Positions 1 through 64,000 of a stretch of 64,000 nucleotides of DNA are shown piece after piece. The notes beneath the pieces were generated by a model, which worked only from the letters and a program-made list of their open reading frames with translations, searched no databases and had not been told where the DNA came from. Numbering within the stretch: the first letter of the stretch is position 1; every line of letters starts with the position of its first letter. The position numbers and the translations under genes were made by a program. Origin of the DNA: Candidatus Eiseniibacteriota bacterium (lineage in GTDB: Bacteria > Eisenbacteria > RBG-16-71-46); contig CAVSAC010000010.1 of NCBI GenBank assembly GCA_963725865.1, positions 451,736-515,735 on the forward strand, given 5' to 3'.

Positions 1-975
1 ACGCGGCGAGCCGACGCGGAAGCCGTACTCGTCCGCCAGCGCCAGCATACGTGCGGTCTGCCGCAGCGACTTCGCGCGGATCGACTCGACGCCGATGCGC
101 GCGACGATCGCGTAGCCGGGCTCGGCCGCCGCGAACGCCACCACCGCCGGGGTGCCGGTCCAGAACCGCCGCGCGCCGTCGTCGCGGCGCGTGGGCCCCG
201 GGTCGAAGTCGAACGGCCGGGCGTGGGCCATCCAGCCGGTGATCGCCGGCTCGAGGCCGGCGGCCACGCGCGGGCTCACGTAGAGGTAGCCCGCGCCGGG
301 TCCGCCGCACAGCCACTTCACCGAGCCGCCGGTCATCAGGTCGATGCCGGCCGCCCGCACGTCCACCGGCAGAGTGCCGACCGACTGGTAGGCGTCGATC
401 AGGGTGCGCGCGCCGCACGCGCGCGCTCGCGCGACGATCGGCGCCAGGTCGAGCACCTGGGCGGTGCGGAACAGCACGTGCGAGATCGCCACCACCGCGG
501 TGCGCTCGTCGATCGCCGCGACCACGTCGGCCTCCTCGATCGCGTGCCCCGTCCGCGCGCGCACCCGCACGACCTCGGCACCGCGACGCACCAGCCCCTC
601 GTACAGGTAGAGCACCGAGGGAAAGTCCTCGTCGGTGCACACCAGCCGGTTGCGCGGCGCGCGAAAGTCGATCGCCGAGAGCGCGAGCGCCTGTGCGTCG
701 GTCACGTTCTGGTGCATCGAGACCGAGCCGGGCTCGGCGTTGACGATGGTGCCGAGCAGATCGCCGACGCGAGTCGGCAGCGCGAACCACTCCTCCTCCC
801 ACGCGCGGATGCCGCGCGACTTCCAGGCCAGCGCGTACCGCCGCAGCGCCTCCTCGACCCCGCGTGGCATCGCGCCCAGCGAGTGCGAGATGAAGTGCAG
901 GGTCGATTCGACGGTCGGGAACTCGGTCCGCCATTCGAGCAGGCGGTCCTCGGTGGCGCGGGGCTCGGGGCTCAT
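1..975 (-). CDS. kynU: Kynureninase (PLP-dependent), N-terminal ~325 aa; 3' end runs off the window
   Basis: Hand translation of the minus strand from ATG at ~975 gives MSPEP...HFISHSLGAMP...VKWLCGGPGAGYLYVSP...ITGWMAH. These motifs match kynureninase (YKYLNGGPG / LSGWFGH regions). No stop occurs before position 1, so it is absent from the ORF track. Confidence 0.7.
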   Translation of the reverse strand, partial: MSPEPRATEDRLLEWRTEFPTVESTLHFISHSLGAMPRGVEEALRRYALAWKSRGIRAWEEEWFALPTRVGDLLGTIVNAEPGSVSMHQNVTDAQALALSAIDFRAPRNRLVCTDEDFPSVLYLYEGLVRRGAEVVRVRARTGHAIEEADVVAAIDERTAVVAISHVLFRTAQVLDLAPIVARARACGARTLIDAYQSVGTLPVDVRAAGIDLMTGGSVKWLCGGPGAGYLYVSPRVAAGLEPAITGWMAHARPFDFDPGPTRRDDGARRFWTGTPAVVAFAAAEPGYAIVARIGVESIRAKSLRQTARMLALADEYGFRVGSPR

Positions 976-1000
976 CGCTCGACCTCCCGATGGGTGCGGC

Positions 1001-1558
1001 TCAGCGGCGCACGCCGCTCGCGGCGCCCTCGAGCACCGCGCGCGCGCCCGCGGCCGCGGTGCGCGCGATGCGGACGTGTTCGAACATCTCCGGGTACACT
1101 AGCTGCGGATGGCGCTGGACGGCCAACCATGCCTCCCACGGCTCCCCGACCAGCACGAACGGGGCGGCGGGCCGCCCGCCCGCGGCGAGCAGGTTCCAGG
1201 TCAGGAACAGCTCGGCGAGCGTGCCCACGCTGCCGGGCAGCACCAGGAAACCGTCGGCGCGCGTGACGATCGTGCGCAGGCGCTCGAACAGATCGGCGGT
1301 GTGCACGCGCTCGCGGACCCAGGCGTTGGCGGGGCCGCGGGCCTCGAACAGCTCGACCGTCACGCCCACCGTATGGCCGCCCGCCTCCGCCGCGCCGCGC
1401 GAGCAGGCCTCCATCACGCCCGAGTAGCCGCCGGTCATCACGTCGGCGCCGCCTGTCGCCAGCGCACGCCCGAGCTCGAAGGCGAGCGTGTACACCGGCT
1501 CGCCCGGCTGGACGGTCGCGCTGCCGTACACCGCGATCAGGGGTCGTCGTGCGGACAT
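1001..1558 (-). CDS. LOG family protein (cytokinin riboside 5'-monophosphate phosphoribohydrolase-like / Rossmann nucleotide-binding, TIGR00730)
   Basis: C-terminal 185 aa of track ORF 1001..2611: MSARRPLIAVYGSA...TGGYSGVMEA...GFLVLPGSVGTLAELF, the LOG-family signature. The upstream Arg/Gly-rich part of the ORF is read-through of non-coding sequence. ATG at 1558. Confidence 0.75.
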   Translation of the reverse strand: MSARRPLIAVYGSATVQPGEPVYTLAFELGRALATGGADVMTGGYSGVMEACSRGAAEAGGHTVGVTVELFEARGPANAWVRERVHTADLFERLRTIVTRADGFLVLPGSVGTLAELFLTWNLLAAGGRPAAPFVLVGEPWEAWLAVQRHPQLVYPEMFEHVRIARTAAAGARAVLEGAASGVRR

Positions 1559-1632
1559 CGGTCCTCCCTGCGAGGGGGTCGAGGGACGCAGTGTGCCACG
1601 GTGCCGGTCGCCGCCGCCAGCCGCGAGTCCGA

Positions 1633-2078
1633 TCAGCGCCGCTCGAACGGCAGCTCGCGCGCGCCGAGCAGGGCCAGCCACGCCGCGACCGCGGTCGCCC
1701 ACACCACCGTGTCGCGCAGGTTCGCCGCCACCGACTGGAGCCCCGCCGCCGCGGCCGGATGCGTGACCGCGCGATAGTCGAGCCCCAGCGCCACCACCGC
1801 CACCACCAACTCGACGCCGACCAGCAGCGGGACTCCCACCGCCAACGCACGCAGCCGTTCGCGCATGCGCGCGCGCCCACTCGCCAGACAGAGGGCCGCG
1901 AACAGCCCGAGCTCGAACGGCATCGCGACCCCGAGACCGGTGACCCGGATCGGCATGCCGAGCAGCTGCAGGACGACGGTCGCCACCGCGCCGAGCGCGC
2001 GCTGGTACGGCAGCGCGACGAACCAGCACAGCACGGAGAGCAGCGTGGCCCAGCCGAGCAGGCGCAGGAACCAGCTCA
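1633..2078 (-). CDS. Hypothetical polytopic membrane protein (~148 aa), divergent from the exosortase-like gene
   Basis: Internal ATG (MSWFLRLLGW...) of track ORF 1633..2163. Several hydrophobic helices and very high GC3 support coding. No family recognised. Confidence 0.4.
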
Positions 2079-2417
2079 TCGCATCCCCCGGGCCGAATCG
2101 GCAGCGCGACGCAAGGGCGCGCGGCGCGCGCCGCCGCGCCGCGGCGTGCGCCCCGGGCGGCACGGCACGCGGGTGCGGTCACGCGCTGCCGAAACCCGCA
2201 GCCCGACTCCCGCCCCCGATCCAGAAAGGCCTCGCGCCTGGCTCCGCGGCCGCGGTAGCGTCGCGGGGCCACGAGTCGGATCCACCCGAGAGGACGAACG
2301 GACATGAGACCTGCGGGCCCCCGAGGTCGCGGACGCGAGCGGGCGGAGGCGCGCGGCGGCGCGGCCGCGCCCAACGCGGGCCGCCGCGGCGGGCCGTCGC
2401 GCGCGCTGGCCGCCTTC

Positions 2418-2903
2418 ATGGTGCGCCTCGTCGTCGGGTTCGTGGCCTGCCTGTGGATCCATGCGCGGACGCCGCAGCTCGATCGGTGGGCGGTCGACGC
2501 CACGGTGGCCTCGATCACCGCCGTGTTCGGGATCTTCCGCGCGCCGCTGGTGCTGATGGGAAACACGATCTCGATCGGAACCACGTCGCTGACCATCGTC
2601 CCCGACTGCACGCCGCTGATGCCGGCGCTGCTGGCAACGATCGCGATCCTCGCCTTCCCGGCGCCCTGGCCGGCCCGCCTCGGCGGCGTGGTGGGCGCCG
2701 CGATCGCGCTCTGGGGCTACAACCTGATCCGCATCGCGGTGCTGTTCGGCGTGATGATCCGCTGGCCCGGCGCATTCGGCTTCGTGCACGTCTACCTCTG
2801 GCAGACCGTCACCGTGGTGGTGGTCGTGGTGCTCTTCATGGCGTGGCTGCGGCTTTGCGAACGGATCCTCCCGGCGGCCGGCCGGCTCCCCCGAGTCGCG
2901 TGA
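2418..2903 (+). CDS. Minimal exosortase/archaeosortase-family membrane protein (alternative start 2304)
   Basis: Track ORF 2304..2903. The hydrophobic core ...LMGNTISIGTTSLTIVPDCTPLMPALL...IALWGYNLIRIAVLFGV...FGFVHVYLW carries the exosortase-like motifs: a Cys after a Gly/Thr-rich helix, a conserved N-x-x-R-I motif, and a downstream His. It is only ~160-200 aa, shorter than canonical EpsH/XrtA. Confidence 0.45.
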   Translation: MVRLVVGFVACLWIHARTPQLDRWAVDATVASITAVFGIFRAPLVLMGNTISIGTTSLTIVPDCTPLMPALLATIAILAFPAPWPARLGGVVGAAIALWGYNLIRIAVLFGVMIRWPGAFGFVHVYLWQTVTVVVVVVLFMAWLRLCERILPAAGRLPRVA

Positions 2904-3042
2904 GATCAAACCTCGCACGAATAGCGGACGATTGTCAGCGGAATGTCCGGTGGGAGCGACTAGGCTCCGCCCTCGTGCCGCGGCAAGGGCGACCATCGAC
3001 CTGGACGCCCCGTCCATCGAGTTCAGCACAGAGGAGGCATGC

Positions 3043-3630
3043 ATGCGCACTCGTCTCGGACTCATCGCGGTCGTCCTCGGGCTCCTCGCGGCCTCGACGG
3101 CGAGCGCGGGACACCATCTCTGGGACTTCACGGAGGCCTTCTCCAACGCGGACGGCTCGGTGCAGTTCGTCGAGCTCTTCACCGCGGCGGCGAGCGAGCA
3201 GGGAGTCGGCCCGTTCACGGTCACCTCGAACAGCAACACGTTCAACTTCGTGACCAACCTCCCCAGCTCGGCGACCGCCAACACGTGGATCCTGATCGCG
3301 ACGTCGAACTTCGCGAGCAAGCCCGGCGCGGTCACGCCCGACTACATCATCCCCGCCAACTTCCTCTCGACCAGCGGCGGAACGCTCAACTACGCGAGCG
3401 GCGTGAAGATCTGGAGCCACGGCGCCCTGCCGACCGATGGTCTGCACTCCCTGCTCCGCAACGGCTCGACGGCCGTCAACTCGCCGACCAACTTCGCCGG
3501 TCAGGCCGGATCGGTGAACCTCGCGGCGTCGGTCCCGATGCTCCCGACCTGGGGCCTGATCCTGCTGGTCGGCGCGATCCTGTTCATGGCGAGCGGGCTG
3601 CTCCGCACGCGCGAGGCTCCCACCGCCTGA
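3043..3630 (+). CDS. Secreted protein with a PEP-CTERM-like C-terminal sorting signal (VPMLP + TM helix + RTR)
   Basis: Signal peptide MRTRLGLIAVVLGLLAASTASA at the internal start of ORF 2932..3630. The C-terminus ...SVPMLPTWGLILLVGAILFMASGLLRTREAPTA is a Pro-containing motif followed by a TM helix and a basic cluster, as in exosortase substrates. It lies immediately downstream of the exosortase-like gene. Confidence 0.55.
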   Translation: MRTRLGLIAVVLGLLAASTASAGHHLWDFTEAFSNADGSVQFVELFTAAASEQGVGPFTVTSNSNTFNFVTNLPSSATANTWILIATSNFASKPGAVTPDYIIPANFLSTSGGTLNYASGVKIWSHGALPTDGLHSLLRNGSTAVNSPTNFAGQAGSVNLAASVPMLPTWGLILLVGAILFMASGLLRTREAPTA

Positions 3631-3706
3631 CGGGCAGCCGGAGCGATTCGATCCCGGGTGGGCACGGGGCGGGCGGAGTTCCTTCGCCCGCCCCTTCCCG
3701 TGGCGC

Positions 3707-4855
3707 TCAGCGCCGCGAGAACAGCGAGAGCGTGAACGTGCGCTCCAGCACCCAGACCACCGCGACCCACGCGATCCCGAGCGATCCGAGCCCCATCACG
3801 ATGCGCGGATACCAACGCCGCCGCGAACCGGCATAGATCAGCGGCATGACGACCGCCACCACCCCGAGCTGGCCCACCTCGACCCCGATGTTGAACGCCG
3901 CGAGCGCCAGCGCGTGCGCGTTGCGAGGCAACGACAGGTTGTTCAACGCGCCGGCGAAACCCAGCCCGTGCACCAGCCCGAAGCCGAACGCCATCACCCA
4001 CGCCCGCCCGGGCAGGAACGGGCGCAGGTTGTTCCACGCCGCCGCGAACACGGACAGCGCGATGCCGACCTCGACCCACTGTTCCCGGATGCGCACGAGC
4101 CCGAAGAACGAGAGGGCGAGCGTCAGGGAGTGCGCCACCGTGAACGCGGTGACGACCTTCAGGACCTCCTGGGTCGACGGCCAGATTCCCGCCCGCGGCG
4201 TCCAGCCGCGTCCCGCGCGCAGCAGTGGCGCGGGCAGCAGCAGGGACGTCAGGAAGAGCATGTGGTCGAGGCCGCTCCAGATGTGCCCGATGCCGTCCCG
4301 GATGAACTCGAGCGTCACCTGCACGAGGTGGAACTGCTTCACCGCGAACGTGGCCGTGCGCTGGTCGGCGTGGAACGCGCCGACGCTGGTGACGCGCGCG
4401 TCCTCGACCGAGAAGTAGGCGCGGTGCGTGGGATCGCGGTCGAACAGCAGGTCGCAGTGCATGCGGAGCCGGGTCGGAGACTTCGCGCAATCGGCGACGA
4501 GGTGGAATCGCACCGAGCTGGTCGCCTCGTTCCACTCCATGGGAGCCGCGGTCAGCTCGAGCGGACATGCCAGGCTGTCGGACTCGATCGTGAGCGAGCG
4601 TGCGAGCAGCGCGCGCAGCTCCGACTCGTGCGGCTGCAGATCGCGCCACCCCACCGTCCCGCCGAGCGACGTGTCGAGCCCGAGCGCGAGCCGCGCGTCG
4701 CGCAGGTGCAGGTCCCAATCGCCTTCCAGGTGCGCCCCTTCGACCCGCAGGCGCAGCTGGCTCATCCCGACCCCGTGCGACGCGGCGGGTCCCGCCGCGC
4801 ACGCCAGACCGACGAGGACCGCGAGTGCCGCCGACCATCCGAGGGGTTTCCGCAT
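3707..4855 (-). CDS. HupE/UreJ family membrane protein (Ni/Co transporter-like) with N-terminal periplasmic domain
   Basis: Track ORF 3707..4870. Motifs GHIWSGLDHMLFL and AFGFGLVHGLGFAGAL plus multiple TM helices. An N-terminal signal peptide follows MRKPLGW. Confidence 0.65.
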   Translation of the reverse strand: MRKPLGWSAALAVLVGLACAAGPAASHGVGMSQLRLRVEGAHLEGDWDLHLRDARLALGLDTSLGGTVGWRDLQPHESELRALLARSLTIESDSLACPLELTAAPMEWNEATSSVRFHLVADCAKSPTRLRMHCDLLFDRDPTHRAYFSVEDARVTSVGAFHADQRTATFAVKQFHLVQVTLEFIRDGIGHIWSGLDHMLFLTSLLLPAPLLRAGRGWTPRAGIWPSTQEVLKVVTAFTVAHSLTLALSFFGLVRIREQWVEVGIALSVFAAAWNNLRPFLPGRAWVMAFGFGLVHGLGFAGALNNLSLPRNAHALALAAFNIGVEVGQLGVVAVVMPLIYAGSRRRWYPRIVMGLGSLGIAWVAVVWVLERTFTLSLFSRR

Positions 4856-5045
4856 GACGCAGCATCGCATGCCCGGGAGCCCGGACGCATCGACATCGGT
4901 CGCCCCACCCGAACGCCGACCCGGAATCCGCCGCGGATTTTCGCATCACTAAACGGCGGGCCGGCCGGCGGGGCGAGGGCTGGCGGAGAGGCCGGCGGCG
5001 GGTGATGCTCGCCCCCACGCCGGCCCACCCCTCACGCGTCCCGAG

Positions 5046-5999
5046 GTGCTCGCCATGCCCGTCCCGTCATCGCGCTGGTCACTCCGGCCCCACATCGCCC
5101 GCATCGCCACCGCGCTCCTGCTGCTCGCGACACCCGTCGGTGCGCTCGCCCAGCCGGCGGTCGGCTTCATGGAGAGTTTTCCCGGCACGCTGACCTCTGG
5201 CTGGGGCGGAGGCGCCGTGGTCTCCAATCCCGGCACCGGCGGCGCGCTCGGGGCAGGCGACGGCTTCCTGCGTATCGCGGTGCCCGGACCGCTGCCCGGG
5301 AATCTCGGCTCGTTCGTCCAGACCCCGGCGTACGTCGGCGACTGGACCGCCGTCGGCATCCACCAGGTCGATCTGTGGCTGAACGACGTCGGCGAGCTGG
5401 ACACGCTCGAGATGCACTTCGTGATCGGGAACGCGGTGGCCGAGAATATCTGGGAGTACAGCCTCGGGTTCGTGCCGCCGGCCGGCCAGTGGGCGCACTT
5501 CGTCGTCGATCTGAGGGACTCGGCGTCGTTCTCGCGGATCGGCACCGGACCCGGCAACTACACCCAGGCCTTGACCCAGGTGGACCGCATCCTCGTGCGC
5601 CACGACTTCGCGCCGTACACGCGGTTCCCCGACACCGTGGTCGGCGACGTCGGGCTCGACGAGCTGCTGCTGAGCGGGGGCACCACCGGCGTGGGCGACG
5701 GCGGGCCGCGCTCGCGGCCGCGCGCGGTCCAACTCGCGCCCCCGATGCCCAACCCGGCGCGCGGTCGCGTGACGCTGCGGATGGAGACGCGCGAGGCCGC
5801 GCCGGTGCGCATCCAGATCGTGGATGCCCTGGGCCGGCTGGTCCGCCACGCCGAGCTGCCGGCCGCGGCACCCGGCGCCCGCACCTGGACGTGGGATGGC
5901 GTGGACGACCGCGGCAGCCGGGCGGCCGCGGGCGTCTATCGCGTCCGCGCCGTGGGACCCGGCGGCGGCACCAGCCGGCCGCTCGTGCTGCTCCGCTAG
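5046..5999 (+). CDS. Secreted protein with C-terminal FlgD-Ig-like / T9SS-type sorting domain
   Basis: Signal peptide (…ALLLLATPVGALA). The C-terminus LAPPMPNPARGRVTLRMETREAAPVRIQIVDALGRLVRH...GVYRVRAVGPG resembles the TIGR04183 / FlgD-Ig CTD. Confidence 0.5.
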   Translation: MLAMPVPSSRWSLRPHIARIATALLLLATPVGALAQPAVGFMESFPGTLTSGWGGGAVVSNPGTGGALGAGDGFLRIAVPGPLPGNLGSFVQTPAYVGDWTAVGIHQVDLWLNDVGELDTLEMHFVIGNAVAENIWEYSLGFVPPAGQWAHFVVDLRDSASFSRIGTGPGNYTQALTQVDRILVRHDFAPYTRFPDTVVGDVGLDELLLSGGTTGVGDGGPRSRPRAVQLAPPMPNPARGRVTLRMETREAAPVRIQIVDALGRLVRHAELPAAAPGARTWTWDGVDDRGSRAAAGVYRVRAVGPGGGTSRPLVLLR

Positions 6000-6075
6000 G
6001 CCGCTGCGCGCGGCCGCCGTGCGCCGACCGCTGCGGCGATCACCCGCGCCGGTGCCGTCGCGGTCCGCGCACGCT

Positions 6076-6456
6076 ATGCTGCGCCCCATGTCGAATCCGG
6101 GGGAGACCGCGGTGCAGGTGCTGCCGGACGCGCGACGCGTCGGCGAGACGCAGGGCGTGCGCTTCCGCGTGACGCTCGAGGGCGTGTCGTACGACGCGTT
6201 CGCGGTCCGCTGGAGCGGGCGGCTTCACGCCTACGTGAATCGCTGCCCCCACCAGGGCAACGCGCTCGACTTCGGCGATGCGGTGTTCTTCGACGAAGCG
6301 TGCGACGCGCTGGTCTGCACCCACCACGGCGCGCGCTTCCATCCGGCGGATGGCCTCTGCGTGGATGGTCCGTGTCGCGGCGGGCGCCTCACGGCGCTGG
6401 CGCTCGAGCTGCGCGACGGCGCGCTCTGGTGCGTGGGCCGCGCCCTGCGTCCCTGA
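6076..6456 (+). CDS. Rieske [2Fe-2S] domain protein
   Basis: CPHQG...17 aa...CTHHGARF fits the Rieske CxH-X15-17-CxxH cluster motif. Internal ATG of track ORF 5824..6456. Confidence 0.65.
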   Translation: MLRPMSNPGETAVQVLPDARRVGETQGVRFRVTLEGVSYDAFAVRWSGRLHAYVNRCPHQGNALDFGDAVFFDEACDALVCTHHGARFHPADGLCVDGPCRGGRLTALALELRDGALWCVGRALRP

Positions 6457-6510
6457 GCGCGAGCGGGCCGCGGACGACCGGCGCCCGCGGCCCGCTCACG
6501 CCCGCGCGGA

Positions 6511-7185
6511 TCAGCGCCGCGCCGGCGCGTTGAGATTCGCGATCACGCCCTTGTCGTTCAGGTCGAGATAGCCGACCAGCCGCGCGCTGCGGCGCACCGC
6601 GTCCGACAACGTGGCCGCCTTGCGGTCGGCCACGATCGCCCGCGCGAGCGCGGGGGTGAGCGCCAGCGGATGGCCGCGCTCGCCCTTGAAGCGCGGCACC
6701 AGGGCGTACGAGAAGCGGGTGCGCTCGCGGGCGTTGCGGTTGGCGGCGAGCGCCTGGAGCAGGACGTTGCCGATCGAGGCGACGGTGGTCGCCGCCACGT
6801 GCGGGTGGTCGACCGGCAGCACCAGCAGCCCCGCGGGCTTGCGCTTGAGCGCGGCGGCAAGCCCCGACTGCACGCTCGACAGCATCCCGCGCTGCCAGCG
6901 CGCGTTGATCACGAACTGGCACTCGAGCCCCGGCGCCCCGTGGCCGTGCGCGTGGGCGAGGTCGGGATGCAGCCGGCCGTGCTCCACCAGCGTCTCGAAC
7001 TCCGCGATGATGGCGCGCTGCACGGCGGTCGCATGGGCCCCCAGCACCACCACCACGTCGTCACACGCGGCCCACAGATGCCGCACGCCGTGGACGGCGA
7101 ACGACGCCGCCCCGGTGCGGACGAGCGCCTTGTCGTGTCCCATCCGGCGCGACGCGCCGGCGGCCAGCAGGACTCCCGCGAGCAT
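6511..7185 (-). CDS. mocA: MobA-like NTP transferase / molybdenum cofactor cytidylyltransferase (MocA family)
   Basis: MLAGVLLAAGASRRMGHDKAL... is the N-terminal signature of MocA/MobA nucleotidyltransferases. It is adjacent to xdhC and the Mo-hydroxylase subunits. Confidence 0.65.
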   Translation of the reverse strand: MLAGVLLAAGASRRMGHDKALVRTGAASFAVHGVRHLWAACDDVVVVLGAHATAVQRAIIAEFETLVEHGRLHPDLAHAHGHGAPGLECQFVINARWQRGMLSSVQSGLAAALKRKPAGLLVLPVDHPHVAATTVASIGNVLLQALAANRNARERTRFSYALVPRFKGERGHPLALTPALARAIVADRKAATLSDAVRRSARLVGYLDLNDKGVIANLNAPARR

Positions 7186-7188
7186 GAT

Positions 7189-8178
7189 CTACCTCCCTGT
7201 CGGGTCCGCGTCCTCGGTCCCCGCCTCCGCGGGGGCCGCATCGTGCATCTCCATGTCGGCCGGCCGCACGCCCGCGCGCGCGGGCGGCACCCAGCCGCGT
7301 TCGATCCCGAGCCCGCGTCGCACCGCGATGATCTGCGCCATCACGCTGACCGCGATCTCCTCGGGACCGTCGGCGCCGATCGCCAGCCCGACCGGCGCGT
7401 GCAGGCGCGCGATTTCCTCGTCGCTGAAGCCCTTCGCCCGCAGCCGCAACGCGAACTTGCGCTGCTTGGCGGTGCTGCCGAGCATGCCGAGGAAGCGCAG
7501 CGGCCGCCGCAGCAGCCCCTGCACCAGGCGCTGGTCGATGGCGTGGTCGTGGGTGGTGATCACGGCGTAGTCCCCGGGCTGCGTGGCGAGCGAGCGCAGG
7601 AAGTCCTCGGGGTCCTGCACCGCCACCCGGGCCGTCGGGAAGCGCTCGGCGGTCGCCCACTCCGGGCGGCCGTCGATCACGGTCACGTCGAAGCCGCAGC
7701 CGGCGGCGATCGCCGCGAGCGGCTTGGCGATGTAGCCGGCGCCGAACACCCACAGCCGCGGCGCCATCTCGACCACTTCGAGGAACACGCTCATCTCGCC
7801 TCCACAGCACATGCCGAGGTCCCGCGTGAGGTGGCGCTCGACGAGCGCGGTGCCGCCGCGCTCGAACAGCTCGCGCGCGGCCGCCAGCACCTCGTGCTCG
7901 ATCGCGCCGCCGCCGATGGTGCCGACGGTCAGGCCGTCGGCGGCGATCAGCATCCGCGCGCCGGCCTTGCGCGGGGTGTAGCCGCGCGCGGCGGTGACGG
8001 TGGCCATCACGAAGCGGCGCTGCTCGGCCCGCCAGCGCGCCAGCGCCTCCCAGACCTCGCCCTCGCGGGTGCGGCGCGGCAGGTCGATGCCGGGCGTGCC
8101 CCCGGTGCCGGTGGGCTCGCCCCCGCAGCGCTGCGCGCGATCGTGCTCGTCGAATTCCTCGGGTTCGCTCGGACTCAT
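7189..8178 (-). CDS. xdhC: XdhC/CoxI family Mo-hydroxylase maturation protein
   Basis: MSPSEPEEF...GYTPRKAGARMLI...FGAGYIAKPLAAIAAGCGFDVTVIDGRPE shows the XdhC N- and C-terminal Rossmann domains. Its ATG overlaps the coxM stop (ATGA). Confidence 0.75.
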   Translation of the reverse strand: MSPSEPEEFDEHDRAQRCGGEPTGTGGTPGIDLPRRTREGEVWEALARWRAEQRRFVMATVTAARGYTPRKAGARMLIAADGLTVGTIGGGAIEHEVLAAARELFERGGTALVERHLTRDLGMCCGGEMSVFLEVVEMAPRLWVFGAGYIAKPLAAIAAGCGFDVTVIDGRPEWATAERFPTARVAVQDPEDFLRSLATQPGDYAVITTHDHAIDQRLVQGLLRRPLRFLGMLGSTAKQRKFALRLRAKGFSDEEIARLHAPVGLAIGADGPEEIAVSVMAQIIAVRRGLGIERGWVPPARAGVRPADMEMHDAAPAEAGTEDADPTGR

Positions 8179-9167
8179 GGCTGCTCGCTCGCGAGGGCGT
8201 CGCGCACCGTGCGGGTGACCATCACCGGCACCATGGCGCGCCGCCACTCGGTATCGTACGGCACATTGGACAGCGGGTGACACTGCTGGTGGGCGGCATT
8301 GGCGAGGGCCGCGAGCGCCGCGTCGTCCAGCGGACGCCCGTTCAGCAGCGCGTCCAGTCCGGCGACCACGCGCGGCTTGGCCGCCAGCGCGCTCACCACC
8401 AGCCGCGCCTCGGCGCAGATGCCGCCCTCCAGGCGGGTCGCGAACGCCACCGACAGCATCGGGAAGTCGATCGCCTTCCGCGGGCGCAGCTTGCGGTACG
8501 CGCTCCGCATCGCGCGGGCGCGCGCCGGCACCACCACGCGCGTCACCAGTTCGTCGGGGCGGCGCACCGTGTTGTGCACTCCATCGCCGACGAAGAAGTC
8601 GTCGAGCTTCACGGTGCGCGTGCCGGCGTGGCTCGACAGCTCGACCGCGGCGTCGAGCGCGATCAACATCGGCGCGACGTCCGAGGAGTGTGCCGCCACG
8701 CACCGACGGCCCTGCGGCACCACGTGGCAGACGGTGCCCGACTTCTTCAGGCAGTAGCCGATGGCCCCGCGCCAGAACAGCGTCTGGTTGTAGTACGTGC
8801 AGCGCGTGTCGAGGCACAGGTTGCCGCCCAGCGTGCCCATGTTGCGGATCTGGGGCGAGGCCACCTGCGACGCCGCGCGCGCCAGACCGGGCAGCTCGCG
8901 GGCGACCACCGGGTGCGCGGCCAAAGCGGCCAGCGTCGTCAGCGGACCCAGCACGAGGTCGCCGCCCTCCTCGCGCACGAAGCGCAGCGCGTCGAGCCCG
9001 CCGATGTGGATCACGCGCCGCGGCTCGTGCAGGCCGTGCTTGAGATTGGGCACCGCGTCGGTGCCGCCGGCCACCACCAGGCTCTCCTCGGGACGCTCGG
9101 CCAGCAGCGCGAGCGCCGCCTCCACCGTCGCGGGGTGCGTCCACTCGAAGCGCGGCAGCGTCAGCAT
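8175..9167 (-). CDS. Mo-hydroxylase FAD-binding medium subunit (CoxM/XdhB family)
   Basis: MLTLPRFEWTHPATVEAALALL...VVAGGTDAVPNLK is the FAD-binding PCMH domain typical of CoxM/XdhB. Confidence 0.8.
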   Translation of the reverse strand: MLTLPRFEWTHPATVEAALALLAERPEESLVVAGGTDAVPNLKHGLHEPRRVIHIGGLDALRFVREEGGDLVLGPLTTLAALAAHPVVARELPGLARAASQVASPQIRNMGTLGGNLCLDTRCTYYNQTLFWRGAIGYCLKKSGTVCHVVPQGRRCVAAHSSDVAPMLIALDAAVELSSHAGTRTVKLDDFFVGDGVHNTVRRPDELVTRVVVPARARAMRSAYRKLRPRKAIDFPMLSVAFATRLEGGICAEARLVVSALAAKPRVVAGLDALLNGRPLDDAALAALANAAHQQCHPLSNVPYDTEWRRAMVPVMVTRTVRDALASEQP

Positions 9168-9174
9168 CGCGCCC

Positions 9175-11651
9175 TCATCGTGCCGCTCCCGTGGCGCGCC
9201 GCTGGGCGCGCGCCCGCTCCCACGCGGCCCGCGCATCGGTCTCCTTCAGCAGGCCGAGCACCCGCGGCGGATGGAACGGGAGCCGCTGACAACGGATGCC
9301 GAGCGCGTCGTGGATGGCGTTCGCGATCGCGGGGATGCTCGGATGCAGCGGCCCTTCGCCCGCCTCCTTGGCGCCGTAGGGACCCTCGGGGTCCACCGAC
9401 TCGACGATGAACGACTCCAGCGCTGGGGTATCGAGCGTGGTCGGGATGCGGTAGTCGAGCAGCGAGGGACCGTGGTGGATCCCCGGTCCGTGTCCGGGGG
9501 CGGCGGGCTTGAACGCCTGCTCCTCGAACAGCGCCTCGCCGAAGCCCATGTAGGCGCTGCCCTCCATCTGCCCTTCGACCGTGACCGGGTTGAGCGCGCG
9601 CCCGCAGTCGTGCGCGACCCAGATGTGCGTGACGTCGACGAAGCCGGTCTCGGGGTCGCATTCCACCTCGGCGACGTGCGCGGTGAACGAGTAGGCGGGC
9701 GAGGCGCCGATGGTGCCGCCGCGGTAGTCGCCGCCCAGCCGGGGGCTCTGGTACCAGCCCACCGCGCCGAGCGTGCCGTGACGCGCCTCCGCCAGCTGGA
9801 ACGCCTCCCGCACGCTCATGCTGGCGCGCTGCGGGTCGCGGGTGTTGCACGCGACTCCCTGCGCGAGCGCGACCTCGCCGGGAGCGCAGCCCCAGCGCTC
9901 CGCGAGCGCATCGGCGACGCGCTCGCGCACCGTGCGCGCGGCGTCGAGGCAGGCGTTGCCGGCCATGAACGTCTCGCGGCTGGAGTACGAGCCGAGGTCC
10001 ACCGGGGTGAGATCGGTATCGGCAGCCACCACGCGCACGTCACCGAGCTCGAGCCCCAGCTCCTCGCAAACGATCAGCGCGAGCATCGAGTCGCTGCCCT
10101 GGCCGATGTCGGAGGCGCCGCAGAACACCGTGGCGCGCCCGCTGCGGTCGACCTTGAGCTGCACCGCGCTCTGCGGCATCTCGTTCGGGTAGATGCAGTA
10201 GTTGGTGCCGCTGATGTACATGCTGCCGGCGACCCCGACCCCGCGGCCGTAGGGCATCCGGCGAAACTTCTCCTTCCAGCCCGAGGCGCGCTCCACCGCG
10301 TCGAGGCACTCGAGGAAGCCGTTCGAGGTGATGCGCATGCCGTTGACGGTGCGCGTGTGCTCGCCGATGGAGTTGCGCCGGCGCACCTCGATCGGATCGA
10401 GCCCGGCGGCCTCGGCGAGCCGGTCGATCTGGCACTCGAACGCGAACCGCGGCTGCACCGAGCCGTGGCCGCGCTTGGGCCCGCAGCACGGCTTGTTCGT
10501 GAACACGCGGGTCGAGTCAAAGTGGTAGGCGCCGATCCGGTAGGGCGCGGTCAGCAGTTGGCCCGAGTAATACGTGGTCACCAGTCCGAACGAGGAGTAC
10601 GCGCCGCCGTCGAGCTGGATGCGCGCGTCGACGCCGGTCAGCGTGCCGTCGCGCTGCATGCCGGTGCGGTAGTGCAGCCGCATCGGGTGACGCCCGCGGT
10701 GCGCGTAGAAGACCTCCTCGCGGGTGTAGAGGATCTTGACCGGCCGCCCAGTCTGCATCGAGAGCCTCGCGGCGCAGAACTCGAGCGAGAACGGCTCGCT
10801 CTTGCCGCCGAACGCCCCGCCGATCACCGGCTGGATCACGCGCACGCGCTGGGTCGGCAGTCCCAGCACCTTCGCGAGGTCGCGGTGCAGGTAGTGCGCG
10901 ACCTGGGTGCTGGACCAGACCGTGAGCAGTCCGCTCGGGTCGAAGTCCGCCACGCAGCAGTGCGGCTCGATCGCCGCGTGGGTGGAGCCCTCGTACCAGT
11001 ACTCGGCCTCGACCACGTGGTCGCTCGCGGCCAGCGCCGCGTCGGTGTCGCCGAACGACAGCTCCACGTGCTTGGAGATGTTGCCCTCGCGCACGTGGTC
11101 GTGGAGCTTGCGCTCGGGATGACCGAGCGCCTCGTCGATCGAGGTCACCGCTGGTAGCACCTCGTAGTCCACGCGGACCAGCGCCAGCGCCTCCTCGGCC
11201 AGCCGCTCGGAATCGGCCGCCACCGCGGCGACCGCGTCGCCGACGTAGCGCACCCGGTCCTCGCACAGCGCCTGCTCGTCCTCGGTCCACGGGATGATGC
11301 CGTAGCGGATCGGCAGGTCGCGTCCGGTGATGACCGCGCGCACGCCCGGCAGCGCGAGCGCCGCGGAGGCATCGATCGCCAGGATGCGCGCGTGCGCGTG
11401 GGGGCTGCGCAGCAGCTTGGCGTGCAGCATGCGCGGCAGCACCAGGTCGTCGGCGTAGACCGCGCGCCCGGTGACCTTGGCGAGCCCCTCGATCTTGCGG
11501 TTGCGGCGCCCCACCACCGCGAACGATCCGTTGGGCGGCGCGCTGCGGCCCCCGGGCCACGCCGGCGGGCTCAGGCGCTCCTCGCGGGGCATCTGGCGGC
11601 CGACCGGCACCGCCATGTCCGGGCGTGCGGCGCCTTCGTGCTCGCCGTCGC

Positions 11652-11655
<4 letters not shown>
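9175..11655 (-). CDS. Mo-hydroxylase molybdopterin-binding large subunit (xanthine dehydrogenase/aldehyde oxidase family)
   Basis: ~826 aa from MSDGEHEG. Contains the KVTGRAVYADD N-terminal a/b-hammerhead and the GGAFGGK motif. The active-site loop reads PCCGPKRGHGS, neither the CODH form I VAYRCSFR nor the form II AYRGAGR. Its ATG overlaps the small-subunit stop. Confidence 0.85.
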
Positions 11656-12143
<488 letters not shown>

Positions 12144-12291
12144 CTCGCGCGGGCCGGGCGGTATCCACAGCAGGACCGTGCGATTGAAGCCGCTCGGCGC
12201 GCGGGTGTCAACGCGCCGGAACCTCGCGGACCGCCGCGCGACCGCGGGCGACTTGCGGGGCCTCCACGCCGCGGTCCACAATCACATCCGC

Positions 12292-13551
12292 ATGGACCCG
12301 TCGAATCCACATCCGGCCTCTCTGTGGTGGGTCGATCCCGGACCACCGTTCGCCACGCTGTCCGGCGAGCTCGACGCCGACGTCGTGATCCTCGGCGGCG
12401 GCATCAGCGGCATCACCCTCGCCCATACGATCGCGGAGCAGGGCGGGACCGTGATCCTGCTGGATGTCGGGCCGCTCGCGGGCGCCGCCAGCGGTCGCAA
12501 CGCCGGTTTCTTGCTCGCGATGCCGGCCGAACCCTACAGCGAGGGCATCGCTCTGTGGGGCCGCGCCGGCGCCCGCGCGGTGCTGGAGACCGGACGACGC
12601 TCGCACCAGCGCGTGCGTTCGCTGGTCGAGTCGCTGGGCCTCGATTGCGACTACCAGGCCCGCGGCTCCTACCGCCTCGCGCGCACCGAGGAGGAGGCCG
12701 AGGATCTGCGCGCCTCGCTCCCGCTGATGCACGCGGACGGGTTCGCGATGCGCGAGGTGCCGGCGATCGAGGCGCTCCCGAACCCGGCGGTCGCCGCGCG
12801 CTTCGTCGCCGCGTTCGAGGTGGCCGAGGACGGTGAGATCCACCCGGTGCGATTCCTCCACGGCGTCGCGCGGGCGGCGATCCAGCGCGGCGCCCGGCTG
12901 TTCGAGCACTCGCCCGCGCTGGGCGCGCGCTGGCAGGGCGGACTCTGGGAGGTGCGCGCGGAACGCGGCGTCGCGCGCGCGCGCGCGCTGGTGCTGGCGA
13001 CCAACGCGTACGCCCCGCGGCTCTGCCCCGGGCTCGGCGCCCTCATCCAACCGCGGCGCGGGCAGATGCTCAGCACCGCGCCGATCGGCCGCGCGATCTC
13101 GACCCGGCCCGTCTATGCGCACTGGGGCTACCAGTACTGGCGCCAGCTCGCCGATGGGCGGCTGGTGATCGGTGGCTGGCGCGACGTCGACCTCGACGGC
13201 GAGACCGGCTTCGGCGACGAACCCACGGCGCGCATCCAGTCGGCGATCGAGCGCGGACTCGCGGAGCTGGTGCCCGAGGGGATCGCGATCGAGCGCCGCT
13301 GGGCGGGCACGATGGGCTTCGCGCGCGATGGCCGCCCGTTGGTGGGCTGGCTCGACGCGCAGCATCACCTCGCGATCTGCGCCGGCTTCACCGGCCACGG
13401 CATGGGCATGGCCGCCGCATGTACCGTCGACCTCGCGCAGGTGTTGGCGTTCCGCCGCGCGCCCGGGATCGAGACCTACGACCCGTCGCGCTTCCCCGAA
13501 CTGCGCGCGACCCGCGACGGCGTCACGGCATTGGGCACCGCGAGCGGCTGA
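12292..13551 (+). CDS. FAD-dependent oxidoreductase (DAO family; sarcosine/D-amino-acid oxidase-like)
   Basis: VVILGGGISGITLA...GRNAGF is the dinucleotide-binding motif. ~420 aa. Internal ATG (MDPSNPHP) of track ORF 11716..13551. Confidence 0.7.
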   Translation: MDPSNPHPASLWWVDPGPPFATLSGELDADVVILGGGISGITLAHTIAEQGGTVILLDVGPLAGAASGRNAGFLLAMPAEPYSEGIALWGRAGARAVLETGRRSHQRVRSLVESLGLDCDYQARGSYRLARTEEEAEDLRASLPLMHADGFAMREVPAIEALPNPAVAARFVAAFEVAEDGEIHPVRFLHGVARAAIQRGARLFEHSPALGARWQGGLWEVRAERGVARARALVLATNAYAPRLCPGLGALIQPRRGQMLSTAPIGRAISTRPVYAHWGYQYWRQLADGRLVIGGWRDVDLDGETGFGDEPTARIQSAIERGLAELVPEGIAIERRWAGTMGFARDGRPLVGWLDAQHHLAICAGFTGHGMGMAAACTVDLAQVLAFRRAPGIETYDPSRFPELRATRDGVTALGTASG

Positions 13552-13698
13552 GGCTCGGCGCGCCCGATCGACTCCGATCCCGGTCGCTCACGGAGCTTCA
13601 CGCCCCTTCTCGCGGCGCGCTATACTGCGTCCGCCTTCATGCACTCCGCCCTTCTGACGACCATTCGGCGCCCGTCGGCGCCAGGGAGACGCCGCGAT

Positions 13699-15090
13699 AT
13701 GGAACTCAAGACGCTCGATGAAATCCGCATTGCCGCCGCCGCGATCGCCACCGGGAATGGTGATGCGCTCGATCGCCTCGTATGGACCGGTGTGTTCGGC
13801 GCGGTCGAGTTGCGCGACGCCGCGCGGGCCGCGGTGCTGGGCCAGTGCCGCTCGGCCGACATCTATCCGGCCTCGATCCACGGCGTGTACACCGCCCGCG
13901 GCCGTGGCGAGGCCCCGTGCGACTTCACGGTTCCCGCGATCAACATCCGCGGCCTCGCCTACGACACCGCCCGCGCACTGATGCGCGCGCGCAAGGCGCT
14001 GGATGCGGGCGCGGTGATCTGCGAGATCGCGCGCTCCGAGATCGTGTACACCGATCAGCGTCCCGCCGAGTACGTCTTCGTCGTGATGGCCGCCGCGCTG
14101 CGCGAGGGCGTTCAGGGTCCGTTGTTCATCCAGGGCGACCACTTCCAGGTGAACGCCAAGAAGTACGCCGCCGACCCGGCCGCCGAGCTGAAGGCGGTCA
14201 AGGACATCACCGCGCAGGGGATCGTGGCGGGCTTCTACAACATCGACGTGGACACCTCGACGCTGGTCGATCTCTCGAAGGACGGTCACGAGGCACAGCA
14301 GCAGCTCAACGGCGGACTGTGCGCCGAGCTGACGGCGTACATCCGCCAGATCGAGCCGCGGAGCGTGACGGTGTCGGTGGGCGGCGAGATCGGCGAGGTG
14401 GGGTCCAAGAACTCGACGCCCGAAGAGCTCGACGCGTTCATGAAGGTCTACCAGGCGGCACTCGCGAAGCACGCCCCGGGCAAGCCCGGCATCAGCAAGA
14501 TCTCGATCCAGACCGGCACCTCGCACGGCGGCGTGCCGCTTCCGGACGGCACGATCGCGCAGGTCAAGATCGACTTCGACGCGATCGACCGCATCTCCAA
14601 GCTCGCGCGCGAGCGGTATGCGATGGGCGGCGCGGTGCAGCACGGCGCCTCGACCCTGCCGGCCGAGCTGTTCGACCGCTTCCCGGCGCTGGGCGCCTGC
14701 GAGATCCACCTGGCGACCGAGTTCCAGAACATGCTGTTCGACCACCCCGCGTTCCCGGCGGAGCTCAAGCAGGCGATCTACGCGAAGCTGCGCGAGACCG
14801 ACGCGGGCGACCGCAAGGCGACCGACACCGACGAGCAGTTCTTCTACAAGACTCGCAAGAAGGCGACCGGCGCCTGGAAGCGCCAGCTGTGGTCGCTGCC
14901 CGCCGACGTGCGCGGCGCGATCGGCAAGTCGCTCGAGGACAAGTTCCGGTTCCTGCTCCAGAAGCTGCGCGTCAACGGCACCGCGGCGATGGCGGCGAAG
15001 TTCGCACCGTACGTCGAGGGCAGCTTCCCGAGCCTCGGGGCCGCGCTCGTCGCGCACGCGCCCGAGGACGTCTCGGGGCTGTCGGACTGA
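13699..15090 (+). CDS. Class II (metal-dependent) fructose/ketose-bisphosphate aldolase family, long form
   Basis: The SIQTGTSHGG motif matches the class II aldolase GTSHG signature. ~460 aa. It is directly followed by a class-1 FBPase. Confidence 0.55.
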   Translation: MELKTLDEIRIAAAAIATGNGDALDRLVWTGVFGAVELRDAARAAVLGQCRSADIYPASIHGVYTARGRGEAPCDFTVPAINIRGLAYDTARALMRARKALDAGAVICEIARSEIVYTDQRPAEYVFVVMAAALREGVQGPLFIQGDHFQVNAKKYAADPAAELKAVKDITAQGIVAGFYNIDVDTSTLVDLSKDGHEAQQQLNGGLCAELTAYIRQIEPRSVTVSVGGEIGEVGSKNSTPEELDAFMKVYQAALAKHAPGKPGISKISIQTGTSHGGVPLPDGTIAQVKIDFDAIDRISKLARERYAMGGAVQHGASTLPAELFDRFPALGACEIHLATEFQNMLFDHPAFPAELKQAIYAKLRETDAGDRKATDTDEQFFYKTRKKATGAWKRQLWSLPADVRGAIGKSLEDKFRFLLQKLRVNGTAAMAAKFAPYVEGSFPSLGAALVAHAPEDVSGLSD

Positions 15091-15109
15091 GCCGGCCGCG
15101 AGCTCGACC

Positions 15110-16150
15110 GTGGACCACCGCGCCGTCACGCTGCACCAGTTCGTGCTCCAGCAGGAGCGGCTGCATCCCGGAGCGACCGGGGAGTTCACCGGCGTGCTCA
15201 TCGACATCGCGCTCGCGGCCAAGCTGATCAACCGCGAGGTGGTGCGCGCCGGACTGGTCGACATCCTGGGCTACACCGGGAGCTCGAACGTCCACGGCGA
15301 GAAGGTGCAGAAGCTGGACCGCTTCGCCCACGAGACCATCTACCGCGTGCTGGGCTCGACCGGCCAGCTCGCGGTACTGGCCTCGGAGGAGGACGAGAAC
15401 GTCATCCACGTGCCCGAGGACCAGCCGATCGGCAAGTACGTGGTGAACTTCGATCCGCTCGACGGGTCCTCGAACATCAACGCGAATGTGAACATCGGGA
15501 CGATCTTCTCGATCCTCCCGCGCGTCACCAGCGGCGGGGGCGGGGCGCTGCGCGACTGCCTGCAGCCGGGCTCGCACCAGGTCTGCGCGGGATACGTGAT
15601 GTACGGCTCGAGCACCATGCTGGTCTACACCACCGGCCAGGGCGTCCACGGATTCACGTACGAGCCGAGCGTGGGCGAGTTCCTGCTGTCGCATGCCGCG
15701 ATCCGCACGCCGCGGCGTGGGCGCATCTACAGCGTGAACGAGGGCAACTACGTCCACTGGGACGACGGCGTCAAGCGCTACGTCGACTGGCTCAAGGGCG
15801 ACGACGCCGCGACCGGACGACCCTACAGCGCCCGCTACGTGGGCTCGCTGGTGGCGGACTTCCACCGCAATCTGCTCTACGGCGGCATCTACCTGTATCC
15901 CGCCGACGGCAAGAGCGCGCGGGGCAAGCTGCGCGTGCTCTACGAGTGCGCGCCGCTCGCCTTCATCGCCGAGCAGGCCGGAGGCGCCGCCAGCGACGGC
16001 CACCGCCGCATCATGGAGCTGGAGCCCGAGACGCTGCACGAGCGCACGCCGCTGTTCCTCGGCAGCTGCGAGGACGTTGCAGAGTGCGAGCGCTTCGTGC
16101 AGGGCCACCACCCGGCGATCACCCAGGACCGGCGCGCCCGGCACACCTAG
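15110..16150 (+). CDS. fbp: Fructose-1,6-bisphosphatase class 1
   Basis: ...GEFTGVLIDIALAAKLI...FDPLDGSSNID-like NFDPLDGSSNINANVNIGTIF...YGGIYLYP are canonical FBPase I motifs. GTG start within track ORF 14618..16150. Confidence 0.8.
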   Translation: MDHRAVTLHQFVLQQERLHPGATGEFTGVLIDIALAAKLINREVVRAGLVDILGYTGSSNVHGEKVQKLDRFAHETIYRVLGSTGQLAVLASEEDENVIHVPEDQPIGKYVVNFDPLDGSSNINANVNIGTIFSILPRVTSGGGGALRDCLQPGSHQVCAGYVMYGSSTMLVYTTGQGVHGFTYEPSVGEFLLSHAAIRTPRRGRIYSVNEGNYVHWDDGVKRYVDWLKGDDAATGRPYSARYVGSLVADFHRNLLYGGIYLYPADGKSARGKLRVLYECAPLAFIAEQAGGAASDGHRRIMELEPETLHERTPLFLGSCEDVAECERFVQGHHPAITQDRRARHT

Positions 16151-16177
16151 CGGCCGCGGGCCTCCCGAGCGTTCGAG

Positions 16178-16634
16178 CTACTGGTCGCCCGGCGGCCACA
16201 GCGAGGCCACCCGCCAGCGGATCTCGTCCCGCACGTCGCGGAACACGCGCTCGGCCTCCTGCGCGCTCGCGCGCGACGGGTCGGGCAGCGGCCAGTGCAC
16301 CTTCCGCACCAGCGGGCCGACCGCGGGGCACACCTCGTCGCTCTCGCCGCACAGCGTGACGACGGTGTCCGCCTGATCCCAGGGCACCTGGTCGAGCGGC
16401 TTGGAGTGCTGACCGCCGAGGTCGATATCCACCTCGGCCATGACGTGGATCGCCATTGGATGCACCTTCCCGGGCCGGGTGCCGGCGCTCCACACCTCGA
16501 CGCCGACCGGTGCCATGGTGCGCGCGAAGCCTTCGGCCATCTGACTGCGGGCGGCGTTGTGGAGGCAGATGAACACCACGCGCTGCGGCGGCGCCGTGAT
16601 GAAGGCGGGTGGGCGGACAGGCGACTCGGACATC
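16178..16634 (-). CDS. arsC: Arsenate reductase, LMW-PTP (thioredoxin-coupled ArsC) family
   Basis: The CLHNAARSQMAEG P-loop (C-X5-R-S) and downstream Cys pair match this family. Internal ATG (MSESPV) of ORF 16178..16702. Confidence 0.7.
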
Positions 16635-16714
16635 GAACCTCCGTGAGGGCCGGCGTGACGGCGCACGACGCACTGTAGCGCATCGGCCCCCGCGCGCCGC
16701 AAGGCGCGACGCGA

Positions 16715-17524
16715 TCAGGCCAACACGCCCTGGCGGCGCAGCAGCTCCTGCATGAGCTTCGCGCTCCGCGCTGCCTGTCCGGCGTGGCAGTTGTTGAAGA
16801 ACACGTAGGTCTGGCGCGACTGCCGCGCGAGCTCGGCGATGCGCGCGGTCCACTCGCCGAGTTCGCGCTCCGAGTAGTCGTAGTCGTAGCGGTCCCCCCC
16901 GCCGCGGCCCCACCAGTTGGCGGCGTTGCGGCCATGGAAGCGCACGTAGGAGGTGTCGGTGGTGCGCAGGGCGAGTGGAGGCATGAGGCCGGGCAGCGCG
17001 GGCTCGTCCACCGCGCAGTAGCCGATGCCGAGCCGGCCGAGCAGCTCGCCGAGCCCCGGGGCGGCCCACGAGTCGTGGCGGAACTCGGCGAACAGCGGGC
17101 CGTCCGGGAAGCGCTCGCGCAATGCCGCGAGGTGCGCCTCGTGCTCGCGCGTACGGCGGAACGCCCACGGGAACTGGGCCAGCAGCCCGTCGTACTTGCC
17201 GGCGGCCTGCAGGGGCGCGATCGCGGCGAGGAACTCGCGCACCTGCGACGCGTCGAGCGATCCCTCGTGCGTGAAGGACTGGTGGAGCTTCACCACGAAC
17301 CGGAATCCGTCCGGGGTCTTGCGCTCCATCTGCTCGAGTACGCGCGGATGCGGGATGCGGTAATAGGTCGCGTTCACCTCGACCCCGTCGAAGTGCTCGG
17401 AGTAGTGGCGCAGGAAGTCGGCCGGCCGGGTCCCGGGCGGATAGAACGGTCCGACCCAGTCGGCGAACGAGTAGCCCGATGTGCCGATCAGCACGCCACC
17501 GGTCCCCACGGGCGCTGCCATCAT
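16715..17524 (-). CDS. DUF72 (UPF0759/YecE-like) family protein
   Basis: MMAAPVGTGGVLIGTSGYSFADWVGPFYP...YVRFHGRN...YVFFNN is the DUF72 signature. GGGAGGG RBS. Its ATG overlaps the dinB stop (ATGA). Confidence 0.7.
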   Translation of the reverse strand: MMAAPVGTGGVLIGTSGYSFADWVGPFYPPGTRPADFLRHYSEHFDGVEVNATYYRIPHPRVLEQMERKTPDGFRFVVKLHQSFTHEGSLDASQVREFLAAIAPLQAAGKYDGLLAQFPWAFRRTREHEAHLAALRERFPDGPLFAEFRHDSWAAPGLGELLGRLGIGYCAVDEPALPGLMPPLALRTTDTSYVRFHGRNAANWWGRGGGDRYDYDYSERELGEWTARIAELARQSRQTYVFFNNCHAGQAARSAKLMQELLRRQGVLA

Positions 17525-18777
17525 CCCTCCCGCTGAGATCCGCCGTGGGGCGGACGCGTCGCGGCGCGCCGCGCCTGTTCGCGGGCGGCTCCAAACGGCA
17601 CGTGCCCGAGGGTATGCCGATGCGTGAGCGAGCCGGCCGGGACCACCGCGGACTCTCCGAGGCGGTCGCGCACGCGATCGAGGGCTTCGAGCAGGCGGCG
17701 CGCGCGATCGTCGGTCTCGAACAGCTCCGACTGGGGTGCGTCGGGACGCTGCACCAGGCCCGCCACGCTCACACCGATGAGGCGCACCGGCGTGCCCCGC
17801 CAGTTGGAGTGCAGCAGCGCGCGCGCGACCTCGAACACGCGAGCGCCGTCGTCGGTCACCGGAGTCAGCACCCGCTGCCGGGTGATGGTGCGGAACCGAT
17901 GATCGCGCAGCTTGAGCGCCACCGTGGCGCCCAGGAACCCCTCGCCCCGCAGACGGCGCGCGACCTGATCCGAGAGTCGCAACAGCGTCCCTTCGAGGAA
18001 CGCGGGGTCGTCGCAATCCTCGGGCAGCGTGACTTCGTGCCCCATCGACTTGGGATCGACTCCCTCGTGGTACGGCACCAGCGGCGTCGCGTCGTTTCCG
18101 TGCGCCGCCTCGCGCAGGTGCTCGCCCACCACGCCGAACTCCGAACGCAGGATCGGCAGTGGAGCGCGCGCCAGATCCCCGATGGTCGAGATCCCGAGCA
18201 CGCGCAAGCGCTCCGCGAGCCGCGGCCCGACCCCCCACAGCTCCTGCACGTCCAACGGCCAGAATCGGGTGCGGAACGCGGGAGCGTCGAGCACCGTGAG
18301 TCCGCGCGGCTTGGAGACTCCGGAGGCCATCTTGGCGATCAGCTTGTTGGGGCCCACGCCGATCGAGGCCGACAGCTGGAAGCGCGCCGTGATCTCGTCC
18401 TGGAGCACGCGCGCCAGCAGTTCCCCCTCGAGGAGGGAGTCGCGGCTGCCCGCCAGGCCCACGAACGCCTCGTCGACGCTGAACGGCTCCACGTCGGGGG
18501 TGTGCTCGAGATAGAGCTCGAGCAAGCGCAGCGAGATCTCGACGTACTTCGAGGGATCGCCCTCGACGCATTCCGCCTGGGGGCAGAGGCGCCGCGCCTC
18601 GGCGAGCGGCATGCCGGCGTGCACGCCGAACGGACGCGCCTCGTACGACGCCGCGGTGACGACGCCGCGCCGCTGAGGGTCGCCGCACACGATCACCGGC
18701 AGGCCGCGCAGGTGCGGATGGTGCGCCTGCTCGACCGATGCGAAGAAGGCATCCATGTCCACCAGCAGCAGGGTCAC
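17521..18777 (-). CDS. dinB: DNA polymerase IV (Y-family)
   Basis: ...LLLVDMDAFFASVEQ...SIGVGPNKLIAKMASG... are DinB motifs. GTG start within track ORF 17521..18990. Confidence 0.85.
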   Translation of the reverse strand: MTLLLVDMDAFFASVEQAHHPHLRGLPVIVCGDPQRRGVVTAASYEARPFGVHAGMPLAEARRLCPQAECVEGDPSKYVEISLRLLELYLEHTPDVEPFSVDEAFVGLAGSRDSLLEGELLARVLQDEITARFQLSASIGVGPNKLIAKMASGVSKPRGLTVLDAPAFRTRFWPLDVQELWGVGPRLAERLRVLGISTIGDLARAPLPILRSEFGVVGEHLREAAHGNDATPLVPYHEGVDPKSMGHEVTLPEDCDDPAFLEGTLLRLSDQVARRLRGEGFLGATVALKLRDHRFRTITRQRVLTPVTDDGARVFEVARALLHSNWRGTPVRLIGVSVAGLVQRPDAPQSELFETDDRARRLLEALDRVRDRLGESAVVPAGSLTHRHTLGHVPFGAAREQARRAATRPPHGGSQREG

Positions 18778-18778
18778 G

Positions 18779-19039
18779 TCAGCCTCCGTCGCCTCCGCAC
18801 CACACCCGGGTGAGGGTCCAGCTCGGACCGCGCGGGTCGTAGCACAGCTCGTAGCTCTCCTCCGCCGGACCGTCGACCGAGAAGCAGCGCAGCAAGGTCT
18901 GCCCATCGCGCCGCGTCCAGTGGCCGTTGACGCGCCGGATCGCCACGACGCTTCCCCGCCGGCGGAACCTGAGCGGGCGCATGGATCCATCGACGAACGC
19001 GGTCAGCACGTCGACCGGCTCGTGCAGGCTCTCGAACAT
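18779..19039 (-). CDS. Hypothetical small protein (86 aa) immediately upstream of dinB
   Basis: ATG within track ORF 18779..19201 (MFESLHEPVDVLTAFVDG...). GC3 is strongly biased. The stop lies 1 nt before the dinB GTG. No family recognised. Confidence 0.3.
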   Translation of the reverse strand: MFESLHEPVDVLTAFVDGSMRPLRFRRRGSVVAIRRVNGHWTRRDGQTLLRCFSVDGPAEESYELCYDPRGPSWTLTRVWCGGDGG

Positions 19040-19067
19040 GTCGTGATCGGCACCGCAGACACCGTAC

Positions 19068-19081
19068 TGCACATTCGTGCA
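19068..19081. promoter_or_regulatory. Perfect 14-bp palindrome TGCACATTCGTGCA, ~29 nt upstream of the small ORF/dinB operon start; candidate operator
   Basis: Read directly from the sequence. The position is appropriate for a repressor site overlapping the promoter of a DNA-damage polymerase operon. Confidence 0.25.
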
Positions 19082-19186
19082 TCTCACAAGAGCGAAACCA
19101 CGGGCCGCCGTGCTCACGCGTGCGATCAGCGGGATCGATGCCGCGGCGCGACGAAAGGATCGAGGAGCGTCTCCTGGCGCAACGCG

Positions 19187-19215
19187 CGGGGGCGGGCGCA
19201 ACGCGCCCGCCCCCG
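19187..19215. terminator. 13-bp GC stem / 3-nt loop hairpin downstream of the NHL-repeat gene
   Basis: CGGGGGCGGGCGC-AAC-GCGCCCGCCCCCG lies just past the NHL gene stop at 19240. Confidence 0.3.
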
Positions 19216-19239
19216 GTGCACTTCCATTCGACCGTCAGA

Positions 19240-20208
19240 TCAACGATAGAGCGACTTCACACGCCCCCACGTCATCGTCTCGGTCGGCGTGACCGGGTCG
19301 CCGAACTTCTCGACGCGGCTGTTGTTCCGGTCCGCCACGAAGATGTGACCGAACGTGTCCGTGGTGACCCCCAGCGGGATGTTGAATTCGTCGTCGTTGA
19401 GGCCGGGGACGCCCCACTTGACCAGGAACGTGCCCGCACTCGAGAACTCCTGGATGCGATTGTTGGACTGATCGCAGACATAGATGTTCCCGCCATTGTC
19501 CACGTGCGGAGCACCCGGGTTCTGAAACTGCCCGTCGCCCGTTCCGGCGGAGCCGAACGCGAACAGGAACGCCCCCGTCGGGGAGAAGACCTGGATCCGG
19601 TTGTTGACCATGTCCGCCACGACCACGTTGCCCGAGGTCGGGTCCACCGCGACGCCGTACGGGAACCGGAACTGCCCGGGGCCCGACCCGACAGTGCCCC
19701 ACTTCATGATGAACGTGCCGTCGTTCGCGAACTTCTGCACCCGGTGATTGAAGTAGTCGGTGACGTAGACGTCGCCCGTGGTCTGATCGACCGCCACTCC
19801 GGTCGCCTTGCGGAAGAGGCCGTTGCCCGTCCCGGTGCCGCCGAACGCGTTGAACGCGATTCCATCGGGACCCAGGACGTAGACCGCGTCGTCCACGCCG
19901 TCGGCGACGAAGACGTTGCCCGCAGCGTCGCAGGACAGCGCGGTCGGCTGGGTGATGTCGCCGTCCCCGCCGGACATGATGAACGCACCATTGGTGGAGA
20001 ACTGCTGAATGCGGGCGCCGCCGAAGTCACCGACCCAGAGCTCACCGGTCGGCGCGCGGGTGATCCCCTGCGCGAACTGGAACTGCCCGTCCGCGGCCCC
20101 CAGCGACCCCCAGGTGGAAATGAAGATCGGCGGTGTCACGGCACTGGCCAACGAAGCGATCATCAATGCGACTGCGGTCGCAATTCCAATTCGAGTGACC
20201 TTTTTCAT
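19240..20208 (-). CDS. Secreted NHL-repeat beta-propeller protein
   Basis: Signal peptide MKKVTRIGIATAVALMIASLASA. Repeated units follow (GQFQFAQGI..., GLFRKATGVAVD..., GQFRFPYGVAVD..., GQFQNPGAPHVD..., DEFNIPLGVTTD...). Local GC is noticeably lower than in the flanks. Confidence 0.65.
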   Translation of the reverse strand: MKKVTRIGIATAVALMIASLASAVTPPIFISTWGSLGAADGQFQFAQGITRAPTGELWVGDFGGARIQQFSTNGAFIMSGGDGDITQPTALSCDAAGNVFVADGVDDAVYVLGPDGIAFNAFGGTGTGNGLFRKATGVAVDQTTGDVYVTDYFNHRVQKFANDGTFIMKWGTVGSGPGQFRFPYGVAVDPTSGNVVVADMVNNRIQVFSPTGAFLFAFGSAGTGDGQFQNPGAPHVDNGGNIYVCDQSNNRIQEFSSAGTFLVKWGVPGLNDDEFNIPLGVTTDTFGHIFVADRNNSRVEKFGDPVTPTETMTWGRVKSLYR

Positions 20209-20632
20209 GTCCTCGCCCTTTCCTGGATGTGAGCCCGACGGAGTCGCGTCGGACCAATGGCTGTGTTTGAGGAGCGGAGACTCGTCGGGACACGCTGATG
20301 TCCGATCCACCCTCCTTGCGTCATCCCGGCATGCGGCCGACAGCGGACGACGCTTCACCTCGGAGCGAATTCCCGGGATCGACGGGGGGCGCCAGTGTCC
20401 TGGCGCGAACGATACGGGTCTATCGGCTGGGGGGAGGTGACCTCATGTGCACCCTGCCGTGACGCTGTACGCTCCGAGAGAGTCACGACAACAACCAAAC
20501 CGTAGGCCTTCCGCCTGCACAGGTCAACCGGCTTTCGACCGGCTCGTGCGCGAAGCGCACGTGTGCGGCTCGTTCCTCGACCGGCGCGGCATCCCGCGAC
20601 GCTCGCCGGGCGCGACCGAGCGGGGAGCGCCC

Positions 20633-20661
20633 GGCGGCCGTCGCATCACGCGACGGCCGCC
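20633..20661. terminator. 12-bp GC hairpin downstream of ccmF
   Basis: GGCGGCCGTCGC-ATCAC-GCGACGGCCGCC lies 13 nt past the ccmF stop at 20674. Confidence 0.3.
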
Positions 20662-20673
20662 CAGCGCGACCGG

Positions 20674-22998
20674 TCAAGCCGCGGTGCGGCGCAGATCCAG
20701 GATGCGCCGCGTCATCGCCAGCAGGGCGCTGGCCACCATCAGGATCGCGCCCACCCACACGAAGTTGATGAGCGGCTTGGTACTCACCTCGACCGCCAGG
20801 ATGCCACCCGGCGGCGCACCGGAGGAGACCCCCGGCAGCACGAGCGCCACTCGTCCACCCTCGTTGGGGTCGACGGCGGCGATCATGATCTGTCCGCCAC
20901 CCGGCATGTAGTCGGCCGTCTGGCGCGGCTGTCCCGTGGCCATGTCCATCTCGTAGGTCGGCTTGAGCGGAACCGTGCGTCCGCTCAGCTCGGCCGTCAC
21001 GCGCGCCACCAGACGCACCTTGCCATCGCCCATCTCGCGGTCGAAGTCCTCGAACGTGTACTTCACCTGTCCGAGCTGCCGCGTCTCGCCCTTGCGGAAC
21101 CAGGTGGCATTCGACGCGGGATCGTTGCCGACCAGGTCGAGCGGCGAGATGTACACGTCGTGCGAGAAGTAGCGCTCGATGTGCGGCTTCTTCATATAGC
21201 CCTGGTTGAACTCGCTCCAGTACATCGAGGGGCGCGCGCTGAACTTCGTGCGCTGGTCCTGGGTCGTCACCGCGATGACGGCGTGGTCCTTGCCGTCGGC
21301 GGCCTTGTCCATGCCCTTGAACGTCATCCAATAGCCGAGCGCCGCCCGCGGCTGGCCCTGCGGGAGCTGCACCTGCACGGCGTCGCCGTAGTTGGAGGAC
21401 GCCACGACGCCGAGCAGCAGGACCGACGCGCCGGCGTGCGACAGGAAGGCGACCCCGTGCTTCCAGCCGGCACGGAACCCCTTCGTCGTGACCACGGCGT
21501 TCGACGCCAGTGCGAACGCCGCCGCGAACACCATCCCGGCCGGCAGGACGTCCCGGACACCGAGGACGAAGCCCGTGATCACGGCCGCCAGCGCGATCAG
21601 CAGCGACGGGAGCACCGACCGCATCAGCGCGTTGGTCTCCTGCTGGCGCCAGCGCATGAGCGGCGCGATGCCGAGCAACAGGCACATCGCGATCCCGAGG
21701 GGCGCATTCACGAGGTTGTAGTAGGTGGTCTGAACGTTCGACGGCGGACCAAACAGCCGGGTGATGAGCGGCGCGCTCATGCCCACCGCGGTCAGGGTGC
21801 ACATCAGCATGAACGTGAGCTGGCCGAGCCACATCATCGACTCGCGCGAGAAGTTTCCGAGCGGCTGTGTGGGCTTCGGGATGTCGCGCAGACGCCAGAG
21901 CAGCGTGCCGTAGCCGACGACGATCGCCAGGAACAGGAACGACAGCAGGAATCCGTTCAGGCCGAGGTTCACGAACGAGTGCACCGAGAAGTCGGCGAGC
22001 ACGCCGCTGCGGGTGAGGAACGACGCGTACAGCACCAGCACGTAGGACGTCACCGCGAGGAAGAAGTTCGTGCGCCGCAGGCTCCCGGTCACGCGCTGGA
22101 CCAGCAGCCCGTGCAGCAGGGCGATGTTGGAGAGCCACGGGATGAGCGACCCGTTCTCGACCGGGTCCCAGCCCCAGTAGCCGCCCCACCCCAGCACCTT
22201 GTACGCCCACACGCCGCCCATGATGAAGCCGCACGAGAGGATCGCGGTCGAGAACACCACCCAGGGCATCACCGGCTTGAGCCAGCCGTCGTAGTCCCGC
22301 TTCACGAGACCCGCCATCGCGAGCGAGAACGGCAGCGCGAGCGACGAGAAGCCCGTGAACAGGACCGGTGGATGGATGGTCATCCAGGGATCCTGCAGCA
22401 GCGGATTGAGCCCGTTGCCGTCCACCGGGATCTGGCCGGCCGCGAACGTGAGGAATGGCCCGCGCATCACGCCCACGAGACCCAGCATCACGAGCGGCAG
22501 GTTCAGGAAGAACATCGCCGGGGTCGTGAGCGGGCTCCGGGTCCGCATGAGGAACAGCCCCAGCGTGGTCGTGATCAGCGCCCACAGCATGAACGTCCCC
22601 TCCTGCCCGCCCCAGAACGCCGCGTACACGTAGTGCGGCGGCATCGAGAGCGAGGAGTAGGACGCGACGTACTGGAAGCGGAACTGGTGGGTGAAGAGGA
22701 TGTGCCAGAGGTAGACCGCCCCCGCCACGAGCGCCACCCACTGGATCCGGTACGCGACCCGCGCGGGGACCAGCGCCGACTGGCGACCCAGCGTCGCGGC
22801 GAGGTACGACAACGCCGCGACGACGCCGGCGAGGAATGCGATCCAGAGGAACGTCTGCCCGGTGTTGAGCAGGCCCGCCGCGCCGAGCGCGGCGGGGATC
22901 AGGAGGATGGGGAGTGCGGCGGCCAGGCCGAGCGTGACGGGCCGCCCCGTCACGAGGTCTTTCCCTGCTCGGCCATCGCCTGGTACTTGGACGGGCAC
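20674..22998 (-). CDS. ccmF: Cytochrome c-type biogenesis heme lyase CcmF (NrfE family)
   Basis: The WGGYWGWDPVENGSLIPWL WWD domain with many TM helices. 774 aa. Confidence 0.8.
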   Translation of the reverse strand: MPVQVPGDGRAGKDLVTGRPVTLGLAAALPILLIPAALGAAGLLNTGQTFLWIAFLAGVVAALSYLAATLGRQSALVPARVAYRIQWVALVAGAVYLWHILFTHQFRFQYVASYSSLSMPPHYVYAAFWGGQEGTFMLWALITTTLGLFLMRTRSPLTTPAMFFLNLPLVMLGLVGVMRGPFLTFAAGQIPVDGNGLNPLLQDPWMTIHPPVLFTGFSSLALPFSLAMAGLVKRDYDGWLKPVMPWVVFSTAILSCGFIMGGVWAYKVLGWGGYWGWDPVENGSLIPWLSNIALLHGLLVQRVTGSLRRTNFFLAVTSYVLVLYASFLTRSGVLADFSVHSFVNLGLNGFLLSFLFLAIVVGYGTLLWRLRDIPKPTQPLGNFSRESMMWLGQLTFMLMCTLTAVGMSAPLITRLFGPPSNVQTTYYNLVNAPLGIAMCLLLGIAPLMRWRQQETNALMRSVLPSLLIALAAVITGFVLGVRDVLPAGMVFAAAFALASNAVVTTKGFRAGWKHGVAFLSHAGASVLLLGVVASSNYGDAVQVQLPQGQPRAALGYWMTFKGMDKAADGKDHAVIAVTTQDQRTKFSARPSMYWSEFNQGYMKKPHIERYFSHDVYISPLDLVGNDPASNATWFRKGETRQLGQVKYTFEDFDREMGDGKVRLVARVTAELSGRTVPLKPTYEMDMATGQPRQTADYMPGGGQIMIAAVDPNEGGRVALVLPGVSSGAPPGGILAVEVSTKPLINFVWVGAILMVASALLAMTRRILDLRRTAA

Positions 22999-23333
22999 TT
23001 CACCAGCAGCTGGTCGGCCTCGAAGTGGTCGGCCTTGTACCGTCCGATCGCGACGATCGAGGTCGCCTGATCGAAGTTACCCGGTACCACGCCGCGATAC
23101 ACCACCTTGAGCACCTCCGAATTCGAGTCCTTGAGATTGAACTCGAGGAATTGCTCGTCCTTCTTCAGGACGTAGTTCTTGTCCGCCAGCGTTCCGTTGA
23201 CCTGCACCATCCCCGAGGAGCGCCGGGCCTCCGCGAACGAAATGTAGGGAGTCACCGATTTCTTGAAGCTGGTCACGCCGATGGTCACGGCCACGACCAG
23301 CAACGCGAGCGCCACGATCGCCTTGGGATTCAT
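22950..23333 (-). CDS. ccmE: Cytochrome c-type biogenesis heme chaperone CcmE
   Basis: MNPKAIVALALLVVAVTIG...VQVNGTL...VVYRGVVP...FEADQLLVKCPSKY is the CcmE OB-fold signature. Internal ATG of ORF 22950..23396. Confidence 0.8.
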   Translation of the reverse strand: MNPKAIVALALLVVAVTIGVTSFKKSVTPYISFAEARRSSGMVQVNGTLADKNYVLKKDEQFLEFNLKDSNSEVLKVVYRGVVPGNFDQATSIVAIGRYKADHFEADQLLVKCPSKYQAMAEQGKTS

Positions 23334-23452
23334 CGTCTCTCCAACTCTTTGATGCGCCGCTCGAGGCGCAGCACGTAGAAGAACAGCAGACCCCATACCA
23401 GCAGGGCCACGAGCAGTACCGCAGTATCGTCAGGTCCGAGCGGGAACTTCAG
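23330..23452 (-). CDS. ccmD: Heme exporter protein CcmD (~40 aa, probable non-ATG start)
   Basis: Hand translation between ccmC and ccmE gives LKFPLGPDDTAVLLVALLVWGLLFFYVLRLERRIKELERR*, a single TM. GGAAGGAGG RBS. The stop overlaps the ccmE ATG (ATGA). Not in the ORF track, since there is no ATG/GTG start. Confidence 0.4.
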   Translation of the reverse strand: MKFPLGPDDTAVLLVALLVWGLLFFYVLRLERRIKELERR

Positions 23453-23471
23453 GGCAACCTCCTTCCGGCCG

Positions 23472-24197
23472 TCAGGCCGTCGCGGCCGCTTCCAGGCGCT
23501 CGCGCTCGATGCGTCCGAGTCGTACTCGCAGCGAGAGCAGCCAGAAGAACAGGGCGGTGAAGCCGATCAGCATCATCGAGAACGCGATGCTGATGCGCTT
23601 GTCCATGTCCACCTTCCCCGAGCTGTTGATGATGGGGTCCGGGTGGAGGGTGGCCAGCATGCGCGGTACCACGAAGATGAGGAACGGCACCGACACGAAC
23701 GCCACCGCGGAGTAGACCGCCGACAGTCGGGCCCGCTTGCGCTCGTCGTCGATCGCGCTGCGCAAGGCCAGGTAGGCTCCATAGATCAGGAGCAGGAAGA
23801 AGATCGAGGTCTCCCGAGGGTCCCAGTTCCAGTACGCCCCCCACTTGGCCTTGGCCCAGATCGCCCCGCTGACGGTCGCCCCGACGCAGAACAGCAGTCC
23901 CAGCTCCGCGGCCCCGGCGGCGTGGTCGTCGTGATGCATCCGGTTGGTACGCAGGTAGGCGATGCTGTGCCCCATCGACCAGGCCAGCGCCACCACCGTG
24001 ATCCACGCACAGGGAATGTGCAGGTAGAGCACGCGGGTGGTGTTCCCGAGCACCGGCACGACCGGAGCCAGGAACGCGGCGATCAGCCAGCCGGCGATCC
24101 ACAGGAACAGCACGAGCCGCAGGATCAAGGGGGTCCTCCTAGTCGTCCCAGAGATGATCGTAGAGTAGCAGGCTGGCGGCCAGGAGTGCGACCGCAT
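23472..24197 (-). CDS. ccmC: Heme exporter protein CcmC
   Basis: WGAYWNWDPRE WWD motif and YLHIP. The start is either ATG 24197, overlapping ccmB by ~58 nt, or TTG ~24128 right after the ccmB stop. Confidence 0.8.
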   Translation of the reverse strand: MRSHSWPPACYSTIISGTTRRTPLILRLVLFLWIAGWLIAAFLAPVVPVLGNTTRVLYLHIPCAWITVVALAWSMGHSIAYLRTNRMHHDDHAAGAAELGLLFCVGATVSGAIWAKAKWGAYWNWDPRETSIFFLLLIYGAYLALRSAIDDERKRARLSAVYSAVAFVSVPFLIFVVPRMLATLHPDPIINSSGKVDMDKRISIAFSMMLIGFTALFFWLLSLRVRLGRIERERLEAAATA

Positions 24198-24813
24198 ACG
24201 CGGCCAGCAGCCGCGCCTCCCCGTCGGCCGACCCACCCGCCCATTGCGCCTTGGTGCCGCTCACCGCGGCGGCCAGCACCGGCAGCAGGATCGGGAACGA
24301 CGCGCCCGCGAACAGCGCCCCGCGCCCGCGCGTCTGCGCGATGATGCCGGCCACCAGCGTCGCGGCCGTCGCGAGCGCCAGACTCCCGAGCGCCATCAGC
24401 CCGAGGAACGTCCCCCAGTGCGGCGGCGGCGCGCCCATCAGCATCATGTAGAGCGGCACGGTCACCAGCTCGATCACGCCCAGAAACAGGATGTTGAACA
24501 TCAGTTTGCCCAGGGCGATCGCGGTCGGGGACGCCACCAGACGCAGCATCGTGTCCGTTCGCCCCTCGACCTCGCGCACGAACGCGTGGCTGAGCGACGA
24601 GAGCGCCGCGAACAGCAGCACCACCCACAGCAGCGCCGACAGCAGGTCGGTCCGGTCGGTCAGCCGGCCGACGGTGAAGCTCACCGCCGTCAGGGTCGTG
24701 ACCGCGAACAGCAGGGCGGCGTTGAGTCCGTAGCGCGTGCGCCATTCGCTCCGGCACTCCTTACGCAGGATCGCCCAGACCGCGCCCGACGAGTTCGATG
24801 CGGCGTCCGGCAA
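24139..24813 (-). CDS. ccmB: Heme exporter permease CcmB
   Basis: ABC-2 type permease, six TM. AVWAILRKE... is the N-terminal CcmB signature. It sits between ccmA and ccmC. Confidence 0.75.
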   Translation of the reverse strand: MPDAASNSSGAVWAILRKECRSEWRTRYGLNAALLFAVTTLTAVSFTVGRLTDRTDLLSALLWVVLLFAALSSLSHAFVREVEGRTDTMLRLVASPTAIALGKLMFNILFLGVIELVTVPLYMMLMGAPPPHWGTFLGLMALGSLALATAATLVAGIIAQTRGRGALFAGASFPILLPVLAAAVSGTKAQWAGGSADGEARLLAAYAVALLAASLLLYDHLWDD

Positions 24814-25438
24814 GTCTCCACTCCCTTTCTTCGTTGGTGGCGATGAGCACCAGCCCGCTGCGGGCGTGCTCGGCGACGAACCCCTCCATGACGCGTCGCC
24901 CCTCCTCGTCCATGTGCGAGCCCGGCTCGTCGAGCAGCAGCACCGGCGGCCGATGGAGCAGCGCGAACGCGAGCCGCAGGCGTTGCTTCATCCCCGAGGA
25001 CAGGGCCGCGACGCGATCGTCCGCGCGCGCGCCCAGCCCGACGCGCTCGAGCGCGGCGCGCGCGGCCGCGGCCGGCGCCGCGAGCCCGTGCGCCGACGCG
25101 GCGAAGGCCAGGTTCTCGTGGCTGCTGAACTCGGGGTAGAACGCCAGCTCCGGAGTGGCCAGGCCGACGTGGCGACGGCGATCTGCCGGGAGGATCTCGC
25201 GGCCATCGCGGATCAGCCGCACCACGCCGTCGGTGGGCCGCAGCAGTCCCGAGAGGATGCGCAGCAGCGTGCTCTTGCCGGAGCCGTTCGCGCCGGTCAC
25301 CGCGACCACACCGGGCGCCGCGACCTCGAACGACACCGGCTGCAGACCGCGCCGGCCGCCGTAGCGGTGGGCGAGCCGCTCCGCCGCGATCGTGACCGCG
25401 GTCGCGACCGCGGTCGCCGCCGGGGCCGCCGCGCTCAC
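24761..25438 (-). CDS. ccmA: Heme exporter ATP-binding protein CcmA
   Basis: Walker A GANGSGKST, signature LSSGMKQR, Walker B LLLDEP. GTG start within track ORF 24761..25579. Confidence 0.75.
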   Translation of the reverse strand: MSAAAPAATAVATAVTIAAERLAHRYGGRRGLQPVSFEVAAPGVVAVTGANGSGKSTLLRILSGLLRPTDGVVRLIRDGREILPADRRRHVGLATPELAFYPEFSSHENLAFAASAHGLAAPAAAARAALERVGLGARADDRVAALSSGMKQRLRLAFALLHRPPVLLLDEPGSHMDEEGRRVMEGFVAEHARSGLVLIATNEEREWRLAGRRIELVGRGLGDPA

Positions 25439-26457
25439 GACTCCCCTCCCGCGCGCGCCGCCGCCGCCCCCAGCAGGTCCACCACCGCGGGCAGGATGGC
25501 CTCGCGCGCCTCGCGCCGGCTCGACCGCAGCAGGACGCCGGCCGCGTGCGGATGACCGCCGCCACCGAGCCGCGCGCACACCTGGTCGATCGATACGCGC
25601 CCGGTGGAGCGCAGCGAGACCTTGACCCTGCCCGGCTCGACCTCGGAGAACAGCGCCACCACGTCGACTCCCGCGATGTTGCGCGGCATGTCCACCAGCC
25701 CTTCGGTGTCGGCGCCCACCAGGCCATGGCGCTGGAACTGCTCGGGCGCGGCCTCCAGCACCACGATGCGCCCGTCGGCCAGCAACTCGATCGCCGCCAG
25801 GACCTCGCCGAAGAAGCGCAGCCGGCCGGCCGAGGCGTGCGAGTGCACCATCGAGTGCATGCGCTGCGGATCGACGCCGACCGCCAGCAGCTCGGCCGCC
25901 ATCCGATGCGCGTGGCTGTCGGTGTTCGAGAAACGGAACGAGCCGGTGTCGGTCATCAGCGCCACGTAGAGCGCCTCCGCCATCGGCAGGGTCAGCGTGC
26001 CACCTGCTTCGCGCACGAGGTCGAAGACGATCTCGCCGGTCGACGATGCTTCGGGCTCGATCACGTCAACCTCGCCGAACCCGTGCTGATGCGTGACGTG
26101 GTGATCCACCACCGCGAGCGCGATCGCATGGCGGTCGAGCAGCGGAGCGAGCCGGCCGATGCGCTGGCGGTTGCTGGTGTCGAGCACGATGAGCGCGTCG
26201 GCGCCCGCGAAGCGCTCCTCGGCCAGCGCGGGCTCGAAGACCTCGAGCGGCTGCTCGCGGGTGAGGAACGTGAACGCGGCCGGCACCACCGAGTCGTTGA
26301 GCACCTGCACCTGCTTGCCCTGCGCGCGCAGCCACAGCGACATCGCGACCTCGCTGCCGAGACCGTCGCCATCCGGGTTGATGTGCGTGGTGAGCAGGAA
26401 CCGGCGGTGCTTCGCCACGAACGCATGGAACGCCTGGCGCTCCGGAGTCGAGGTCAC
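25435..26457 (-). CDS. nrnA: DHH-family phosphoesterase (NrnA-like oligoribonuclease/pAp phosphatase)
   Basis: ...LLTTHINPDGDGLGS...VVDHH... shows the DHH and DHHA1 motifs. GTG start within track ORF 25435..26796. Confidence 0.7.
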   Translation of the reverse strand: MTSTPERQAFHAFVAKHRRFLLTTHINPDGDGLGSEVAMSLWLRAQGKQVQVLNDSVVPAAFTFLTREQPLEVFEPALAEERFAGADALIVLDTSNRQRIGRLAPLLDRHAIALAVVDHHVTHQHGFGEVDVIEPEASSTGEIVFDLVREAGGTLTLPMAEALYVALMTDTGSFRFSNTDSHAHRMAAELLAVGVDPQRMHSMVHSHASAGRLRFFGEVLAAIELLADGRIVVLEAAPEQFQRHGLVGADTEGLVDMPRNIAGVDVVALFSEVEPGRVKVSLRSTGRVSIDQVCARLGGGGHPHAAGVLLRSSRREAREAILPAVVDLLGAAAARAGGES

Positions 26458-27086
26458 GCCATGCCCCGCACGGCCGCCGGATCCGCGGCGAGTCCGGCGA
26501 CCGTGGCCAGGAACCAGAGATGGAAGCGCGGGTCGGGCGTCAGCTCGGGATGGAACGTCAGCCCCACGATCCGGCCCTGGCGGACGCCCACCGTCTCGCC
26601 GGCGTGGGTCGCGATCACCTCGACCCCCGGGCCGATCCGACGGATGCGCGGCGCGCGGATGAACACACCGTCGAACGGCGCGCCCAGCACGGGGGCGTCG
26701 ACGCGATCGCTGAACGACGCGATCTGCCGACCGTACGCGTTGCGCACGACCGTCACGTCGAGCGCCCCGAGGGGTGGGTGCGGCAGGCGCTCGCACTCGG
26801 TCGACAGCAGGATCACGCCCGCGCAGGTGCCGAGGACCGGCTTCTCGCGGACGAAGCGCTCGAGCGGCGCCCGCAGGCCGGTGGACTCGAGCAGTCGCAG
26901 CATGGTCGAGGACTCCCCGCCCGGCATCACGAGCGCTTCGAGGTCACGCAGATGATCGGGCTGGGACACGCGCACCGGCTCCACGCCGTGCACGAGCAGG
27001 GCGCGCGAATGGAGCGCGTAGTCCCCCTGCAGGGACAGCACGCCCACCCGGGCCCCGGCCCTGGGCGCGAGGTCCCAGTCGGTCAT
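26454..27086 (-). CDS. pdxT: Pyridoxal 5'-phosphate synthase glutaminase subunit PdxT
   Basis: VGVLSLQGDYALH...LGTCAGVILL... is the class I glutamine amidotransferase triad. Adjacent to pdxS. Confidence 0.8.
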   Translation of the reverse strand: MTDWDLAPRAGARVGVLSLQGDYALHSRALLVHGVEPVRVSQPDHLRDLEALVMPGGESSTMLRLLESTGLRAPLERFVREKPVLGTCAGVILLSTECERLPHPPLGALDVTVVRNAYGRQIASFSDRVDAPVLGAPFDGVFIRAPRIRRIGPGVEVIATHAGETVGVRQGRIVGLTFHPELTPDPRFHLWFLATVAGLAADPAAVRGMA

Positions 27087-27090
27087 CCGG

Positions 27091-28005
27091 TCACCATCCA
27101 CGCTTCGCGAGCAGCTGGTCCTCGGGCAGACTCTCGATCGAGATCCCGCGCATCGCCTGCGGCAGCCCGGTGCTCACCTCGGCGACCAGCTTCGCGTCGT
27201 CCCAGTTCGCCACCGCCTTGACGATCGCGCTCGCGACCTGGAGCTGAGCCTTGCGCTGCTCCTTGGGTGCGAGGTCCTTGCCGATCTCGAAGATGCCCGA
27301 GCCCACGAACACCGCCTCGGCCCCGAGCTGCATCATGAGGACCGCGTCGGCCGGGATCGCCACGCCGCCGGCGGCGAAGTTCGGCACCGGCAGCTTCCCG
27401 GTGCTCGCCACCTGGCGCACCAGTTCGAACGGCGCGCCCAGTTCCTTGGCCTCGTGCATGAGCTCGTCCGCGGTCAGCGTGGGCAGCCGCTTCAGCTGGC
27501 GCTGCACGGTGCGCATGTGGCGCACCGCCTCGACGATGTTGCCGGTGCCGGCCTCGCCCTTGGTGCGGATCATCGCGGCGCCCTCGCCGATGCGGCGCAG
27601 GGCCTCGCCCAGGTCGCGGCAGCCGCACACGAACGGCACCTTGAAGGCGTGCTTCCAGATGTGGTTCTCGTCGTCGGCGGGCGTGAGCACCTCGCTCTCG
27701 TCGATGAAATCGACCTCGAGCACCTCGAGCACCCGCGCCTCACCGATGTGCCCGATGCGGCACTTCGCCATCACGGGGATGTCCACCGACCGCTCGATCT
27801 CCTGGATCATCGCCGGATCGCTCATGCGAGCGACCCCGCCGTGCCGACGGATCTCGGAGGGGATGCGTTCGAGCGCCATCACCGCCGACGCGCCCGCCTC
27901 CTGGGCGATCTTGGCCTGGTCGGCGGTCATCACGTCCATGATGACGCCGCCCTTGAGCATCTCCGCCAGGCCCACCTTGAGCCGGAACTGTTCCTGATGG
28001 TCCAC
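27091..28005 (-). CDS. pdxS: Pyridoxal 5'-phosphate synthase lyase subunit PdxS
   Basis: ...[31 protein letters not shown]...KCRIGH... are highly conserved PdxS/SNZ motifs. Confidence 0.9.
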
Positions 28006-28026
28006 GGTATCCCTCCTTCCGCGCGC

Positions 28027-29212
28027 TCAGGCGCTGTGCGGCACTGCCGGCCGGTCGAGCGCGCGCAGGCGCTCCACCGCGGGCGGCGTGATGTCCAGGA
28101 TCCGGTCCACGTCCGCGTCGTCGTTGCCGTCACCGAGCGAGAACCGCACGCTGGCGTGCGCGTCCTCGGGCCGCAGCCCCATGGCCAACAGCACGTGGGA
28201 CGGCCCGCTGGTGCCGGCGCTGCACGCCGAACCGGTCGAGACCGTCACCCCGAGCCGGTCGAGCTCGTGCAGCAGCGCCTCGCCGTCCACCCCCTCGATG
28301 CAGAGGTTCACGACGCTCTCCACCCGCGGGGCCCCCGCGCCGTTGACGCGCGCGCCCCGCAGTACCGCCACCAGCCCGGAGGCCAGACGGCTGCCGCGCG
28401 ATTCTAACCGCTCGGGGCCGTCGCCCGCGAGCCAGTGCCGGGCGCGCTCGGCGGCGGCCCCGAAGCCCACGATCGCGGGCAGGTTCTCGGTCCCGGCGCG
28501 GCGCCCGCGCTCCTGGTGCCCGCCGTGCACCAGCGGCACCACGCGAACGCGCCGCCGCACGACCAGCGCCGCCGCGCCGAGCGGGCCGCGCAGCTTGTGC
28601 GCCGCCAGCGTCAGCAGGTCCGCGCCCAGCTCCTCGATCGCGAGCGGTCGCTTGCCCGCCGCCTGCACGGCGTCGACGTGCAGGCGCGCGCCGCATGCGT
28701 GGGCCAGCTCGGCGGCGGCCGCCACCGGCTGGATCGTCCCGACTTCGTTGTTGACCGCCATCAGCGAGACCAGCGCCACGTCCGGCCCCATCGCCGCGCG
28801 GAGCGCCTCGAGGTCCACCACGCCCGTGATCGTGACGGGCACCACGGTCAGCGCGGTGCCGCGCGCCTCCAGATGGCGGGCGGTCTCCAGCACCGACGGG
28901 TGCTCGATCGCGGTCACGACCAGCCGAGTGCGCCCGGGCGGCGCCGCCATCACGGCGCCCTTCAGCGCCAGGTTGTTCCCCTCCGAGCCGCTGGCGGTGA
29001 ACACCACCTCCTCGGGCAGCGCGCCGACCAGCGTCGCCACCTGCAGGCGGGCGTGCTCGATCGCCTCGCGCGCGGCCTCGCCGCGGCGATGCACCGAGGA
29101 GGCGTTGCCGAAGCGCTCGCCCAGATACGGACGCATCGCCTCGATCACCTCCGGCGCCGGCGGCGTGGTTGCCGCCCAATCGGCGTAGACCTCGCGCATC
29201 ATGCTCCCGGGG
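28027..29212 (-). CDS. Cysteine desulfurase (NifS/IscS family, class V aminotransferase)
   Basis: MMREVYADWAATTP...SGSEGNNLALKG...AAHKLRGPLG (PLP Lys)...STGSACS. Internal ATG of track ORF 28027..30411. Confidence 0.8.
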
Positions 29213-30269
29213 CGACCGACAGGGTCTGGATCGACACGCGCTGCGCCAGATGCCCGGCGATGCGGCGCAGCGCTTTCGAGTACTCGGTGTCGGGCTTCTC
29301 GGCGACCACCGGGCGGCCGCTGTCCCCGCCGATGCGGACGTCGGGGTGCAGCGGAATGGCACCCAGGAACGGCAGCCCCATCGCGAGCGCACGCGTCTCG
29401 GCGTCGCCGCTCGAGAAAATGTCGTGGCGCGAGTGGCAATCCGGGCACACGAAGTAGGACATGTTCTCGATCACCCCCAGCACCGGCACCTGGAGCTTCT
29501 CGAACATGCTGACCGCCTTGACACCGTCTTCGATCGCGACCATCGACGGCGTGGTCACCACCACCGCCCCCGACACCACGGTCTGCTGGATGAGCGAGAG
29601 CTGCACGTCTCCGGTCCCCGGCGGCAGGTCGACGAGCAGGTAGTCGAGGTCGCCCCAGTCCACGTCGTGCAGGAAGGACTTGATGGCGCCGTGCAGCATC
29701 GGCCCGCGCCACACCACCGCCTCGCCCTGCTCGACCAGCAGCCCCATCGACATGAACTGGAGCCCCCAGGCCTCGACCGGGGCGATCTTGCCGCCCCGCT
29801 GCGAGGGCTGGCGGCGCACGCCGAGCATGCGCGGCAGGTTGGGCCCGTAGATGTCGCCGTCGAGCAGGCCCACCTTGGCCCCCGACATGGCCAGCGCCAC
29901 CGCCAGGTTCGCGGCCACGGTGGACTTGCCCACGCCACCCTTGCCGCTGCCGATCGCCACCACGTGGCCCACTCCCGCGAGCGCCTTGCGGTCCGCGCTC
30001 GGGTCCTTGGGCTTGCGCACGCGCGACGTGGTGGTGATGCGCACCGCGCCCACACCCGGCACCGCGGCGACCGCGGCCCTCGCCTCGCTCTCGATCTGCT
30101 CCTTCAGCGGACAGGCGGCCGTGGTCAGCACCAGGGTGAACGCCACGGCGTCGCCCTCGACGGCGAGATCCTCGATCATGCCGAGGGTGACGAGGTCGCG
30201 GTGCAGGTCGGGATCGTTCACCGTCCGCAAGGCCGCGAGCACGGTTTCCTGGGTCGGGATGGCCATGGG
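29199..30269 (-). CDS. apbC: Fe-S cluster carrier ATPase ApbC/Mrp (NBP35) with N-terminal DUF59/MIP18
   Basis: ...VVAIGSGKGGVGKSTVAANLA... deviant Walker A, CPDC motif, N-terminal DUF59. Internal ATG (MAIPTQE). Confidence 0.8.
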   Translation of the reverse strand, partial: PMAIPTQETVLAALRTVNDPDLHRDLVTLGMIEDLAVEGDAVAFTLVLTTAACPLKEQIESEARAAVAAVPGVGAVRITTTSRVRKPKDPSADRKALAGVGHVVAIGSGKGGVGKSTVAANLAVALAMSGAKVGLLDGDIYGPNLPRMLGVRRQPSQRGGKIAPVEAWGLQFMSMGLLVEQGEAVVWRGPMLHGAIKSFLHDVDWGDLDYLLVDLPPGTGDVQLSLIQQTVVSGAVVVTTPSMVAIEDGVKAVSMFEKLQVPVLGVIENMSYFVCPDCHSRHDIFSSGDAETRALAMGLPFLGAIPLHPDVRIGGDSGRPVVAEKPDTEYSKALRRIAGHLAQRVSIQTLSVAPGA

Positions 30270-30535
30270 TTCCCCGGGTGGAGACGCGCGGGCGCGCGCG
30301 ATCGGCGCCCCGCCGGTTCGTGACAGTCTGTTGGATGCCTCGCCGCGCGGCCGATGCATGCGGACATCTCGCTCCCGTCGGGCTTCGTGAAGAGGGTCTG
30401 GGTGGGGGCACCCTCGCCTTACCTAGCCCATAGTGGGAGAACGGGTTAGATTAGCGGCGCACGGGTGGGAGGTCAACGCCCCCCCGCGCGCGCGGCGAGC
30501 GCATCGCTCGCGACCTCCATCCATCCGAAAGAACC

Positions 30536-31456
30536 ATGGCCCCGCCCGCACCCCTGGATCCCGCTCCGCTCGCCCTGCTGCCCGCGGCACCCGCGGACGA
30601 CGTTCCCGCCGCGCCGTGGCGCGGACTCGACGCGCTCTGGATCCAGGTCGCGGGCACGCTGTGCAATCTTGCGTGCACGCACTGCTTCGTTGCGTGCGGC
30701 CCGGGCGACCTGCACCACGCGCTCATGAGCCGCGCGGAGGTCGCGGCGCGGGTGGCCGAGGGACTCTCACTCGGCGTCCGCGAGGTCTACCTGACCGGCG
30801 GCGAGCCGTTCCTGCACCACGACCTGCTCGACATCCTGGCCGATACGCTGGCGGTCGCGCCGTGCACCGTGCTCACCAACGGCACCCTGTTCACGGCCGC
30901 GCGGCTCGCGGCACTGCGGCAGCTCTCGGACGCCGCGGCGTACGCGCTCGAGCTGCGGGTGAGCCTGGACGGGGCGGACGCCGAGACGCACGACCGTTTC
31001 CGCGGCGCGGGCACGTTCGCGCGCACGCTCGCGGGACTGCGCGCCTGCGAGGCGCACGGCCTGCTGCCGATCGTGACGGTGACCCAGACCGAAGCGGAGG
31101 ACCCGCTGGCGTTCCGCGAGCGCGTCGTCGCCCAGCTGCGCGCCGCGGGGCTCGCGCGTCCGCGGTTGAAGGTCCTGCCGCTGTTCCGGCTCGGGCGCGA
31201 GCGCGCGCGCACGCGCGACTACGACGCCACCGAGACGCTCGCCGGCCTGCCCCCGGAGCAGTTCGACCCGACGCGGCTCCAGTGCACGAGCGGCCGCGCG
31301 GTCACCGCGCGCGGCGTCTACGTCTGCCCGCTGCTGGTCGACGCGCCCGCCGCGCGCATGGGCAACACGCTCGCCGCGGCGCAGCGGCCGTTCCCGCTCG
31401 CGTACGGCGCGTGCTTCACCTGCCACGTGACCGGCATGAGCTGCGGCAACGGATGA
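30536..31456 (+). CDS. Radical SAM enzyme with C-terminal SPASM/twitch-like Cys cluster
   Basis: CNLACTHCF (CxxxCxxC), a GGEPF glycine-rich SAM motif, and C-terminal CPLL...CFTCHVTGMSCGN cysteines. Confidence 0.65.
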   Translation: MAPPAPLDPAPLALLPAAPADDVPAAPWRGLDALWIQVAGTLCNLACTHCFVACGPGDLHHALMSRAEVAARVAEGLSLGVREVYLTGGEPFLHHDLLDILADTLAVAPCTVLTNGTLFTAARLAALRQLSDAAAYALELRVSLDGADAETHDRFRGAGTFARTLAGLRACEAHGLLPIVTVTQTEAEDPLAFRERVVAQLRAAGLARPRLKVLPLFRLGRERARTRDYDATETLAGLPPEQFDPTRLQCTSGRAVTARGVYVCPLLVDAPAARMGNTLAAAQRPFPLAYGACFTCHVTGMSCGNG

Positions 31457-32238
31457 GCGCCGTGCGGCTCGCGCTGTTCGGGGGCGTCTACAGCAACGAC
31501 CTCGCCCTCGCGGCCACGCTCGCGGACGTGGCGACGCGCGGCGCCGACGCGACCTGGTGCCTCGGAGATCTCGGCGGCTTCGGCCCGCATCCCGATCGCG
31601 CGGCCGCGCGGATGCGCGAGGCCGGGGTGCCGATGCTGCGCGGCAACTACGATGACTCGATCGGCCACGCGCGCGCCGACTGCGCGTGCGGCTACAGCGA
31701 CCCGCGCGACGAGCACTTCGCGCAGCGCTCCTACGACTACACCCTCGCGCGGACGGCCGAAGCGCATCGCGCGTGGATGCGCGGGCTGCCCGAGCAGCAC
31801 CGCTTCGTCGCCGGCGACCGGCGAGTGCTGCTGTGCCACGGCTCGCCGCGGCGCGTGAACGAGTTCCTGTGGGCGAGCACCTGCTCGGACGCGTTCCTCG
31901 AGCGGCTGTGCGACGAGCACGCGGCCGACGTGATCGCGTGCACGCACACCGGGCTCCACTGGCATCGGGCGCTGCCATCGGGCCGTCATGTGGTGAACGT
32001 GGGCGCGATCGGGCGCCCCGCGAACGACGGCGGCCCGCACGTGTGGTACGCGGTACTCGTGCTCAGTGCGGACGTGCGCGTGGAGTTCCGCCGCGTGGAC
32101 TACGACCACGAGGCGCTGGCGCGCGAGATGGAGTCCGAGGGCCTGCCCGACGAGTTCGTCGCCACCATCCGCAGCGGCTGGTGGACCACCTGCCTCGAGA
32201 ACCTGCCCGCCAAGGAGCGCCGCGCCGGGCGGTTCTAG
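31453..32238 (+). CDS. Metallophosphoesterase (calcineurin-like; YfcE/MJ0936-like)
   Basis: GDLGGFGP, GNYD, CHGSP and THTG metal-ligand motifs. Its ATG overlaps the radical SAM stop (ATGA). Internal start of track ORF 30433..32238. Confidence 0.65.
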   Translation: MSAVRLALFGGVYSNDLALAATLADVATRGADATWCLGDLGGFGPHPDRAAARMREAGVPMLRGNYDDSIGHARADCACGYSDPRDEHFAQRSYDYTLARTAEAHRAWMRGLPEQHRFVAGDRRVLLCHGSPRRVNEFLWASTCSDAFLERLCDEHAADVIACTHTGLHWHRALPSGRHVVNVGAIGRPANDGGPHVWYAVLVLSADVRVEFRRVDYDHEALAREMESEGLPDEFVATIRSGWWTTCLENLPAKERRAGRF

Positions 32239-32383
32239 CGGCCGCCCGCCCCCCCCGGCCTGCGGGGGTCGCGCCCGCATCCTCTCCTCAAGCCCGCCCC
32301 CGCCAAGGCCGATCACCTCGAGACGTCATCATCCGGGGGGGCCGCGTATGTCTCCCGGTCCGTCCCACCCCCACGGGAGGACC

Positions 32384-35300
32384 ATGGTCGGCTTCCGAGC
32401 CAAAGCGTTGCTGATCGCGAGCATCGCCCTCGGCGGCGCGCTGTCCGCGGCGGCCGCCCCGGCGGGGTCCGGCTCCGCCGCGGGCCGGCCTGCGGGTGCC
32501 ACGCTGCTCGGCTCGATCGACGTGAGCGCCTCGCAGACGGGCCGCACGCTGCGCCCCGGCGACGCGCGGGTGCCGGTGTACGTGCTGGCGATGACGTACA
32601 ACGCCCTGCTGGTGGGCTCGGAGACAGTCACCGAGATCGCGTTCGAGAACCGGACCGCCGGCCCCGGCAACACGGCGCAGAAGGACACCGAGTGGCAGTC
32701 GCTCGCGCTCTCGTGGAGCCGCAGGGCCGCCGACGCGCTCAGTCCGGCGAGTGCCACCCGCGCCGCCGCCTGGACGGGCGGCACGGTGCGCTTCACGGGG
32801 CTCAACATCCCGTTCGGCATCGGCGACTCGGCGTACGTCGTCGTCTGGGGGGCACCCTCGCTCGCCGCACGTGACGCGGACGCGCTCGATCTCCGTATCC
32901 CGTCCACCGGATCGATCCTCACCGGAGGCGGCTCGTCGGTGAACGTGACGAACGGCAGCACGCTGGATCCGGCCGCGAGCTTCCCGGTGGACGGCATGTC
33001 CGCCGCGCAGGTCATGCTGAGCCCGGTGCTCACGCCGTACTTCCCGATCGGCGCCGCCGGACAGCTCGCGCTCGCGGTGCGCGTCCCGCCCAACGGCTAC
33101 GCGGCGGACCGCCTCGAGCGACTCGAGTTCGTCAACCTGGGCACCGCCGCGGTCCACTCCGACATCGCCGCGCTCGATGCGTGGATCGACGACGGCGACG
33201 GGATCTACGAACCCGGTCAGGAGGCGTGGCTCGGCGCTCCGGCGTTCACGGGCACCAGCTGGGTGCTCGGGCTGGCGAGCCCGATCGACCTCCCGCTGCC
33301 CACGGGCGCGTGGATCTACCTGACCGTCGACGTCTCCGAGCAGGCGAAGGAGGGCGCCACCGTCCAGCTCGCGCTCCCGGGCGGTTCCGCCGGCACGCAG
33401 GCGTTCACCGTGACGAGCGGCAATGACGGTCCGAACGACCGCGCGATCGCCAATCCGGCCCAGAGCGTGATCAGCCTGGTCGACCGCGTCGTGGTCTCGC
33501 CCATCCCGCTGCCCTCGGGATTCGCGCGGCCGGGCGAGGCGCGCGTGCCGCTGTTCGCGATGACGGCGACCAACGTCTACACCGACGCGCGCGCGCTGAC
33601 CGGCCTCGTGCTCACGCACGCCACGTCCGGGCCCGGCACCGCCGCCGAGCGCGACGCCGAGATCCAGCGCGTCGAGCTGCGGCTGGACGGGAACTCCGAC
33701 GGCGTGCTCGGAGACTTCGTCAGCGACCCGGTGCTCGCCACCGCGGTGTTCGCGAACGGGCGCGCCAGCTTCTCCGGATTCTCGGTCTCCCTCGCGCCGG
33801 GCGCCAAGCGCTCCCTGTTCGTGACCGGCGACGTCTCGCTCCTCCACGCCGCCGACGGCGACCCGCTCGCGGCGACCGTCGGCACGCGCGAGGACCTCGC
33901 GTTCGACCGCAGCACCACGCTGTCGGGCTCCTTCCCGCTCTCCTCGGCGAACGCCTGGACGGTCGACGGCATGATCGCGGCCCAGGTGGGCAACGCCGGC
34001 GCGCCGCCGCAGACGCTCGCGCCGAACGACGGCCCGCGCGAGGCGCTCGATCTGCTGGTGCACGGCAATGGCTACCAGGACGACGTCCTCCAGCGGCTCT
34101 CGGTGACCAACCTCGGCACCGCCGGCACCACGGACCTCGCCGAGGTGCGGCTGTGGCGCGACGGGGGTGACGGGGCGTTCAACGCGGGCGCGGGCGACGA
34201 CGCCGACCTCGGAGCGATGGCCGCGGGAGCGGACACGTGGGACAGCGGAGCGCTGGCGGTCGCGCTGGGCCCGGCCGGGACCCGTCTGTTCGTCTCCGTG
34301 AGCGCCGGCGGCGCGCCGGCCGACTCCGCCACCGTGCGCCTCGCGGTGCCGGTGAAGGGCATCGCCGTGGCGTCCGGGAACGACGGCCCGGTCGACGTGC
34401 CCGTCGCCAATCCGGACGCGCTGCTGCTCGCCAACCGCGGCCTGCTCGCGAGCCTCGCGTTCGACGCCGCGGCGGTGACCGCGGGCCAGACCGTCACACT
34501 CACGATGACGGTGCGCAGCACCGCGTCGGAGTCCCTCCTCGCGGTGACTCCGAGCGCACCGGCGCTCGCCGGCAGCGCCCGGCTCGGCCCGCTGTCCGGA
34601 CCGAGCCCCGCGAGCCGCGCGCTGGCACCGGGCGCCAGCGGCGCGTTCGCCTGGACGTACTCCGCCGACAGCGCGGGCACGGTCCACGCCATCGCGAACG
34701 CCGCGGGCACCGGCGCCTCGAGCGGGCAGCCGGTGTCGTCGCTCGACACCCGGTCGGGCGCGCTTCGCGTGTTCGCGCGTGCCGACAGTCTCCCGCTGCA
34801 GGTCTTCGACGCCATGCCGCAGTCGGTGACCCGCGGCCAGCGCGGCGTGCTGCCGCTCTACCTGACGTTCGTCCATCCCGATCCCGACGGCAGCCCGGTG
34901 AAGGTGACGGGATTCACCGTGCGGCTCGAACGCGAGGATGGCTCGGACGTGGCGCCGGCCTCGCTGCTCGCGCGCGCCGTGGTGCTCGCCGCCTCCGAGA
35001 CGCTGCTCACCCGCTCCACGCTCGAGACCAGCGGCGCGGACCTGGATCTGGCGCTGGCGATCCCCGCCATCGTGGCGGGATCGGATCCCACCACCCTGGT
35101 GCTGGCGCTCGACGTCGCCGATTCCACCGTGGTGCCCGACTTCCGCATCGTGATCGCCGCGGCGAGCCGGGTGCGCGCCGAGGACGGCGCGACCGGTGCT
35201 CCCGTCACGATCCGGCTCCAGTCGCCGACCTGGCCGGTGCGCAGCGGGCTCGCCCGCGTCCAGGCCGGCGCCACCCAGCTCGAAGTCGCGGCGGCGCCGC

Positions 35301-37051
35301 TGCCGCCGGTGCGCGCGAGCCGCGGCCAGACCGAGGTGCCGCTCGGCACGTTCACGCTGTGGAGCCCGGGGGTGGGCGGCGTCACCACCGACGTGCGGGT
35401 CGGAGCGCTCGATCTCAAGCTCGCCGACACGCTCGGGGCGCGGATCGACCGGCCCGGCCGCATCGTGCGCCGGCTGCGCCTGCGCAGCGGCACGCAGCTG
35501 CTGGCCGACCGGCTGGTCGCCGCCGGCGCCGACAGCGTGCTGGCGCTCACGCTCTCGCCGCTGCTCGCGGTGCCGGTGAACACTCCGACCGAGATGCGGC
35601 TCACCGCCGAGCTCTCCGACACCGCCTCGCTGGGACCGTTCCGGCTCGAGCTCGGGGACAGCGCGCGCTTCGACGCCCGCGATCCCAACACCGGCAACCG
35701 GGTGCCCATCCGGTTCGCGAGCCCGCCGCTGCACGGCCCCGCGGTGCTGGTGGAGGAGCGTGCGGATTCGGCGTGGGTGCTGGGCGTGCCGGAGCTGCCC
35801 GCGGAGGTCGGGCTGGGCGCGCGCGGGGTGACGGCGCTCTCGGTGCGCCTGAGGCACCCGGGTGGTGCGCGCACCGGCCGGCTGCGAGTCGACTCGCTGG
35901 TCGTGCGCTGCGTCGACGCCTCGGGCACGGGCTTGGCGCCGGCGCCCTACCTCGACCGGCTGCAGGTGCTGTGGAACGGAGCGCTCGCCGCAACGGTCTC
36001 CGATCCACCCGCCACCGGCAGCACGCTGCTCGCGATGCTGCCCGGCTTCACGCTCGAGAGCGGCGACAGCGCGCGCGTGACGTTCGTGCTGGACTTCGAG
36101 TCCGCCGCCCCGACCACCACCTTCGCACTCGAGCTGGGCGCCGCGGGGCTCGACATCGACGACGCCAACCTCGACCTGCCGGCGCTGCCGGTGGTGGAGA
36201 ACGACGGGGAGTTCCCACTGCGCTCGGGCGTGGCGCGTCTGGTGGCGCCCTCGCGCCTGGTCCAGGTGGACCTCGACGACGCGATGCCCGCGGTGCTCGC
36301 GCCCGACGGCCAGCTGCGGACGGCGGGTGTCGTGCGGCTGACGAACGGCGCGGCGCCGGGCTCGGGCCCGGTGCGGATCTCCTATCTCGCGGTGCGCGCC
36401 CGCGGCGCCGCCGGCGACGTGCCGCTCGGCGGCGAGGTCTGGCGCGTGCAGCTGACCCGGGACGGCGTGCTGTTCGCGAGCGGCGCGGCGCTCACCTCCG
36501 ACTCGCTCACGTCCGTGGTCTCGTTCCCCACCGAGCTGCAGCTCGAGCCCGGGGTGCCCGTGGATCTGACGCTGCGCTTCGCGACCCGCCCGGGGCCCGC
36601 GCTGGCCTCGTTCGCGCTCGCGCTCGAGGCGGCCGACATCGGCGTGGTGCAGCCGGGCAGTCCGCTGCTCGACGTCTCGGTGCTGCCGACTCCGGGGCGC
36701 ACCTTCCCGCTCGCGACCTCGGTCGGCAGCTATGCCGCCGCGTCGCTGGCCGGGAGCTGGTCGAGCTTCCCGAATCCGTTCGTGCCCGAGCAGGGCGGCA
36801 CCACGTTCGCCTACTACCTGCCGGCGGCGGGGCGCGTTTCGCTCGCGATCTGGACCGCGCGCGGCGAGCGCGTCGCCACGTTGCTCGACGGCGAGGCGCG
36901 CGCGGCGGGACTCCACCAGAGCGACGTCTGGAACGGCCGCAACGGGCGCGGCGCGCTGGTGCAGCCGGGCGTGTACGTGGCCGAGCTGACGGTGCGGCTC
37001 GACGACGGCCGCTCCGAGCAGCTGCGACGCAAGGTGGCGGTGGTCCGGTGA
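32384..37051 (+). CDS. Giant (~1555 aa) secreted repeat protein with C-terminal FlgD-Ig-like / T9SS-type sorting domain
   Basis: GGGAGG RBS then ATG MVGFRAKALLIASIALGGALSAAAA, a signal peptide. Two ~330-aa tandem repeats each end in ...TSGNDGP. A distinct C-terminal half follows. The C-terminus ...SFPNPFVPEQGGTTFAYYLPAAGRVSLAIWTARGERVATL... is T9SS-CTD-like. Confidence 0.6.
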   Translation: MVGFRAKALLIASIALGGALSAAAAPAGSGSAAGRPAGATLLGSIDVSASQTGRTLRPGDARVPVYVLAMTYNALLVGSETVTEIAFENRTAGPGNTAQKDTEWQSLALSWSRRAADALSPASATRAAAWTGGTVRFTGLNIPFGIGDSAYVVVWGAPSLAARDADALDLRIPSTGSILTGGGSSVNVTNGSTLDPAASFPVDGMSAAQVMLSPVLTPYFPIGAAGQLALAVRVPPNGYAADRLERLEFVNLGTAAVHSDIAALDAWIDDGDGIYEPGQEAWLGAPAFTGTSWVLGLASPIDLPLPTGAWIYLTVDVSEQAKEGATVQLALPGGSAGTQAFTVTSGNDGPNDRAIANPAQSVISLVDRVVVSPIPLPSGFARPGEARVPLFAMTATNVYTDARALTGLVLTHATSGPGTAAERDAEIQRVELRLDGNSDGVLGDFVSDPVLATAVFANGRASFSGFSVSLAPGAKRSLFVTGDVSLLHAADGDPLAATVGTREDLAFDRSTTLSGSFPLSSANAWTVDGMIAAQVGNAGAPPQTLAPNDGPREALDLLVHGNGYQDDVLQRLSVTNLGTAGTTDLAEVRLWRDGGDGAFNAGAGDDADLGAMAAGADTWDSGALAVALGPAGTRLFVSVSAGGAPADSATVRLAVPVKGIAVASGNDGPVDVPVANPDALLLANRGLLASLAFDAAAVTAGQTVTLTMTVRSTASESLLAVTPSAPALAGSARLGPLSGPSPASRALAPGASGAFAWTYSADSAGTVHAIANAAGTGASSGQPVSSLDTRSGALRVFARADSLPLQVFDAMPQSVTRGQRGVLPLYLTFVHPDPDGSPVKVTGFTVRLEREDGSDVAPASLLARAVVLAASETLLTRSTLETSGADLDLALAIPAIVAGSDPTTLVLALDVADSTVVPDFRIVIAAASRVRAEDGATGAPVTIRLQSPTWPVRSGLARVQAGATQLEVAAAPLPPVRASRGQTEVPLGTFTLWSPGVGGVTTDVRVGALDLKLADTLGARIDRPGRIVRRLRLRSGTQLLADRLVAAGADSVLALTLSPLLAVPVNTPTEMRLTAELSDTASLGPFRLELGDSARFDARDPNTGNRVPIRFASPPLHGPAVLVEERADSAWVLGVPELPAEVGLGARGVTALSVRLRHPGGARTGRLRVDSLVVRCVDASGTGLAPAPYLDRLQVLWNGALAATVSDPPATGSTLLAMLPGFTLESGDSARVTFVLDFESAAPTTTFALELGAAGLDIDDANLDLPALPVVENDGEFPLRSGVARLVAPSRLVQVDLDDAMPAVLAPDGQLRTAGVVRLTNGAAPGSGPVRISYLAVRARGAAGDVPLGGEVWRVQLTRDGVLFASGAALTSDSLTSVVSFPTELQLEPGVPVDLTLRFATRPGPALASFALALEAADIGVVQPGSPLLDVSVLPTPGRTFPLATSVGSYAAASLAGSWSSFPNPFVPEQGGTTFAYYLPAAGRVSLAIWTARGERVATLLDGEARAAGLHQSDVWNGRNGRGALVQPGVYVAELTVRLDDGRSEQLRRKVAVVR

Positions 37052-39087
37052 GCGCCCCGACCGCGACCCGTCGCCGCGTCGCCCTGGCCCGCGCGGCATG
37101 CGTGCTGGCGCTGGTGTCCTGCGCCGCGGGCCACTCGCGGGCCGCCGACGACGCGGGCACCCGGTCGGTGTTCGCGACCGGCGCCGGCAACCGCGCCCTC
37201 GCGCTCGGATCCGCGTTCTGCGCGCTGGCCGACGACGCCTCGGCGCTGCTCTGGAACCCGGGCGGACTCGGCGGCGTGGAGCGCGCGGAGTTCCAGGTCG
37301 GCGAGGCGAGCCTCAACGACCTCGGCTTCCGCGAGACGTTCGTGGGCTACGTCCATCCCGACTGGCGCTGGGGCACCGCCGCACTCGCGGTGCGGCACTA
37401 CGGCGTGGACGGGATCGACGGCCGCGACGCGCGCAACCTGCCGACCGGCGAGTTCGGGGACCGCGAGACCGAGTTGGCGCTCGGCTACGGCCGGGCGCTG
37501 GGCGAGGCCTTCCGCGTCGGCCTCGCGGGGCGCGTGCGGCGACAGGATCTGGCGGGCCGCTCCGGCATGGGCGTGGGGGCCGATGCCGGGGTCGAGTTCC
37601 GGCCCGGCGCGGTGTTCGACTCCGAGGCGGGCTGGATGCGCGACCTGCAGGTGGGCGTGGCGCTGCAGAACCTGATCGAGCCCTCGATCCGGCTGGACCG
37701 CGCGAGCGTGCCCGATCCCCTCACGCTGCGCGCCGGGCTGTCGATCGCGCGTCCGCTCGCGCTGGGCGGCGTGATCGCGAGCGTCGAGCTCGAGCAGGTG
37801 CGCGACGTGGGCGCGCGCGCCCACGCCGGGATCGAGTGGAACGCGCATCCGCTGCTGTCGCTGCGCAGCGGCCTGGACGACGGCGTGCTGACCGCAGGCT
37901 TGGGCATTCGACTCGGCTCGAGCGCGTTCGAGTACGCGTTCGCCGATCCCGCCACCGGTCCCACCCATCGCGCCGGACTGACATGGCGCTTCGGCCGCTC
38001 GGTGACCGACGCGCGGCAGTTCGCGGAGCGTGCCGAGGAGGAGCGCGTGCAGCAGCGGCTGGTGGCGCTCGAGCGCGAGCGCGAGCGCGATCGCGTCGCG
38101 AACCTGATGGCCGGCGCCGAGGCGGCGCGCGCCGCCGGGCGCTCGGAGGAGGCGCTCGAGGCGCTCGCCACGCTGCTCGCGATCGATTCGACGTTCGCGC
38201 CGGCGCGCGCGCTGCGGGTGGCGAGTCTGGGCGACCGCGCGCGCGCGCTCGAGTCCGCGGGCGACTGGGCCGAGGCGTCGGTGGCGTGGGCGCGCGCGCT
38301 CGGCGAGGCCCCCGGGGACACCACCGCCGCCGCGGGTCTCGCCCGCACCCGCGCCGAGAGCGATCTGCGAGCCGTGCGCTCGGCGGAGATCCGCAAGGCC
38401 TTCGCCGCCGCGCTGGACGCGTTCGCGGCCGACGACCTGGCGGGCGCGCGCGCGGGCCTCGCCCGCATCCTCGCGCAGAACCCGGGCGACGGCGAGGTGC
38501 AGGCGATGCTGAGGCGCGTGGAGGCGGCGATCGGACGGCGGACCGAGGCGTGGCTGCGGCAGGCGGACGCCCTGCGGCAGGCCGGCTCGCTCGACGAGGC
38601 CGCCGCCCTGATCGAGCGCGCGCGCAGCCTCGACCCGCGCACGCCCGGACTCGCGGCGGCGACCGGCGCGCTCGCGCGCGCCGCGGCGCCGGGCACTCCG
38701 CCGCGCGCGAGCGCGCCGGCCCGGACCGCGCGGCCCGCGGCACCGGCCGCCCCGGCGGTCCTCTCGCACGAATCGGAGCGCCAGGTCGCGGAACTCTATC
38801 GGCGCGGCCTCGACGCCCTCCAGCACGGCCAGTCGGACGACGCGCTGCGCGCGCTCGAGCAGGTGCGCGCGCTGCGCCCGGGCTACGCGCGCGTGGACGA
38901 GGTGCTCAAGCGCGAGTACCTGACGCGCGGCATGGAGCTGTTCTCGACCGGGCGCCTGGACGCCGCGGTGCGGATGTGGGAGAGCGCGCTCCGGGTGGAT
39001 CCGCACGATCCGCGCGCGCTCGGGTACCTGGCGCGCGCGCACGAGCAGCTGGCGCGCTCGCGCGAGATCTCGCAGGACGAGCCATGA
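37048..39087 (+). CDS. PorV/PorP(SprF)-like outer-membrane beta-barrel fused to a C-terminal coiled-coil/TPR domain
   Basis: GTG overlapping the upstream stop (GTGA). Signal peptide is present. The N-terminus ...FATGAGNRALALGSAFCALADDASALLWNPGGLG matches the PorV/PorP N-terminal signature. The barrel ends ~aa 350 with ...AGLTWRFGRS. About 330 aa of Ala/Arg/Glu-rich TPR-like repeats follow. Confidence 0.55.
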   Translation: MSAPTATRRRVALARAACVLALVSCAAGHSRAADDAGTRSVFATGAGNRALALGSAFCALADDASALLWNPGGLGGVERAEFQVGEASLNDLGFRETFVGYVHPDWRWGTAALAVRHYGVDGIDGRDARNLPTGEFGDRETELALGYGRALGEAFRVGLAGRVRRQDLAGRSGMGVGADAGVEFRPGAVFDSEAGWMRDLQVGVALQNLIEPSIRLDRASVPDPLTLRAGLSIARPLALGGVIASVELEQVRDVGARAHAGIEWNAHPLLSLRSGLDDGVLTAGLGIRLGSSAFEYAFADPATGPTHRAGLTWRFGRSVTDARQFAERAEEERVQQRLVALERERERDRVANLMAGAEAARAAGRSEEALEALATLLAIDSTFAPARALRVASLGDRARALESAGDWAEASVAWARALGEAPGDTTAAAGLARTRAESDLRAVRSAEIRKAFAAALDAFAADDLAGARAGLARILAQNPGDGEVQAMLRRVEAAIGRRTEAWLRQADALRQAGSLDEAAALIERARSLDPRTPGLAAATGALARAAAPGTPPRASAPARTARPAAPAAPAVLSHESERQVAELYRRGLDALQHGQSDDALRALEQVRALRPGYARVDEVLKREYLTRGMELFSTGRLDAAVRMWESALRVDPHDPRALGYLARAHEQLARSREISQDEP

Positions 39088-41147
39088 GCGCCCGCGCCCG
39101 CATCAGCATGCGCGTGGTGGTGATCTCGGCGACGGTGGCGATCGTGGCCGCGGCGGTGCTGTGCGTCGGAGCGGTCGCCGAACGCAACACGCGGCAGGCC
39201 CTCACCCGCGAGGCGCAGGCGCGACTGCTGCTGGAGGCCCGCAACCTCGCGCTCACCGGGGCCGGCGCGCTGCTGAGCGAGCTGCCCGAGCTCACGCTCT
39301 GCCCGGTGGTGCGCGAGCTCACCGAGTCGCGGCCCGAGCTGGCGTTCGCGGTGGTGCTCGATCACCGCGGCGTGGTCCAGGGCCACCGCGACGCGCGCGC
39401 CCTGGGGGGCACGTGGCGCCTGCCCGCAGGGCTCGCGCCGGTCGCCACCACCGCCCGCCTGCGCGCGGGCGAGGCGCTGCTCGGCGATCCCGACCTGCTG
39501 GTGGCCTCGGTGCCCGTGGCCAGCGCCGCCGGGCAGCGGCTGGGCCTCGCGGTGGTCGGCCTGCGCCGCGCCTACGTCGAGCAGACCGTCGCCGCCGCGC
39601 GGCGACAGCAGCTGCTGCTGGTCGCGCTGGTGCTGGCGGCGGGGAGCGTGCTCGCGTTCCTGCTGCTGACCGCGCTGCTGCGTCCCATCGGGGCGCTGCG
39701 CGCGGGCCTCGAGCGCATCGGGCGCGGCGACCTCGATGCCCCGATCGCGCTCCGCAGCGGGACCGAGCTGGGACTGCTCGCCGACGCGGTCGACGACATG
39801 GCGGCCCGCCTCAAGGTCGCGCGGCACGAGATGGTCGAGAAGGAACGGCTGGCGCGCGACGTCGAGCTGGCGCGTCAGATCCAGGAGCACCTGCTGCCGG
39901 CCGGCTCCCGCACGGTCGGCGACTTCACGCTGTGCGGCTCGCACCGCGCCGCGGCCGAGGTCGGCGGCGACTACTTCGATCTGCTCCCGCTCGCGGACGG
40001 ACGCTGGGCGGTCGCGATCGCCGATGTCTCCGGCAAGGGGCTGGGCGGCTGCCTGGTGATGTCGATGGTGTCCGCGCTGCTGCGGGCGCTGCGCGCCGAG
40101 CATCACTCGCCGGCCGCGCTGCTCGCGGCACTCGAGGAGCAGCTCGCTCCCACCCTGACCCCCGGCACCTTCGTGACGATGTTCTACGGCACCCTCGACC
40201 CGGCGAGCGGCACGCTTCAGTACGCCTCGGCCGGCCACTCCCCGCTGCTGGTGTGGCGCGCGGCCGCGGCCCAGGTCGAGTGGCACCCCACGCGCGGCAT
40301 CCCGATCGGCGCGGTGCGCGGCGGAGTGCTGCGCGGCACGCTGGAGGATCGCACCGTGACGCTGGAGCCCGGCGACCTGCTGTTCCAGTTCACCGACGGC
40401 GCCAGCGAGGCCACCGACCCGGCCGAGCGGGAGTTCGGCTTCGACGGCATCGAACGCGTCGTGATCGAGCACGCCGCCCGCGGTGCCGAGGCGGTGGTCG
40501 CGGCACTCGGCGACGCGCTCGCGCGGTGGTCCGGCGGCGGGGCGCCGGCCGACGACCAGACCCTGCTCGCGGTGGCGCGCGCCGCGCCGCTCGCCGGCGC
40601 GATCCCGGCGCGAGCCCCGCTCGCGGCCGCCGACCCGCTCGCGCTGCTCGAGCACGCGCGCGCGCGCGGCCATCGACTGGAGCTCGCTCCGCGGCTCGCG
40701 GCGCTCGAGGCGCTGGGCCCGTGGATCGCCGGCCTCCCCGACGTCGGCGCGCTCGACGCGGACGCGCGCCTGGTCATCGAGTCGGCGCTCCACGAGCTGT
40801 GCGCCAACGTGGTGGAGCACGGATCGGCGCCGGGCGCCGAGGCGCCGCTCGAGCTCTGGTGGCTCCCGGCCATCGATCCGGCCGGCGGAACCGCCGAGCG
40901 CGTGCGGGCCGGGTGCTTCGTGCTCCGCGACCGCGGCTTCCCGTTCCGCCCCGAGCGGCGCCATCCGTTCGATCCCGCGCACCACGAGGCGTGGCGTCGC
41001 GGGCGTGGTCTGGGGCTCGAGCTGATCCACCGCGCGCTGAGCGAAGTGGTCTTCCGGCCGGGGACGGCCGCCGGCAATCTCACGCTGCTGGCGTTCGATC
41101 CCGGACGCGCCGTTGTCCAACCCGAGGAGCGACGACATGGCGGATGA
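39084..41147 (+). CDS. Membrane sensor: TM + HAMP + PP2C (SpoIIE/RsbU-type) phosphatase fused to HATPase_c (RsbW-like Ser kinase)
   Basis: Its ATG overlaps the upstream stop (ATGA). Two TM helices flank a periplasmic region. HAMP (…LRPIGALRAGLERIGRGDLDAPI…), PP2C motifs (GGDYFDL, ADVSGKG, QFTDGASEA), and a C-terminal LVIESALHELCANVVEHG H-box/N-box. Confidence 0.75.
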   Translation: MSARARISMRVVVISATVAIVAAAVLCVGAVAERNTRQALTREAQARLLLEARNLALTGAGALLSELPELTLCPVVRELTESRPELAFAVVLDHRGVVQGHRDARALGGTWRLPAGLAPVATTARLRAGEALLGDPDLLVASVPVASAAGQRLGLAVVGLRRAYVEQTVAAARRQQLLLVALVLAAGSVLAFLLLTALLRPIGALRAGLERIGRGDLDAPIALRSGTELGLLADAVDDMAARLKVARHEMVEKERLARDVELARQIQEHLLPAGSRTVGDFTLCGSHRAAAEVGGDYFDLLPLADGRWAVAIADVSGKGLGGCLVMSMVSALLRALRAEHHSPAALLAALEEQLAPTLTPGTFVTMFYGTLDPASGTLQYASAGHSPLLVWRAAAAQVEWHPTRGIPIGAVRGGVLRGTLEDRTVTLEPGDLLFQFTDGASEATDPAEREFGFDGIERVVIEHAARGAEAVVAALGDALARWSGGGAPADDQTLLAVARAAPLAGAIPARAPLAAADPLALLEHARARGHRLELAPRLAALEALGPWIAGLPDVGALDADARLVIESALHELCANVVEHGSAPGAEAPLELWWLPAIDPAGGTAERVRAGCFVLRDRGFPFRPERRHPFDPAHHEAWRRGRGLGLELIHRALSEVVFRPGTAAGNLTLLAFDPGRAVVQPEERRHGG

Positions 41148-41487
41148 CTTCGAGATCGAGATCGATCGCAGCCACCCACCGGCCACCGTGGTGCGCGTGC
41201 GCGGCCGCGTCGATGGCCGCACCGCCCCGCGCCTGCTGCGCGAGAGCCTGGCGGCTCGCCGCGCGGGTGCGCTGCTGCTGCTGAACCTCGCCGAGGTGCG
41301 TTTCATCTCCTCGGCCGGAGTCGGCGCGCTCATGGTGCTGGCCGAGACGCTCGGCAAGGAAGGTGGCGGACTGCGGCTGGCTCCGGTGTCGGGCGCGGTG
41401 CGGACCGTGCTCGGCCTGCTCAACCTGGACCAGTTCCTCAGGATCGGCGAGACCGAGGACGAAGCGCTCGGCCGGCTGGGCAGCTGA
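41137..41487 (+). CDS. STAS-domain anti-sigma-factor antagonist (RsbV/SpoIIAA-like)
   Basis: MADDFEIEIDRSHPPATVVRVRGRVDGRTAPRL...LNLAEVRFISSAGVGALM, a STAS fold with the phosphorylatable Ser in the FISSAG motif. GAGGAG RBS. Overlaps the upstream gene by 11 nt. Confidence 0.7.
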   Translation: MADDFEIEIDRSHPPATVVRVRGRVDGRTAPRLLRESLAARRAGALLLLNLAEVRFISSAGVGALMVLAETLGKEGGGLRLAPVSGAVRTVLGLLNLDQFLRIGETEDEALGRLGS

Positions 41488-41488
41488 C

Positions 41489-42820
41489 ATGGGCGAGCCC
41501 GCACGCGATCGCACTCCAGGCCGCGGCCGGCGCCCGCGGCCGCCGCGGCTGACGCCGCTCCCGCCGGGACCGCGCGAGTTGCCGGACGCGCGGCTGGCGG
41601 AGCGGCGCGAGAACTCGCTGATGGCACTGTTCGAGCTGAGTCACGAACTCGATCTGTCGCGCGACCCGTTCGCGATGGGCGAGCTCGCGCTCCTCAATCT
41701 GCTGGGACACTTCGGGACGCCGCGCGCCGCGGTGTGGGGCTTCCCCGCGGACGATCCCGACGCGGCCGTGCCGCTGGCGGCCTTCGGGCTGCCGGAGGGC
41801 GAGGCGGCCGCACTCGGACCGCGGCTGCGGCAGGCGCCCGAGCCGGCGGGCGCGGCCGACGGCGAACCGAAGGAGCTCGAGCTGCCGGCCGCGGCGCGAC
41901 AGGCGGGATTCGCGGCAGTGGTGCCGATCCTCGCGCGCGATCGGCGCATCGGCGTGCTGGCGCTCGGCGCGCGGGTGGGCGGCGAGCCCTACCGGAGCCT
42001 CGACCTCGACCACCTGCGGACCGCGGCGCGCATGCTGGGCGCGGCGCTCGAGAACGCCCGCCTCCAGCAGCACACCGCCGAAGTCAACCGCCGGCTGCGC
42101 CGCGCGAACGAGGAGCTCACCCAGGCCGACCACCTCAAGGCGCAGTTCGTCCAGAACGTGAACCACGAGATGCGCACGCCACTCGCGGTGCTGCAGGGCT
42201 ACCTCGAGATCCTGGCGGACGCCGAGGGCGCGAGCGAGCTCCAGATGCGCGCGTGCGAGGCGATGCTGGTGCAGATCGAGCGGCTGACGCGCATGGTGCG
42301 GGACCTGCTCGAATACTCCGCGCTCTCCGACGGGGCCGGACGCGCGACGCTCGAACCGGTGGCTTTGCCGGCCGCGCTCGAGCGCTACGCCGCCGAGCGC
42401 CGCCCCGGCGTGCTCGCGGGGCTGCGCACGCTCGAGACGCGGATCGAGGAACCCCTGCCGGCCGCGCTGGCCGATCCCCGCCGTCTCGAGCGCACGCTCG
42501 ACGCGCTGGTCGACAACGCGATGCGCTTCACCCCGCCCGGCACCCGGATCGTGATCCGCGCCGCCGTGCTCCAGCGCGCGGACGAGCGCTGGCTGGGGAT
42601 CGAGGTCGTGGACGACGGTCCGGGGATCGAGCCGGACCGTCTCGAGCGGCTGTTCGACGCGTTCCGCCAGGGGGACGGCTCGAGCACCCGCACCGTCGGT
42701 GGCCTCGGCCTCGGGCTCGCGCTGGCGCGCGAGCAGGCGGCCAGCATGGAAGGCGGGCTGGAGGCCGAGAGCACGCCCGGTCGGGGGGCCACGTTCCGAC
42801 TGCTGCTGCGGCCGGCGTGA
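41489..42820 (+). CDS. GAF-domain sensor histidine kinase (HisKA + HATPase_c), no adjacent response regulator
   Basis: VNHEMRTPLAVLQGYLEIL H-box and DDGPGI...GGLGLGLAL G-boxes. N-terminal GAF-like region. Its ATG is 1 nt after the STAS gene stop. Confidence 0.8.
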   Translation: MGEPARDRTPGRGRRPRPPRLTPLPPGPRELPDARLAERRENSLMALFELSHELDLSRDPFAMGELALLNLLGHFGTPRAAVWGFPADDPDAAVPLAAFGLPEGEAAALGPRLRQAPEPAGAADGEPKELELPAAARQAGFAAVVPILARDRRIGVLALGARVGGEPYRSLDLDHLRTAARMLGAALENARLQQHTAEVNRRLRRANEELTQADHLKAQFVQNVNHEMRTPLAVLQGYLEILADAEGASELQMRACEAMLVQIERLTRMVRDLLEYSALSDGAGRATLEPVALPAALERYAAERRPGVLAGLRTLETRIEEPLPAALADPRRLERTLDALVDNAMRFTPPGTRIVIRAAVLQRADERWLGIEVVDDGPGIEPDRLERLFDAFRQGDGSSTRTVGGLGLGLALAREQAASMEGGLEAESTPGRGATFRLLLRPA

Positions 42821-42826
42821 TCCGCG

Positions 42827-42848
42827 GGCGCGCGTGGTACCGCGCGCC
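42827..42848. terminator. Bidirectional GC hairpin between the convergent HK and rarA genes
   Basis: GGCGCGCG-TGGTAC-CGCGCGCC is a perfect 8-bp stem. Confidence 0.4.
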
Positions 42849-42850
42849 GC

Positions 42851-44212
42851 TCAGCGCGACTCGCCGCCGGCCTCGCCGCCCGCGGTGCCTTCTTGCGCGC
42901 GCTTCGCCAGCAGGGCCTCCCACGCCCGCATGCGGCGCGCGATCTCGGCCTCGTGCCCGTGAGTCGTCGGCTCGTAGAAGCGCCGGCCCACCAGCTCGTC
43001 CGGCAGGTGCTGCTGGTCGGCGATGCCGCCGGCCTCGTCGTGCGCGTAGCGGTAGCCGGCGCCGTAGCCGAGCTCCTTCATCAGGCGCGTGGGCGCGTTG
43101 CGGATCACCAGCGGCGGCGCCAGCGAGCCGCTCTCCTCGACCTCGGCCTGCGCCTTGCCCAGGCCCAGGTACACGGCGTTGCTCTTGGCCGCGGTCGCCA
43201 GGTAGGCGCAGCATTGGGCGATCGCCAGCTCGCCCTCGGGGGTGCCGAGCTGGTGATAGGCCTGGAACGCGGCCACCGCGATCACCAGCGCCTGGGGGTC
43301 GGCGTTGCCCACGTCCTCGCTCGCGAAGCGCACCAGCCGGCGCGCGACGTACAGCGGATCCTCGCCGGCGGCGAACATGCGCGCCAGCCAGTAGAGCCCG
43401 GCGTGCGGGTCGGAGTCGCGCAGCGACTTGTGGAGCGCCGAGATCAGGTTGTAGTGCTCCTCGCCCGCGCGGTCGTAACGCAGGTGGCGGCGCGCGAGCG
43501 CCTGGCGCGCGCTGTCGAGCGTGATGCGCCCCTGCACCGCCGCGGCCGCCGCCAGCTCGAGCGCCCCGAGCGCGCGCCGCGCGTCGCCGTCGCCGGCGTT
43601 CGCCAGCAGGTCGAGCGCCTCGGGATCGGCGGTGAGCGAGCCGCCGATGCCGCGCTCGGGGTCGGCGAGCGCGCGCTCCAGCAGCGTGCGCAGGTCGGCG
43701 GGCGCGAGATCCTTCAGCACCACCACGCGGGCGCGCGAGAGCAGCGCCGCATTCACCTCGAAGGAGGGGTTCTCGGTGGTGGCGCCGATCAGCACGATGT
43801 CGCCCTTCTCGACGTGCGAGAGGAACGCGTCCTGCTGAGCCTTGTTGAAGCGGTGGATCTCGTCCACGAACAGCAGCGTCGGCCGGCCCGAGCGGCGGCG
43901 CTCGAGCACCGCGCGCTCCATGGTCTCGCGCACCTCCTTCACGCCCGAGAGCACGGCGCTGAACTGCACGAACCGCACGCCGGCGGTCTGCGCGAGCAGG
44001 CGCGCGATGGTGGTCTTGCCGGTGCCCGGCGGACCCCACAGCACGACGGAGGCGAGGTGCTTGCCGTCGCGCATGAGCGCGAGCGGCGAGCCCGGCGCGA
44101 ACAGGTGCTCCTGCCCGACCAGCTCGTCGAACGTCCGCGGGCGCATGCGGTCGGCGAGCGGGCTGCGGCTCGCGGACTCAGGCGCTACACCGCCGAACAG
44201 GTCCTCGCTCAT
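42851..44212 (-). CDS. rarA: Replication-associated recombination protein A (RarA/MgsA AAA+ ATPase)
   Basis: MSEDLFGG...[16 protein letters not shown]...[15 protein letters not shown]...[18 protein letters not shown]. Internal ATG of track ORF 42851..45040. Its ATG overlaps the cbiO stop. Confidence 0.85.
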
Positions 44213-45066
44213 GACGCATCCGGCTCCCGCCGCGCGGCGAGGCCGCGCGCGAGTGTCTCGGCCGCCTCGTCGACCGAGGTCGGGCGGCCGAGCCTCAGGC
44301 CCTTCTCCTCGAGGCGCTGGAACAGCTCGGCCAGCACCGGCGGCTCGATGTTGCTGCGACGCAGCATGCCGGGATCGCGGAAGATGGTGGCGGGCGGCCC
44401 CTGCGCCACGATCTCGCCACCGCGCAGCAGCACGTAGACCTGGTCCGCCATCGCGGGGACCACGTTCACGTCGTGGGTCGCGATCACCAGCGAGACGCCG
44501 TGGTCGCGGTGCAGGCGGTTGAGCAGCTCGACCAGGTCGCTGCGCGACGCCGGATCGAGCCCTTCGAACGGCTCGTCGAGCACCAGCAGCTCGGGCTGCA
44601 ACACCAGCGCGCCGGCGAGCGCCACCTTGCGCTTCTCGCCGCCCGAGAGGTGATGGCAGACCTTGTGACGCAGGTGCGCGATGCCCACCATCCCGAGCGC
44701 CTCCTCGACCAGCCGCTCCACCTCGGCATCGGGGTAGCCGTACGAGCGCGGCGAGAACGACACGTCGTCCCACACCGTCGGCGCCAGGATCTGCTCCTCG
44801 ACGTTCTGCAGCAGCACGCCGATGCGCTCGCGGATGCGGTTGAAGTGGCGCGCGGGGCTGACCCCGAACACCGACACCTCGCCCTCGGCCGGCTCCAGCA
44901 GGCCCAGGATGTGGTAGAGCAGCGTGGTCTTGCCGCAGCCGTTCGGCCCCAGGATCACCACGCGCTCGGACGGCGCGACCACGAAGTCGAGCCCGCACAG
45001 GTGGACCTCGGTGCGGTCGGGGTACACGTGGCGCACGCACGAGACCCGGACGATCGGCTCGCTCAC
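44209..45066 (-). CDS. cbiO: ECF/cobalt transporter ATP-binding protein (CbiO)
   Basis: GPNGCGKTT Walker A, LSGGEKRKVALAG signature, LVLDEP Walker B. GTG start overlaps the cbiQ stop (GTGA). Confidence 0.8.
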   Translation of the reverse strand: MSEPIVRVSCVRHVYPDRTEVHLCGLDFVVAPSERVVILGPNGCGKTTLLYHILGLLEPAEGEVSVFGVSPARHFNRIRERIGVLLQNVEEQILAPTVWDDVSFSPRSYGYPDAEVERLVEEALGMVGIAHLRHKVCHHLSGGEKRKVALAGALVLQPELLVLDEPFEGLDPASRSDLVELLNRLHRDHGVSLVIATHDVNVVPAMADQVYVLLRGGEIVAQGPPATIFRDPGMLRRSNIEPPVLAELFQRLEEKGLRLGRPTSVDEAAETLARGLAARREPDAS

Positions 45067-45792
45067 GGCGTCCTCCACAGCAGAACGGCCGCCGCCGCCG
45101 CCGCGACGCCCGCCAGCGCCACGCCGAGGTCGGCGCGCGTCCACTCGGCCCAGTGCCGGCAGCCGCACATGCGCCCCGAGTGGCCGCGCAGCTGGAGGAC
45201 CGCGACCAGTCGTTCGCTGCGCTCGAATCCGTACAGCACGAGCGTTCCGAGGCCCTCGCCCGCGAGCGTGAGCCGGCGCGGTGGCGGCGCGCTCGTCCCG
45301 CCGCGCAGCCGCATCGCGCGCCACAGGCGCTCGATCCGCGCCAGCAGCTCGAACAGCGCCCGATAGGTCAGGAACAGGCCGTCGCCGGCCGCGCGCGGCA
45401 GCAATCGCGAGAGCGGGGCGAACAGGTCGGGGTAGGGCGTGGTCCCCACCAGCCACACCGCGGTGAGGCTCGCGGTGATCGGCCGCGCCAGCAGTCGCAG
45501 CGGCGTCGCCCAGGTGCCGTCCCAGGCGGCGAACACGAACACCAGCGAGAACACGATCGGGTATCCGGCGGCCGCGAGCACCAGCCGCACGGGCAGGCGG
45601 CTGGTGGCCGCCAGCGCGAGCGCGCACCCGAACAGCGCACCCACCAGCGCGAGCGACGGCGCCAGCACCGCGAGCGCGATGAGCCCGGCCGCGAGCAACA
45701 GCTTCGACAGCGCGCTCGCGCGGTGCCACAGCGTGCCCCCGGCGCTCGCGTACCAGTCGATGCGCGAGATGGTGTCGATCATCGCGTTCTCC
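45063..45792 (-). CDS. cbiQ: Cobalt ECF transporter T component (CbiQ)
   Basis: MIDTISRIDWYASAGGTLWHRASALSKLLLAA... are CbiQ-family TM helices. Sits between cbiM and cbiO. Confidence 0.75.
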
Positions 45793-46459
45793 CCGCAGTC
45801 GGCAGCAGATCGGGCCGCACCCGCGCCAGGAATCGTCCGGTCCCGTACGCGACCAGCGTCTCGATCGCGATCCCCAGCAGCCACATCGGCAGCGCCACCG
45901 CGCCGAGGGCCATCGTACGCCCGGCGTGGAGCGGATGGGCGCCGTGGAGCGGCTCGAACGCGAACCCGGGGCGCAGCTGCATCGCGGCCACGATCACCAC
46001 CACCCACAGCAGCCCGGACACCGCCTGGGCGCCTGCCGTGGCGGCCGCGAGCGCGCCCGGCGCGCTCATGCGGGCGGCGAAGGCGCGGTACAGCGGGCGC
46101 GCGAGCGCGGTGCCGGCCCCCAGCACCAGCGCGTTGAGCCCGATCACGGTGAAGCCGCCGTGCCCGACGAACGCCAGGATGGTGACCGCGATGAACACCA
46201 CCTGGTAGCCCCCCGCCGCACCCACCAGCACTCCGAGCGGGCCGATCAGGCTCAGATGGTACTCGAGCGGCCCGAGCGGGATCTCGATCGCCATCGCCGC
46301 CAGCACCAGGGCGCCGAGCGCGCTCTGGTAGCCCAGCCGTCGCCGCGCGTCGCCCTCGCCGCCGCGCGCGCTGATGGCCAACAGCACGAGCGCGAGCAAC
46401 AGGGCGGGCACCCACACCATCAGCGGCAGCAGCCCGTCGGGAATGTGCAGGTGGGCCAT
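45779..46459 (-). CDS. cbiM: Cobalt transport protein CbiM
   Basis: MAHLHIPDGLL is the N-terminal CbiM signature. Polytopic. Confidence 0.8.
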   Translation of the reverse strand: MAHLHIPDGLLPLMVWVPALLLALVLLAISARGGEGDARRRLGYQSALGALVLAAMAIEIPLGPLEYHLSLIGPLGVLVGAAGGYQVVFIAVTILAFVGHGGFTVIGLNALVLGAGTALARPLYRAFAARMSAPGALAAATAGAQAVSGLLWVVVIVAAMQLRPGFAFEPLHGAHPLHAGRTMALGAVALPMWLLGIAIETLVAYGTGRFLARVRPDLLPTAGRTR

Positions 46460-46460
46460 G

Positions 46461-47226
46461 TCACTGGGCCCAGGCGAGCGCGGCCGCGGCCGGCTCGGCG
46501 CCGGCGGCGGCGAGCGTGTCGAGGCACGACTCGAGCGTCGATCCGGTGGTGATCACGTCGTCCACCACCAGCACCCGCCGGCCCGCGACCCCAGCGGGCC
46601 GCGCGAGTCGGAATGCGCCCGCCAGGTTCGCGCGCCGCGCGCGCGCGTCGAGGCGCGCCTGCGCCCGGGTGGGCCGCACGCGCACCAGCGGCCCCTGCAG
46701 CAGCGGCACCCCGAGGCGCTCGGCCACCGCCGACGCGAGCAGCGCGGCCTGGTCGTAGCCGCGCTCGCGCCGGCGCGCCGCGTGCAGCGGCACCCCGATC
46801 ACCAGCTCGGGCGCCAGCGCGGGCGGCAGCGCCGCGGCGATCGCCGTGCCGAGCGACTCCGCGAGCGCGGGCCGCGCGGCGAACTTGAGCGCGTGCACCA
46901 CCAGCGCCGCACGCTCGTCGTAGATCCATGCCGGCCACACGACGTGCGCGGCGTGGCGCCGGCAGCCGACCGGCTCGCGGCCGCGCGCGAGGCATCGCGC
47001 GCAGAGCGCGATCGCCACGCGCGGGATGCGGGCGAGGCAGTCCGCGCACAGCAGCGCGCGGGGATCGGCGGCGGCTCCGCAGCCCGGGCAGCGCTGCGGG
47101 AGCGCGAACGCCTCGAGCACCTCCGCCAGCGGTCGCAGCGCGCGCGCGCCGGCGGCGAGCGCCGCCGGGCCCCGGCAGCCCGCGGTGGCGGCGAGGGCGG
47201 CGGCCGCGCCGCTCATCGGGGCCATC
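46461..47226 (-). CDS. comF: ComF family protein (phosphoribosyltransferase domain, Zn-finger N-terminus)
   Basis: CPGCG...C..C Zn ribbon and VLVVDDVITTGSTL PRTase motif. The long track ORF 46461..47672 includes non-coding read-through. Confidence 0.7.
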
Positions 47227-48013
47227 CGACCGCGCGCGCGAGCGGCTCCAGCGGCACTTCGCGCCCGGTCCAGATCGCGAGCGCCCGCCGCGCCTGGTGC
47301 ACCAGCAGTCCGAGGCCGTCGAAGGACTGGCGGCCGGCCGCGCGCGCCGCCAGCACCCACGGGGTCGGCTCGGGCCCGTACACCAGGTCCAGCACCAGCG
47401 CGGCGGGCGGGATGCGCTCCACGGGATAGGCACCGCTGAGGCCCGCGAGCGGCGTGCCGTTCACCACCACGTCGGCCACCGCCACCGCCGCGTGCACCGA
47501 CTCCGTGCCCCACGGGATCACCGCGGCACCGGCGATCTCGTGCCACGCGGCGGCCGCCGCGGCGGGGCGCCGCGCCGCGACCGTGACCGACGCGCCCGCC
47601 TCGATGAGCGCGAGGCCGATGCTGCGCGCCGCTCCGCCGGCCCCCAGCAGCACGACGCGCAGGCCATCGCACGCGCGACCCTGGGCGCGCAGCAGATCGA
47701 TGAAGCCGGCGCCGTCGGTGGTGTCGCCGCGCACGGCGTCGGCGTCGAACGAGACCGTGTTCACCGACCGCGCGCGCCGCGCGGACGGCGCGATCGCGCC
47801 GACGTGCCCGAGCGCGGCCTCCTTGAGCGGAGACGTGAGGTTCACGCCGCGGAACCCCGCCGCGATCAGCTCGGCGAACACGCTGCCGAGCCGCGCGGGC
47901 GTCACCCGGAGCGGTTCGGACTCGCCGTGCAGGCCGAGTGCCGCGAGCCCCGCGCGATGGAGTTCGGGCGAGCGGGTGTAGCTCAGCGGATCACCGAGGA
48001 CCGCGAGGCGCAC
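47213..48013 (-). CDS. aroE: Shikimate dehydrogenase
   Basis: MRLAVLGDPLSYTRSPELH...NVTSPLK...LLGAGGAARS is the AroE signature. Confidence 0.8.
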   Translation of the reverse strand: MRLAVLGDPLSYTRSPELHRAGLAALGLHGESEPLRVTPARLGSVFAELIAAGFRGVNLTSPLKEAALGHVGAIAPSARRARSVNTVSFDADAVRGDTTDGAGFIDLLRAQGRACDGLRVVLLGAGGAARSIGLALIEAGASVTVAARRPAAAAAAWHEIAGAAVIPWGTESVHAAVAVADVVVNGTPLAGLSGAYPVERIPPAALVLDLVYGPEPTPWVLAARAAGRQSFDGLGLLVHQARRALAIWTGREVPLEPLARAVGWPR

Positions 48014-48022
48014 GGCGGGCGC

Positions 48023-48805
48023 TCACGCCGGCACGCTGCGCCGCAGGCGCAGCATCATGAGCACGCCGAACAGCGCGAGCGCGACGCTGGTGAGCTGACT
48101 CTCGGTGAACGGCACCCCGCCGATCGTCGCGAGCACGGCGCCGGGCTCGTAGGCGCGCGTCAGGTCGATCGGGATGCGCACCAGGGAGAACGCCAGCACG
48201 AAGCCCCAGAACAGCGTGCCGGGGGGCGCCAGCCGCTTGCGCAGCGCCCAGGCCAGCGCGAACAGCCCCAGTCCGGCGGCGGCGTTGTAGAGCTGCGACG
48301 GATGCACGGGCACCGTCCCGTAGTCGAGCCCCGCGAAGGAGTCGGCCGGGAACTCGACGCCCCACGGCAGCCGGGTGGGGCGCCCGTAGCAGCAACCGTT
48401 GAGGAAGCATCCGACGCGCCCGAACATGGTGCCCAGGGCCAGCGACGGGGTGAGCGCGTCGGCCACGGTCCACATCGGCTGGTGGAGCCGCCGCGCGACC
48501 AGCAGGCCGGCCACCGTGCCGCCCACGATGCCGCCATAGAGCGTGAGCCCGCCCTGCCACAGTGCCAGCACGCTGCCCCACTGGCGGCGGAAGTCCTCGA
48601 GGTGCTCCATCACGTAAAGCAGCCGCGCCCCCAGCACCGAGCACACGAGCGTGGCCAGGATGATGGTCACCAGCGCGTCCTCGTCGATCCGCAGCCGGCG
48701 CGCCTCGCGCAGCGCCAGCCAGGTGCCGAACAGGAACGCGATCGCGAGCATCAGGCCGTAGGAGCGGATGTGAAGCGCCCCCCAGTGGAGGATTTCGGGA
48801 TGCAC
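48023..48805 (-). CDS. lgt: Prolipoprotein diacylglyceryl transferase
   Basis: ...RSYGLMLAIAFLFG...GARLLYV...MFGRVGCFLNGCCYGRPT (Lgt signature G-x-x-GCF-x-GCC-x-G). Probable GTG start (VHPEILHW) 4 nt after the rodA stop; alternative ATG at 48853. Confidence 0.75.
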   Translation of the reverse strand: MHPEILHWGALHIRSYGLMLAIAFLFGTWLALREARRLRIDEDALVTIILATLVCSVLGARLLYVMEHLEDFRRQWGSVLALWQGGLTLYGGIVGGTVAGLLVARRLHQPMWTVADALTPSLALGTMFGRVGCFLNGCCYGRPTRLPWGVEFPADSFAGLDYGTVPVHPSQLYNAAAGLGLFALAWALRKRLAPPGTLFWGFVLAFSLVRIPIDLTRAYEPGAVLATIGGVPFTESQLTSVALALFGVLMMLRLRRSVPA

Positions 48806-48809
48806 GGAA

Positions 48810-49991
48810 TCAGAACTCCCGGCGCCGCAGCGCCACGTTCTGGAGCAGGCCAAGCTGGACGCCGTTCACGATCAGCGCGGTCCCGCCGTACGACAGCAAC
48901 GGCAGCGGCAGCCCGGTCACCGGCGCCCAGCCGATGGTCATGAGCATGTTCACCATCACCTGGTAGAACAGGGCGGACACCAAGCCCACCGCCATCAGGC
49001 TGGCGAACGCACCGCGTGCGATCACCGCGAGGCGGAACCCACGCAGGATGACGACCGCGTACAGTAGCACCACCGTCAACGAGCCCAGCAGCCCCAGCTC
49101 CTCGCCCACCACCGAGAAGATGAAGTCGGTGTGACGCATGGGCAGGAAGGCGAGCGCCTTCTGAGTGCCCTTCAGGTAGCCCTTCCCCAGCACGCCGCCG
49201 GAGCCGATCGCGATCCGCGACTGGATGATCTGATACCCGGACCCGTACGGATCGTTGTCCGGATTCAGAAACGTCTCGATGCGGCGCTTCTGATATTCCT
49301 CGAGATGGTTCCAGATGCGCGGCATCGAGGCACCCACCGCCACGTTCATGACCAGCACCGCGATCAGCAGCGGCAGCCGCGGGCGCGCGAACGCCAGCAG
49401 CGCCACGAACAGCCCGCCGAACCACCACAGCGAGCCGGTGATGAAGAACAGCACCACGTTGAACACCGGCGACAGCCCCAGCAGCAGGCTGCCGAGCGGC
49501 ATGCCCGCCCAGAAATACATCGCCACGAGGATCACCGGGAACGACAGCGAGGTGCCGAGGTCGGGCTCCTTGGCGACCAGCGCGAACGGGATCAGCACCA
49601 GGATCAGCGGCGGCACCCAGTGGCCGACCTTGCGCAGGTCGAGCTTGGGATCGTCGAAGCGGCGCGCGAGCAGCACGACGGTGGCGATCTTCGCCAGCTC
49701 GGAAGGCTGGAACTTGATCGGGCCCAGGTCGAGCCAGCGCTTGGCACCCATCGCGCTGTGACCGATCACCAGCACCGCCACGAGCAGCAGCAGCGCGACT
49801 CCGTAGAACGGCCACGCCAGCGAGTCGTACACGCGCAGCGGGATGGCGGCCGCCACCCACGCCGCGACGAGCGCCACGCCGGCCCACAGCAGCTGGCGCG
49901 TCCACAGGCCCTCGTGCGCCCCCGGCACCGAGGTGGCGCTGAACACGATCGCGAGGCCGATGAACACCAGGCCGAGCGCCGCGAGCGCCAT
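48810..49991 (-). CDS. rodA: SEDS-family peptidoglycan glycosyltransferase RodA
   Basis: FtsW/RodA motifs (…LGPIKFQPSELAKI…, …YGGTALIVN…). Follows mrdA-mreCD. Internal ATG (MALAALGL) of track ORF 48810..50228. Confidence 0.8.
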   Translation of the reverse strand: MALAALGLVFIGLAIVFSATSVPGAHEGLWTRQLLWAGVALVAAWVAAAIPLRVYDSLAWPFYGVALLLLVAVLVIGHSAMGAKRWLDLGPIKFQPSELAKIATVVLLARRFDDPKLDLRKVGHWVPPLILVLIPFALVAKEPDLGTSLSFPVILVAMYFWAGMPLGSLLLGLSPVFNVVLFFITGSLWWFGGLFVALLAFARPRLPLLIAVLVMNVAVGASMPRIWNHLEEYQKRRIETFLNPDNDPYGSGYQIIQSRIAIGSGGVLGKGYLKGTQKALAFLPMRHTDFIFSVVGEELGLLGSLTVVLLYAVVILRGFRLAVIARGAFASLMAVGLVSALFYQVMVNMLMTIGWAPVTGLPLPLLSYGGTALIVNGVQLGLLQNVALRRREF

Positions 49992-50025
49992 TGGCGTGTC
50001 GAGCGGCGGAACGTGCAGGCGGAGT

Positions 50026-51897
50026 CTAGTCGGCAACGGTGTCCCCCGTGGTGTCGGGCATGACGTGCGTGACGGCCGCGCGCGGGTGGAGCAGCGCGGT
50101 GGCGACCGAGTCCGGCAGCAGCACGCGCGCGAGCACGCGCCGGGCGCGCGGCGCGGCCACGCTGCCGCCGTGTCCACTGTTTTCGACCACCATCGCGATC
50201 GCGATCCGCGGGTCCTCGACCGGGGCATAGCACACGAACAGCGCGTGGTCCTTGCCGTGCGGATTCTGCGCCGTCCCGGTCTTGCCGGCCACCCGCACGC
50301 CCGGTATGCGCGCCGCCGTGCCGGTGCCCGAGTCGATCACCAATTCGAGCCCCTCGTGGATCGCCGCCCAGGTCTCGGCGCTCGCCGTCACCCCGCTCTG
50401 GGTCGGGCGCTCGACCCTGAAGTCGCGCGCGCCGCTCACGTGGTCGACGATGTGCGGGCGCAGTGCGCGGCCGCTCTCGGCGATCTCCGCGGTCATCAGA
50501 GCCAGCTGCAGGGGCGTGAGCAGCAGCTCGCCCTGGCCGATCGCGAGGTTCAGCATCACGCCCTTGCGCATCCCTCCCTTGCCCCACCGCCGCTCGTACC
50601 ACGCGGCATCCGGGATCAGCCCGCGCCGCTCCTGCGGCAGGTCGATGCCGGTGCGGTCGCCGAGTCCCAGGTCCTTGGCGGTGCGCGAGAGCGCGTCGAG
50701 CCCGAGGCGGATGCCGATCTGGTAGAAGTACACGTCGCAGGAGTGCTGCAGGGCGCCGACGAAATCGAGCGAGCCGTGCCCGCGCGGGTTCCAGCAGCCG
50801 AACGCGCGGCCGCCGAACACGTAGTGCCCGGAGCACGGCGCCAGCCGCGTCGCGCGAGTGGCCACCCCGCTGCGCAGGGCGGCGGTCATGGTCACGATCT
50901 TGAACGTGGAGCCGGGCGGATAGACGCCCTGCAGCGCGCGGTCGAGCAGCGGATTCGAGCCGCCGCTCGAGATCTCCTCCCAGCGCGCGCGCGTGAGCCC
51001 GTAGGAGAACTCGTTCGGGTCGTAGGCCGGCCGGCTCACCAGCGCGAGCACCCCGCCATCGCGCGGATCCAGCACCACGGCCGCGCCCCGCTCGACGCCG
51101 TCCATCGCCTCCTCGAGCGCGCGCTGCACCTTCAGGTCGAGCGTCAGCCGCAGATCGTGGCCCGCCACCGGCGGCCGCGGCGGTCCCTCGGTCAGGGTCG
51201 AGACCCGCCGCCCCATGGCGTTGACCACCACGAACTCCGCGCCGTCCACCCCGCGCAGGATGTCCTCGTACGCCCGCTCGACGCCGGTGCGCCCGATCAA
51301 GTCTCCGGGGCGGTAGCCGAGCACTCCCCGCTCCACGAGCTCCTGATCGTTGATCTCGCCCGCGTAGCCGAGCAGGTGGGCCGCCAGCGTGCCGTTGGGA
51401 TAGCGCCGGATCGGCTCGACCTGCACCTCGAGCCCCGGCAGCTCGCCGCGCACCTCCTCGACCGCGGCCAGGACCTCGAACGGCGCGGTGCGTCGCAGCA
51501 CCGCGGACTTCCCGGTGGCGTTCGCCTCCGCGACGCGGCGGCGCAACAGCAGGGTATCGAGGCCGACCACCGCGCTGACGCGCGAGATCCACTCCTCGGA
51601 GCGCGTCTCGCGGATACGGTGCGCGCTCTCCGCCGGGAACGGGCGAAACACGATGGTGAACGAGGGGGCGCTGTCGGCGAGCAGCTCGCCGTTGCGATCG
51701 TAGATCGCCCCGCGCGGCGCGCGCAGCACCTCGAGCCGCACGCGGTTCTCCTTCGCCAGCTCGCGGTAGCGGTCGTGCTCGACCACCTGCAACCGCAGCA
51801 GGCCCAGCACCACGAGCGCGAATCCGCTGCCCGCGAGCGCCGCGAGCAGCCGGAAGCGCTCCTCCCTAAGCGGACGGACGCGAACCGACGGCTGCAT
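50026..51897 (-). CDS. mrdA: Penicillin-binding protein 2 (transpeptidase, MrdA)
   Basis: N-terminal PBP dimerisation domain plus transpeptidase STFK, SGN and KTGT motifs. 623 aa. Confidence 0.85.
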
Positions 51898-52378
51898 GAC
51901 CGAACAGGGGTTGCCCGCTGACCTGGCGAACGATGCCGAGCAGCGCGGTGCCCGCGAGTGCGCTGACCGCCGAGCCCAGCAGCGCCCGGCCCGCCAGCAG
52001 CAGGAGCGCGGAGGGCGTGCCCGACTCGAACAGCATCGCCCAGGTCTGGTGCACCAGCGTCGCGACGAAGAACAGCACCAGCTGGGTGCGCGCGCTGTCG
52101 CGCACCAGCGTGCGGCTGAGTCGGCCGACGACGTAGCCGATCAACGCCAGCATCAGGGCGTGCCGCCCGAGCCAGTGGGCAACGTCGAGATCTGCGAACA
52201 GCCCCAGCACGAATCCGAACGTGGAGCCCCACGACTCGTGGTGGCGCAGCGCCCACACCACGGTGACGAACGCCAGCACGTCGAGCGTGAGCCCGCGGGC
52301 CGCCAGCGCGCTCAGCGCGGTGGAGCGCAGCAGCAGCGCGACGAACGCGAGGATCAGCAGCGAGAGCACGGCCTTCAT
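51866..52378 (-). CDS. mreD: Rod shape-determining protein MreD
   Basis: [17 protein letters not shown]... is a small polytopic protein. GGGAGG RBS. Its ATG overlaps the mreC stop. Confidence 0.7.
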
Positions 52379-53184
52379 CGTGTCCTCCCGGCGCCGGCCG
52401 GACGCACCAGCACGAACGCGTGGCGGATGCGCGACAGCCGCGCCGCCGGTTCGATCTCGACCTCTTGCGTGAGGCCGCTCGGATCGCGCACGGCGCGCAC
52501 CACGCGCCCGACCGGCAGCCCGCGCGGGTAGCGGGCGGTGAGGCCCGACGTGATCACGCGCTGGCCGCTGCGCACGGTGTCCGAGAGCGGCACGCCCGTC
52601 AGCACCAGGTGCGGGTCGGGCGCCGGCGCGGCCCGCAGCACGCCGAGCACGCCCGTGCTCTCGACCTCGCAGGCGACCGCCGAGTTGGGATCGGTCAGGA
52701 GCACCACCCGCGCGAGCGAGGGCCACGCCTCGCCGACGCGGCCGAGCAGGCCTTCGCGCGTGATCACCACGTCGCCCTCCTGCACACCCTGGCGCCGGCC
52801 GGCGCTCACCGTGGCCGCGAGCGGCGGTGCGTCGCCCGCGAGCGCCAGCACCTCCACCGGCCGCAGCGTCATGCCCGAAGGGACCGGCAGCTCGAGGCTG
52901 TCGCGCAGCCGCAGGTTCTCCACCCCCGCCACGCGCAGGCGCTGGTTCTCGATCTCGAGCTCGGCGAGGCGCTGGTGGAGCTGCTGGTTCTCGCGCCAGG
53001 CGGCCGCGATGCGGTCGGCCGACAGCACCACGCGGTCGAACGGCGAGAACACCCACGCGCCGATCCCGCGCAGCGCGCCCTGCGGGATGTGGTCGCCGAC
53101 GATCAGCAGAAGCAGCGAGAGCGCCGCGTAGGCGCCCAACAGGACGCTGCTGCGGCGCTCCGCCGGCGGGAGGAAGCCTCCCAT
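52375..53184 (-). CDS. mreC: Rod shape-determining protein MreC
   Basis: N-terminal TM, a coiled-coil (LELENQRLR-like [11 protein letters not shown]) and a beta-barrel domain. Confidence 0.8.
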
Positions 53185-53187
53185 CGA

Positions 53188-54378
<1,191 letters not shown>

Positions 54379-54591
54379 TCATCGCCCTCCGCGTTCGCGC
54401 CCCGCCGTGGACCGCATCGATCGGCGCGTTCCGTGGGCCTCGCAGCCCGCCGGGCGACTCGGGAGAACGCGACTTTTCGGGCGCAGGACGGCGGTCCCGG
54501 GGTATGCCCAGTGGTGCCCGCGGTCGTTGACCGGGTTTCCGCGCCGATGCTAGCCTGCCCACTCGATGAATCCGGCCCGTCCCGAGCCCGC

Positions 54592-56733
54592 ATGATGCAC
54601 CCGAGCCGTCTCGCGGTCCTCCTCGTCCCGATCGTGCTGGGCCTGCTCGCCGCCACCCTTCCGGGCCGCGCCCAGACCCCCGTCCGGTACTACGCCAACG
54701 CCGACACCACGCTGCTCCGGGACACCCTGGGGCTCAAGTTCGACACGCTGTTCCCGCTCGCGGACAGCCTGCGGGTCACCGCCGACACCCTGCGCGCGCT
54801 CTCGATCCGCTACCGGGCGCCGCTGTGGCGGATCGTGAAGCTGGCCGACAGCCTGGCGGTCCCGATGGACAGCGTGGCCGCGGTGATGCAGCGCGAGCGC
54901 TTCAACCCGCTGGCGGCCACCGCGGACTTCACGAACCAGTTCGGGTACAACTCGACCTACGACATCCAGCGCACCTCGAGCAGCTGGCTGAGCGGGGCCC
55001 ACTGGAACTACGTCTCGCGCGCTCTGGTGCTCAACAACCAGACCACCATCACGATGGCGCGCATCAAGGACGCCAAGGGGAGCGCGCCACAGCAGACCCG
55101 CGACATGGTGACCGAGGCCGGGTGGCGCTTCTCGCGCGAATTCTCGGTCGGAGGTCGCGCGCACGTGTATCGCTACGATTACCCCGCGTCGACCGACGCG
55201 GCGGCCACGACGAACGAGTTCTCCGCCCCCGTGCGATTCAAGGCCCGCCCGACGAAGAACCTGAACACCGAGCTGAACGTGCTACCGGGCGCGGTGGACC
55301 TGACCGACGTGCGCCAGGTCAAGCGCGGGTCGAGCGCTCAGGTCGACGGACGCGTGCGCTACTCGCGCGGCGGATTTCTGACGGGAGACGTGAGCGGACT
55401 CCTGTCGGGCAACCTCACCCGGACGCGACAGCCCGAATCGGACGTCACGTTCCGCACCCGGGACTCGCGCCGGAACCTGAGCGGCACGCTCGGCCTGTTC
55501 ACGTCGTCCCCGGTGGGCGCCAATCTGAACTATCGGCTCTCGCGCTCGGTGACCGAGACCCCGCCGGCGCTGGACACTGCGCGCGTCCAGCAGCTCATCA
55601 ACCAGAACGATGGCGCCGAGCTCACGGTGCGCGGGCGGCTCGACAACGACCGCCTGGTGAACGTCACCGGCCGATGGTCGAAGACCCAGACCGCTCAGAA
55701 CGACGCGCTTGCGACGTTCACGACCGGCCGCACGCTCGGGATCAGCGCCGATGGCCGCTACATCGTCCTGAGCCTGCCCTTCGAGTGGCAGTTCTCGAAC
55801 GGCGTCACGAACAGCGACTACCCGCGCCGGGCCGCGACCGGTGGCTACGGCCAGCGCAGCCACGACCGCAGGATCCAGGTCTCCGTGGATCGACCGATCG
55901 CGGGCGGGCACCTGACCCTGCACGCCAAGGGCTCCGTGAGCCTGACCTCCGCGCGCTACACGACGATCGGGACCTACCCGACACCGCCGGTCGACAACGA
56001 CCGCTACGACCAGGGCTATCGCCTGGGAGCGGACTACGTGCCCACGCAGGACTTCAACACCGGGGTCGCGCTCGACGTGCAGCGCTCGCTGACCATCAAC
56101 ATCCCCTCGGGCAGCACCGGGGCCAACAGCCAGGACAATCGCTACGGGGCCGATTGGCGCTGGTCCTACCGCCTGTTCCCCGACCTCACGGTCAACCAGA
56201 GCAACGGCATCCTGGCCGACTACCTCACCTACGTCTATCGCCCGACCACCAATCGCCTGACCCTGCTCTACCGCACGACGACCACCATGTCCGCCGTGTT
56301 GTCCCCGCGATTCGAGTTCAGCATGACGCACAGCGCGGTCTACCAGCCTGGCGGGAACTACACGCTCCAGGCCGACGGCCAGGAGGGATTCACGAAGGCG
56401 GACGAGTCGAAGAACTACACGCTGGTCGGCCAGTTCTCCTACCGCCCGTCGCCCATGCTGGTGTTCGTGTTCGGCCCCAACTACACCTCCAGCGACCGCA
56501 AGAGCACTCAGAACGGTGCGCTGGCTCCCAGCCGGCGCGACCAGAGCTTCACGTTCTCCGGCGGTGCTACACTCAACGTCGCCCTGGGGAGCCGCGGGAA
56601 GCTCACGGGCAACATCAATCGGACCAGTTCGAACACCAGCGCCACCTCGTGGTCGCAGGGGATCCCGCAGGAGCAGCCGGGACTCTCGCAGGGCTTCTGG
56701 AACGGTCAGCTCCAACTCTCGTGGGACCTGTGA
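54592..56733 (+). CDS. Large (713 aa) predicted outer-membrane beta-barrel protein, hypothetical
   Basis: Signal peptide MMHPSRLAVLLVPIVLGLLAATLPGRAQT. Sequence is Ser/Thr/Asn/Tyr/Arg-rich with alternating-polarity stretches, ending ...GQLQLSWDL. Internal ATG of track ORF 54433..56733. Confidence 0.5.
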   Translation: MMHPSRLAVLLVPIVLGLLAATLPGRAQTPVRYYANADTTLLRDTLGLKFDTLFPLADSLRVTADTLRALSIRYRAPLWRIVKLADSLAVPMDSVAAVMQRERFNPLAATADFTNQFGYNSTYDIQRTSSSWLSGAHWNYVSRALVLNNQTTITMARIKDAKGSAPQQTRDMVTEAGWRFSREFSVGGRAHVYRYDYPASTDAAATTNEFSAPVRFKARPTKNLNTELNVLPGAVDLTDVRQVKRGSSAQVDGRVRYSRGGFLTGDVSGLLSGNLTRTRQPESDVTFRTRDSRRNLSGTLGLFTSSPVGANLNYRLSRSVTETPPALDTARVQQLINQNDGAELTVRGRLDNDRLVNVTGRWSKTQTAQNDALATFTTGRTLGISADGRYIVLSLPFEWQFSNGVTNSDYPRRAATGGYGQRSHDRRIQVSVDRPIAGGHLTLHAKGSVSLTSARYTTIGTYPTPPVDNDRYDQGYRLGADYVPTQDFNTGVALDVQRSLTINIPSGSTGANSQDNRYGADWRWSYRLFPDLTVNQSNGILADYLTYVYRPTTNRLTLLYRTTTTMSAVLSPRFEFSMTHSAVYQPGGNYTLQADGQEGFTKADESKNYTLVGQFSYRPSPMLVFVFGPNYTSSDRKSTQNGALAPSRRDQSFTFSGGATLNVALGSRGKLTGNINRTSSNTSATSWSQGIPQEQPGLSQGFWNGQLQLSWDL

Positions 56734-57413
56734 TGCGCCGTCGTGCCCCGATCCTCGCGTTGTGCCTGACCATCGGCTGGTCGACGTGCGTGGGATTCTC
56801 GGGTGGCTGCGATCTGTTCCGGCCGGCGACCGCCGAAGGCCCGCCGCCCTCCGCGGGATCCGGGATCCATGTCGACCTGACCGACCCCGAGCTCACGCTG
56901 GCCACCATGTCGCGCGCGGTCGAGAAGCATGCCATCGGCCTCGAGACCTGGATGGACTGTCTCGCGGACCCGTCGCGCGACAACGGACTCTCGTTCGTCG
57001 CGACGCTCGATCCGGCGGCCGTCCTGCTCTACAACCGGGGCGATCCGAGTCCGTGGGGCCGCGACCTGGAGCAGTTGTTCTACCCGCAGTTCATCAGCGT
57101 CTGGACCACCGGCGAAGACTCGCTCTACTGGTCGCCGATCGACAACCTGCCGGACCCGCAGTACCTGGGCGGCGACACCAAGGTGCTGATCCGGCACTAC
57201 GAACTCTGGAACATCCTCCAACAGTCGGGAGAGGTGACCCGTCAGCTCTTCGCGATCGGCTACGCGCAGATCACGTTCCGGCAGGTCGCGCGCGGCTGGG
57301 TGCTGCTCAGCTGGGAGGATCACGTCGACCCCGACGTCACCGTCAGCCCGCCCGCCGACCAGCAGGAATTTCGCTGCTTCTCGTGGCGCCGGCTGGAGTA
57401 TTCGGGACTGTGA
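56733..57413 (+). CDS. Hypothetical lipoprotein (NTF2-like fold suspected)
   Basis: Signal peptide plus lipobox (…GFSGGC). Its ATG overlaps the upstream stop (ATGA). Internal start of track ORF 54825..57413. Confidence 0.5.
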   Translation: MRRRAPILALCLTIGWSTCVGFSGGCDLFRPATAEGPPPSAGSGIHVDLTDPELTLATMSRAVEKHAIGLETWMDCLADPSRDNGLSFVATLDPAAVLLYNRGDPSPWGRDLEQLFYPQFISVWTTGEDSLYWSPIDNLPDPQYLGGDTKVLIRHYELWNILQQSGEVTRQLFAIGYAQITFRQVARGWVLLSWEDHVDPDVTVSPPADQQEFRCFSWRRLEYSGL

Positions 57414-57430
57414 CCGCACTGGAGCGAACG

Positions 57431-58168
57431 ATGCGCAGGATCGGAGCGGGAATCGTGCTGGCCGCACTCGTGGTGAGCCTCGGGGGATGCTTCAACCCGT
57501 TCTCGCCCCGGATCGCGACCGGGGTCGGGATCTCGGAGCCCAAGCCCGCGCCGCTCACGCCGGTCGGTGTGATCCAGCTCTTCCAGTGGTGCTACCGCAA
57601 CCGCGCGCTGGCGGAGTACAAGGAGCTCTTCACCGACGACTACGTGTTCACCTTCTCGGCGCTCGACCCCGAGGGCAACCCGTATCGCGAGCACCCCTAC
57701 CGCCGCGAGGAGGAACTGGCGTCGGCCGAGCACCTGTTCGTCACCGGCAACGCCACCGAGGAGGCGGCCTCCAGCATCACGCTCGACTTCACCAACACGC
57801 TGGTCGCCGTGCCCGACACGCGGCCAGGCAAGCGCGACCGGTGGCATCGCCAGTTGAACGTCGGCGTCGTGCTGGTGGTGCGCCGGCCGTCGAGCCAGCT
57901 CGAGGTGAAGGGCGAGGCGCGGTTCTTCGTGGTGCGCGGGGATACCGCGATCATCCCGCCGGAGCTGGGCCTGCGGCGCGACTCCACGCGCTGGTACATC
58001 GAGGGCTGGGAGGACTACACGGTGCAGAATAGCCCGGGTGCGGCGCGCCTGCTGCCCGCGGGGGCCGTGACGCGGGCGCCCCGGGCGGTCCGCCCGGCGA
58101 CGGTGACTTCCGATCCATTCGACGTCATCGACGTCACGTTCGGCGCGCTGAAGGCCCTGTACCGTTAG
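57431..58168 (+). CDS. Hypothetical lipoprotein, distant paralog of the preceding one
   Basis: MRRIGAGIVLAALVVSLGGCF is a signal peptide with lipobox. Internal start of track ORF 56516..58168. Confidence 0.5.
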   Translation: MRRIGAGIVLAALVVSLGGCFNPFSPRIATGVGISEPKPAPLTPVGVIQLFQWCYRNRALAEYKELFTDDYVFTFSALDPEGNPYREHPYRREEELASAEHLFVTGNATEEAASSITLDFTNTLVAVPDTRPGKRDRWHRQLNVGVVLVVRRPSSQLEVKGEARFFVVRGDTAIIPPELGLRRDSTRWYIEGWEDYTVQNSPGAARLLPAGAVTRAPRAVRPATVTSDPFDVIDVTFGALKALYR

Positions 58169-58231
58169 GCGAGGCACGATCGCGCCAGCGCGGGGCGAAC
58201 GCGTCGCGTCCCGCCTCCCGCCATGGACGCC

Positions 58232-58317
58232 GACGGCCCGCCGGGGGACTTCTCCGGCGGGCCGTCTCGTGAGCGGGCGCCGGACGACGACGGGGGCGCC
58301 CCGTGAAGGGCGCCCCC
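58232..58317. terminator. Two strong GC hairpins between convergent genes (13-bp stem at 58232-58266; 10-bp stem at 58292-58317)
   Basis: GACGGCCCGCCGG-GGGACTTCT-CCGGCGGGCCGTC and GGGGGCGCCC-CGTGAA-GGGCGCCCCC lie between the lipoprotein operon end and the porin gene end. Confidence 0.35.
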
Positions 58318-58340
58318 GCGTGTACGGCTCGCGCGATCGA

Positions 58341-59648
58341 CTAGAACGAGTAGGTCGCGGTGATCTTCGGGAACAGCGGGAAGTCGCTGAAGCTGTTCGT
58401 CGGGAGGTAGCTGCCCGGGTTGTTGAAGAAGTCCTGGGCCAGCACGCCGTCGAACTGCAGCGTCCCGACCTTGATGCCAGCACCGGTGTTGAAGCTGAAG
58501 GTGCTGCTGTTCTCCTTGGTGTCGTTCGCCACGCGCGGCGTGTTGTTGTCCTCGAACTTGTTCGAGTAGAACATCGTCTTGCGCGCGCCGAAGCGGATCG
58601 TGAGCCACGGATTCACGTGGGTCTCGAGCGCCGCGAACACCGACGGCATCTGGGACTCGGTGTACTTGAACTTGTTGGTCTTCTGGTCGTCCACGTTCGA
58701 GGCGAAGGTCACGCCCGCCACGAACAGGTCGTTCTGGTTGAGCGTCCAGTTGCCCGCGATACCAGCCGACCATGAACGCCACTGACGGTCGTTCGCCACA
58801 CCCGCCGTCGTCGGATCGTACTTGTACGACAGGTCGTACGATGCGTACTTGAACACCGGCACGACCAGCACGTTCGGCTCCCACTGCCACAGCATGCGAG
58901 CGCTGAACAGGTAAGCGCCGGCGCCGTCTTCGGTCTGCTTGGCGCCGCCGCCGAGCGGCGTGGTGAAGGTACGGCTCTGATACAGGAACGACAGCTCGGC
59001 GTGCGAATTCGGGTTGAGCTCGAAACCGATACCGCCGCCGAGCCCGAACTCGTTGCGCAGCGTGTTGCCGTTGCCTTCGGTCGTGGTCGTGTTGGTGCCG
59101 TCGTCCGACGTGAACTTGAAGTTCGCGCGGTTCAGCCGCAGGCCGACCGACGTGTTGCCGAACTTCTTGCCCCACATGACGTCGAACTGCTCGTAGCCGT
59201 AGAAGTTGTTCGGGTCGTAGCCGCCGTTATAGCCCGGGAAGGGCTGGCTGTAGCTGTCGCCCTGGCCCAGCTGGGGGGAGAACTCGCGCAGGTGGAACGA
59301 GATCGTCCCGTAGCGGCCGTCCCACAGGTTGCCGAGCACCGCGCCAACCGCACGGTCGTCGAGGCCGAAGTAGCCGTCCGACGGGTTGTACGTGTTGTCG
59401 AGCGGACCGGCCACGCGGTTCGGGGCCACCGGCTCGAGATAGAAGTCGCCCGTGTTGCCGAACTCGCCGTACACCAGATTGCCGACGGAGTTCACGCACG
59501 AGGTGAACGTGTAGATGTTCGTGTAGTCCTTGATGTAATCACCCTGGATGTTCATGCCCTCGACACGCGAGGTCTGGGCGAACGCCAGGACCGGGAGTGC
59601 GAGCGCGATGAGGGCCAGGGACATGCTCTTCAGAAGACGAGACTGCAT
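58341..59648 (-). CDS. Predicted outer-membrane porin-like beta-barrel protein
   Basis: Signal peptide MQSRLLKSMSLALIALALPVLAFAQT. Gly/Asn/Thr/Tyr-rich sequence. C-terminal ...ITATYSF ends in the terminal Phe typical of OMPs. Local GC is lower than in the flanks. Confidence 0.55.
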   Translation of the reverse strand: MQSRLLKSMSLALIALALPVLAFAQTSRVEGMNIQGDYIKDYTNIYTFTSCVNSVGNLVYGEFGNTGDFYLEPVAPNRVAGPLDNTYNPSDGYFGLDDRAVGAVLGNLWDGRYGTISFHLREFSPQLGQGDSYSQPFPGYNGGYDPNNFYGYEQFDVMWGKKFGNTSVGLRLNRANFKFTSDDGTNTTTTEGNGNTLRNEFGLGGGIGFELNPNSHAELSFLYQSRTFTTPLGGGAKQTEDGAGAYLFSARMLWQWEPNVLVVPVFKYASYDLSYKYDPTTAGVANDRQWRSWSAGIAGNWTLNQNDLFVAGVTFASNVDDQKTNKFKYTESQMPSVFAALETHVNPWLTIRFGARKTMFYSNKFEDNNTPRVANDTKENSSTFSFNTGAGIKVGTLQFDGVLAQDFFNNPGSYLPTNSFSDFPLFPKITATYSF

Positions 59649-59919
59649 ATCGGAAAGCCTCCTTGGCGAGAGAGAGCTTAGACGCCACGATGCAGATCAA
59701 GCCGGACTTCACGTGGCCAGTGCTACAACGCGGTCAGATTCCGAGCCCCACCTCCTTTCGCTGGATTCGCAAGATTCTCGATGACAAACCAAAGGCTCCA
59801 TCACTTCCCTGGGATGGAGCTCACGAGATAATGGCCAGGACAGAACCTCCTCCCGGGGAGGATCCTGGCGAACGCCCGGGTGCAAGGTAGGTAAGCCCCC
59901 AGAAGCTTGTCAAGGCGTT

Positions 59920-60762
59920 TCACCCCTCCCGGGGCTGCCGACGCCCCCCCGCACGGGGCCGTCTGATACCCACGCACTGGAGCGCCAGGTCCTTGTCGTA
60001 CAACGGGTTGTCAGGATCCATCGAGGTGATTCGCACCCGCCCCTGGGCGTGCGCGAAGTAGCCCCCGCCGAGGGCCAGACCGACGTGCGCGGCGCGCTCG
60101 CCGGGCGGGGCGAAGAACAGCAGATCGCCCGCGGCCACCTGGGAGCCGTGCGGCAGCGCCCGCGTCGCTCGCTGCTGCTGATGCGCGTCGCGCGGCAGGT
60201 CGATGCCCTGCTCGGCCAGCACCTGCTGGACGAACCCGGAGCAGTCGAACGCCGCGCTGCTCCGGCCGCCCCAGAGGTAGGGAACGCCCAGCAGCGACTC
60301 GACCCGGTCGGTCAGCCCCACGGGCGACCGCGTACCCGCGGCGAGGGCCGCGAGCGGGACCCACCCGCGGCGACCGTCGGGCAACTCCAGCTGGCGGTGG
60401 CCGGCGCGGGCCGCACCGGGGATGGCACGGGCATTCCAATGGAGCGGCGTCACGGTCAGCCCGGCTCCCGGACGCGCGAGCGCCACCACGGTCGGAACGA
60501 CCACGCGGGCGCGGGCGCGACGACGCCACCGCTCGATCCGAGCCGCCGGCGCCGCCACCAGCCCCCAGGCGCGCACCCAGCCGCGGTAGCCGTCGGAGTC
60601 GTTCTGGATCCGCCACCAGCGGCCCTCGTGGGCGCTCCCGAGCACGTGCACGGTCTCGCCCAGGAGCAGCTGGCTGCGCATCTCGCTGGCGTGGTCGGGA
60701 GCCCGGCGCAGGTCCAGCACCGGGCTGGCGACCACCGCTCGCGGGTGAGGCGGTCGGCTCAC
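59920..60762 (-). CDS. NlpC/P60 (C40) cell-wall peptidase with N-terminal SH3b-like domain
   Basis: ...YLWGGRSSAAFDCSGFVQQV... has the catalytic Cys; His is further downstream. GTG start overlaps the upstream stop (GTGA). C-terminal part of track ORF 59920..61398. Confidence 0.75.
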   Translation of the reverse strand: MSRPPHPRAVVASPVLDLRRAPDHASEMRSQLLLGETVHVLGSAHEGRWWRIQNDSDGYRGWVRAWGLVAAPAARIERWRRRARARVVVPTVVALARPGAGLTVTPLHWNARAIPGAARAGHRQLELPDGRRGWVPLAALAAGTRSPVGLTDRVESLLGVPYLWGGRSSAAFDCSGFVQQVLAEQGIDLPRDAHQQQRATRALPHGSQVAAGDLLFFAPPGERAAHVGLALGGGYFAHAQGRVRITSMDPDNPLYDKDLALQCVGIRRPRAGGRRQPREG

Positions 60763-62030
60763 TCGAGTCCTTCGCTGACCAGCGTGAAGCGGCCGAAGCC
60801 CTCGCGATCGACGAACACGAATCGCCGGTAGGGCTGGTTGTAGTACCAGATCTCGACCTGGTTGCTCACCATGCTCGCGGGCCGCGACTCGACCTGGTCG
60901 GCCGGCCCGTACTTGATGTAGATCCGCCCCATGTCCGATCGCCAGCCGGGCCCGAAGCCCTGGAAGTGCATCTCGGCGTAGCGCAGTCGGCGGAAGAACT
61001 CGAGCATCGCCTCGTTGCGCGGAGTGTCGGGCGACGGGTCGCGTCGGCGCCAGAACGCCTCCCAGCCCGCCGCCTGTTCCGCCGCCGGCAGCGCCCGCAG
61101 GTGCTCGATCTCCCCCGCCTCCGCGACGTAGCCGAGCGGTTCCAGCAGGCGCTCGAATTCCTTGCCGCGCGGCGGGCCGCTCTCCTCCACCTCGAACGAG
61201 CGCTCGATGCGCCACCGCGAGCGTCCCTCGCTCACCTCGATCTCGAACGTGTAGTCGCCAATGAACAGGTCGCTGCGCGACGGCCGCACGACCAGCGAGT
61301 CGGAGGGATGCGTGAGCGTGACGGTCTCGGCGCCCGTGACGACTTCGTCCTGGCTGTCGTCGAGGATCCGGTAGCGGAGCGGGTACGTGCGTGGCCACGC
61401 GCCCGGGCGCCGATCGAACATCACCACGCGGACGGCGAGCTTCGACACCTCGAGCCCGTAGCGGCGCCCCGGGATCGGAGTGAAACCCCGCGTCGAATCG
61501 GCGACCCCGAGCTCGAGTTCCGAGAAGCCGAAAGGCATCTTCGCGTAGTCCGGCAGTTCGAGCTCGTCGCTCGCACTCGAGAGTTCGCGCGACCCCAGGT
61601 CGCGGACCGAGACCTCGACGCGATACCGGCCGGGCGGGACCACGAGCGTGCGCCGCTCCGACAGGTTGGCGGCCGCGGAGCGCGTCTCGGCAAAGCTCGC
61701 GACCGCGATACGGCGGCTCCAGACGTCACCGTACAGTCGTCCGTTCCCGTGCGGCCGCAGTACCACGGTGAACTCCGCGCCGGCGGCGTACCCGGCGGGG
61801 ATCTTCAGCCACTGCAGCTCCCCGTGGGGCACCGTGAGGGTCACGCCGACGCCTGGATGCCCCTGGTCGTCGACCGAGATGGCGATGTCGGCGGTGAAGA
61901 GCGGCTGCCGATCCGAGCGCAGCGGCGGAATGTCGTCCGCGTGGGCCGGCAGGCGGCCGCCGGCGAGCCCGAGGGCGGCGGCGAGCAGGATGACGATGGG
62001 CGGCTGGACGCGCGGGATCAGGCGGAGCAC
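60759..62030 (-). CDS. GWxTD-domain secreted protein
   Basis: Signal peptide MLRLIPRVQPPIVILLAAALGLAGG. The C-terminal ...FQGFGPGWRSDMGRIYIKYGPADQVE...EIWYY matches the GWxTD domain signature. Confidence 0.65.
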   Translation of the reverse strand: MLRLIPRVQPPIVILLAAALGLAGGRLPAHADDIPPLRSDRQPLFTADIAISVDDQGHPGVGVTLTVPHGELQWLKIPAGYAAGAEFTVVLRPHGNGRLYGDVWSRRIAVASFAETRSAAANLSERRTLVVPPGRYRVEVSVRDLGSRELSSASDELELPDYAKMPFGFSELELGVADSTRGFTPIPGRRYGLEVSKLAVRVVMFDRRPGAWPRTYPLRYRILDDSQDEVVTGAETVTLTHPSDSLVVRPSRSDLFIGDYTFEIEVSEGRSRWRIERSFEVEESGPPRGKEFERLLEPLGYVAEAGEIEHLRALPAAEQAAGWEAFWRRRDPSPDTPRNEAMLEFFRRLRYAEMHFQGFGPGWRSDMGRIYIKYGPADQVESRPASMVSNQVEIWYYNQPYRRFVFVDREGFGRFTLVSEGLE

Positions 62031-62154
62031 GGCGGCACGCTAGCACAGCGAACGGGGCCCACAAAGCGCTTGACCTCACCCGGATGCCGTGGCCTCATAG
62101 AAGCGTCTCTGACCGAGGCGAGGCACCAGGACCAACCGGGTCCTTCGACGGGAT

Positions 62155-64000
62155 GTGAATACGAACCGCTCGATTCCGACGCTGATTCTCCGCCTGAGCG
62201 CGGCACTCGCCCTCCTCTTCGTCCTTGCCCCACCGCCGGCATGCGCCACCCAGCCCGTCGCGGGCGGGGTGCTGCCCGAGGCCGTACGGGAGGCCTTCCG
62301 CAGTGGCGCGTTCGACGTGCCGCCGGTGCTTGGGCTCGGGACCAGTGCGGCCCAGACCCAGACCACCTGGCGCGTTCCGATCATCATGATCGGCTTCACG
62401 GACGAGCCCCTGACCTACACGCCGGCGGAGTTCGATCAGGCGCTGTTCGACACCACCGGGGCGCTGCCGACGGGTTCCGCGGCCGAGTACTGGCGCTGGG
62501 CCTCGGGTGGCCGCATGAGCCTGTCGGGCCGGGTGGTCGCCACCGTCGCGTTGCCCCACGACGTCGCCTACTACGGGTTCGGTTACTGGGGCCTGCGCCT
62601 GACGTCGACCCCCAACAACATGTACGGCGCCATCCGCGACGCGCTCAACGCGTGCGAGGCGTCGGTGGACTGGTCGGAGTTCGACCAGGACCACGACGGC
62701 TACGTCGACATGCTCTGGATCCTGCACGCCGGTCCGGGCGGCGAGGCCCTGCGCGACTACAACTCGCTGTGGTCGGTCACCTCGCGGCTGAGCGCCGGCT
62801 GGTCCTCCGGTGGCGTGTACGTGACCTCGGACACGGTGCCGGGATCGACCACGCAGCGGATGCGAATCGACCGCTTCTCCTCGGTGCCCGAGGAGTCGGC
62901 GCTGCTGCCCGGACGCCGCTCGGAGATCGGCGTGTTCTGCCACGAGTTCGGCCACGCGCTCGGTCTGCCCGACTTCTACGACACCAGTTCGCTCGGCGGG
63001 GCCTCGAACTGCGGACCCGGCTGGTGGTCGCTGATGGCGATGGGCAACCAGGGGCCCGGCGGGCTCACGCCCGAAGCGCCGTCGCACCCGGGCGCGTGGG
63101 CGCTCAAGATGCTGGGCTGGCTGACGCCGGCACATCCGACCCGGGATTCCATCATCACGCTCGCGCCGATCGAGAGCGGAGGCGGCGCGGTCGAGGTGTC
63201 GTTCGAGGGCGAGCCGTCGCCGGAGTACTTCCTGGTCGAGAATCGCCAGCGGCTCGGGTTCGACCGCGCGCTGCTCTCCGAAGGCCTGATCGTCAGTCAT
63301 CTGGACGAGACCGGGATGGGCGCGAGCTACGCGGCCAACCGCATCAACACCGGGCTGACGCCCGGCTACATCGTGCTCGAGGCCGACGGACGGAACGATC
63401 TCTACCTGGGCCACAACCGCGGCGAGGCGAGCGATCCGTTCCCGGGCTCGCTCGGGGTCGCGAACCTCGACGAGTCGACGTGGCCCAACACCTCGACGAT
63501 CCTGGGCGCGCCCACCTCGGTCGCGCTGCGCGACATCACGCCGATCGGCGACGCCGTGCGATTCAGTCTCCAGGTCCAGGCGCCCGGCTGGCAGCCCGCG
63601 CGGGACCGCACGGAACCGGGCTACACGCCGGTCGAGGTCTACAGCACGGCGCGCACCGCGGTCGTGGACGTGGGAGGCACCATCTCGGCGGTTCGCAGCG
63701 AGGTCCTCGGCGGGATCCCTCAGATCGTGCTGCGCACCCGACGCGCCGGGACCTGGGGCAGCGGCGAGCCCGTCAGCGCCTCGAGCGGCTCGGCCCTGAG
63801 CCCGAGCATCACGGCACTGCCGGGGGGCGATTTGGCGACCGCCTGGAGCGACACCCGCGGTGGCGCATCACGGATCTTCTACCGCGCGCGGGTCGGCGGC
63901 GTGTGGGAGCAGGAGGTCGCGCTCGCCCCGCTTCCGGGCGAGGCATTCCGCCCGTCGATCGCCGCCGACGCCCACGGCGTGGTGTATGCGACCTGGCTGC
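62155..64000 (+). CDS. M6-family (immune inhibitor A-like) metallopeptidase, 5' portion; continues past the window end
   Basis: Hand translation from GTG ~62155 gives the signal peptide (…LRLSAALALLFVLAPPPACA), then ...VFCHEFGHALGLPDFYD..., an HExxH zinc motif in M6 context. No stop occurs before 64000, so it is absent from the ORF track. Confidence 0.6.
   Translation, partial: MNTNRSIPTLILRLSAALALLFVLAPPPACATQPVAGGVLPEAVREAFRSGAFDVPPVLGLGTSAAQTQTTWRVPIIMIGFTDEPLTYTPAEFDQALFDTTGALPTGSAAEYWRWASGGRMSLSGRVVATVALPHDVAYYGFGYWGLRLTSTPNNMYGAIRDALNACEASVDWSEFDQDHDGYVDMLWILHAGPGGEALRDYNSLWSVTSRLSAGWSSGGVYVTSDTVPGSTTQRMRIDRFSSVPEESALLPGRRSEIGVFCHEFGHALGLPDFYDTSSLGGASNCGPGWWSLMAMGNQGPGGLTPEAPSHPGAWALKMLGWLTPAHPTRDSIITLAPIESGGGAVEVSFEGEPSPEYFLVENRQRLGFDRALLSEGLIVSHLDETGMGASYAANRINTGLTPGYIVLEADGRNDLYLGHNRGEASDPFPGSLGVANLDESTWPNTSTILGAPTSVALRDITPIGDAVRFSLQVQAPGWQPARDRTEPGYTPVEVYSTARTAVVDVGGTISAVRSEVLGGIPQIVLRTRRAGTWGSGEPVSASSGSALSPSITALPGGDLATAWSDTRGGASRIFYRARVGGVWEQEVALAPLPGEAFRPSIAADAHGVVYATWL

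Follow-up and report, generated by a model that had tools for sequence, protein, structure and literature searches.

A gene for a very small exosortase-like membrane protein, lying beside a gene for a secreted protein with a C-terminal sorting tail, raises the question of whether this locus encodes a new exosortase subtype with a signal of its own or a divergent form of a system already defined. To our knowledge, exosortase systems beyond XrtA and ArtA are almost without experimental or comparative description. We compared the proteins of the window (the whole 64-kb stretch of DNA analyzed) with the models that define the XrtH system, namely XrtH (TIGR04177), IPTL-CTERM (TIGR04174), the exosortase H-associated membrane protein (NF041730), and the midcut-by-XrtH protein (NF033207). 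The comparison, which draws on family membership, conservation of catalytic residues, tail similarity, gene linkage, gene fusions, and tail swapping, indicates that the locus is probably (about three chances in four) a phylum-specific relative, in Candidatus Eisenbacteria, of the exosortase H/IPTL-CTERM sorting system.

Organization of the Locus

The partner gene (1633..2079, minus strand) encodes a polytopic protein of 148 residues and is transcribed divergently from the exosortase gene (2304..2903, plus strand), which encodes 199 residues or, if translation begins at the ATG at 2418, 161 residues. The cargo gene (3043..3630, plus strand) starts 139 bp downstream of the end of the exosortase gene; its 195-residue product comprises a signal peptide, a predicted β-sandwich domain, and a C-terminal sorting tail. 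A fourth gene, HupE_UreJ_2 (3707..4855, minus strand), converges on the cargo gene and encodes a membrane protein of 382 residues. The partner, exosortase, and cargo frames are taken to be real genes because their third-position GC (0.86 to 0.93 in all three; window GC, 72%) is as expected of such genes; each has many homologs, and the same three genes are predicted independently on a public contig. The three open reading frames listed in an earlier note on this DNA are thus confirmed, with one correction: the divergent gene ends at 2079, one base beyond the position given there.

The divergent intergenic region (2080..2303, or to 2417 if the second ATG is the start) was read from the sequence; a promoter scan found no sigma-70-like promoter in it, and whatever role it may have is suggested by its position. 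A GC hairpin with a perfect 13-bp stem (3666..3694) separates the convergent cargo and HupE_UreJ_2 genes and may serve both as a bidirectional terminator; in this GC-rich DNA the z-score of the whole region is only -0.86, and a terminator scan found no T tract. An Rfam search of positions 1..8000 gave no match.

A Small Exosortase Closest to XrtH

The earlier note took a match to some exosortase/archaeosortase HMM as the test of its assignment of the membrane protein to the exosortase family, and the assignment holds. The signature model TIGR04178 (cut-off 23) matches both the 199-residue form (37.2 bits) and the 161-residue form (37.9 bits), and the Cys/Arg/His set is kept. The candidate catalytic residues lie in the motifs IVPDCTPLMP (Cys102, nt 2607-2609), YNLIRI (Arg143, nt 2730-2732), and FVHVYLWQT (His162, nt 2787-2789), all on the plus strand, and do not vary across 19 aligned relatives. 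The protein has about five hydrophobic segments and matches neither of the eight-TM EpsH models, TIGR02602 and Pfam PF09721, against which the same note had proposed that it be checked. Its description there as a minimal enzyme, lacking most of the N-terminal helices of EpsH/XrtA, is accurate and at the same time unremarkable: the XrtH, ArtB, XrtM, and XrtX models span only 150 to 168 positions, and a short enzyme is usual for the XrtH, ArtB, and XrtM size class.

Among subtype models, XrtH fits best (60.8 to 62.9 bits), below its curated cut-off of 86. XrtH is also the top subtype for each of 10 relatives tested (52 to 72 bits, all under 86). The Archaeosortase B model (TIGR04144), second or third best, gives 42.7 to 44.7 bits against a cut-off of 150. 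A PDB sequence search with the exosortase profile returned no match. The clade formed by the exosortase and its relatives seems to be confined to Candidatus Eisenbacteria, and the curated cut-offs leave the whole of it labeled merely "exosortase/archaeosortase family protein" and "hypothetical protein."

A Partner That Is Probably an Inactive Exosortase Paralog

The 148-residue protein has four or five hydrophobic segments. That it belongs to the same unit as the exosortase, as had been suggested, is borne out by conservation: a homolog directly adjoins the exosortase gene in 17/17 genome loci, and likewise in L018, L022, L023, and L026; the partner and exosortase trees are congruent; and a natural fusion (P0245) joins the two proteins in one chain. 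NF041730 (XrtH_assoc) is the only NCBIfam model that the partner family matches recurrently (2/18 and 12/98 members, best E 0.0017), the window partner itself giving no match at E up to 10. These weak but recurrent hits suggest a resemblance to the exosortase H-associated membrane protein.

Profile-profile alignment points to a relationship with the enzyme itself. The partner and exosortase profiles align in hhalign with a probability of 78 to 92% (E 1.8e-5 to 7.1e-7) at 19 to 21% identity. Absent from the partner are the exosortase's IVPDC segment and its catalytic Arg and His candidates; judging from these alignments, the partner is probably a catalytically dead paralog of the enzyme. A possible reading, if on balance doubtful, is that the partner has no kinship with the exosortase and is instead a membrane protein with an accessory role, such as a chaperone or part of the acceptor pathway, whose profile similarity reflects the composition bias of membrane proteins. 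The modest hhalign probability and low identity are compatible with this, as is the fact that the window protein has no direct HMM match to any exosortase model; moreover, the best control, obtained by shuffling blocks of 20 columns, gave E 2.5e-4, so composition does contribute to the similarity. Against this reading, the real alignment is collinear over ∼140 columns and outperforms every control (60 shuffles and 3 reversed profiles) by a factor of at least 350; the similarity rises when 79 sequences are aligned instead of 18; and a PxWRxRxxG-like segment is aligned between the two families.

The Sorting Tail Resembles IPTL-CTERM

The C-terminal signal of the cargo (3532..3630, plus strand) has the layout S-VPMLPTWG-LILLVGAILFMASGLL-RTR-EAPTA, in which VPMLPTWG (nt 3532-3555) is followed by a TM helix to about nt 3603, the basic cluster RTR (nt 3604-3612), and a few further residues before the stop codon. 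The tripartite architecture ascribed earlier to this secreted neighbor (motif, TM helix, basic cluster) is therefore present. The accompanying statement that the motif is not IPTL fails: VPMLPTWG fits IPTLxxWG, and the sole NCBIfam models matched by the window tail are IPTL-CTERM (TIGR04174; 16.6 bits, E 0.0072, cut-off 20.5) and midcut-by-XrtH (NF033207; 22.5 bits, also below cut-off).

The tails of 111 cargo orthologs show the same affinity. Midcut-by-XrtH is matched by 109/111 (best E 2.1e-7) and IPTL-CTERM, counting matches at E up to 10, by 69/111 (best E 2.3e-8); taking the window tail (16.6 bits, E 0.0072) as the reference point, we estimate that the best IPTL-CTERM match corresponds to ∼35 bits, above the cut-off. 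One ortholog carries IPTLETWG, and the UniRef name of one ortholog begins "IPTL-CTERM so...". The pattern P-x4-W-G is nearly invariant (Pro, 110/111; Trp, 106/111; Gly, 97/111), and G and SG within the tail helix are also conserved; the fifth motif position holds Pro in just 38/111 tails. The PEP_CTERM model is matched by only 3/111 tails, at E 2.3 or worse, and among the families listed for the 111 tails there is no VPXXXP model. Tails that do pass the PEP-CTERM model (18.7 to 23.5 bits, cut-off 16) occur on more distant homologs of the cargo domain; the C terminus of the cargo thus behaves as an exchangeable sorting module. The earlier note would have counted the absence of further proteins with this tail in the genome against its proposal; in the 64-kb window the cargo is the only such open reading frame, and no other was found in ∼230 kb of related loci. 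One candidate, 48023..48865, with a TM-plus-basic C terminus, was ruled out as it is Lgt.

These results bear on the proposal of a distinct, undescribed exosortase subtype that uses a noncanonical VPxxP-TM-Arg signal unrelated to the IPTL class. The window proteins do fall short of all three subtype models (XrtH, 62.9 vs. 86; IPTL_CTERM, 16.6 vs. 20.5; XrtH_assoc, no match), their clade is apparently restricted to one phylum, and there appears to be one dedicated cargo family, where XrtH systems have several substrates per genome. Yet the XrtH-system models are the best matches for enzyme, tail, and partner alike, and what is conserved in the tail is VPxLxxWG, in register with IPTLxxWG, rather than VPxxP, as the infrequent Pro at position 5, the IPTLETWG ortholog, and the strongest IPTL_CTERM matches attest. 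We consider a separate subtype unlikely and do not retain the earlier placement of the signal outside the known classes. Because XrtH is the best subtype everywhere tested and the tail matches only IPTL-CTERM and midcut-by-XrtH, a divergent XrtH/IPTL-type system is favored over a new signal class.

The Cargo Family and Its Gene Neighborhood

The cargo signal peptide (residues 1 through 22) is predicted to end in ASA and to leave a mature N terminus of G-H-H. Sequence searches returned at least 563 homologs, and the best 120 of these are 60 to 79% identical to the cargo and nearly all ∼195 residues long; by this measure the cargo is one member of a large Eisenbacteria family that is well conserved. 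Its domain has no sequence match in Pfam, NCBIfam, or the PDB. In an AF2 model (pLDDT 83.8) β-strands predominate, and a Foldseek search of the PDB places lamin-B1 tail domains at the top with weak scores (E 0.03, TM-score 0.28 to 0.45). Identification as a lamin tail domain (PF00932) was rejected: Pfam gives no match at E up to 10, and the weak fold match is one of resemblance only.

The gene next to the cargo encodes a HupE_UreJ_2 protein (PF13795; 152.4 bits, gathering cut-off 24.5), and cargo orthologs and HupE_UreJ_2 genes converge in 8/8 long contexts and 28/30 metagenome loci. By comparison, the cargo adjoins the exosortase in 0/17 genome loci and 3/34 metagenome loci, and adjacency of these two genes was rejected as a trait conserved across loci. 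What is conserved is the pairing of exosortase with 148-residue partner and of cargo with HupE_UreJ_2.

The two pairs are nonetheless linked to each other in three separate lineages of the tree (the window with L023; L018 with L026; and L022), as well as in the metagenome loci L049 and L074, both left off the tree. In L018 the HupE_UreJ_2, exosortase, and partner genes are arranged in line and overlap at their ends, and P0214 is a fusion of partner and HupE_UreJ_2. Two exosortase-partner pairs (L013, L026) occur together in at least one genome, where either pair may be the one that serves the cargo. In many genomes the exosortase-partner pair adjoins housekeeping genes that, by eye, resemble those for chorismate synthase and DAHP synthase.

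The locking of the cargo to a HupE/UreJ-type membrane protein hints at metal handling, a role that we regard as speculative. After cleavage of the signal peptide at A-x-A, the cargo would begin X-X-His, and N termini of this form are ATCUN-type sites for Cu(II)/Ni(II). The His is found in 119/119 cargo orthologs and 44/45 distant homologs, and the HupE_UreJ_2 protein likewise starts with His after its predicted signal peptide. It is conceivable, if improbable as a whole, that all four genes together constitute a single module for acquiring metal outside the cytoplasm, in which the exosortase and its dead paralog place the cargo at the surface and the cargo hands metal to the HupE_UreJ_2 permease. 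Such a module, if real, would give an XrtH-type system its first functional assignment and provide the first exosortase working with a pseudoenzyme partner.

That the tail is a plain, unprocessed membrane anchor, its adjacency to the exosortase in the window coincidental and the enzyme acting on other proteins, would suit the usual separation of cargo from exosortase and the frequent housekeeping setting of the enzyme pair, but is very improbable given a nearly invariant P-x4-W-G before the helix that an anchor does not need, tails that match sorting-signal models and are replaced by PEP-CTERM in homologs, linkage to the enzyme pair in three lineages together with partner-HupE_UreJ_2 fusions and in-line arrangements, and no alternative sorting-tail substrate seen in the loci examined.

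A Model for Sorting

On the preferred reading, a divergent XrtH/IPTL-type system, the cargo would be exported by Sec and held by its C-terminal helix, with the RTR cluster on the cytoplasmic side. The mini-exosortase, through Cys102, Arg143, and His162, would recognize two features of the tail, the VPxLxxWG motif, positioned at the membrane's outer face, and the side of the helix that bears the conserved G and SG, and, by analogy with ArtA and XrtA, may cleave the substrate at VPxLxxWG via a thioacyl intermediate. The mature cargo would then be released or transferred to some envelope acceptor. The 148-residue protein would be an obligate partner of the enzyme and probably a dead paralog, forming a heterodimer with it or acting as a substrate-docking subunit, and the cargo, a β-sandwich of ∼140 residues, may function with the adjacent HupE_UreJ_2 membrane protein.

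The literature searched contained no experiment on any XrtH system and no paper joining Eisenbacteria with exosortase. The locus offers a simple XrtH-like system of one enzyme and one cargo from a little-studied phylum, and it provides three leads: the associated membrane protein of XrtH systems may be an inactive exosortase paralog, the cargo domain may be a recurrent exosortase substrate that swaps IPTL-like and PEP-CTERM tails, and the tie between cargo and HupE/UreJ-type protein may reflect metal handling.

Comparison with Known Sorting Systems

ZepA of Anabaena, an exoprotein that handles zinc and carries a PEP-CTERM tail (PMC10957091), is no more than an analogy to the cargo: both are exosortase-type cargo with a signal peptide, a sorting tail, and histidines at the mature N terminus. 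Unlike ZepA (PMC10957091), the window cargo is without the H-X2-9-H-F/Y-H pocket, and it has instead the X-X-His N terminus and the HupE_UreJ_2 neighbor.

The XrtA/EpsH system with PEP-CTERM (TIGR02602, PF09721, TIGR02595) shares with the window a common enzyme superfamily and the logic of a tripartite signal, and distant homologs of the cargo domain bear true PEP-CTERM tails. It differs in that its enzyme has eight TM segments, compared with about five here, and the window tail has no PEP motif. Archaeosortase B with VPXXXP-CTERM (TIGR04144) is a mini-sortase of similar size, and the window tail, too, starts with VP; the conserved WG of the window tail is absent from VPXXXP.

The nearest counterpart is the exosortase H system. 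A plasmid tblastn search for annotated XrtH loci gave no match, and the likeness is judged from the models. The window differs in that its components all score below the curated cut-offs, the clade is apparently limited to Candidatus Eisenbacteria, and a single cargo family is seen, tied to a HupE_UreJ_2 gene. Common to both are a mini-exosortase of ∼160 residues with Cys, Arg, and His, an adjacent small polytopic partner, and a substrate tail in which (I/V)PxLxxWG precedes a TM helix and then a basic cluster.

Gene Content of the Locus

The three open reading frames (ORFs) claimed in the earlier note are all present in the window, whose GC content is 72%, and only a small coordinate correction was needed. 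Read as ORFs, they encode a 148-residue polytopic membrane protein (herein the partner) on the reverse strand at 1633..2079, the previously given end of 2078 being one base short; a membrane protein of 199 residues, or 161 if the ATG at 2418 is the start (herein the exosortase), on the forward strand at 2304..2903; and a 195-residue secreted protein (herein the cargo), also on the forward strand, at 3043..3630. The motifs quoted for them (IVPDCTPLMP, YNLIRI, and a downstream His in the exosortase; SVPMLP, a helix, and RTR in the cargo tail) are there. Third-position GC is 0.86 to 0.93 across the three frames, the value expected for real genes. On a public contig with an identical exosortase, the same three genes are called, and HupE_UreJ_2, FlgD_ig, Rieske, and NTP_transf_3 genes come after them.

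The HupE_UreJ_2 gene (3707..4855) lies on the strand opposite the cargo gene and is convergent with it. Between the two is a perfect 13-bp GC-rich hairpin (3666..3694) with no T tract, not significant against shuffles of the same GC-rich region. A LOG/SLOG-family gene (1001..1558, reverse strand; PF18306, 70 bits; PF03641, 59.8 bits) lies upstream of the partner. A secreted protein at 5046..5999 (forward strand) carries FlgD_ig at its C terminus (45.7 bits), together with a subthreshold Por_Secre_tail match (19.9 bits), a hint that the neighborhood also holds a C-terminal sorting domain of the T9SS type; similar tails occur in the related loci L007, L008, L011, L012, L014, and L018.

An XrtH-Like Exosortase

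The exosortase scores 37.2 to 37.9 bits against the NCBIfam model TIGR04178 (cutoff 23), confirming its proposed membership of the exosortase/archaeosortase family; Pfam gave no match. Its top subtype is exosortase H (XrtH, TIGR04177) at 60.8 to 62.9 bits against a cutoff of 86, followed by XrtX, ArtB, and XrtM, all far under their own NCBIfam cutoffs. A word-indexed search gave 29 relatives; XrtH is the top subtype in all 10 that were scored (52 to 72 bits, none reaching 86), and 19 aligned sequences show no variation at C102, R143, or H162. A genome scan yielded 17 exosortase loci (L001 through L017), 14 labeled Candidatus Eisenbacteria, two "uncultured bacterium," and one Candidatus Saccharimonadaceae. 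The enzyme had been singled out as minimal, but ∼160 residues with ∼5 hydrophobic segments is usual among XrtH, ArtB, XrtM, and XrtX enzymes (model lengths of 150 to 168 positions).

The Cargo Tail Is IPTL-Like

Scanned by themselves, the last 44 cargo residues matched only midcut-by-XrtH (NF033207; 22.5 bits, cutoff 45) and IPTL-CTERM (TIGR04174; 16.6 bits, cutoff 20.5). The same two models were matched by 109 (best E 2.1e-7) and 69 (best E 2.3e-8), respectively, of 111 ortholog tails, among whose matches VPEID, PEP, and PGF models were rare or absent. VPMLPTWG lies in register with IPTLxxWG, and one cargo ortholog is named "IPTL-CTERM so..." in UniRef. The earlier exclusion of IPTL was thus wrong, and the tail is not a new signal class; the system is a relative of XrtH/IPTL-CTERM. 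Column counts over the ortholog tails give V88-P110-[A/M]-[L/V]-[P/Q]-[T/S]-W106-G97, followed by a helix with a near-invariant G and SG and then R-R-R. The window and the first 27 related loci yielded no further ORF ending in an IPTL-like tail; one candidate with a sorting-tail-like C terminus (48023..48865, reverse strand) proved to be Lgt, the prolipoprotein diacylglyceryl transferase (200.7 bits).

Homologs of the cargo number at least 563; the best 120 are 60 to 79% identical to it, and nearly all of these are ∼195 residues long. Sequence searches of Pfam, NCBIfam, and the PDB gave no match to the domain; a Foldseek search of the PDB with the predicted model placed lamin-B1 tail domains on top, weakly (E 0.03). 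In L026/L027, the gene directly upstream of the cargo ortholog (2334..5642, reverse strand) encodes a 1102-residue protein with Pfam LTD and PLDc_2 domains and a faint Por_Secre_tail match; an LTD there lies beside a cargo whose own predicted fold has a weak likeness to lamin tail domains.

Among cargo-domain homologs at 40 to 50% identity from other metagenomes, five of six tested tails pass PEP-CTERM (18.7 to 23.5 bits, cutoff 16); homologs with such tails are among metagenome loci L064, L065, L067, L073, L075, L082, and L102. Other distant homologs have IPTL-like or unclassified tails, and others again have long C-terminal extensions. Tail exchange between sorting systems is a classic sign of a sorting module, and the presence of PEP-CTERM or IPTL-like tails on one cargo domain suggests that the tail behaves as one. 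A different exosortase gene lies ∼1 kb from the cargo-domain homolog in L077, L079, and L080.

A Probable Pseudo-Enzyme Partner

A partner homolog neighbors the exosortase in all 17 genome loci, directly downstream on the same strand in 16 and, as in the window, divergent and upstream in L002. Neighbor-joining trees of the two proteins show the same clades, and the suggestion that they form one unit holds. The partner family comprises 98 cluster representatives (exhaustive phmmer search). The one NCBIfam model matched repeatedly within it is NF041730, "exosortase H-associated membrane protein," which 2 of 18 members and, in the larger set, 12 of 98 matched (E 0.0017 at best); the window partner itself has no NF041730 match. 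Two homologous proteins are putative fusions, of exosortase with partner (P0245, 328 residues) and of partner with HupE_UreJ_2 (P0214, 552 residues; the same single ORF in L074, 382..2535).

Profile-profile comparison of partner and exosortase families gave a probability of 78% (E 1.8e-5) and, with a 79-sequence partner alignment, 91.9% (E 7.1e-7), collinear across ∼140 columns. Control E-values were at least 0.12 for reversed profiles, at least 0.08 for 30 column shuffles, and at least 2.5e-4 for 30 shuffles of 20-column blocks. In this alignment with the exosortase, the partner has neither the IVPDC segment nor the corresponding Arg and His. We consider it, with moderate confidence, a probable catalytically dead exosortase paralog.

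Assembly GCA_035494735.1 carries two paralogous exosortase-partner pairs of different clades, one adjoining HupE_UreJ_2 and cargo genes (L026) and one by itself (L013). Across L001 through L017, ∼500 to 4000 bp downstream of the pair, many Eisenbacteria share a conserved neighborhood that by eye appears to hold genes for a ∼180-residue protein, for chorismate synthase, and for a DAHP-synthase-like enzyme and, upstream, for large GT39/ArnT-like membrane proteins.

Cargo and HupE_UreJ_2 as the Constant Unit

Exosortase and cargo had been proposed as an enzyme-substrate pair. They are adjacent in the window, but adjacency is not the constant feature: the unit kept almost always is cargo with HupE_UreJ_2. 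These genes are convergent in each of the eight long contexts (the window, L018, L020, L022, L023, L024, L025, and L026) and in 28 of the 30 metagenome loci with enough downstream sequence. The exosortase-partner pair adjoins them in five of these contexts (the window, L018, L022, L023, and L026), as it does in 3 of 34 metagenome loci, and not in L020, L024, L025, or any of the 17 exosortase-centered loci. On the tree, linkage of this kind is found in three separate lineages; in L018, exosortase, partner, and HupE_UreJ_2 genes are in line with overlapping ends.

That the cargo is so regularly paired with a HupE/UreJ-type membrane protein hints, speculatively, at a metal-handling role for it, as does its N terminus. 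After the predicted A-x-A signal-peptide cut, the mature protein would start G23-H24-H25 (3109..3117); the third residue of this predicted mature form is His in 119 of 119 orthologs and 44 of 45 distant homologs (alignment A4 and loci L028 through L107). By sequence, this X-X-His start is a candidate ATCUN-type Cu/Ni-binding N terminus. In the HupE_UreJ_2 neighbor, too, the first residue following the predicted signal peptide is a His (HGVG). The surroundings of one cargo/HupE_UreJ_2 pair (L024, 3457..7051) include a repressor of the Penicillinase_R family, to which CopY belongs, along with a Peptidase_M56 protein and a heavy-metal P-type ATPase that has YHS and HMBD domains; at a single locus, this may be coincidence. 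The HupE/UreJ family is treated as Ni/Co transporters in the comparative genomics literature (PMC2667541), and one exosortase cargo, ZepA, is already known to handle a metal (PMC10957091).

Proposed Mechanism and Relation to XrtH

Family membership, conserved residues, signal type, linkage, and putative fusions are directly supported here. By analogy with the established ArtA/PGF-CTERM and XrtA/PEP-CTERM processing, the cargo would be held in the membrane by its C-terminal helix after Sec export; the exosortase, probably in complex with the partner, would attack near VPxLxxWG via Cys102, with Arg143 and His162, and the mature cargo would then be released or transferred to an acceptor.

A literature search found essentially no published work on XrtH. 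Three features of the locus could be of specialist interest: a probable pseudo-enzyme partner, a single and apparently dedicated cargo, and the HupE_UreJ_2 link. Judged by sequence, the system resembles XrtH/IPTL-CTERM in build (a mini-exosortase accompanied by a membrane protein, and a cargo tail of the form (I/V)PxLxxWG) and presumably in working. Unlike XrtH proper, it falls under the curated cutoffs of all three subtype-specific models, and we therefore assign it to the exosortase/archaeosortase family as XrtH-like rather than as XrtH itself.

Follow-up and report, generated by a model that had tools for sequence, protein, structure and literature searches.

INTRODUCTION

The nearest described precedent for the locus reported here is the PorA-PorV-PorY/PorX-SigP pathway of Porphyromonas gingivalis, in which PorA reaches the surface even without the T9SS translocon, and in which the periplasmic mediator between the outer and the inner membrane in PorA-PorV-PorY is unknown (PMC7712824). 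A second relative is found among T9SS cargo with type-B C-terminal domains (CTDs) and adjacent PorP/SprF-like genes, where a large surface protein adjoins its receiving or anchoring barrel (PMC12618676, PMC9143113). On the cytoplasmic side, the HsbR-HsbA(-HsbD/FlgM) system of Pseudomonas and the CrsR-CrsA system of Shewanella have a PP2C domain followed by an RsbW-type kinase/anti-sigma domain; this PP2C-kinase protein sets the phosphorylation of a separate STAS protein, whose binding partner is then not a sigma factor but, for example, FlgM or a diguanylate cyclase (PMC6482189). HsbR acts in this way together with its STAS partner HsbA, the target being FlgM or HsbD (PMC6482189). The input in the Hsb and Crs systems is a cytoplasmic receiver fed by a phosphorelay. 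In SiaABCD of Pseudomonas aeruginosa, the PP2C phosphatase is membrane-anchored and has a HAMP domain, and we know of no outer-membrane partner for this system. SiaABCD comprises this phosphatase, a separate kinase, and a small phosphorylatable switch protein that activates an adjacently encoded enzyme (PMC7647112, PMC8457831).

Here we analyze five genes (g1-g5) in a window of 64,000 nucleotides from a Candidatus Eiseniibacteriota bacterium (assembly GCA_963725865.1, contig CAVSAC010000010.1). Their features, in window positions, are as follows:

g1, 32384 to 37051, + strand: secreted giant protein of 1555 aa (by frame and third-position GC)
g1 CTD (residues ~1451-1555), 36734 to 37048, + strand: FlgD-Ig-like beta-sandwich at the extreme C-terminus
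g2, 37048 to 39087, + strand: outer-membrane protein of 679 aa, PorV-like beta-barrel with C-terminal TPR
g2 barrel (residues 80-315), 37285 to 37992, + strand: about 14 long strands (AF2 secondary structure)
g2 TPR arm (residues 319-676), 38002 to 39075, + strand: ~350 aa, a long helix and then about 15 helices
g3, 39084 to 41147, + strand: inner-membrane sensor of 687 aa, TM1-sCache_3_2-TM2-HAMP-PP2C (SpoIIE)-RsbW-type kinase (HATPase_c_2)
g3 input module, 39189 to 39815, + strand: sCache_3_2 (residues 36-173), TM2, HAMP (residues 196-244)
g4, 41137 to 41487, + strand: STAS protein of 116 aa, RsbV/SpoIIAA/HsbA type
g5, 41489 to 42820, + strand: soluble GAF-HisKA-HATPase_c histidine kinase

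In P. gingivalis the genes have not been described as a single operon, PorV lacks a TPR arm, PorA is small (a 23 kDa form), and the sensor is a histidine kinase. Here, by contrast, cargo, barrel, and sensor are translationally coupled, the barrel has a TPR arm that is predicted to be periplasmic, the cargo is giant, and the sensor combines an sCache-HAMP input with output through a partner switch. Unlike type-B/PorP pairs, this pair has a PorV-like barrel, an FlgD_ig-like CTD, and an adjoining sensor, and such cargo-barrel pairs extend to phyla without documented T9SS. The order of PP2C and kinase in g3 is that of HsbR, but the input is sCache and HAMP, predicted to be periplasmic; moreover, no sigma factor, anti-sigma factor, or cyclase is encoded in the window's cluster, and the candidate target is the GAF histidine kinase. 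The g3 protein carries both kinase and phosphatase, which are separate proteins in Sia. In FecA-FecR-FecI, NlpE-CpxA, and RcsF-IgaA, an outer-membrane component exposed at the surface passes its signal to a signaling protein of the inner membrane through a contact in the periplasm. Their protein families are unrelated to those here, and to our knowledge none of them includes a PorV-like barrel, a TPR arm, an sCache receiver, or a tethered giant Ig-repeat protein. A preliminary description of this DNA had considered the arrangement undescribed; we likewise found no description of it in the searchable literature, but a functional precedent does exist in PorA-PorV-PorY (PMC7712824).

RESULTS

The five genes form a bounded cluster with overlapping junctions

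Read directly from the sequence, all five ORFs are on the + strand and open in the listed frames, which third-codon-position GC (0.93-0.95) tracks exactly, and the overlapping or abutting starts reported in the preliminary description are all present. The g1 stop and g2 start share GTGA (37048-37051), the g2 stop and g3 start share ATGA (39084-39087), the ATG of g4 (41137) lies 11 nt within g3 (stop at 41145-41147), and the ATG of g5 (41489) is 1 nt past the g4 stop. The 4-nt cargo/barrel overlap also occurs in Eisenbacteria-type, Zixibacteria, and Elusimicrobia loci, and the g3/g4 overlap recurs in orthologues as 8 nt; thus, these overlaps are not due to chance. GGGAGGA precedes the g1 start (32384) at a distance of 6 nt. 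Of the five starts, that of g5 is the least secure, with in-frame alternatives at TTG 41579 and ATG 41621; its first 30 codons are Arg/Pro/Gly-rich without a clear frame signal, and orthologue alignments begin only at residues 11-52.

The unit is bounded upstream by a 146-bp gap, preceded by a radical-SAM/metallophosphoesterase pair that is not conserved with the cluster (absent from all loci compared), and downstream by a convergent mgsA-like gene that starts 31 bp away. A scan of the cluster DNA (73% GC) for promoters and terminators found none.

A giant surface protein is paired with a PorV-like barrel

Profile searches (Pfam/NCBIfam) upheld the domain identities proposed earlier for all five products. 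The g1 protein has an N-terminal hydrophobic signal segment (residues 8-27) and a conserved core of ~1500 aa made of tandem Ig-like beta-sandwiches; the AF2 model of residues 540-1555 (pLDDT 89.7) is all-beta and, in Foldseek, matches only generic Ig/MG-domain arrays. The 94 homologues align over 95-100% of the query; many exceed it in length (2000-3500 aa), and CLIPPER, CARDB, beta-helix, or NHL domains occur in several of these longer proteins. A domain search of the window's g1 found no recognizable catalytic or binding head.

The CTD carries the motif FPNPF...WxGRNGxG...GVYVAE...RKVAVVR. Pfam FlgD_ig recognizes the CTDs of all 15 orthologues examined (best E 7.9e-9), and the window's own CTD scores 22.8 bits, under the cut-off of 27. 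A CTD profile found FlgD structures (E 7e-5) and the C-terminus of PorU (6za2, residues 1059-1154; E 0.034). Since neither TIGR04183 nor Por_Secre_tail matches this CTD, its earlier designation as type-A-like survives as a mere resemblance, and the domain is FlgD_ig-like. At 53 of the 74 loci, the PorV-like gene closely follows the end of an ORF with such a CTD: the cargo-barrel pairing is general.

In g2, residues 45-233 match the NCBIfam PorV_fam model (80 bits, cut-off 90), and TPR families also match. The structure prediction that the preliminary description had called for gave a barrel and a helical TPR arm (AF2 pLDDT 88.1), with T9SS translocon chains as the closest matches of the barrel in Foldseek (8gl6_F, E 2e-10, TMt 0.62; 6h3i_F, E 3e-9, TMt 0.63). 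We take both chains to be PorV; 8gl6 is a translocon complex with bound RemA-CTD. The next matches are FadL, TbuX, and TodX. Thus, of the initial label PorV/PorP-like, the first half fits by fold and profile, but the barrel is not PorP/SprF-like. The TPR arm is predicted to be periplasmic because it comes after the final strand of a barrel with an even number of strands, an argument from the general architecture of outer-membrane barrels. We collected 139 full-length homologues of g2; matches at E<=1e-30 number 1540, and full-length representatives at 50% identity exceed 100.

A membrane sensor precedes a STAS protein and an accessory kinase

The two TM segments of g3 (residues 7-34 and 175-205) enclose the sCache domain, predicted to be periplasmic, and Pfam recognizes each part of the protein (SpoIIE 150.6 bits, sCache_3_2 46.1, HAMP 44.1, HATPase_c_2 38.2). 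The translation retains the PP2C metal-binding motifs GDYFD, DVSGKG, TDG, and DDQT and the kinase N and G boxes; against the SiaA model it scores 48 bits (cut-off 700). The g4 protein matches Pfam STAS (53.4 bits) and, at 53.2 bits, falls just short of the 53.45-bit cut-off of TIGR00377. Its Ser59 lies in the motif F-I-S-S-A-G, and 11 orthologues and one Zixibacteria homologue all have serine in this alignment column.

The g5 kinase retains its H, N, G1, and G2 boxes, lacks a TM segment, and has no response regulator next to it; as stated previously, neither a sigma factor nor a response regulator is encoded within the cluster. This kinase follows the STAS gene at about 9 of 13 orthologous loci (L003, 5, 6, 7, 8, 12, 13, 14, and the P0008 locus) and is absent from 3/13 (L001, L083, L084). 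It is an accessory member, and the proposed five-gene unit reduces to a conserved core of four genes.

The sensor input is conserved and the outputs are exchanged

A g1 orthologue lies directly upstream of g2 at all 14 non-redundant orthologous genome loci (L001, L003, L005-L016; g2 identity 40-49%) and at 3 metagenome loci. These g1 orthologues are 35-50% identical over the part held by the contig, and nearly full length on longer contigs. Directly downstream of g2, wherever sequence continues, is an sCache-HAMP sensor, and flanking genes differ at every locus with annotated flanks. Because many loci come from related MAGs, the locus counts are not independent events. The linkage is conserved with the sCache-HAMP sensor; therefore, the objection that these genes might not stay together in related genomes fails. 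The joining of g1-g2 to signaling genes recurs at every orthologous locus, and the proposed functional tie between the cargo/barrel pair and a Ser/Thr partner switch is borne out by gene conservation.

What stays with the barrel-TPR protein throughout is, however, the periplasmic sCache-HAMP input module and not the partner switch, one among some six outputs that replace one another. An HMM built from five sCache-HAMP modules and run against all loci supports the constancy of this input beside barrel-TPR genes across phyla. Outputs differ by lineage: PP2C/kinase with STAS, HD-GYP, histidine kinase, nucleotide cyclase, and STAS with GGDEF. Within the same clade, L010 and L011 encode sCache-HAMP-HD_5 (HD-GYP type) with an input 46% identical to g3 residues 2-247; on these contigs the next ORFs are on the opposite strand and have no Pfam match. 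Krumholzibacteriia-type loci encode kinase-sCache-HAMP-PP2C-HTH-3xSTAS; the Zixibacteria locus L027 encodes kinase-sCache-HAMP-PP2C, then STAS, then GGDEF, a layout that resembles SiaABCD; and L047 encodes sCache-HAMP-Guanylate_cyc. Three Elusimicrobia loci have HAMP-histidine kinases, with sCache recognized by Pfam in L035 and L043; the HMM matches L058 mainly over TM2-HAMP.

The sensor also tracks the form of the barrel protein. It adjoins the barrel gene at 26/26 loci with a TPR-bearing barrel protein of 590-700 aa, compared to 2/25 short-TPR barrels and 0/22 barrel-only proteins (2/47 together). TPR extensions on PorV-like barrels are not sensor-specific: in the ~535-aa TPR-barrel class FliF/FliG-like proteins come next, two versions of >1100 aa have no sensor, and sensor-linked barrels cannot be told from the other classes by their last TPR pair. 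One PorV-like barrel bears an OmpA domain.

DISCUSSION

Our best reading, held with moderate confidence, is that the cluster is a trans-envelope module that signals from the outside in. Exported by Sec, g1 would stay on the cell surface with its CTD held by the dedicated barrel g2, by analogy with PorV holding CTD cargo and PorP/SprF holding neighboring type-B cargo. The TPR arm would hang in the periplasm and touch the sCache domain of g3, a contact proposed on the basis of gene association and topology, and through it the state of the surface protein and barrel (loaded, ligand-bound, pulled, or lost) would set the HAMP output. HAMP would then shift the balance of PP2C and kinase in g3 and with it the phosphorylation of g4 Ser59, one phospho-form of g4 binding a target and altering its activity. 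In this lineage the likeliest target may be the adjacent GAF kinase g5, on the model of the SiaC-SiaD and HsbA-HsbD pairs, in which a diguanylate cyclase is bound by a small switch protein that can be phosphorylated. Alternatively, the target could be a sigma factor that the kinase domain of g3 sequesters, as happens in CrsR.

Several observations argue for this outside-in reading: synteny is restricted to the cassette, outputs swap behind a constant input, and the sensor tracks the long-TPR barrel. It is also consistent with the modeled barrel fold, nearest to translocon chains including one complexed with a CTD substrate, with the predicted periplasmic location of both TPR and sCache, and with the apparently intact catalytic motifs and phospho-serine. 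Against it, TPR extensions occur without sensors, the g1 CTD fails T9SS type-A models, and g5 is missing from some orthologous loci. Moreover, sCache domains usually bind small molecules, for which g1 and g2 are not needed.

This last point underlies an alternative that we consider possible but improbable, in which sensor and surface proteins are co-regulated and physically independent. The sCache domain would sense a periplasmic small molecule, as most characterized Cache domains bind small ligands, and the outputs, including c-di-GMP enzymes, would adjust expression, secretion, or biofilm, with the adhesin-like g1 and its barrel in the shared regulon and no signal path through them. Several of the outputs are indeed typical of lifestyle or biofilm regulators (GGDEF, HD-GYP, Sia/Hsb-like switches), and the HTH domain of the type II sensor could act on DNA directly. 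However, a shared regulon leaves unexplained why the input, and not the output, stays with g1-g2 through six swaps, and accounts neither for the sensor tracking the long-TPR barrel nor for its gene abutting or overlapping the barrel gene.

We also considered, as a doubtful possibility, that g1 captures or processes a substrate whose product enters through the barrel channel and reaches sCache as its ligand, perhaps handed over by the TPR arm. The hydrophobic-compound channels FadL, TbuX, and TodX are the next structural matches of the barrel, weak Pfam Toluene_X matches occur among homologues, and g1 homologues bear variable N-terminal binding or enzyme-like heads, but the window's g1 has no recognizable head of this kind. 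Furthermore, the tight cargo-CTD/barrel pairing suits anchoring better than transport, and PorV itself shuttles cargo and does not act as a transporter (PMC12618676).

The preliminary description had suggested the opposite direction, in which the partner switch would control whether the giant protein is exported, displayed, or released. The adhesin LapA is governed in this manner by c-di-GMP/LapD/LapG. The predicted co-transcription of cargo, barrel, and signaling genes would fit this idea. LapD, likewise an inner-membrane protein with a HAMP domain, exerts its effect in the periplasm. We now think control of this kind very unlikely, because enzymatic, signal-generating outputs (kinase, phosphatase, cyclase, HD-GYP) follow a periplasmic, sensory-type sCache-HAMP input, and the cassette encodes no periplasmic protease or other effector. 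Least probable is that the TPR arm serves only secretion, docking the shuttle to periplasmic T9SS parts like PorW/PorE, with the sensor a secretion-stress monitor or unrelated: TPR-bearing PorV-like barrels do occur without sensors, and TPR proteins are among the components of the T9SS (PMC8754138, PMC12773672), but this explains neither the association of every 590-700-aa form with an sCache-HAMP sensor nor the presence of the module in Elusimicrobia. That Elusimicrobia are not known to have a T9SS also counts against the outside-in reading. In sum, g1, g2, and the sCache-HAMP sensor are inherited as a unit, and the cytoplasmic output is exchanged between lineages.

Results

Because the window is ~73% GC, long open reading frames occur in all frames. 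Third-position GC (0.93-0.95) singles out one frame per stretch, in exact agreement with the five genes proposed in the preliminary description, which are joined as it had stated by the sequences GTGA and ATGA, by 11 nt of overlap and by a gap of 1 nt.

Genes of the unit, assigned by frame and third-position GC
32384-37051, + strand: g1, giant secreted Ig-like protein
37048-39087, + strand: g2, PorV-like barrel with a TPR arm
39084-41147, + strand: g3, sCache-HAMP-PP2C-RsbW-type kinase sensor
41137-41487, + strand: g4, STAS protein
41489-42820, + strand: g5, GAF histidine kinase

The g1 start is preceded by GGGAGGA, and the only uncertain start is that of g5, in which the first 30 codons are of low complexity and orthologues align only from residues 11-52. 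Upstream, the unit is bounded by a 146-bp gap that follows a radical-SAM/metallophosphoesterase pair, and downstream by a convergent mgsA-like gene. The radical-SAM and metallophosphoesterase genes were rejected as members, as their homologues are absent from every related locus. A promoter/terminator scan found none, the scan being uninformative at 73% GC. The wider neighborhood is of a housekeeping kind (cytochrome c maturation, PLP synthase, Fe-S assembly, cobalt transport and RodA/PBP2). Toward the end of the window we noted two genes without a Pfam family (54592-56733, + strand, 713 aa; 58341-59624, - strand, 427 aa), a GWxTD-domain protein (60759-62030, - strand) and a peptidase of family M6 (immune inhibitor A-like) whose gene continues past the window end (62269-63999, + strand).

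We found that the domains of g3 and g4 agree, by Pfam and by motifs, with the partner-switching module first claimed for them. In g3, two TM helices surround an sCache_3_2 domain, which is followed by HAMP, PP2C and an RsbW-type kinase. The PP2C domain matches SpoIIE at 150.6 bits (cut-off 25), with GDYFD, DVSGKG, TDG and DDQT all present, and the kinase matches HATPase_c_2 at 38.2 bits (cut-off 27.4) over residues 538-668, where the N-box and G-boxes are seen. The g4 protein matches STAS at 53.4 bits and TIGR00377 at 53.2 bits (cut-off 53.45); its Ser59, which we take to align with SpoIIAA Ser58, is invariant across 12 aligned sequences. An assignment of g3 as SiaA (NF038263) was rejected: at 48.3 bits against an equivalog cut-off of 700, g3 is not an orthologue and resembles SiaA in architecture only. 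The soluble g5 protein matches HisKA (58.8 bits) and HATPase_c (90.2 bits), with the H-box NHEMRTPL and N, G1 and G2 boxes. As initially remarked, there is no response regulator (no receiver-domain gene among 20 neighboring genes scanned, 20.7-51.9 kb) and no sigma factor (sigma and anti-sigma genes are absent from both cluster and flanks). Candidate targets of the switch are the adjacent enzymes, the GAF kinase g5 here and a GGDEF protein in the Zixibacteria locus L027.

The 679-aa g2 protein matches the NCBIfam PorV/PorQ model NF033709 at 80.0 bits (E 2.3e-22), not far below the 90-bit cut-off, over model positions 10-204 of 326, and also bears TPRs; one homologue, P0072, carries the NCBI name 'PorV/PorQ family protein'. 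In an AF2 model (pLDDT 88), barrel strands at residues 80-315 are followed by helices to residue 676. The top Foldseek matches of the barrel were 8gl6_F (E 2e-10, TMt 0.62) and 6h3i_F (E 3e-9, TMt 0.63), chains of T9SS translocon structures that are presumably PorV (the match table names the complexes only); one of the two complexes contains bound CTD substrate. A rival reading would make g2 a FadL-like channel whose uptake feeds the sensor, and FadL/TbuX-type channels do occur among the Foldseek matches, ranked behind 8gl6_F and 6h3i_F. Membership in the PorP/SprF family was rejected on profile searches. Thus, of the 'PorV/PorP-like barrel' originally proposed, the PorV-like part stands, by fold and by a sub-cut-off profile, and the PorP part does not. 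An outer-membrane barrel with an even number of strands has its C-terminus in the periplasm, where the ~350-aa TPR arm of g2 is therefore expected to lie. Barrel-TPR proteins of this size (660-700 aa) make up >100 representative clusters at 50% identity.

The 1555-aa g1 protein begins with a hydrophobic signal segment (residues 8-27) and has no Pfam domain above cut-off, the sole match being a sub-threshold FlgD_ig at residues 1474-1536. For the last 1016 residues, an AlphaFold model (pLDDT 89.7) shows only beta structure: successive Ig-like sandwiches and, at the end, a compact C-terminal domain (CTD) with a run of strands at model residues 934-1014. These repeats are visible only in the model, self-BLAST of g1 giving no off-diagonal match, and a fold search with the model returned only generic Ig/MG arrays (TM ~0.1) and no functional lead. 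Homologues cover 95-100% of the full g1 length. Many exceed it, reaching ~3500 aa, and CLIPPER, CARDB, beta-helix or NHL domains are found in several of the longer ones. In our reading of the sequences, the window protein would consist of the conserved core and lack these additions.

The C-terminal ~105 residues of g1 carry the motif FPNPF...WDGRNGxG...GVYVAE...RKVAVVR. FlgD_ig matches all 15 of the orthologue CTDs, and a CTD profile searched against structures matched FlgD (E 7e-5) and, weakly, the PorU C-terminal sorting domain (E 0.034). TIGR04183 and PF18962 (Por_Secre_tail) matched neither g1 nor any of the 15 orthologue CTDs at E<=0.1. We therefore rejected g1 as cargo with a type-A CTD, the type-A models being unmatched, and of the 'type-A-like CTD' in the preliminary description only a resemblance stands. 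With type-A cargo g1 has in common an N-terminal Sec-type signal segment and a beta-sandwich of ~80-100 aa at its extreme C-terminus. Elsewhere in the window, the 317-aa product of 5046-5999 (+ strand) weakly matches the g1-type CTD profile near its C-terminus (E 0.0015) and may be another small CTD protein.

To compare related loci, we searched one genome per species with a 10-sequence g2 alignment, which gave 80 loci, and examined these by tblastn with the window proteins, with an HMM of five sCache-HAMP modules and with a CTD HMM. Orthologous g2 genes (40-49% identity) occur in 14 non-redundant loci. In all of these, a g1 orthologue lies directly upstream, 35-50% identical over the part held by the contig and near full length on longer contigs, and an sCache-HAMP sensor lies directly downstream of g2 wherever the contig continues. 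The CTD HMM match extends to the last residue in all window-like loci. Three more metagenome contigs share the g1-g2-sensor arrangement according to precomputed Pfam annotation. Flanking genes differ in every flank-annotated locus (MTTB methyltransferase genes, MacB/RND pumps and Crp/sigma-54 regulators, with mgsA in the window). Thus, g1, g2 and a sensor are linked in all orthologous loci in which the contig runs on beyond g2, contrary to the outcome that the preliminary description had named as refuting its proposal, a lack of joint conservation. The GAF kinase follows the STAS gene in 9 of 13 PP2C-type loci and is missing from L001, L083 and L084, so the invariant core comprises four genes rather than the five first proposed.

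The orthologous loci are labeled Eisenbacteria/Eiseniibacteriota or Krumholzibacteriia, with several other labels that are probably mis-binned. Cassette-bearing loci L003, L013, L001/L004 and L011 are labeled Limnocylindria, Dormiibacterota or Fibrobacteraceae, which is odd beside the Eisenbacteria/Krumholzibacteria labels of their relatives and probably reflects mis-binning or automated taxonomy.

In the wider set of loci, an ORF ending in a FlgD_ig-like CTD, detected by the CTD HMM, immediately precedes the PorV-like gene in 53 of 74 cases (L003-L082) from many phyla, frequently with a 4-nt overlap. Dedicated cargo-barrel pairs thus seem, on sequence evidence, to be a general rule outside Bacteroidota, and they are indirect evidence that the PorV-like barrel may bind the CTD of its cargo.

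The sensor itself varies. In L010 and L011, which belong to the same clade as the window, g1 and g2 are kept and the sensor is sCache_3_2-HAMP-HD_5 (HD-GYP type), with no PP2C; its input region is 46% identical to g3 residues 2-247, and the next ORFs are on the opposite strand and without a Pfam match. Such a sensor represents an output swap that arose naturally. Upstream of more distant barrel-TPR proteins (23-34% identity), too, lies a protein with the same kind of CTD, and after them comes one of the non-HD_5 sensors listed below.

Sensors of other architecture in related loci
L010:5430-6878 and L011:11886-13349: HD_5-type sensors (Pfam)
L017, L019, L025, L030, L032: permuted kinase-sCache-HAMP-PP2C-HTH-3xSTAS giant and ParA-like gene
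L027 (Zixibacteria): kinase-sCache-HAMP-PP2C, then STAS, then GGDEF cyclase
L035, L043, L058 (Elusimicrobia): HAMP-histidine kinases, sCache by Pfam in L035 and L043
L047: sCache-HAMP nucleotide cyclase

The L058 protein matches the sCache-HAMP HMM mainly over TM2-HAMP. The permuted giant is exemplified by L019:11827-16287 (also L017, L025 and L032), a 1486-aa protein comprising an RsbW-type kinase, a TM/sCache-like region, HAMP, PP2C, HTH and three STAS domains; a ParA/MinD-like ATPase gene comes next, and two further STAS genes lie downstream. In all, six output architectures occur behind one input module, in MAGs with at least four different phylum labels, a pattern that, as far as sequences can tell, classically marks a conserved sensory interface.

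Presence of the sensor also varies with the length class of the barrel protein.

Sensors adjoining PorV-like genes, by length class (the loci are phylogenetically related, hence the counts are not independent events)
590-700 aa with TPR arm: 26/26 loci
400-550 aa with short TPR: 2/25 loci
barrel only: 0/22 loci
>1100 aa: 0/2 loci

We rejected the simpler rule by which a PorV-like barrel with a TPR extension of whatever kind would always have a sensor, since nearly all short-TPR forms and both very long-TPR forms lack one, and the last TPR pair shows no motif discriminating sensor-linked from other barrel classes. A purely secretory TPR arm would be a rival explanation for the extension; it is to be weighed against the sensor adjoining every barrel of the 590-700-aa class, and with the many TPR-bearing barrels that have none.

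In three Elusimicrobia loci (L040:10001-17385, L026:10001-17440 and L059:10001-18562), a PorV-like barrel of ~535 aa, ending in a short TPR tail, precedes a 650-720-aa protein with FliG_M, FliG_C and TPR (plus YscJ_FliF_C in L026) and then a 1230-1600-aa protein with no recognized domain except a C-terminal TPR in L059, apparently placing a FliG-like gene beside a PorV-like barrel in a non-flagellar setting. In the protein encoded at L060:206-1957, a PorV-like barrel is joined to CarboxypepD_reg and, at the C-terminus, to an OmpA peptidoglycan-binding domain, which is another kind of periplasmic extension on these barrels. Barrels with ~900-aa TPR tails occur in L054:10001-18244 and L021:10001-13768; the next genes in L054 encode a PorZ_N-propeller/Reg_prop/Glucodextran_B/LysM protein and another that weakly matches dCache_1.

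Discussion

In function, the nearest precedent comes from P. gingivalis, whose CTD protein PorA binds PorV and acts upstream of the inner-membrane kinase PorY (PMC7712824). PorA reaches the surface even without the T9SS translocon, and its authors say that an unknown factor must mediate the route from PorA to PorY (PMC7712824). Set beside PorA-PorV-PorY, the window cassette looks like the same scheme in hard-wired form, mediator included. No T9SS core component (SprA/Sov, PorK/L/M/N or PorU) is present among the annotated genes of the 64-kb window. The pairing of cargo and barrel is like that of type-B CTD proteins with PorP/SprF shuttles (PMC12618676), but differs in its PorV-like barrel and FlgD_ig-like domain. 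On the cytoplasmic side, the g3/g4 pair would work as HsbR/HsbA does, with the PP2C-kinase order in common (PMC6482189), but it takes its input from the periplasm. We rate the cassette as combining PorA-like surface-to-sensor signaling with an Hsb/Sia-like partner switch. In the searchable literature, outside which most subscription papers lie, we found no paper linking Eisenbacteria to T9SS and, for PorV in connection with partner switching, TPR/Cache signaling, FlgD or Elusimicrobia, no account of such a cassette.

We take the parts list, its topology and the association of its members as established, and from them infer contacts between the parts. In the proposed mechanism, g1 would be exported and then held, through its CTD, on its own PorV-like barrel g2, whose TPR arm would touch the sCache domain of g3. 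HAMP would then set the balance between the PP2C and kinase activities of g3, and thereby Ser59 phosphorylation of g4, one form of which would act on a target, probably the neighboring GAF kinase g5. We suggest this target by analogy with SiaC-SiaD (PMC8457831) and HsbA-HsbD (PMC6482189), precedents for a switch protein acting on a neighboring enzyme, and with the STAS-GGDEF arrangement in L027. We consider the chances of this outside-in model as a whole to be even, while direct TPR-sCache contact is possible but somewhat doubtful.

Two alternatives bear on the whole unit. The genes might be linked merely as a shared regulon, with the sCache domain binding a small-molecule ligand; the linkage itself fits such a regulon, and the swapping of outputs behind a constant g1-g2-sCache side is what has to be weighed against it. 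Inside-out control, in which the switch would govern display of g1, is close to the preliminary description, which had suggested control of display or release of the giant protein. We favor outside-in signaling because the TPR arm and the sCache domain are both predicted to be periplasmic and the sensors end in signal-generating enzymes. The initial observation was correct, and its interpretation was borne out in part and then sharpened.

Tentatively, and leaning slightly against it ourselves, we raise the outside-in cassette as a new class of surface-signaling device, with the barrel-TPR protein as its outer-membrane end, in which a tethered giant Ig-repeat antenna with exchangeable heads would pass its signal to a barrel-TPR arm and, by direct contact, to a cognate sCache domain driving any of at least six outputs, in genomes of several uncultured or little-studied phyla (labeled Eisenbacteria, Krumholzibacteria, Zixibacteria and Elusimicrobia). 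If this reading is true, it would tell what sort of mediator is lacking between PorA/PorV and PorY, and CTD/PorV-like pairs would work outside canonical T9SS.

Only a few systems are known through which outer-membrane bacteria signal surface events to the cytoplasm, and the cassette is a compact, hard-wired candidate answer to the PorA-PorY gap, with cargo, barrel, TPR arm and sensor in one coupled unit. The natural output swaps mark its input side as the conserved interface, and the model predicts binding between the TPR arm and sCache as well as a dependence of STAS phosphorylation on g1 and g2. The pairing of a PorV-like barrel with a FlgD_ig-like CTD protein is also common outside Bacteroidota, and the model proposes a role for two large uncharacterized families, namely the g1 core of ~1500 aa and the barrel-TPR proteins of 660-700 aa.

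Follow-up and report, generated by a model that had tools for sequence, protein, structure and literature searches.

A PorV/PorQ-like outer-membrane barrel with a C-terminal TPR arm, encoded between a giant secreted protein and an sCache-HAMP sensor, suggests a signalling link across the cell envelope

The window analysed here, a stretch of 64,000 nucleotides from a Candidatus Eiseniibacteriota bacterium, contains an operon in the order giant secreted protein, barrel-TPR protein, sCache-HAMP sensor and STAS protein, the output of the sensor being of the PP2C/partner-switch type or, in other versions, HD-GYP (Table 1). The barrel-TPR protein has 679 amino acids and corresponds to the open reading frame 37048-39087 (+), GC3 is 0.87-0.96 over its full length, the TPR part included, and public data already contain an identical called protein of 679 aa (P0001). 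Its GTG start shares the nucleotides GTGA with the stop of the giant gene and its stop shares ATGA with the ATG of the sensor gene, an overlap of 4 nt in both cases. The reading frame and the architecture described in an earlier note on this DNA, a PorV-type barrel followed by a TPR region, are real.

Table 1. Features of the giant/barrel-TPR/sensor locus (coordinates in the window; aa numbering of the respective protein)
Feature	Coordinates	Strand	Basis or remarks
Giant secreted protein, 1555 aa	32384..37051	+	GC3 frame plot; 94 homologs
CTD of the giant, last 115 aa, ends RKVAVVR	36704..37048	+	FlgD-Ig-like/T9SS-CTD-like sandwich; presumed barrel ligand
Barrel-TPR protein: signal peptide, aa 1-33	37048..37146	+	Hydrophobic segment aa 10-29; cleavage context
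Barrel-TPR protein: PorV/PorQ N-terminal signature segment, aa 34-79	37147..37284	+	PorV_fam alignment from aa 45
Barrel-TPR protein: 14-stranded outer-membrane beta-barrel, aa 80-315	37285..37992	+	AF2, Foldseek
Barrel-TPR protein: single charged 44-residue helix, aa 319-362	38002..38133	+	DSSP on AF2 model; composition
Barrel-TPR protein: TPR-like helical solenoid, ~4 helix pairs + cap, aa 363-546	38134..38685	+	AF2 helices 366-546
Barrel-TPR protein: flexible Pro/Ala-rich linker, aa 547-573	38686..38766	+	pLDDT <50 at 550-564
Barrel-TPR protein: C-terminal TPR module, two TPRs + capping helix, aa 574-676	38767..39075	+	Pfam TPR_14/19/1/16/11 at 622-670
Inner-membrane sensor, 687 aa	39084..41147	+	Pfam: sCache_3_2, HAMP, PP2C (SpoIIE), HATPase_c_2
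STAS anti-sigma-factor-antagonist-type protein, 116 aa	41137..41487	+	Pfam STAS E 2e-14; TIGR00377 E 2e-14
GAF-HisKA-HATPase histidine kinase	41489..42820	+	Pfam; start uncertain: 41489, 41579 or 41621

The barrel-TPR protein carries a predicted Sec signal peptide, whose A-x-A/(A)DD signal-peptidase I site is conserved across the aligned homologs. A lipobox-like LVSC was also considered, and the lipoprotein reading of it was rejected because the Cys varies among homologs. Conservation in the protein is highest in the segment from aa 34 to 79 (mean top-residue frequency 0.78); it aligns to PorV 6h3i_F from residue 36 on, and the N-terminal PorV-like motif pointed out earlier, GSAFCALADDASALLWNPGGLG, is found in it at aa 54-75. 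The AF2 model (mean pLDDT 90.3) has 14 main strands at aa 80-315 (pLDDT >90) and helices only thereafter. Foldseek ranked two PorV chains first, 8gl6_F (E 1e-10) and 6h3i_F (E 2e-9), with TM(target) values of 0.63-0.66, ahead of FadL and OmpG, and a sequence search of the PDB gave PorV as sole match. The barrel is thus predicted with high confidence, the TPR region is placed C-terminal to it in the model, neither N-terminal nor embedded, and the nearest solved structure is PorV and not a member of a soluble family.

Assignment to a family was based on profile models. PorV_fam of NCBIfam (NF033709) matches with 80 bits (E 2.3e-22) over profile positions 10-204 of 326 and misses its cutoff of 90 bits, and the equivalog models also stay below theirs (PorV NF033710, 14.4 bits for a cutoff of 250; PorQ NF033711, 36.1 bits for a cutoff of 220). 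The 60 aligned family members, in turn, all match PorV_fam (best E 4e-36), PorV_fam, PorQ or PorVQ2 models are matched by every member of the family, and one relative bears the NCBI name 'PorV/PorQ family protein'. Since 80 bits is below the cutoff although all 60 relatives match, the protein is treated, on these profile scores, as belonging to the PorV/PorQ superfamily and yet lying outside the curated family. No PorP/SprF model was among the Pfam and NCBIfam matches at E<=1; membership of PorP/SprF was consequently ruled out and the barrel belongs to a different family. FadL membership was also discarded, with no model matching. The label given at first reading can hence be narrowed to PorV/PorQ-like, its PorP component being dropped and FadL being retained only as a structural match weaker than PorV.

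The last strand (aa 306-315) bears the beta-signal R-A-G-L-T-W-R-F, and G310, F315 and G316 are invariant or nearly so among the aligned homologs. The terminal AGLTWRF strand had been recognised correctly but placed at about residue 350; it lies at aa 309-315, and since the barrel strand ends at aa 315 the extension measures 364 aa instead of ~330. With 364 residues after F315 the protein departs from the barrel-only architecture of the PorV/PorQ family. Barrel-only relatives have their last residue, an aromatic one, at query aa 315 (...HRxSxxx[F/W] and stop), and because they stop exactly at the AGLTWRF strand the arm is regarded as an addition, and AGLTWRF, by this alignment, is the ancestral terminal beta-signal. 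In an even-stranded barrel both termini are in the periplasm; as the modelled strand number is even, the TPR arm is predicted to be periplasmic. A C-terminal domain behind the beta-signal had been called unusual for BAM substrates, which is overstated. In OmpA/OprF-type proteins the barrel comes first and is followed, after an internal beta-signal, by a periplasmic C-terminal domain, so that the order found here has a precedent, and in the family under study the fusion is the rule. The likeness is one of topology only, since OmpA/OprF-type proteins combine 8 strands with a peptidoglycan-binding OmpA_C domain, whereas here 14 strands precede a TPR solenoid and there is no homology; OmpA_C gave no match in the barrel-TPR protein, whose C-terminal part is all-helical TPR.

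The arm leaves the barrel after the invariant G316 with the charged helix, which starts 3 residues past the beta-signal and accounts for the 'ERE-rich coiled coil' of the earlier note; in the AF2 model it is one helix, with 10 acidic and 9 basic residues. The TPR-like repeats proposed to follow the barrel are borne out by Pfam (TPR_2/TPR_14/TPR_19 at E 1e-15 to 1e-17), with TPR_12 at 357-411 and TPR_2 at 500-531 in the solenoid, and the Foldseek matches of the arm are consensus TPR proteins, SPY and P58IPK. The Pro/Ala linker is the least conserved internal segment (0.33), and within the arm conservation peaks in the C-terminal TPR module (0.66 versus 0.59 for the barrel), which is retained in the distant Ignavibacteria, Caldithrix and Elusimicrobia versions and whose conserved residues include Y584, E623-R627, W644 and Y660. 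A genome scan with the single protein returned no relatives, and as a source of patterns an alignment of 60 sequences was too diverse, one of 11 sequences being suitable.

The order barrel first, helical domain second would also be compatible with an inverse-autotransporter-like display, in which the chain re-enters the pore and exposes the helical domain on the cell surface; proteins of the intimin/invasin type are built in this way, from an N-terminal barrel and an exported C-terminal passenger. Here such a display is very improbable, given that type V passengers are beta-rich and not TPR solenoids, that the helix begins just 3 residues past the beta-signal, that the barrel is PorV/FadL-like, with aa 34-79 corresponding to the PorV/FadL part inside the barrel, and that the domain of the associated sensor is periplasmic. 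Export machines make use of TPR parts, as in PgaA/BcsC/PelB or PorW/PorE. PgaA, BcsC, PelB/PelC and Slam likewise unite a periplasmic TPR scaffold and an outer-membrane barrel in one polypeptide or complex, but their TPR part is N-terminal to the barrel, whereas here it is C-terminal, and their barrel folds are other ones. With the barrel-TPR protein as query the PgaA (E 0.32) and TPR_Slam (E 0.38) models scored far below cutoff; the BcsC model was matched by 2 of the 60 family members.

The giant encoded upstream has a Sec signal peptide, with a hydrophobic N-terminus at aa 6-27, and a core of ~1440 aa that has no Pfam match. This core is common to 94 homologs of 1483-2711 aa found with the full-length query; the last 279 aa as query returned no homologs, probably as a result of low-complexity words filling up the list of candidates. 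The AF2 model of the last 330 aa (pLDDT 93.2) is all-beta, and tandem Ig-like beta-sandwiches are predicted over at least this stretch. Foldseek of this three-domain tail gave generic Ig/Fn3 adhesin-like matches, with PorU only at rank 34, and such a search of a predicted fold is not sufficient to establish a T9SS-type CTD. The CTD is 46-58% identical to that of orthologs, compared with 34-42% for the core, and its RKVAVVR end is near-invariant among the giant homologs. A profile of 16 CTDs matches FlgD Ig (E 4e-5) and the PorU CTD (6za2_A residues 1061-1154 of 1156, E 9e-5), and Pfam assigned FlgD_ig to 15/16, CHU_C to 3/16 and Por_Secre_tail to 2/16 of them. The likeness of the CTD to T9SS CTDs, as judged from these profiles, is weak (E ~1e-4).

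PorV acts as a shuttle in type IX secretion (F. johnsoniae PDB 6H3I/8GL6 chain F) and PorQ is part of the PorU-PorV-PorQ-PorZ attachment complex, and barrels of this type are known from Bacteroidota as passive T9SS shuttles or anchors. The barrel-TPR protein shares with them the 14-stranded FadL-like barrel, the N-terminal signature and a partner with a PorU-CTD-like Ig domain. It differs in the periplasmic arm added after the beta-signal, in being seemingly dedicated to one adjacent giant, where PorV/PorQ serve many cargoes, in the sCache-HAMP sensor that adjoins its full-length homologs, and in its taxonomic range, which is Eisenbacteria-like and further candidate phyla in place of Bacteroidota. 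Binding of a T9SS CTD by the barrel, as in the PorV/PorQ family, is putative, the CTD-bearing giant next to it being the candidate ligand. A parallel in gene arrangement is offered by PorP/SprF, whose genes also directly adjoin that of their own CTD-bearing surface protein, and the anchoring of the CTD of the partner by the barrel, as in SprB-SprF and PG1035-PorP-PorE, is proposed likewise here. In the known PorP-PorE-PG1035 complex, described along with SprF-SprB, a TPR-containing periplasmic protein, PorE, continues the assembly inward (PMC9143113). PorE, however, is a separate lipoprotein, whereas here barrel and TPR part form one chain and the propeller and OmpA_C wall-binding domains of PorE are absent; the CTD of the giant, moreover, resembles FlgD-Ig/type A more often than CHU_C, the type B of PorP/SprF partners.

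The downstream sensor has two TM segments (aa 5-34 and 174-207) that flank the sCache_3_2 domain, and the part between them, aa 36-173, is for this reason placed in the periplasm; HAMP, a PP2C (SpoIIE) phosphatase and an RsbW-like HATPase_c_2 domain follow. The phosphatase and kinase domains presumably have the STAS protein as substrate, whose gene follows that of the sensor in 9 of the 11 distinct orthologous loci, one of the two lacking it (L008) stopping at the contig end. In the Krumholzibacteria-type version the sCache-HAMP half is kept and the output is exchanged for an HD-GYP phosphodiesterase. The histidine kinase is a variable accessory, present in L001 and absent from L003 and L004.

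The fusion, which the earlier note had proposed to look for in other genomes, recurs there widely: a threshold of E<=1e-30 gives 1,629 matching clusters at 50% identity, annotated merely as 'TPR repeat protein' or hypothetical. Of the 11 distinct loci of full-length homologs, 10 have the genes in the order giant, barrel-TPR, sensor, with 34-59% identity per module, the exception being L009, where the giant is encoded close by but on the other strand; the sensor is conserved beside every full-length homolog in the distinct loci examined. Ignavibacteria, Caldithrix, a Spirochaetia-labelled bin and Elusimicrobia have the trio too, at 23-31% identity and not always with the genes in this order. 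Among TPR-bearing loci, 17/18 have a CTD-like domain that is encoded on the strand of the barrel gene and ends <=600 nt upstream of it; among barrel-only loci the figure is 17/43. The sCache-HAMP sensor is found within 6 kb in 15/17 loci with the C-terminal TPR module and in 1/37 barrel-only loci (Fisher p = 2e-10, a value that ignores phylogeny and is inflated because 12 of the loci, the window counted, are orthologs). The putative role of the arm as docking site for the downstream signalling proteins, advanced in the earlier note, receives strong circumstantial support from this co-occurrence. From it, and from synteny, we infer a candidate coupling of arm and sensor, although gene adjacency could also mean that the sensor simply regulates the operon.

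The same data bear on the view that the protein is an accessory for secretion or assembly. Its arm would then be a periplasmic receptor or chaperone that captures the giant, by the RKVAVVR end or the CTD, and passes it to the barrel or translocon, and the sensor would merely regulate the operon or, in the manner of PorY and PorA, watch for CTD that has not been exported. Export systems often use TPR domains as scaffolds, family members give weak matches to BamD, PilW, Tgl, LcrH and PrsT models, and the near-invariance of the C-terminus of the giant would fit capture; precedents exist for a periplasmic CTD acting on a sensor (PMC12152298) and for a TPR protein, PorE, that binds PorP (PMC9143113). 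Barrel-only relatives, however, are also paired with CTD proteins (17/43 directly upstream) and therefore handle their partner without an arm, and the presence of the arm follows the sensor (15/17 versus 1/37) and not the CTD partner, which makes such an accessory role rather unlikely. The arm could alternatively be a structural tether, a PorE-like brace without signalling that anchors barrel and giant to another envelope structure such as a T9SS ring or motor, a further TPR protein or the cell wall. A long rigid helix followed by a solenoid does resemble a strut, and PorP-PorE joins a type B CTD protein to peptidoglycan (PMC9143113). But neither OmpA_C, LysM, SPOR nor another wall-binding domain was detected in the barrel-TPR protein with Pfam and NCBIfam, a flexible Pro/Ala linker before the most conserved module of the arm fits reaching and docking better than bracing, and the association with the sensor would be left unexplained; a tether is thus improbable.

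The position of the gene between giant and sensor suggests instead an undescribed signalling link across the envelope. The giant would be exported and then kept at the cell surface by the binding of its T9SS-like CTD to the dedicated barrel, a pairing that would mirror PorU-PorV, PorZ-PorQ and SprB-SprF. Helix, solenoid, Pro/Ala linker and terminal TPR module would together span the periplasm and contact the sCache domain of the sensor. The state of giant or barrel (loaded, ligand-bound, pulled or still awaiting export) would be transmitted through HAMP to the cytoplasmic output, where PP2C phosphatase and RsbW-like kinase would act on the STAS protein in a partner switch, or where HD-GYP would act in the Krumholzibacteria-type version. 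That the barrel holds the CTD and the arm couples the giant to the sensor, with output via HAMP, has in our estimation about an even chance of being correct. An outside-in direction is favoured, because the outputs are enzymes and the sCache-HAMP input half is the conserved half.

This coupling would resemble in logic FecA-FecR, RcsF-OMP-IgaA, NlpE-CpxA and PorA-PorY, in which an outer-membrane part presents a periplasmic element to an inner-membrane transducer; in the T9SS-linked case, the CTD of PorA activates the sensor kinase PorY (PMC12152298). The parts are not homologous, the predicted element being here the C-terminal TPR arm of a PorV-like barrel and the predicted receiver an sCache-HAMP protein with PP2C/RsbW-like/STAS or HD-GYP output. 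A more far-reaching proposal is that Eisenbacteria-like bacteria and other FCB-related or neighbouring phyla possess an undescribed surface signalling pathway, in which a CTD-held Ig-repeat giant acts by way of the TPR arm directly on sCache; this is possible, if somewhat doubtful. In such a pathway the giant would report contact, ligand binding, mechanical load or its own export state, and the HAMP protein would drive a partner switch or c-di-GMP turnover. No paper describing the fusion or the gene module was found in full-text literature.

A barrel type known as a passive component carries here a long periplasmic arm and is tied into a giant/barrel/sensor three-gene unit. This unit spans five or more deep lineages, and its sequence clusters number well above a thousand, without a functional annotation for any of them. 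If the arm truly couples giant to sensor, this would be a new Gram-negative route for information across outer membrane and periplasm, and T9SS-type surface display would be linked to partner-switch and c-di-GMP signalling. Two of the predicted interactions can be tested, that of the CTD with the barrel and that of the TPR module with sCache. The 64-kb window encodes no second barrel or arm as paralog, and T9SS core or translocon genes were not among its scanned genes. The question is then raised of whether CTD-barrel pairs predate T9SS. Barrel-only relatives are present in Elusimicrobia, Poribacteria and Riflebacteria, phyla in which no T9SS is known, and because barrel-CTD pairs occur in such phyla the gene module may have arisen before T9SS or have no dependence on it.

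The window has a G+C content of about 75%, and its raw ORF lists are crowded with spurious frames. The third-position GC frame plot contains a single coding frame for the barrel-TPR protein, with a GC3 of 0.87-0.96 end to end, Ala-rich 3' half included, and the 679-aa product is identical to P0001, a protein already called on a public contig of 1.16 Mb. Its GTG start shares a GTGA with the stop of the upstream giant, a secreted protein, and its stop shares an ATGA with the ATG of the downstream sCache-HAMP sensor. From these overlaps on both sides it follows that the three genes form one tightly coupled operon. The sensor is followed by a STAS protein and then by a GAF histidine kinase.

Features of the module, with segments of barrel-TPR (AlphaFold2 model) and their conservation as top-residue frequency
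Feature	Position	Description	Top-residue frequency
Giant	32384-37051 (+)	secreted, 1555 aa, upstream of barrel-TPR	
CTD of giant	36704-37048	last 115 aa	
Barrel-TPR	37048-39087 (+)	679 aa	
Signal peptide	aa 1-33		
N-terminal segment	aa 34-79	short, helical; PorV signature	0.78
PorV motif	aa 54-75	within the N-terminal segment	
Barrel	aa 80-315	fourteen strands	0.59
Long helix	aa 319-362	single, 44 residues	0.53
First TPR block	aa 366-546	TPR-like helix pairs	0.55
Linker	aa ~547-573	disordered, Pro/Ala	0.33
Terminal TPR module	aa 574-676	two TPRs + cap	0.66
Sensor	39084-41147 (+)	inner membrane; TM, sCache_3_2, TM, HAMP, SpoIIE (PP2C), HATPase_c_2	

The AlphaFold2 model of barrel-TPR, with 60 homologs in the alignment, reached a mean pLDDT of 90.3. 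Its top PDB matches in Foldseek were PorV of the F. johnsoniae SprA-PorV translocon complex (8gl6_F and 6h3i_F; E 1e-10 and 2e-9, TM 0.63-0.66), and PorV was the only match of a sequence-only PDB search. The PorV-like motif GSAFCALADDASALLWNPGGLG described in the earlier note is present. Of the PorV/PorP/FadL-like barrel proposed there the PorV part stood, while no PorP/SprF model matched in the NCBIfam and Pfam scans and FadL, like OmpG, ranked after PorV in Foldseek. The NCBIfam model PorV_fam (PorV/PorQ family), matched by 60/60 aligned family members, gave E 2.3e-22 and 80 bits, just missing its cutoff of 90 bits; the PorQ and PorV2 models matched more weakly. By fold and motif we place barrel-TPR in the PorV/PorQ superfamily; since it falls short of the curated cutoffs and is not a barrel-only protein, we do not file it as PorV or PorQ. 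The TPR-like repeats expected after the barrel were found as helices past aa 315 and as several Pfam TPR families that match the C-terminal half (E 1e-13 to 1e-17); in Foldseek this half resembles designed and natural TPR solenoids of the PDB. These structural assignments we regard as very probably correct. The family conserves an A-x-A site at the signal-peptide end; the lipobox-like Cys of the window protein is not conserved among homologs.

The terminal strand AGLTWRF lies at aa 309-315, not near 350 as first placed, so that the extension comprises 364 aa instead of ~330. R-A-G-L-T-W-R-F matches the beta-signal pattern polar-x-G-x-x-aromatic-x-aromatic, and in the homolog alignments neither G310 nor G316 varies, F315 being conserved to at least 90%. 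Scanning species-representative genomes turned up dozens of barrel-only relatives (Elusimicrobia, Riflebacteria, Poribacteria, Cloacimonadota, Eisenbacteria and others) that align as far as residue 315-317, where their chains stop (...HRxSxxx[F/W]*). The arm is an addition past the true beta-signal. A barrel with an even number of strands has both termini in the periplasm, and therefore the arm is periplasmic. The remark that a domain after the beta-signal is unusual for BAM substrates was only partly right, since OmpA-type proteins have the same order, barrel then periplasmic domain. Display of the arm on the cell surface, in the manner of inverse autotransporters, is weakened by the fold and by the periplasmic location of the presumed partner, the sensor's sCache domain.

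A word-indexed search with barrel-TPR returned 139 proteins at E<=0.001; among the 120 listed nearly all were full-length homologs (655-716 aa, 39-74% identity, 94-99% coverage), mostly named 'TPR repeat protein' or unnamed, with one 'PorV/PorQ family protein' among the matches listed. The same fusion in other genomes, which the earlier note had proposed to look for, was found when a profile was run exhaustively against 1.84 billion cluster representatives, with 1,629 proteins reaching E<=1e-30; the best 150 were mostly of ~630-700 aa and matched end to end, the remainder of these being mostly shorter fragments and three much longer proteins. We conclude that the fusion is a genuine and widespread form of a known barrel family that has gone unannotated.

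In Pfam the giant matches no domain other than FlgD_ig, and that weakly, at the C-terminal end. Its 94 homologs (1483-2711 aa) share a common core of ~1500 aa with variable N-terminal additions, and UniRef calls one of them a 'T9SS type A sorting domain-containing protein'. The C-terminus, compared between the window protein and P0264-P0355, is almost invariant (...LRKVAVVR), and giants of 26-30% overall identity still end in RKIAVLR or RKVAVIR; CTD identity to orthologs is 46-58% versus 34-42% for the core. A CTD profile from 16 loci matched FlgD Ig domains (E 4e-5) and, end to end, the PorU C-terminal domain (6za2_A 1061-1154 of 1156, E 9e-5), while Pfam assigned FlgD_ig to 15/16 CTDs, CHU_C to 3/16 and Por_Secre_tail to 2/16. 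The last 330 aa were modelled as three Ig-like sandwiches in tandem (AF2, pLDDT 93.2), with generic adhesin, pilin and Fn3 matches and PorU at rank 34; such a predicted fold would suit a T9SS-type CTD but is not diagnostic of one. A 317-aa protein (5046-5999, +) weakly matches the CTD profile at aa 236-299, in its C-terminal part (E 1e-5), and by this similarity may be another CTD-bearing secreted protein of the same genome.

A full-length barrel-TPR homolog occurs in 11 distinct loci, 10 of which keep the order giant (core + CTD), barrel-TPR, sensor; in the remaining one the giant is close by but encoded on the other strand. The trio recurs in other lineages at 23-31% identity, Elusimicrobia included, with gene order shuffled in loci L020 and L040. 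One Elusimicrobia contig (L058) carries two complete modules (1295-7076 and 11472-15474) ~7 kb apart, with much smaller CTD partners of 652 and 291 aa. In a Krumholzibacteria-type locus (L004, 8381-9859) the sensor adjoining barrel-TPR keeps sCache_3_2-HAMP, its output being HD-GYP (HD_5/HD) without PP2C-HATPase_c_2, and no STAS gene follows.

The trio in other lineages (lengths in aa)
Locus	Lineage	Giant	Barrel-TPR	Sensor
L013	Ignavibacteria	1691	631	897
L014	Unclassified	2734	572	518
L015	Spirochaetia-labelled bin	at least 1709	577	550
L017	Caldithrix	at least 3303	638	1188

Co-occurrence was counted by applying HMMs built from module parts to all collected loci. An sCache-HAMP sensor lies within 6 kb of 15/17 barrels with the terminal TPR module versus 1/37 barrel-only relatives (Fisher p = 2e-10, not phylogeny-corrected, 12 loci, window counted, being orthologs). 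The end of a CTD-like domain encoded on the same strand was located no more than 600 nt upstream in 17/18 arm-bearing, 10/14 other-extension and 17/43 barrel-only loci, the partner of the latter being a directly upstream FlgD-Ig/CTD-like protein. It follows that presence of the CTD partner tracks the barrel, and presence of the sensor tracks the arm. An alternative role of the arm as periplasmic receptor or chaperone for the giant, with the sensor merely co-regulated or watching unexported CTD, is weakened since barrel-only relatives handle CTD partners without an arm. The sensor association also speaks against a PorE-like structural tether, and so does the absence of wall-binding domains from the Pfam and NCBIfam hits. 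Barrel-only PorV/PorQ-like proteins were seen in L016, L021, L022, L033, L053, L067 and ~40 other loci, from, for example, Elusimicrobia, Riflebacteria, Poribacteria, Armatimonadota and Firestonebacteria. To our knowledge, these five groups are not known for T9SS. The pairing of CTD and barrel may predate T9SS or be independent of it. Outside Bacteroidota, the presence of T9SS genes has been suggested for several FCB phyla (PMC11285876).

The conserved module suggests a new trans-envelope signalling route; no published description of fusion or module was found in the full-text literature. The giant's CTD would be held at the cell surface by the barrel, in the way PorU is held by PorV, PorZ by PorQ and SprB by SprF (PMC9143113). 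The arm would dock on the sensor's periplasmic sCache domain, its 44-residue helix, solenoid, flexible linker and conserved end module plausibly spanning much of the periplasm, and the sensor would then set a PP2C/RsbW-like/STAS partner switch or, in the HD-GYP version, c-di-GMP hydrolysis. This coupling we propose tentatively, judging its chances just short of even. In gene pairing the nearest systems are PorQ/PorV or SprF-type anchors, and in proposed logic FecA-FecR, RcsF-IgaA, NlpE-CpxA and PorA-PorY, the last being a T9SS-linked precedent of a CTD signalling to a sensor (PMC12152298). The giants' free conserved C-terminal peptide could itself be a ligand, e.g. of the TPR arm; in PorA, the final strand of the CTD is reported to be important for activating PorY (PMC12152298).

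Immediately upstream of the giant, on the same strand, lie genes for a radical SAM protein (30536-31456) and for a metallophosphoesterase (31453-32238), which share 4 nt; homologous loci lack them at that place, L001 and L003 having other genes there, and they are probably unrelated neighbours. Four predicted secreted proteins at 54592-59648 (713, 227 and 237 aa, +; 435 aa, -) have signal-peptide-like N-termini and no Pfam match, the 435-aa one with an unusually low first-position GC of 0.52. A GWxTD-domain protein (60759-62030, -) adjoins a secreted, immune inhibitor A-like Peptidase_M6 protease (62155-64000, +) that continues past the window end; a Peptidase_M6/FG-GAP protein is likewise encoded close to the module in L001. 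Judged from translations, 42851-46459 (-) and 48023-54228 (-) hold putative housekeeping genes; those for a RarA/MgsA-like ATPase and a cobalt/ECF-type ABC ATPase and permease converge on the module's end, and a possible cell-shape/cell-wall cluster, recognized likewise, lies farther along.
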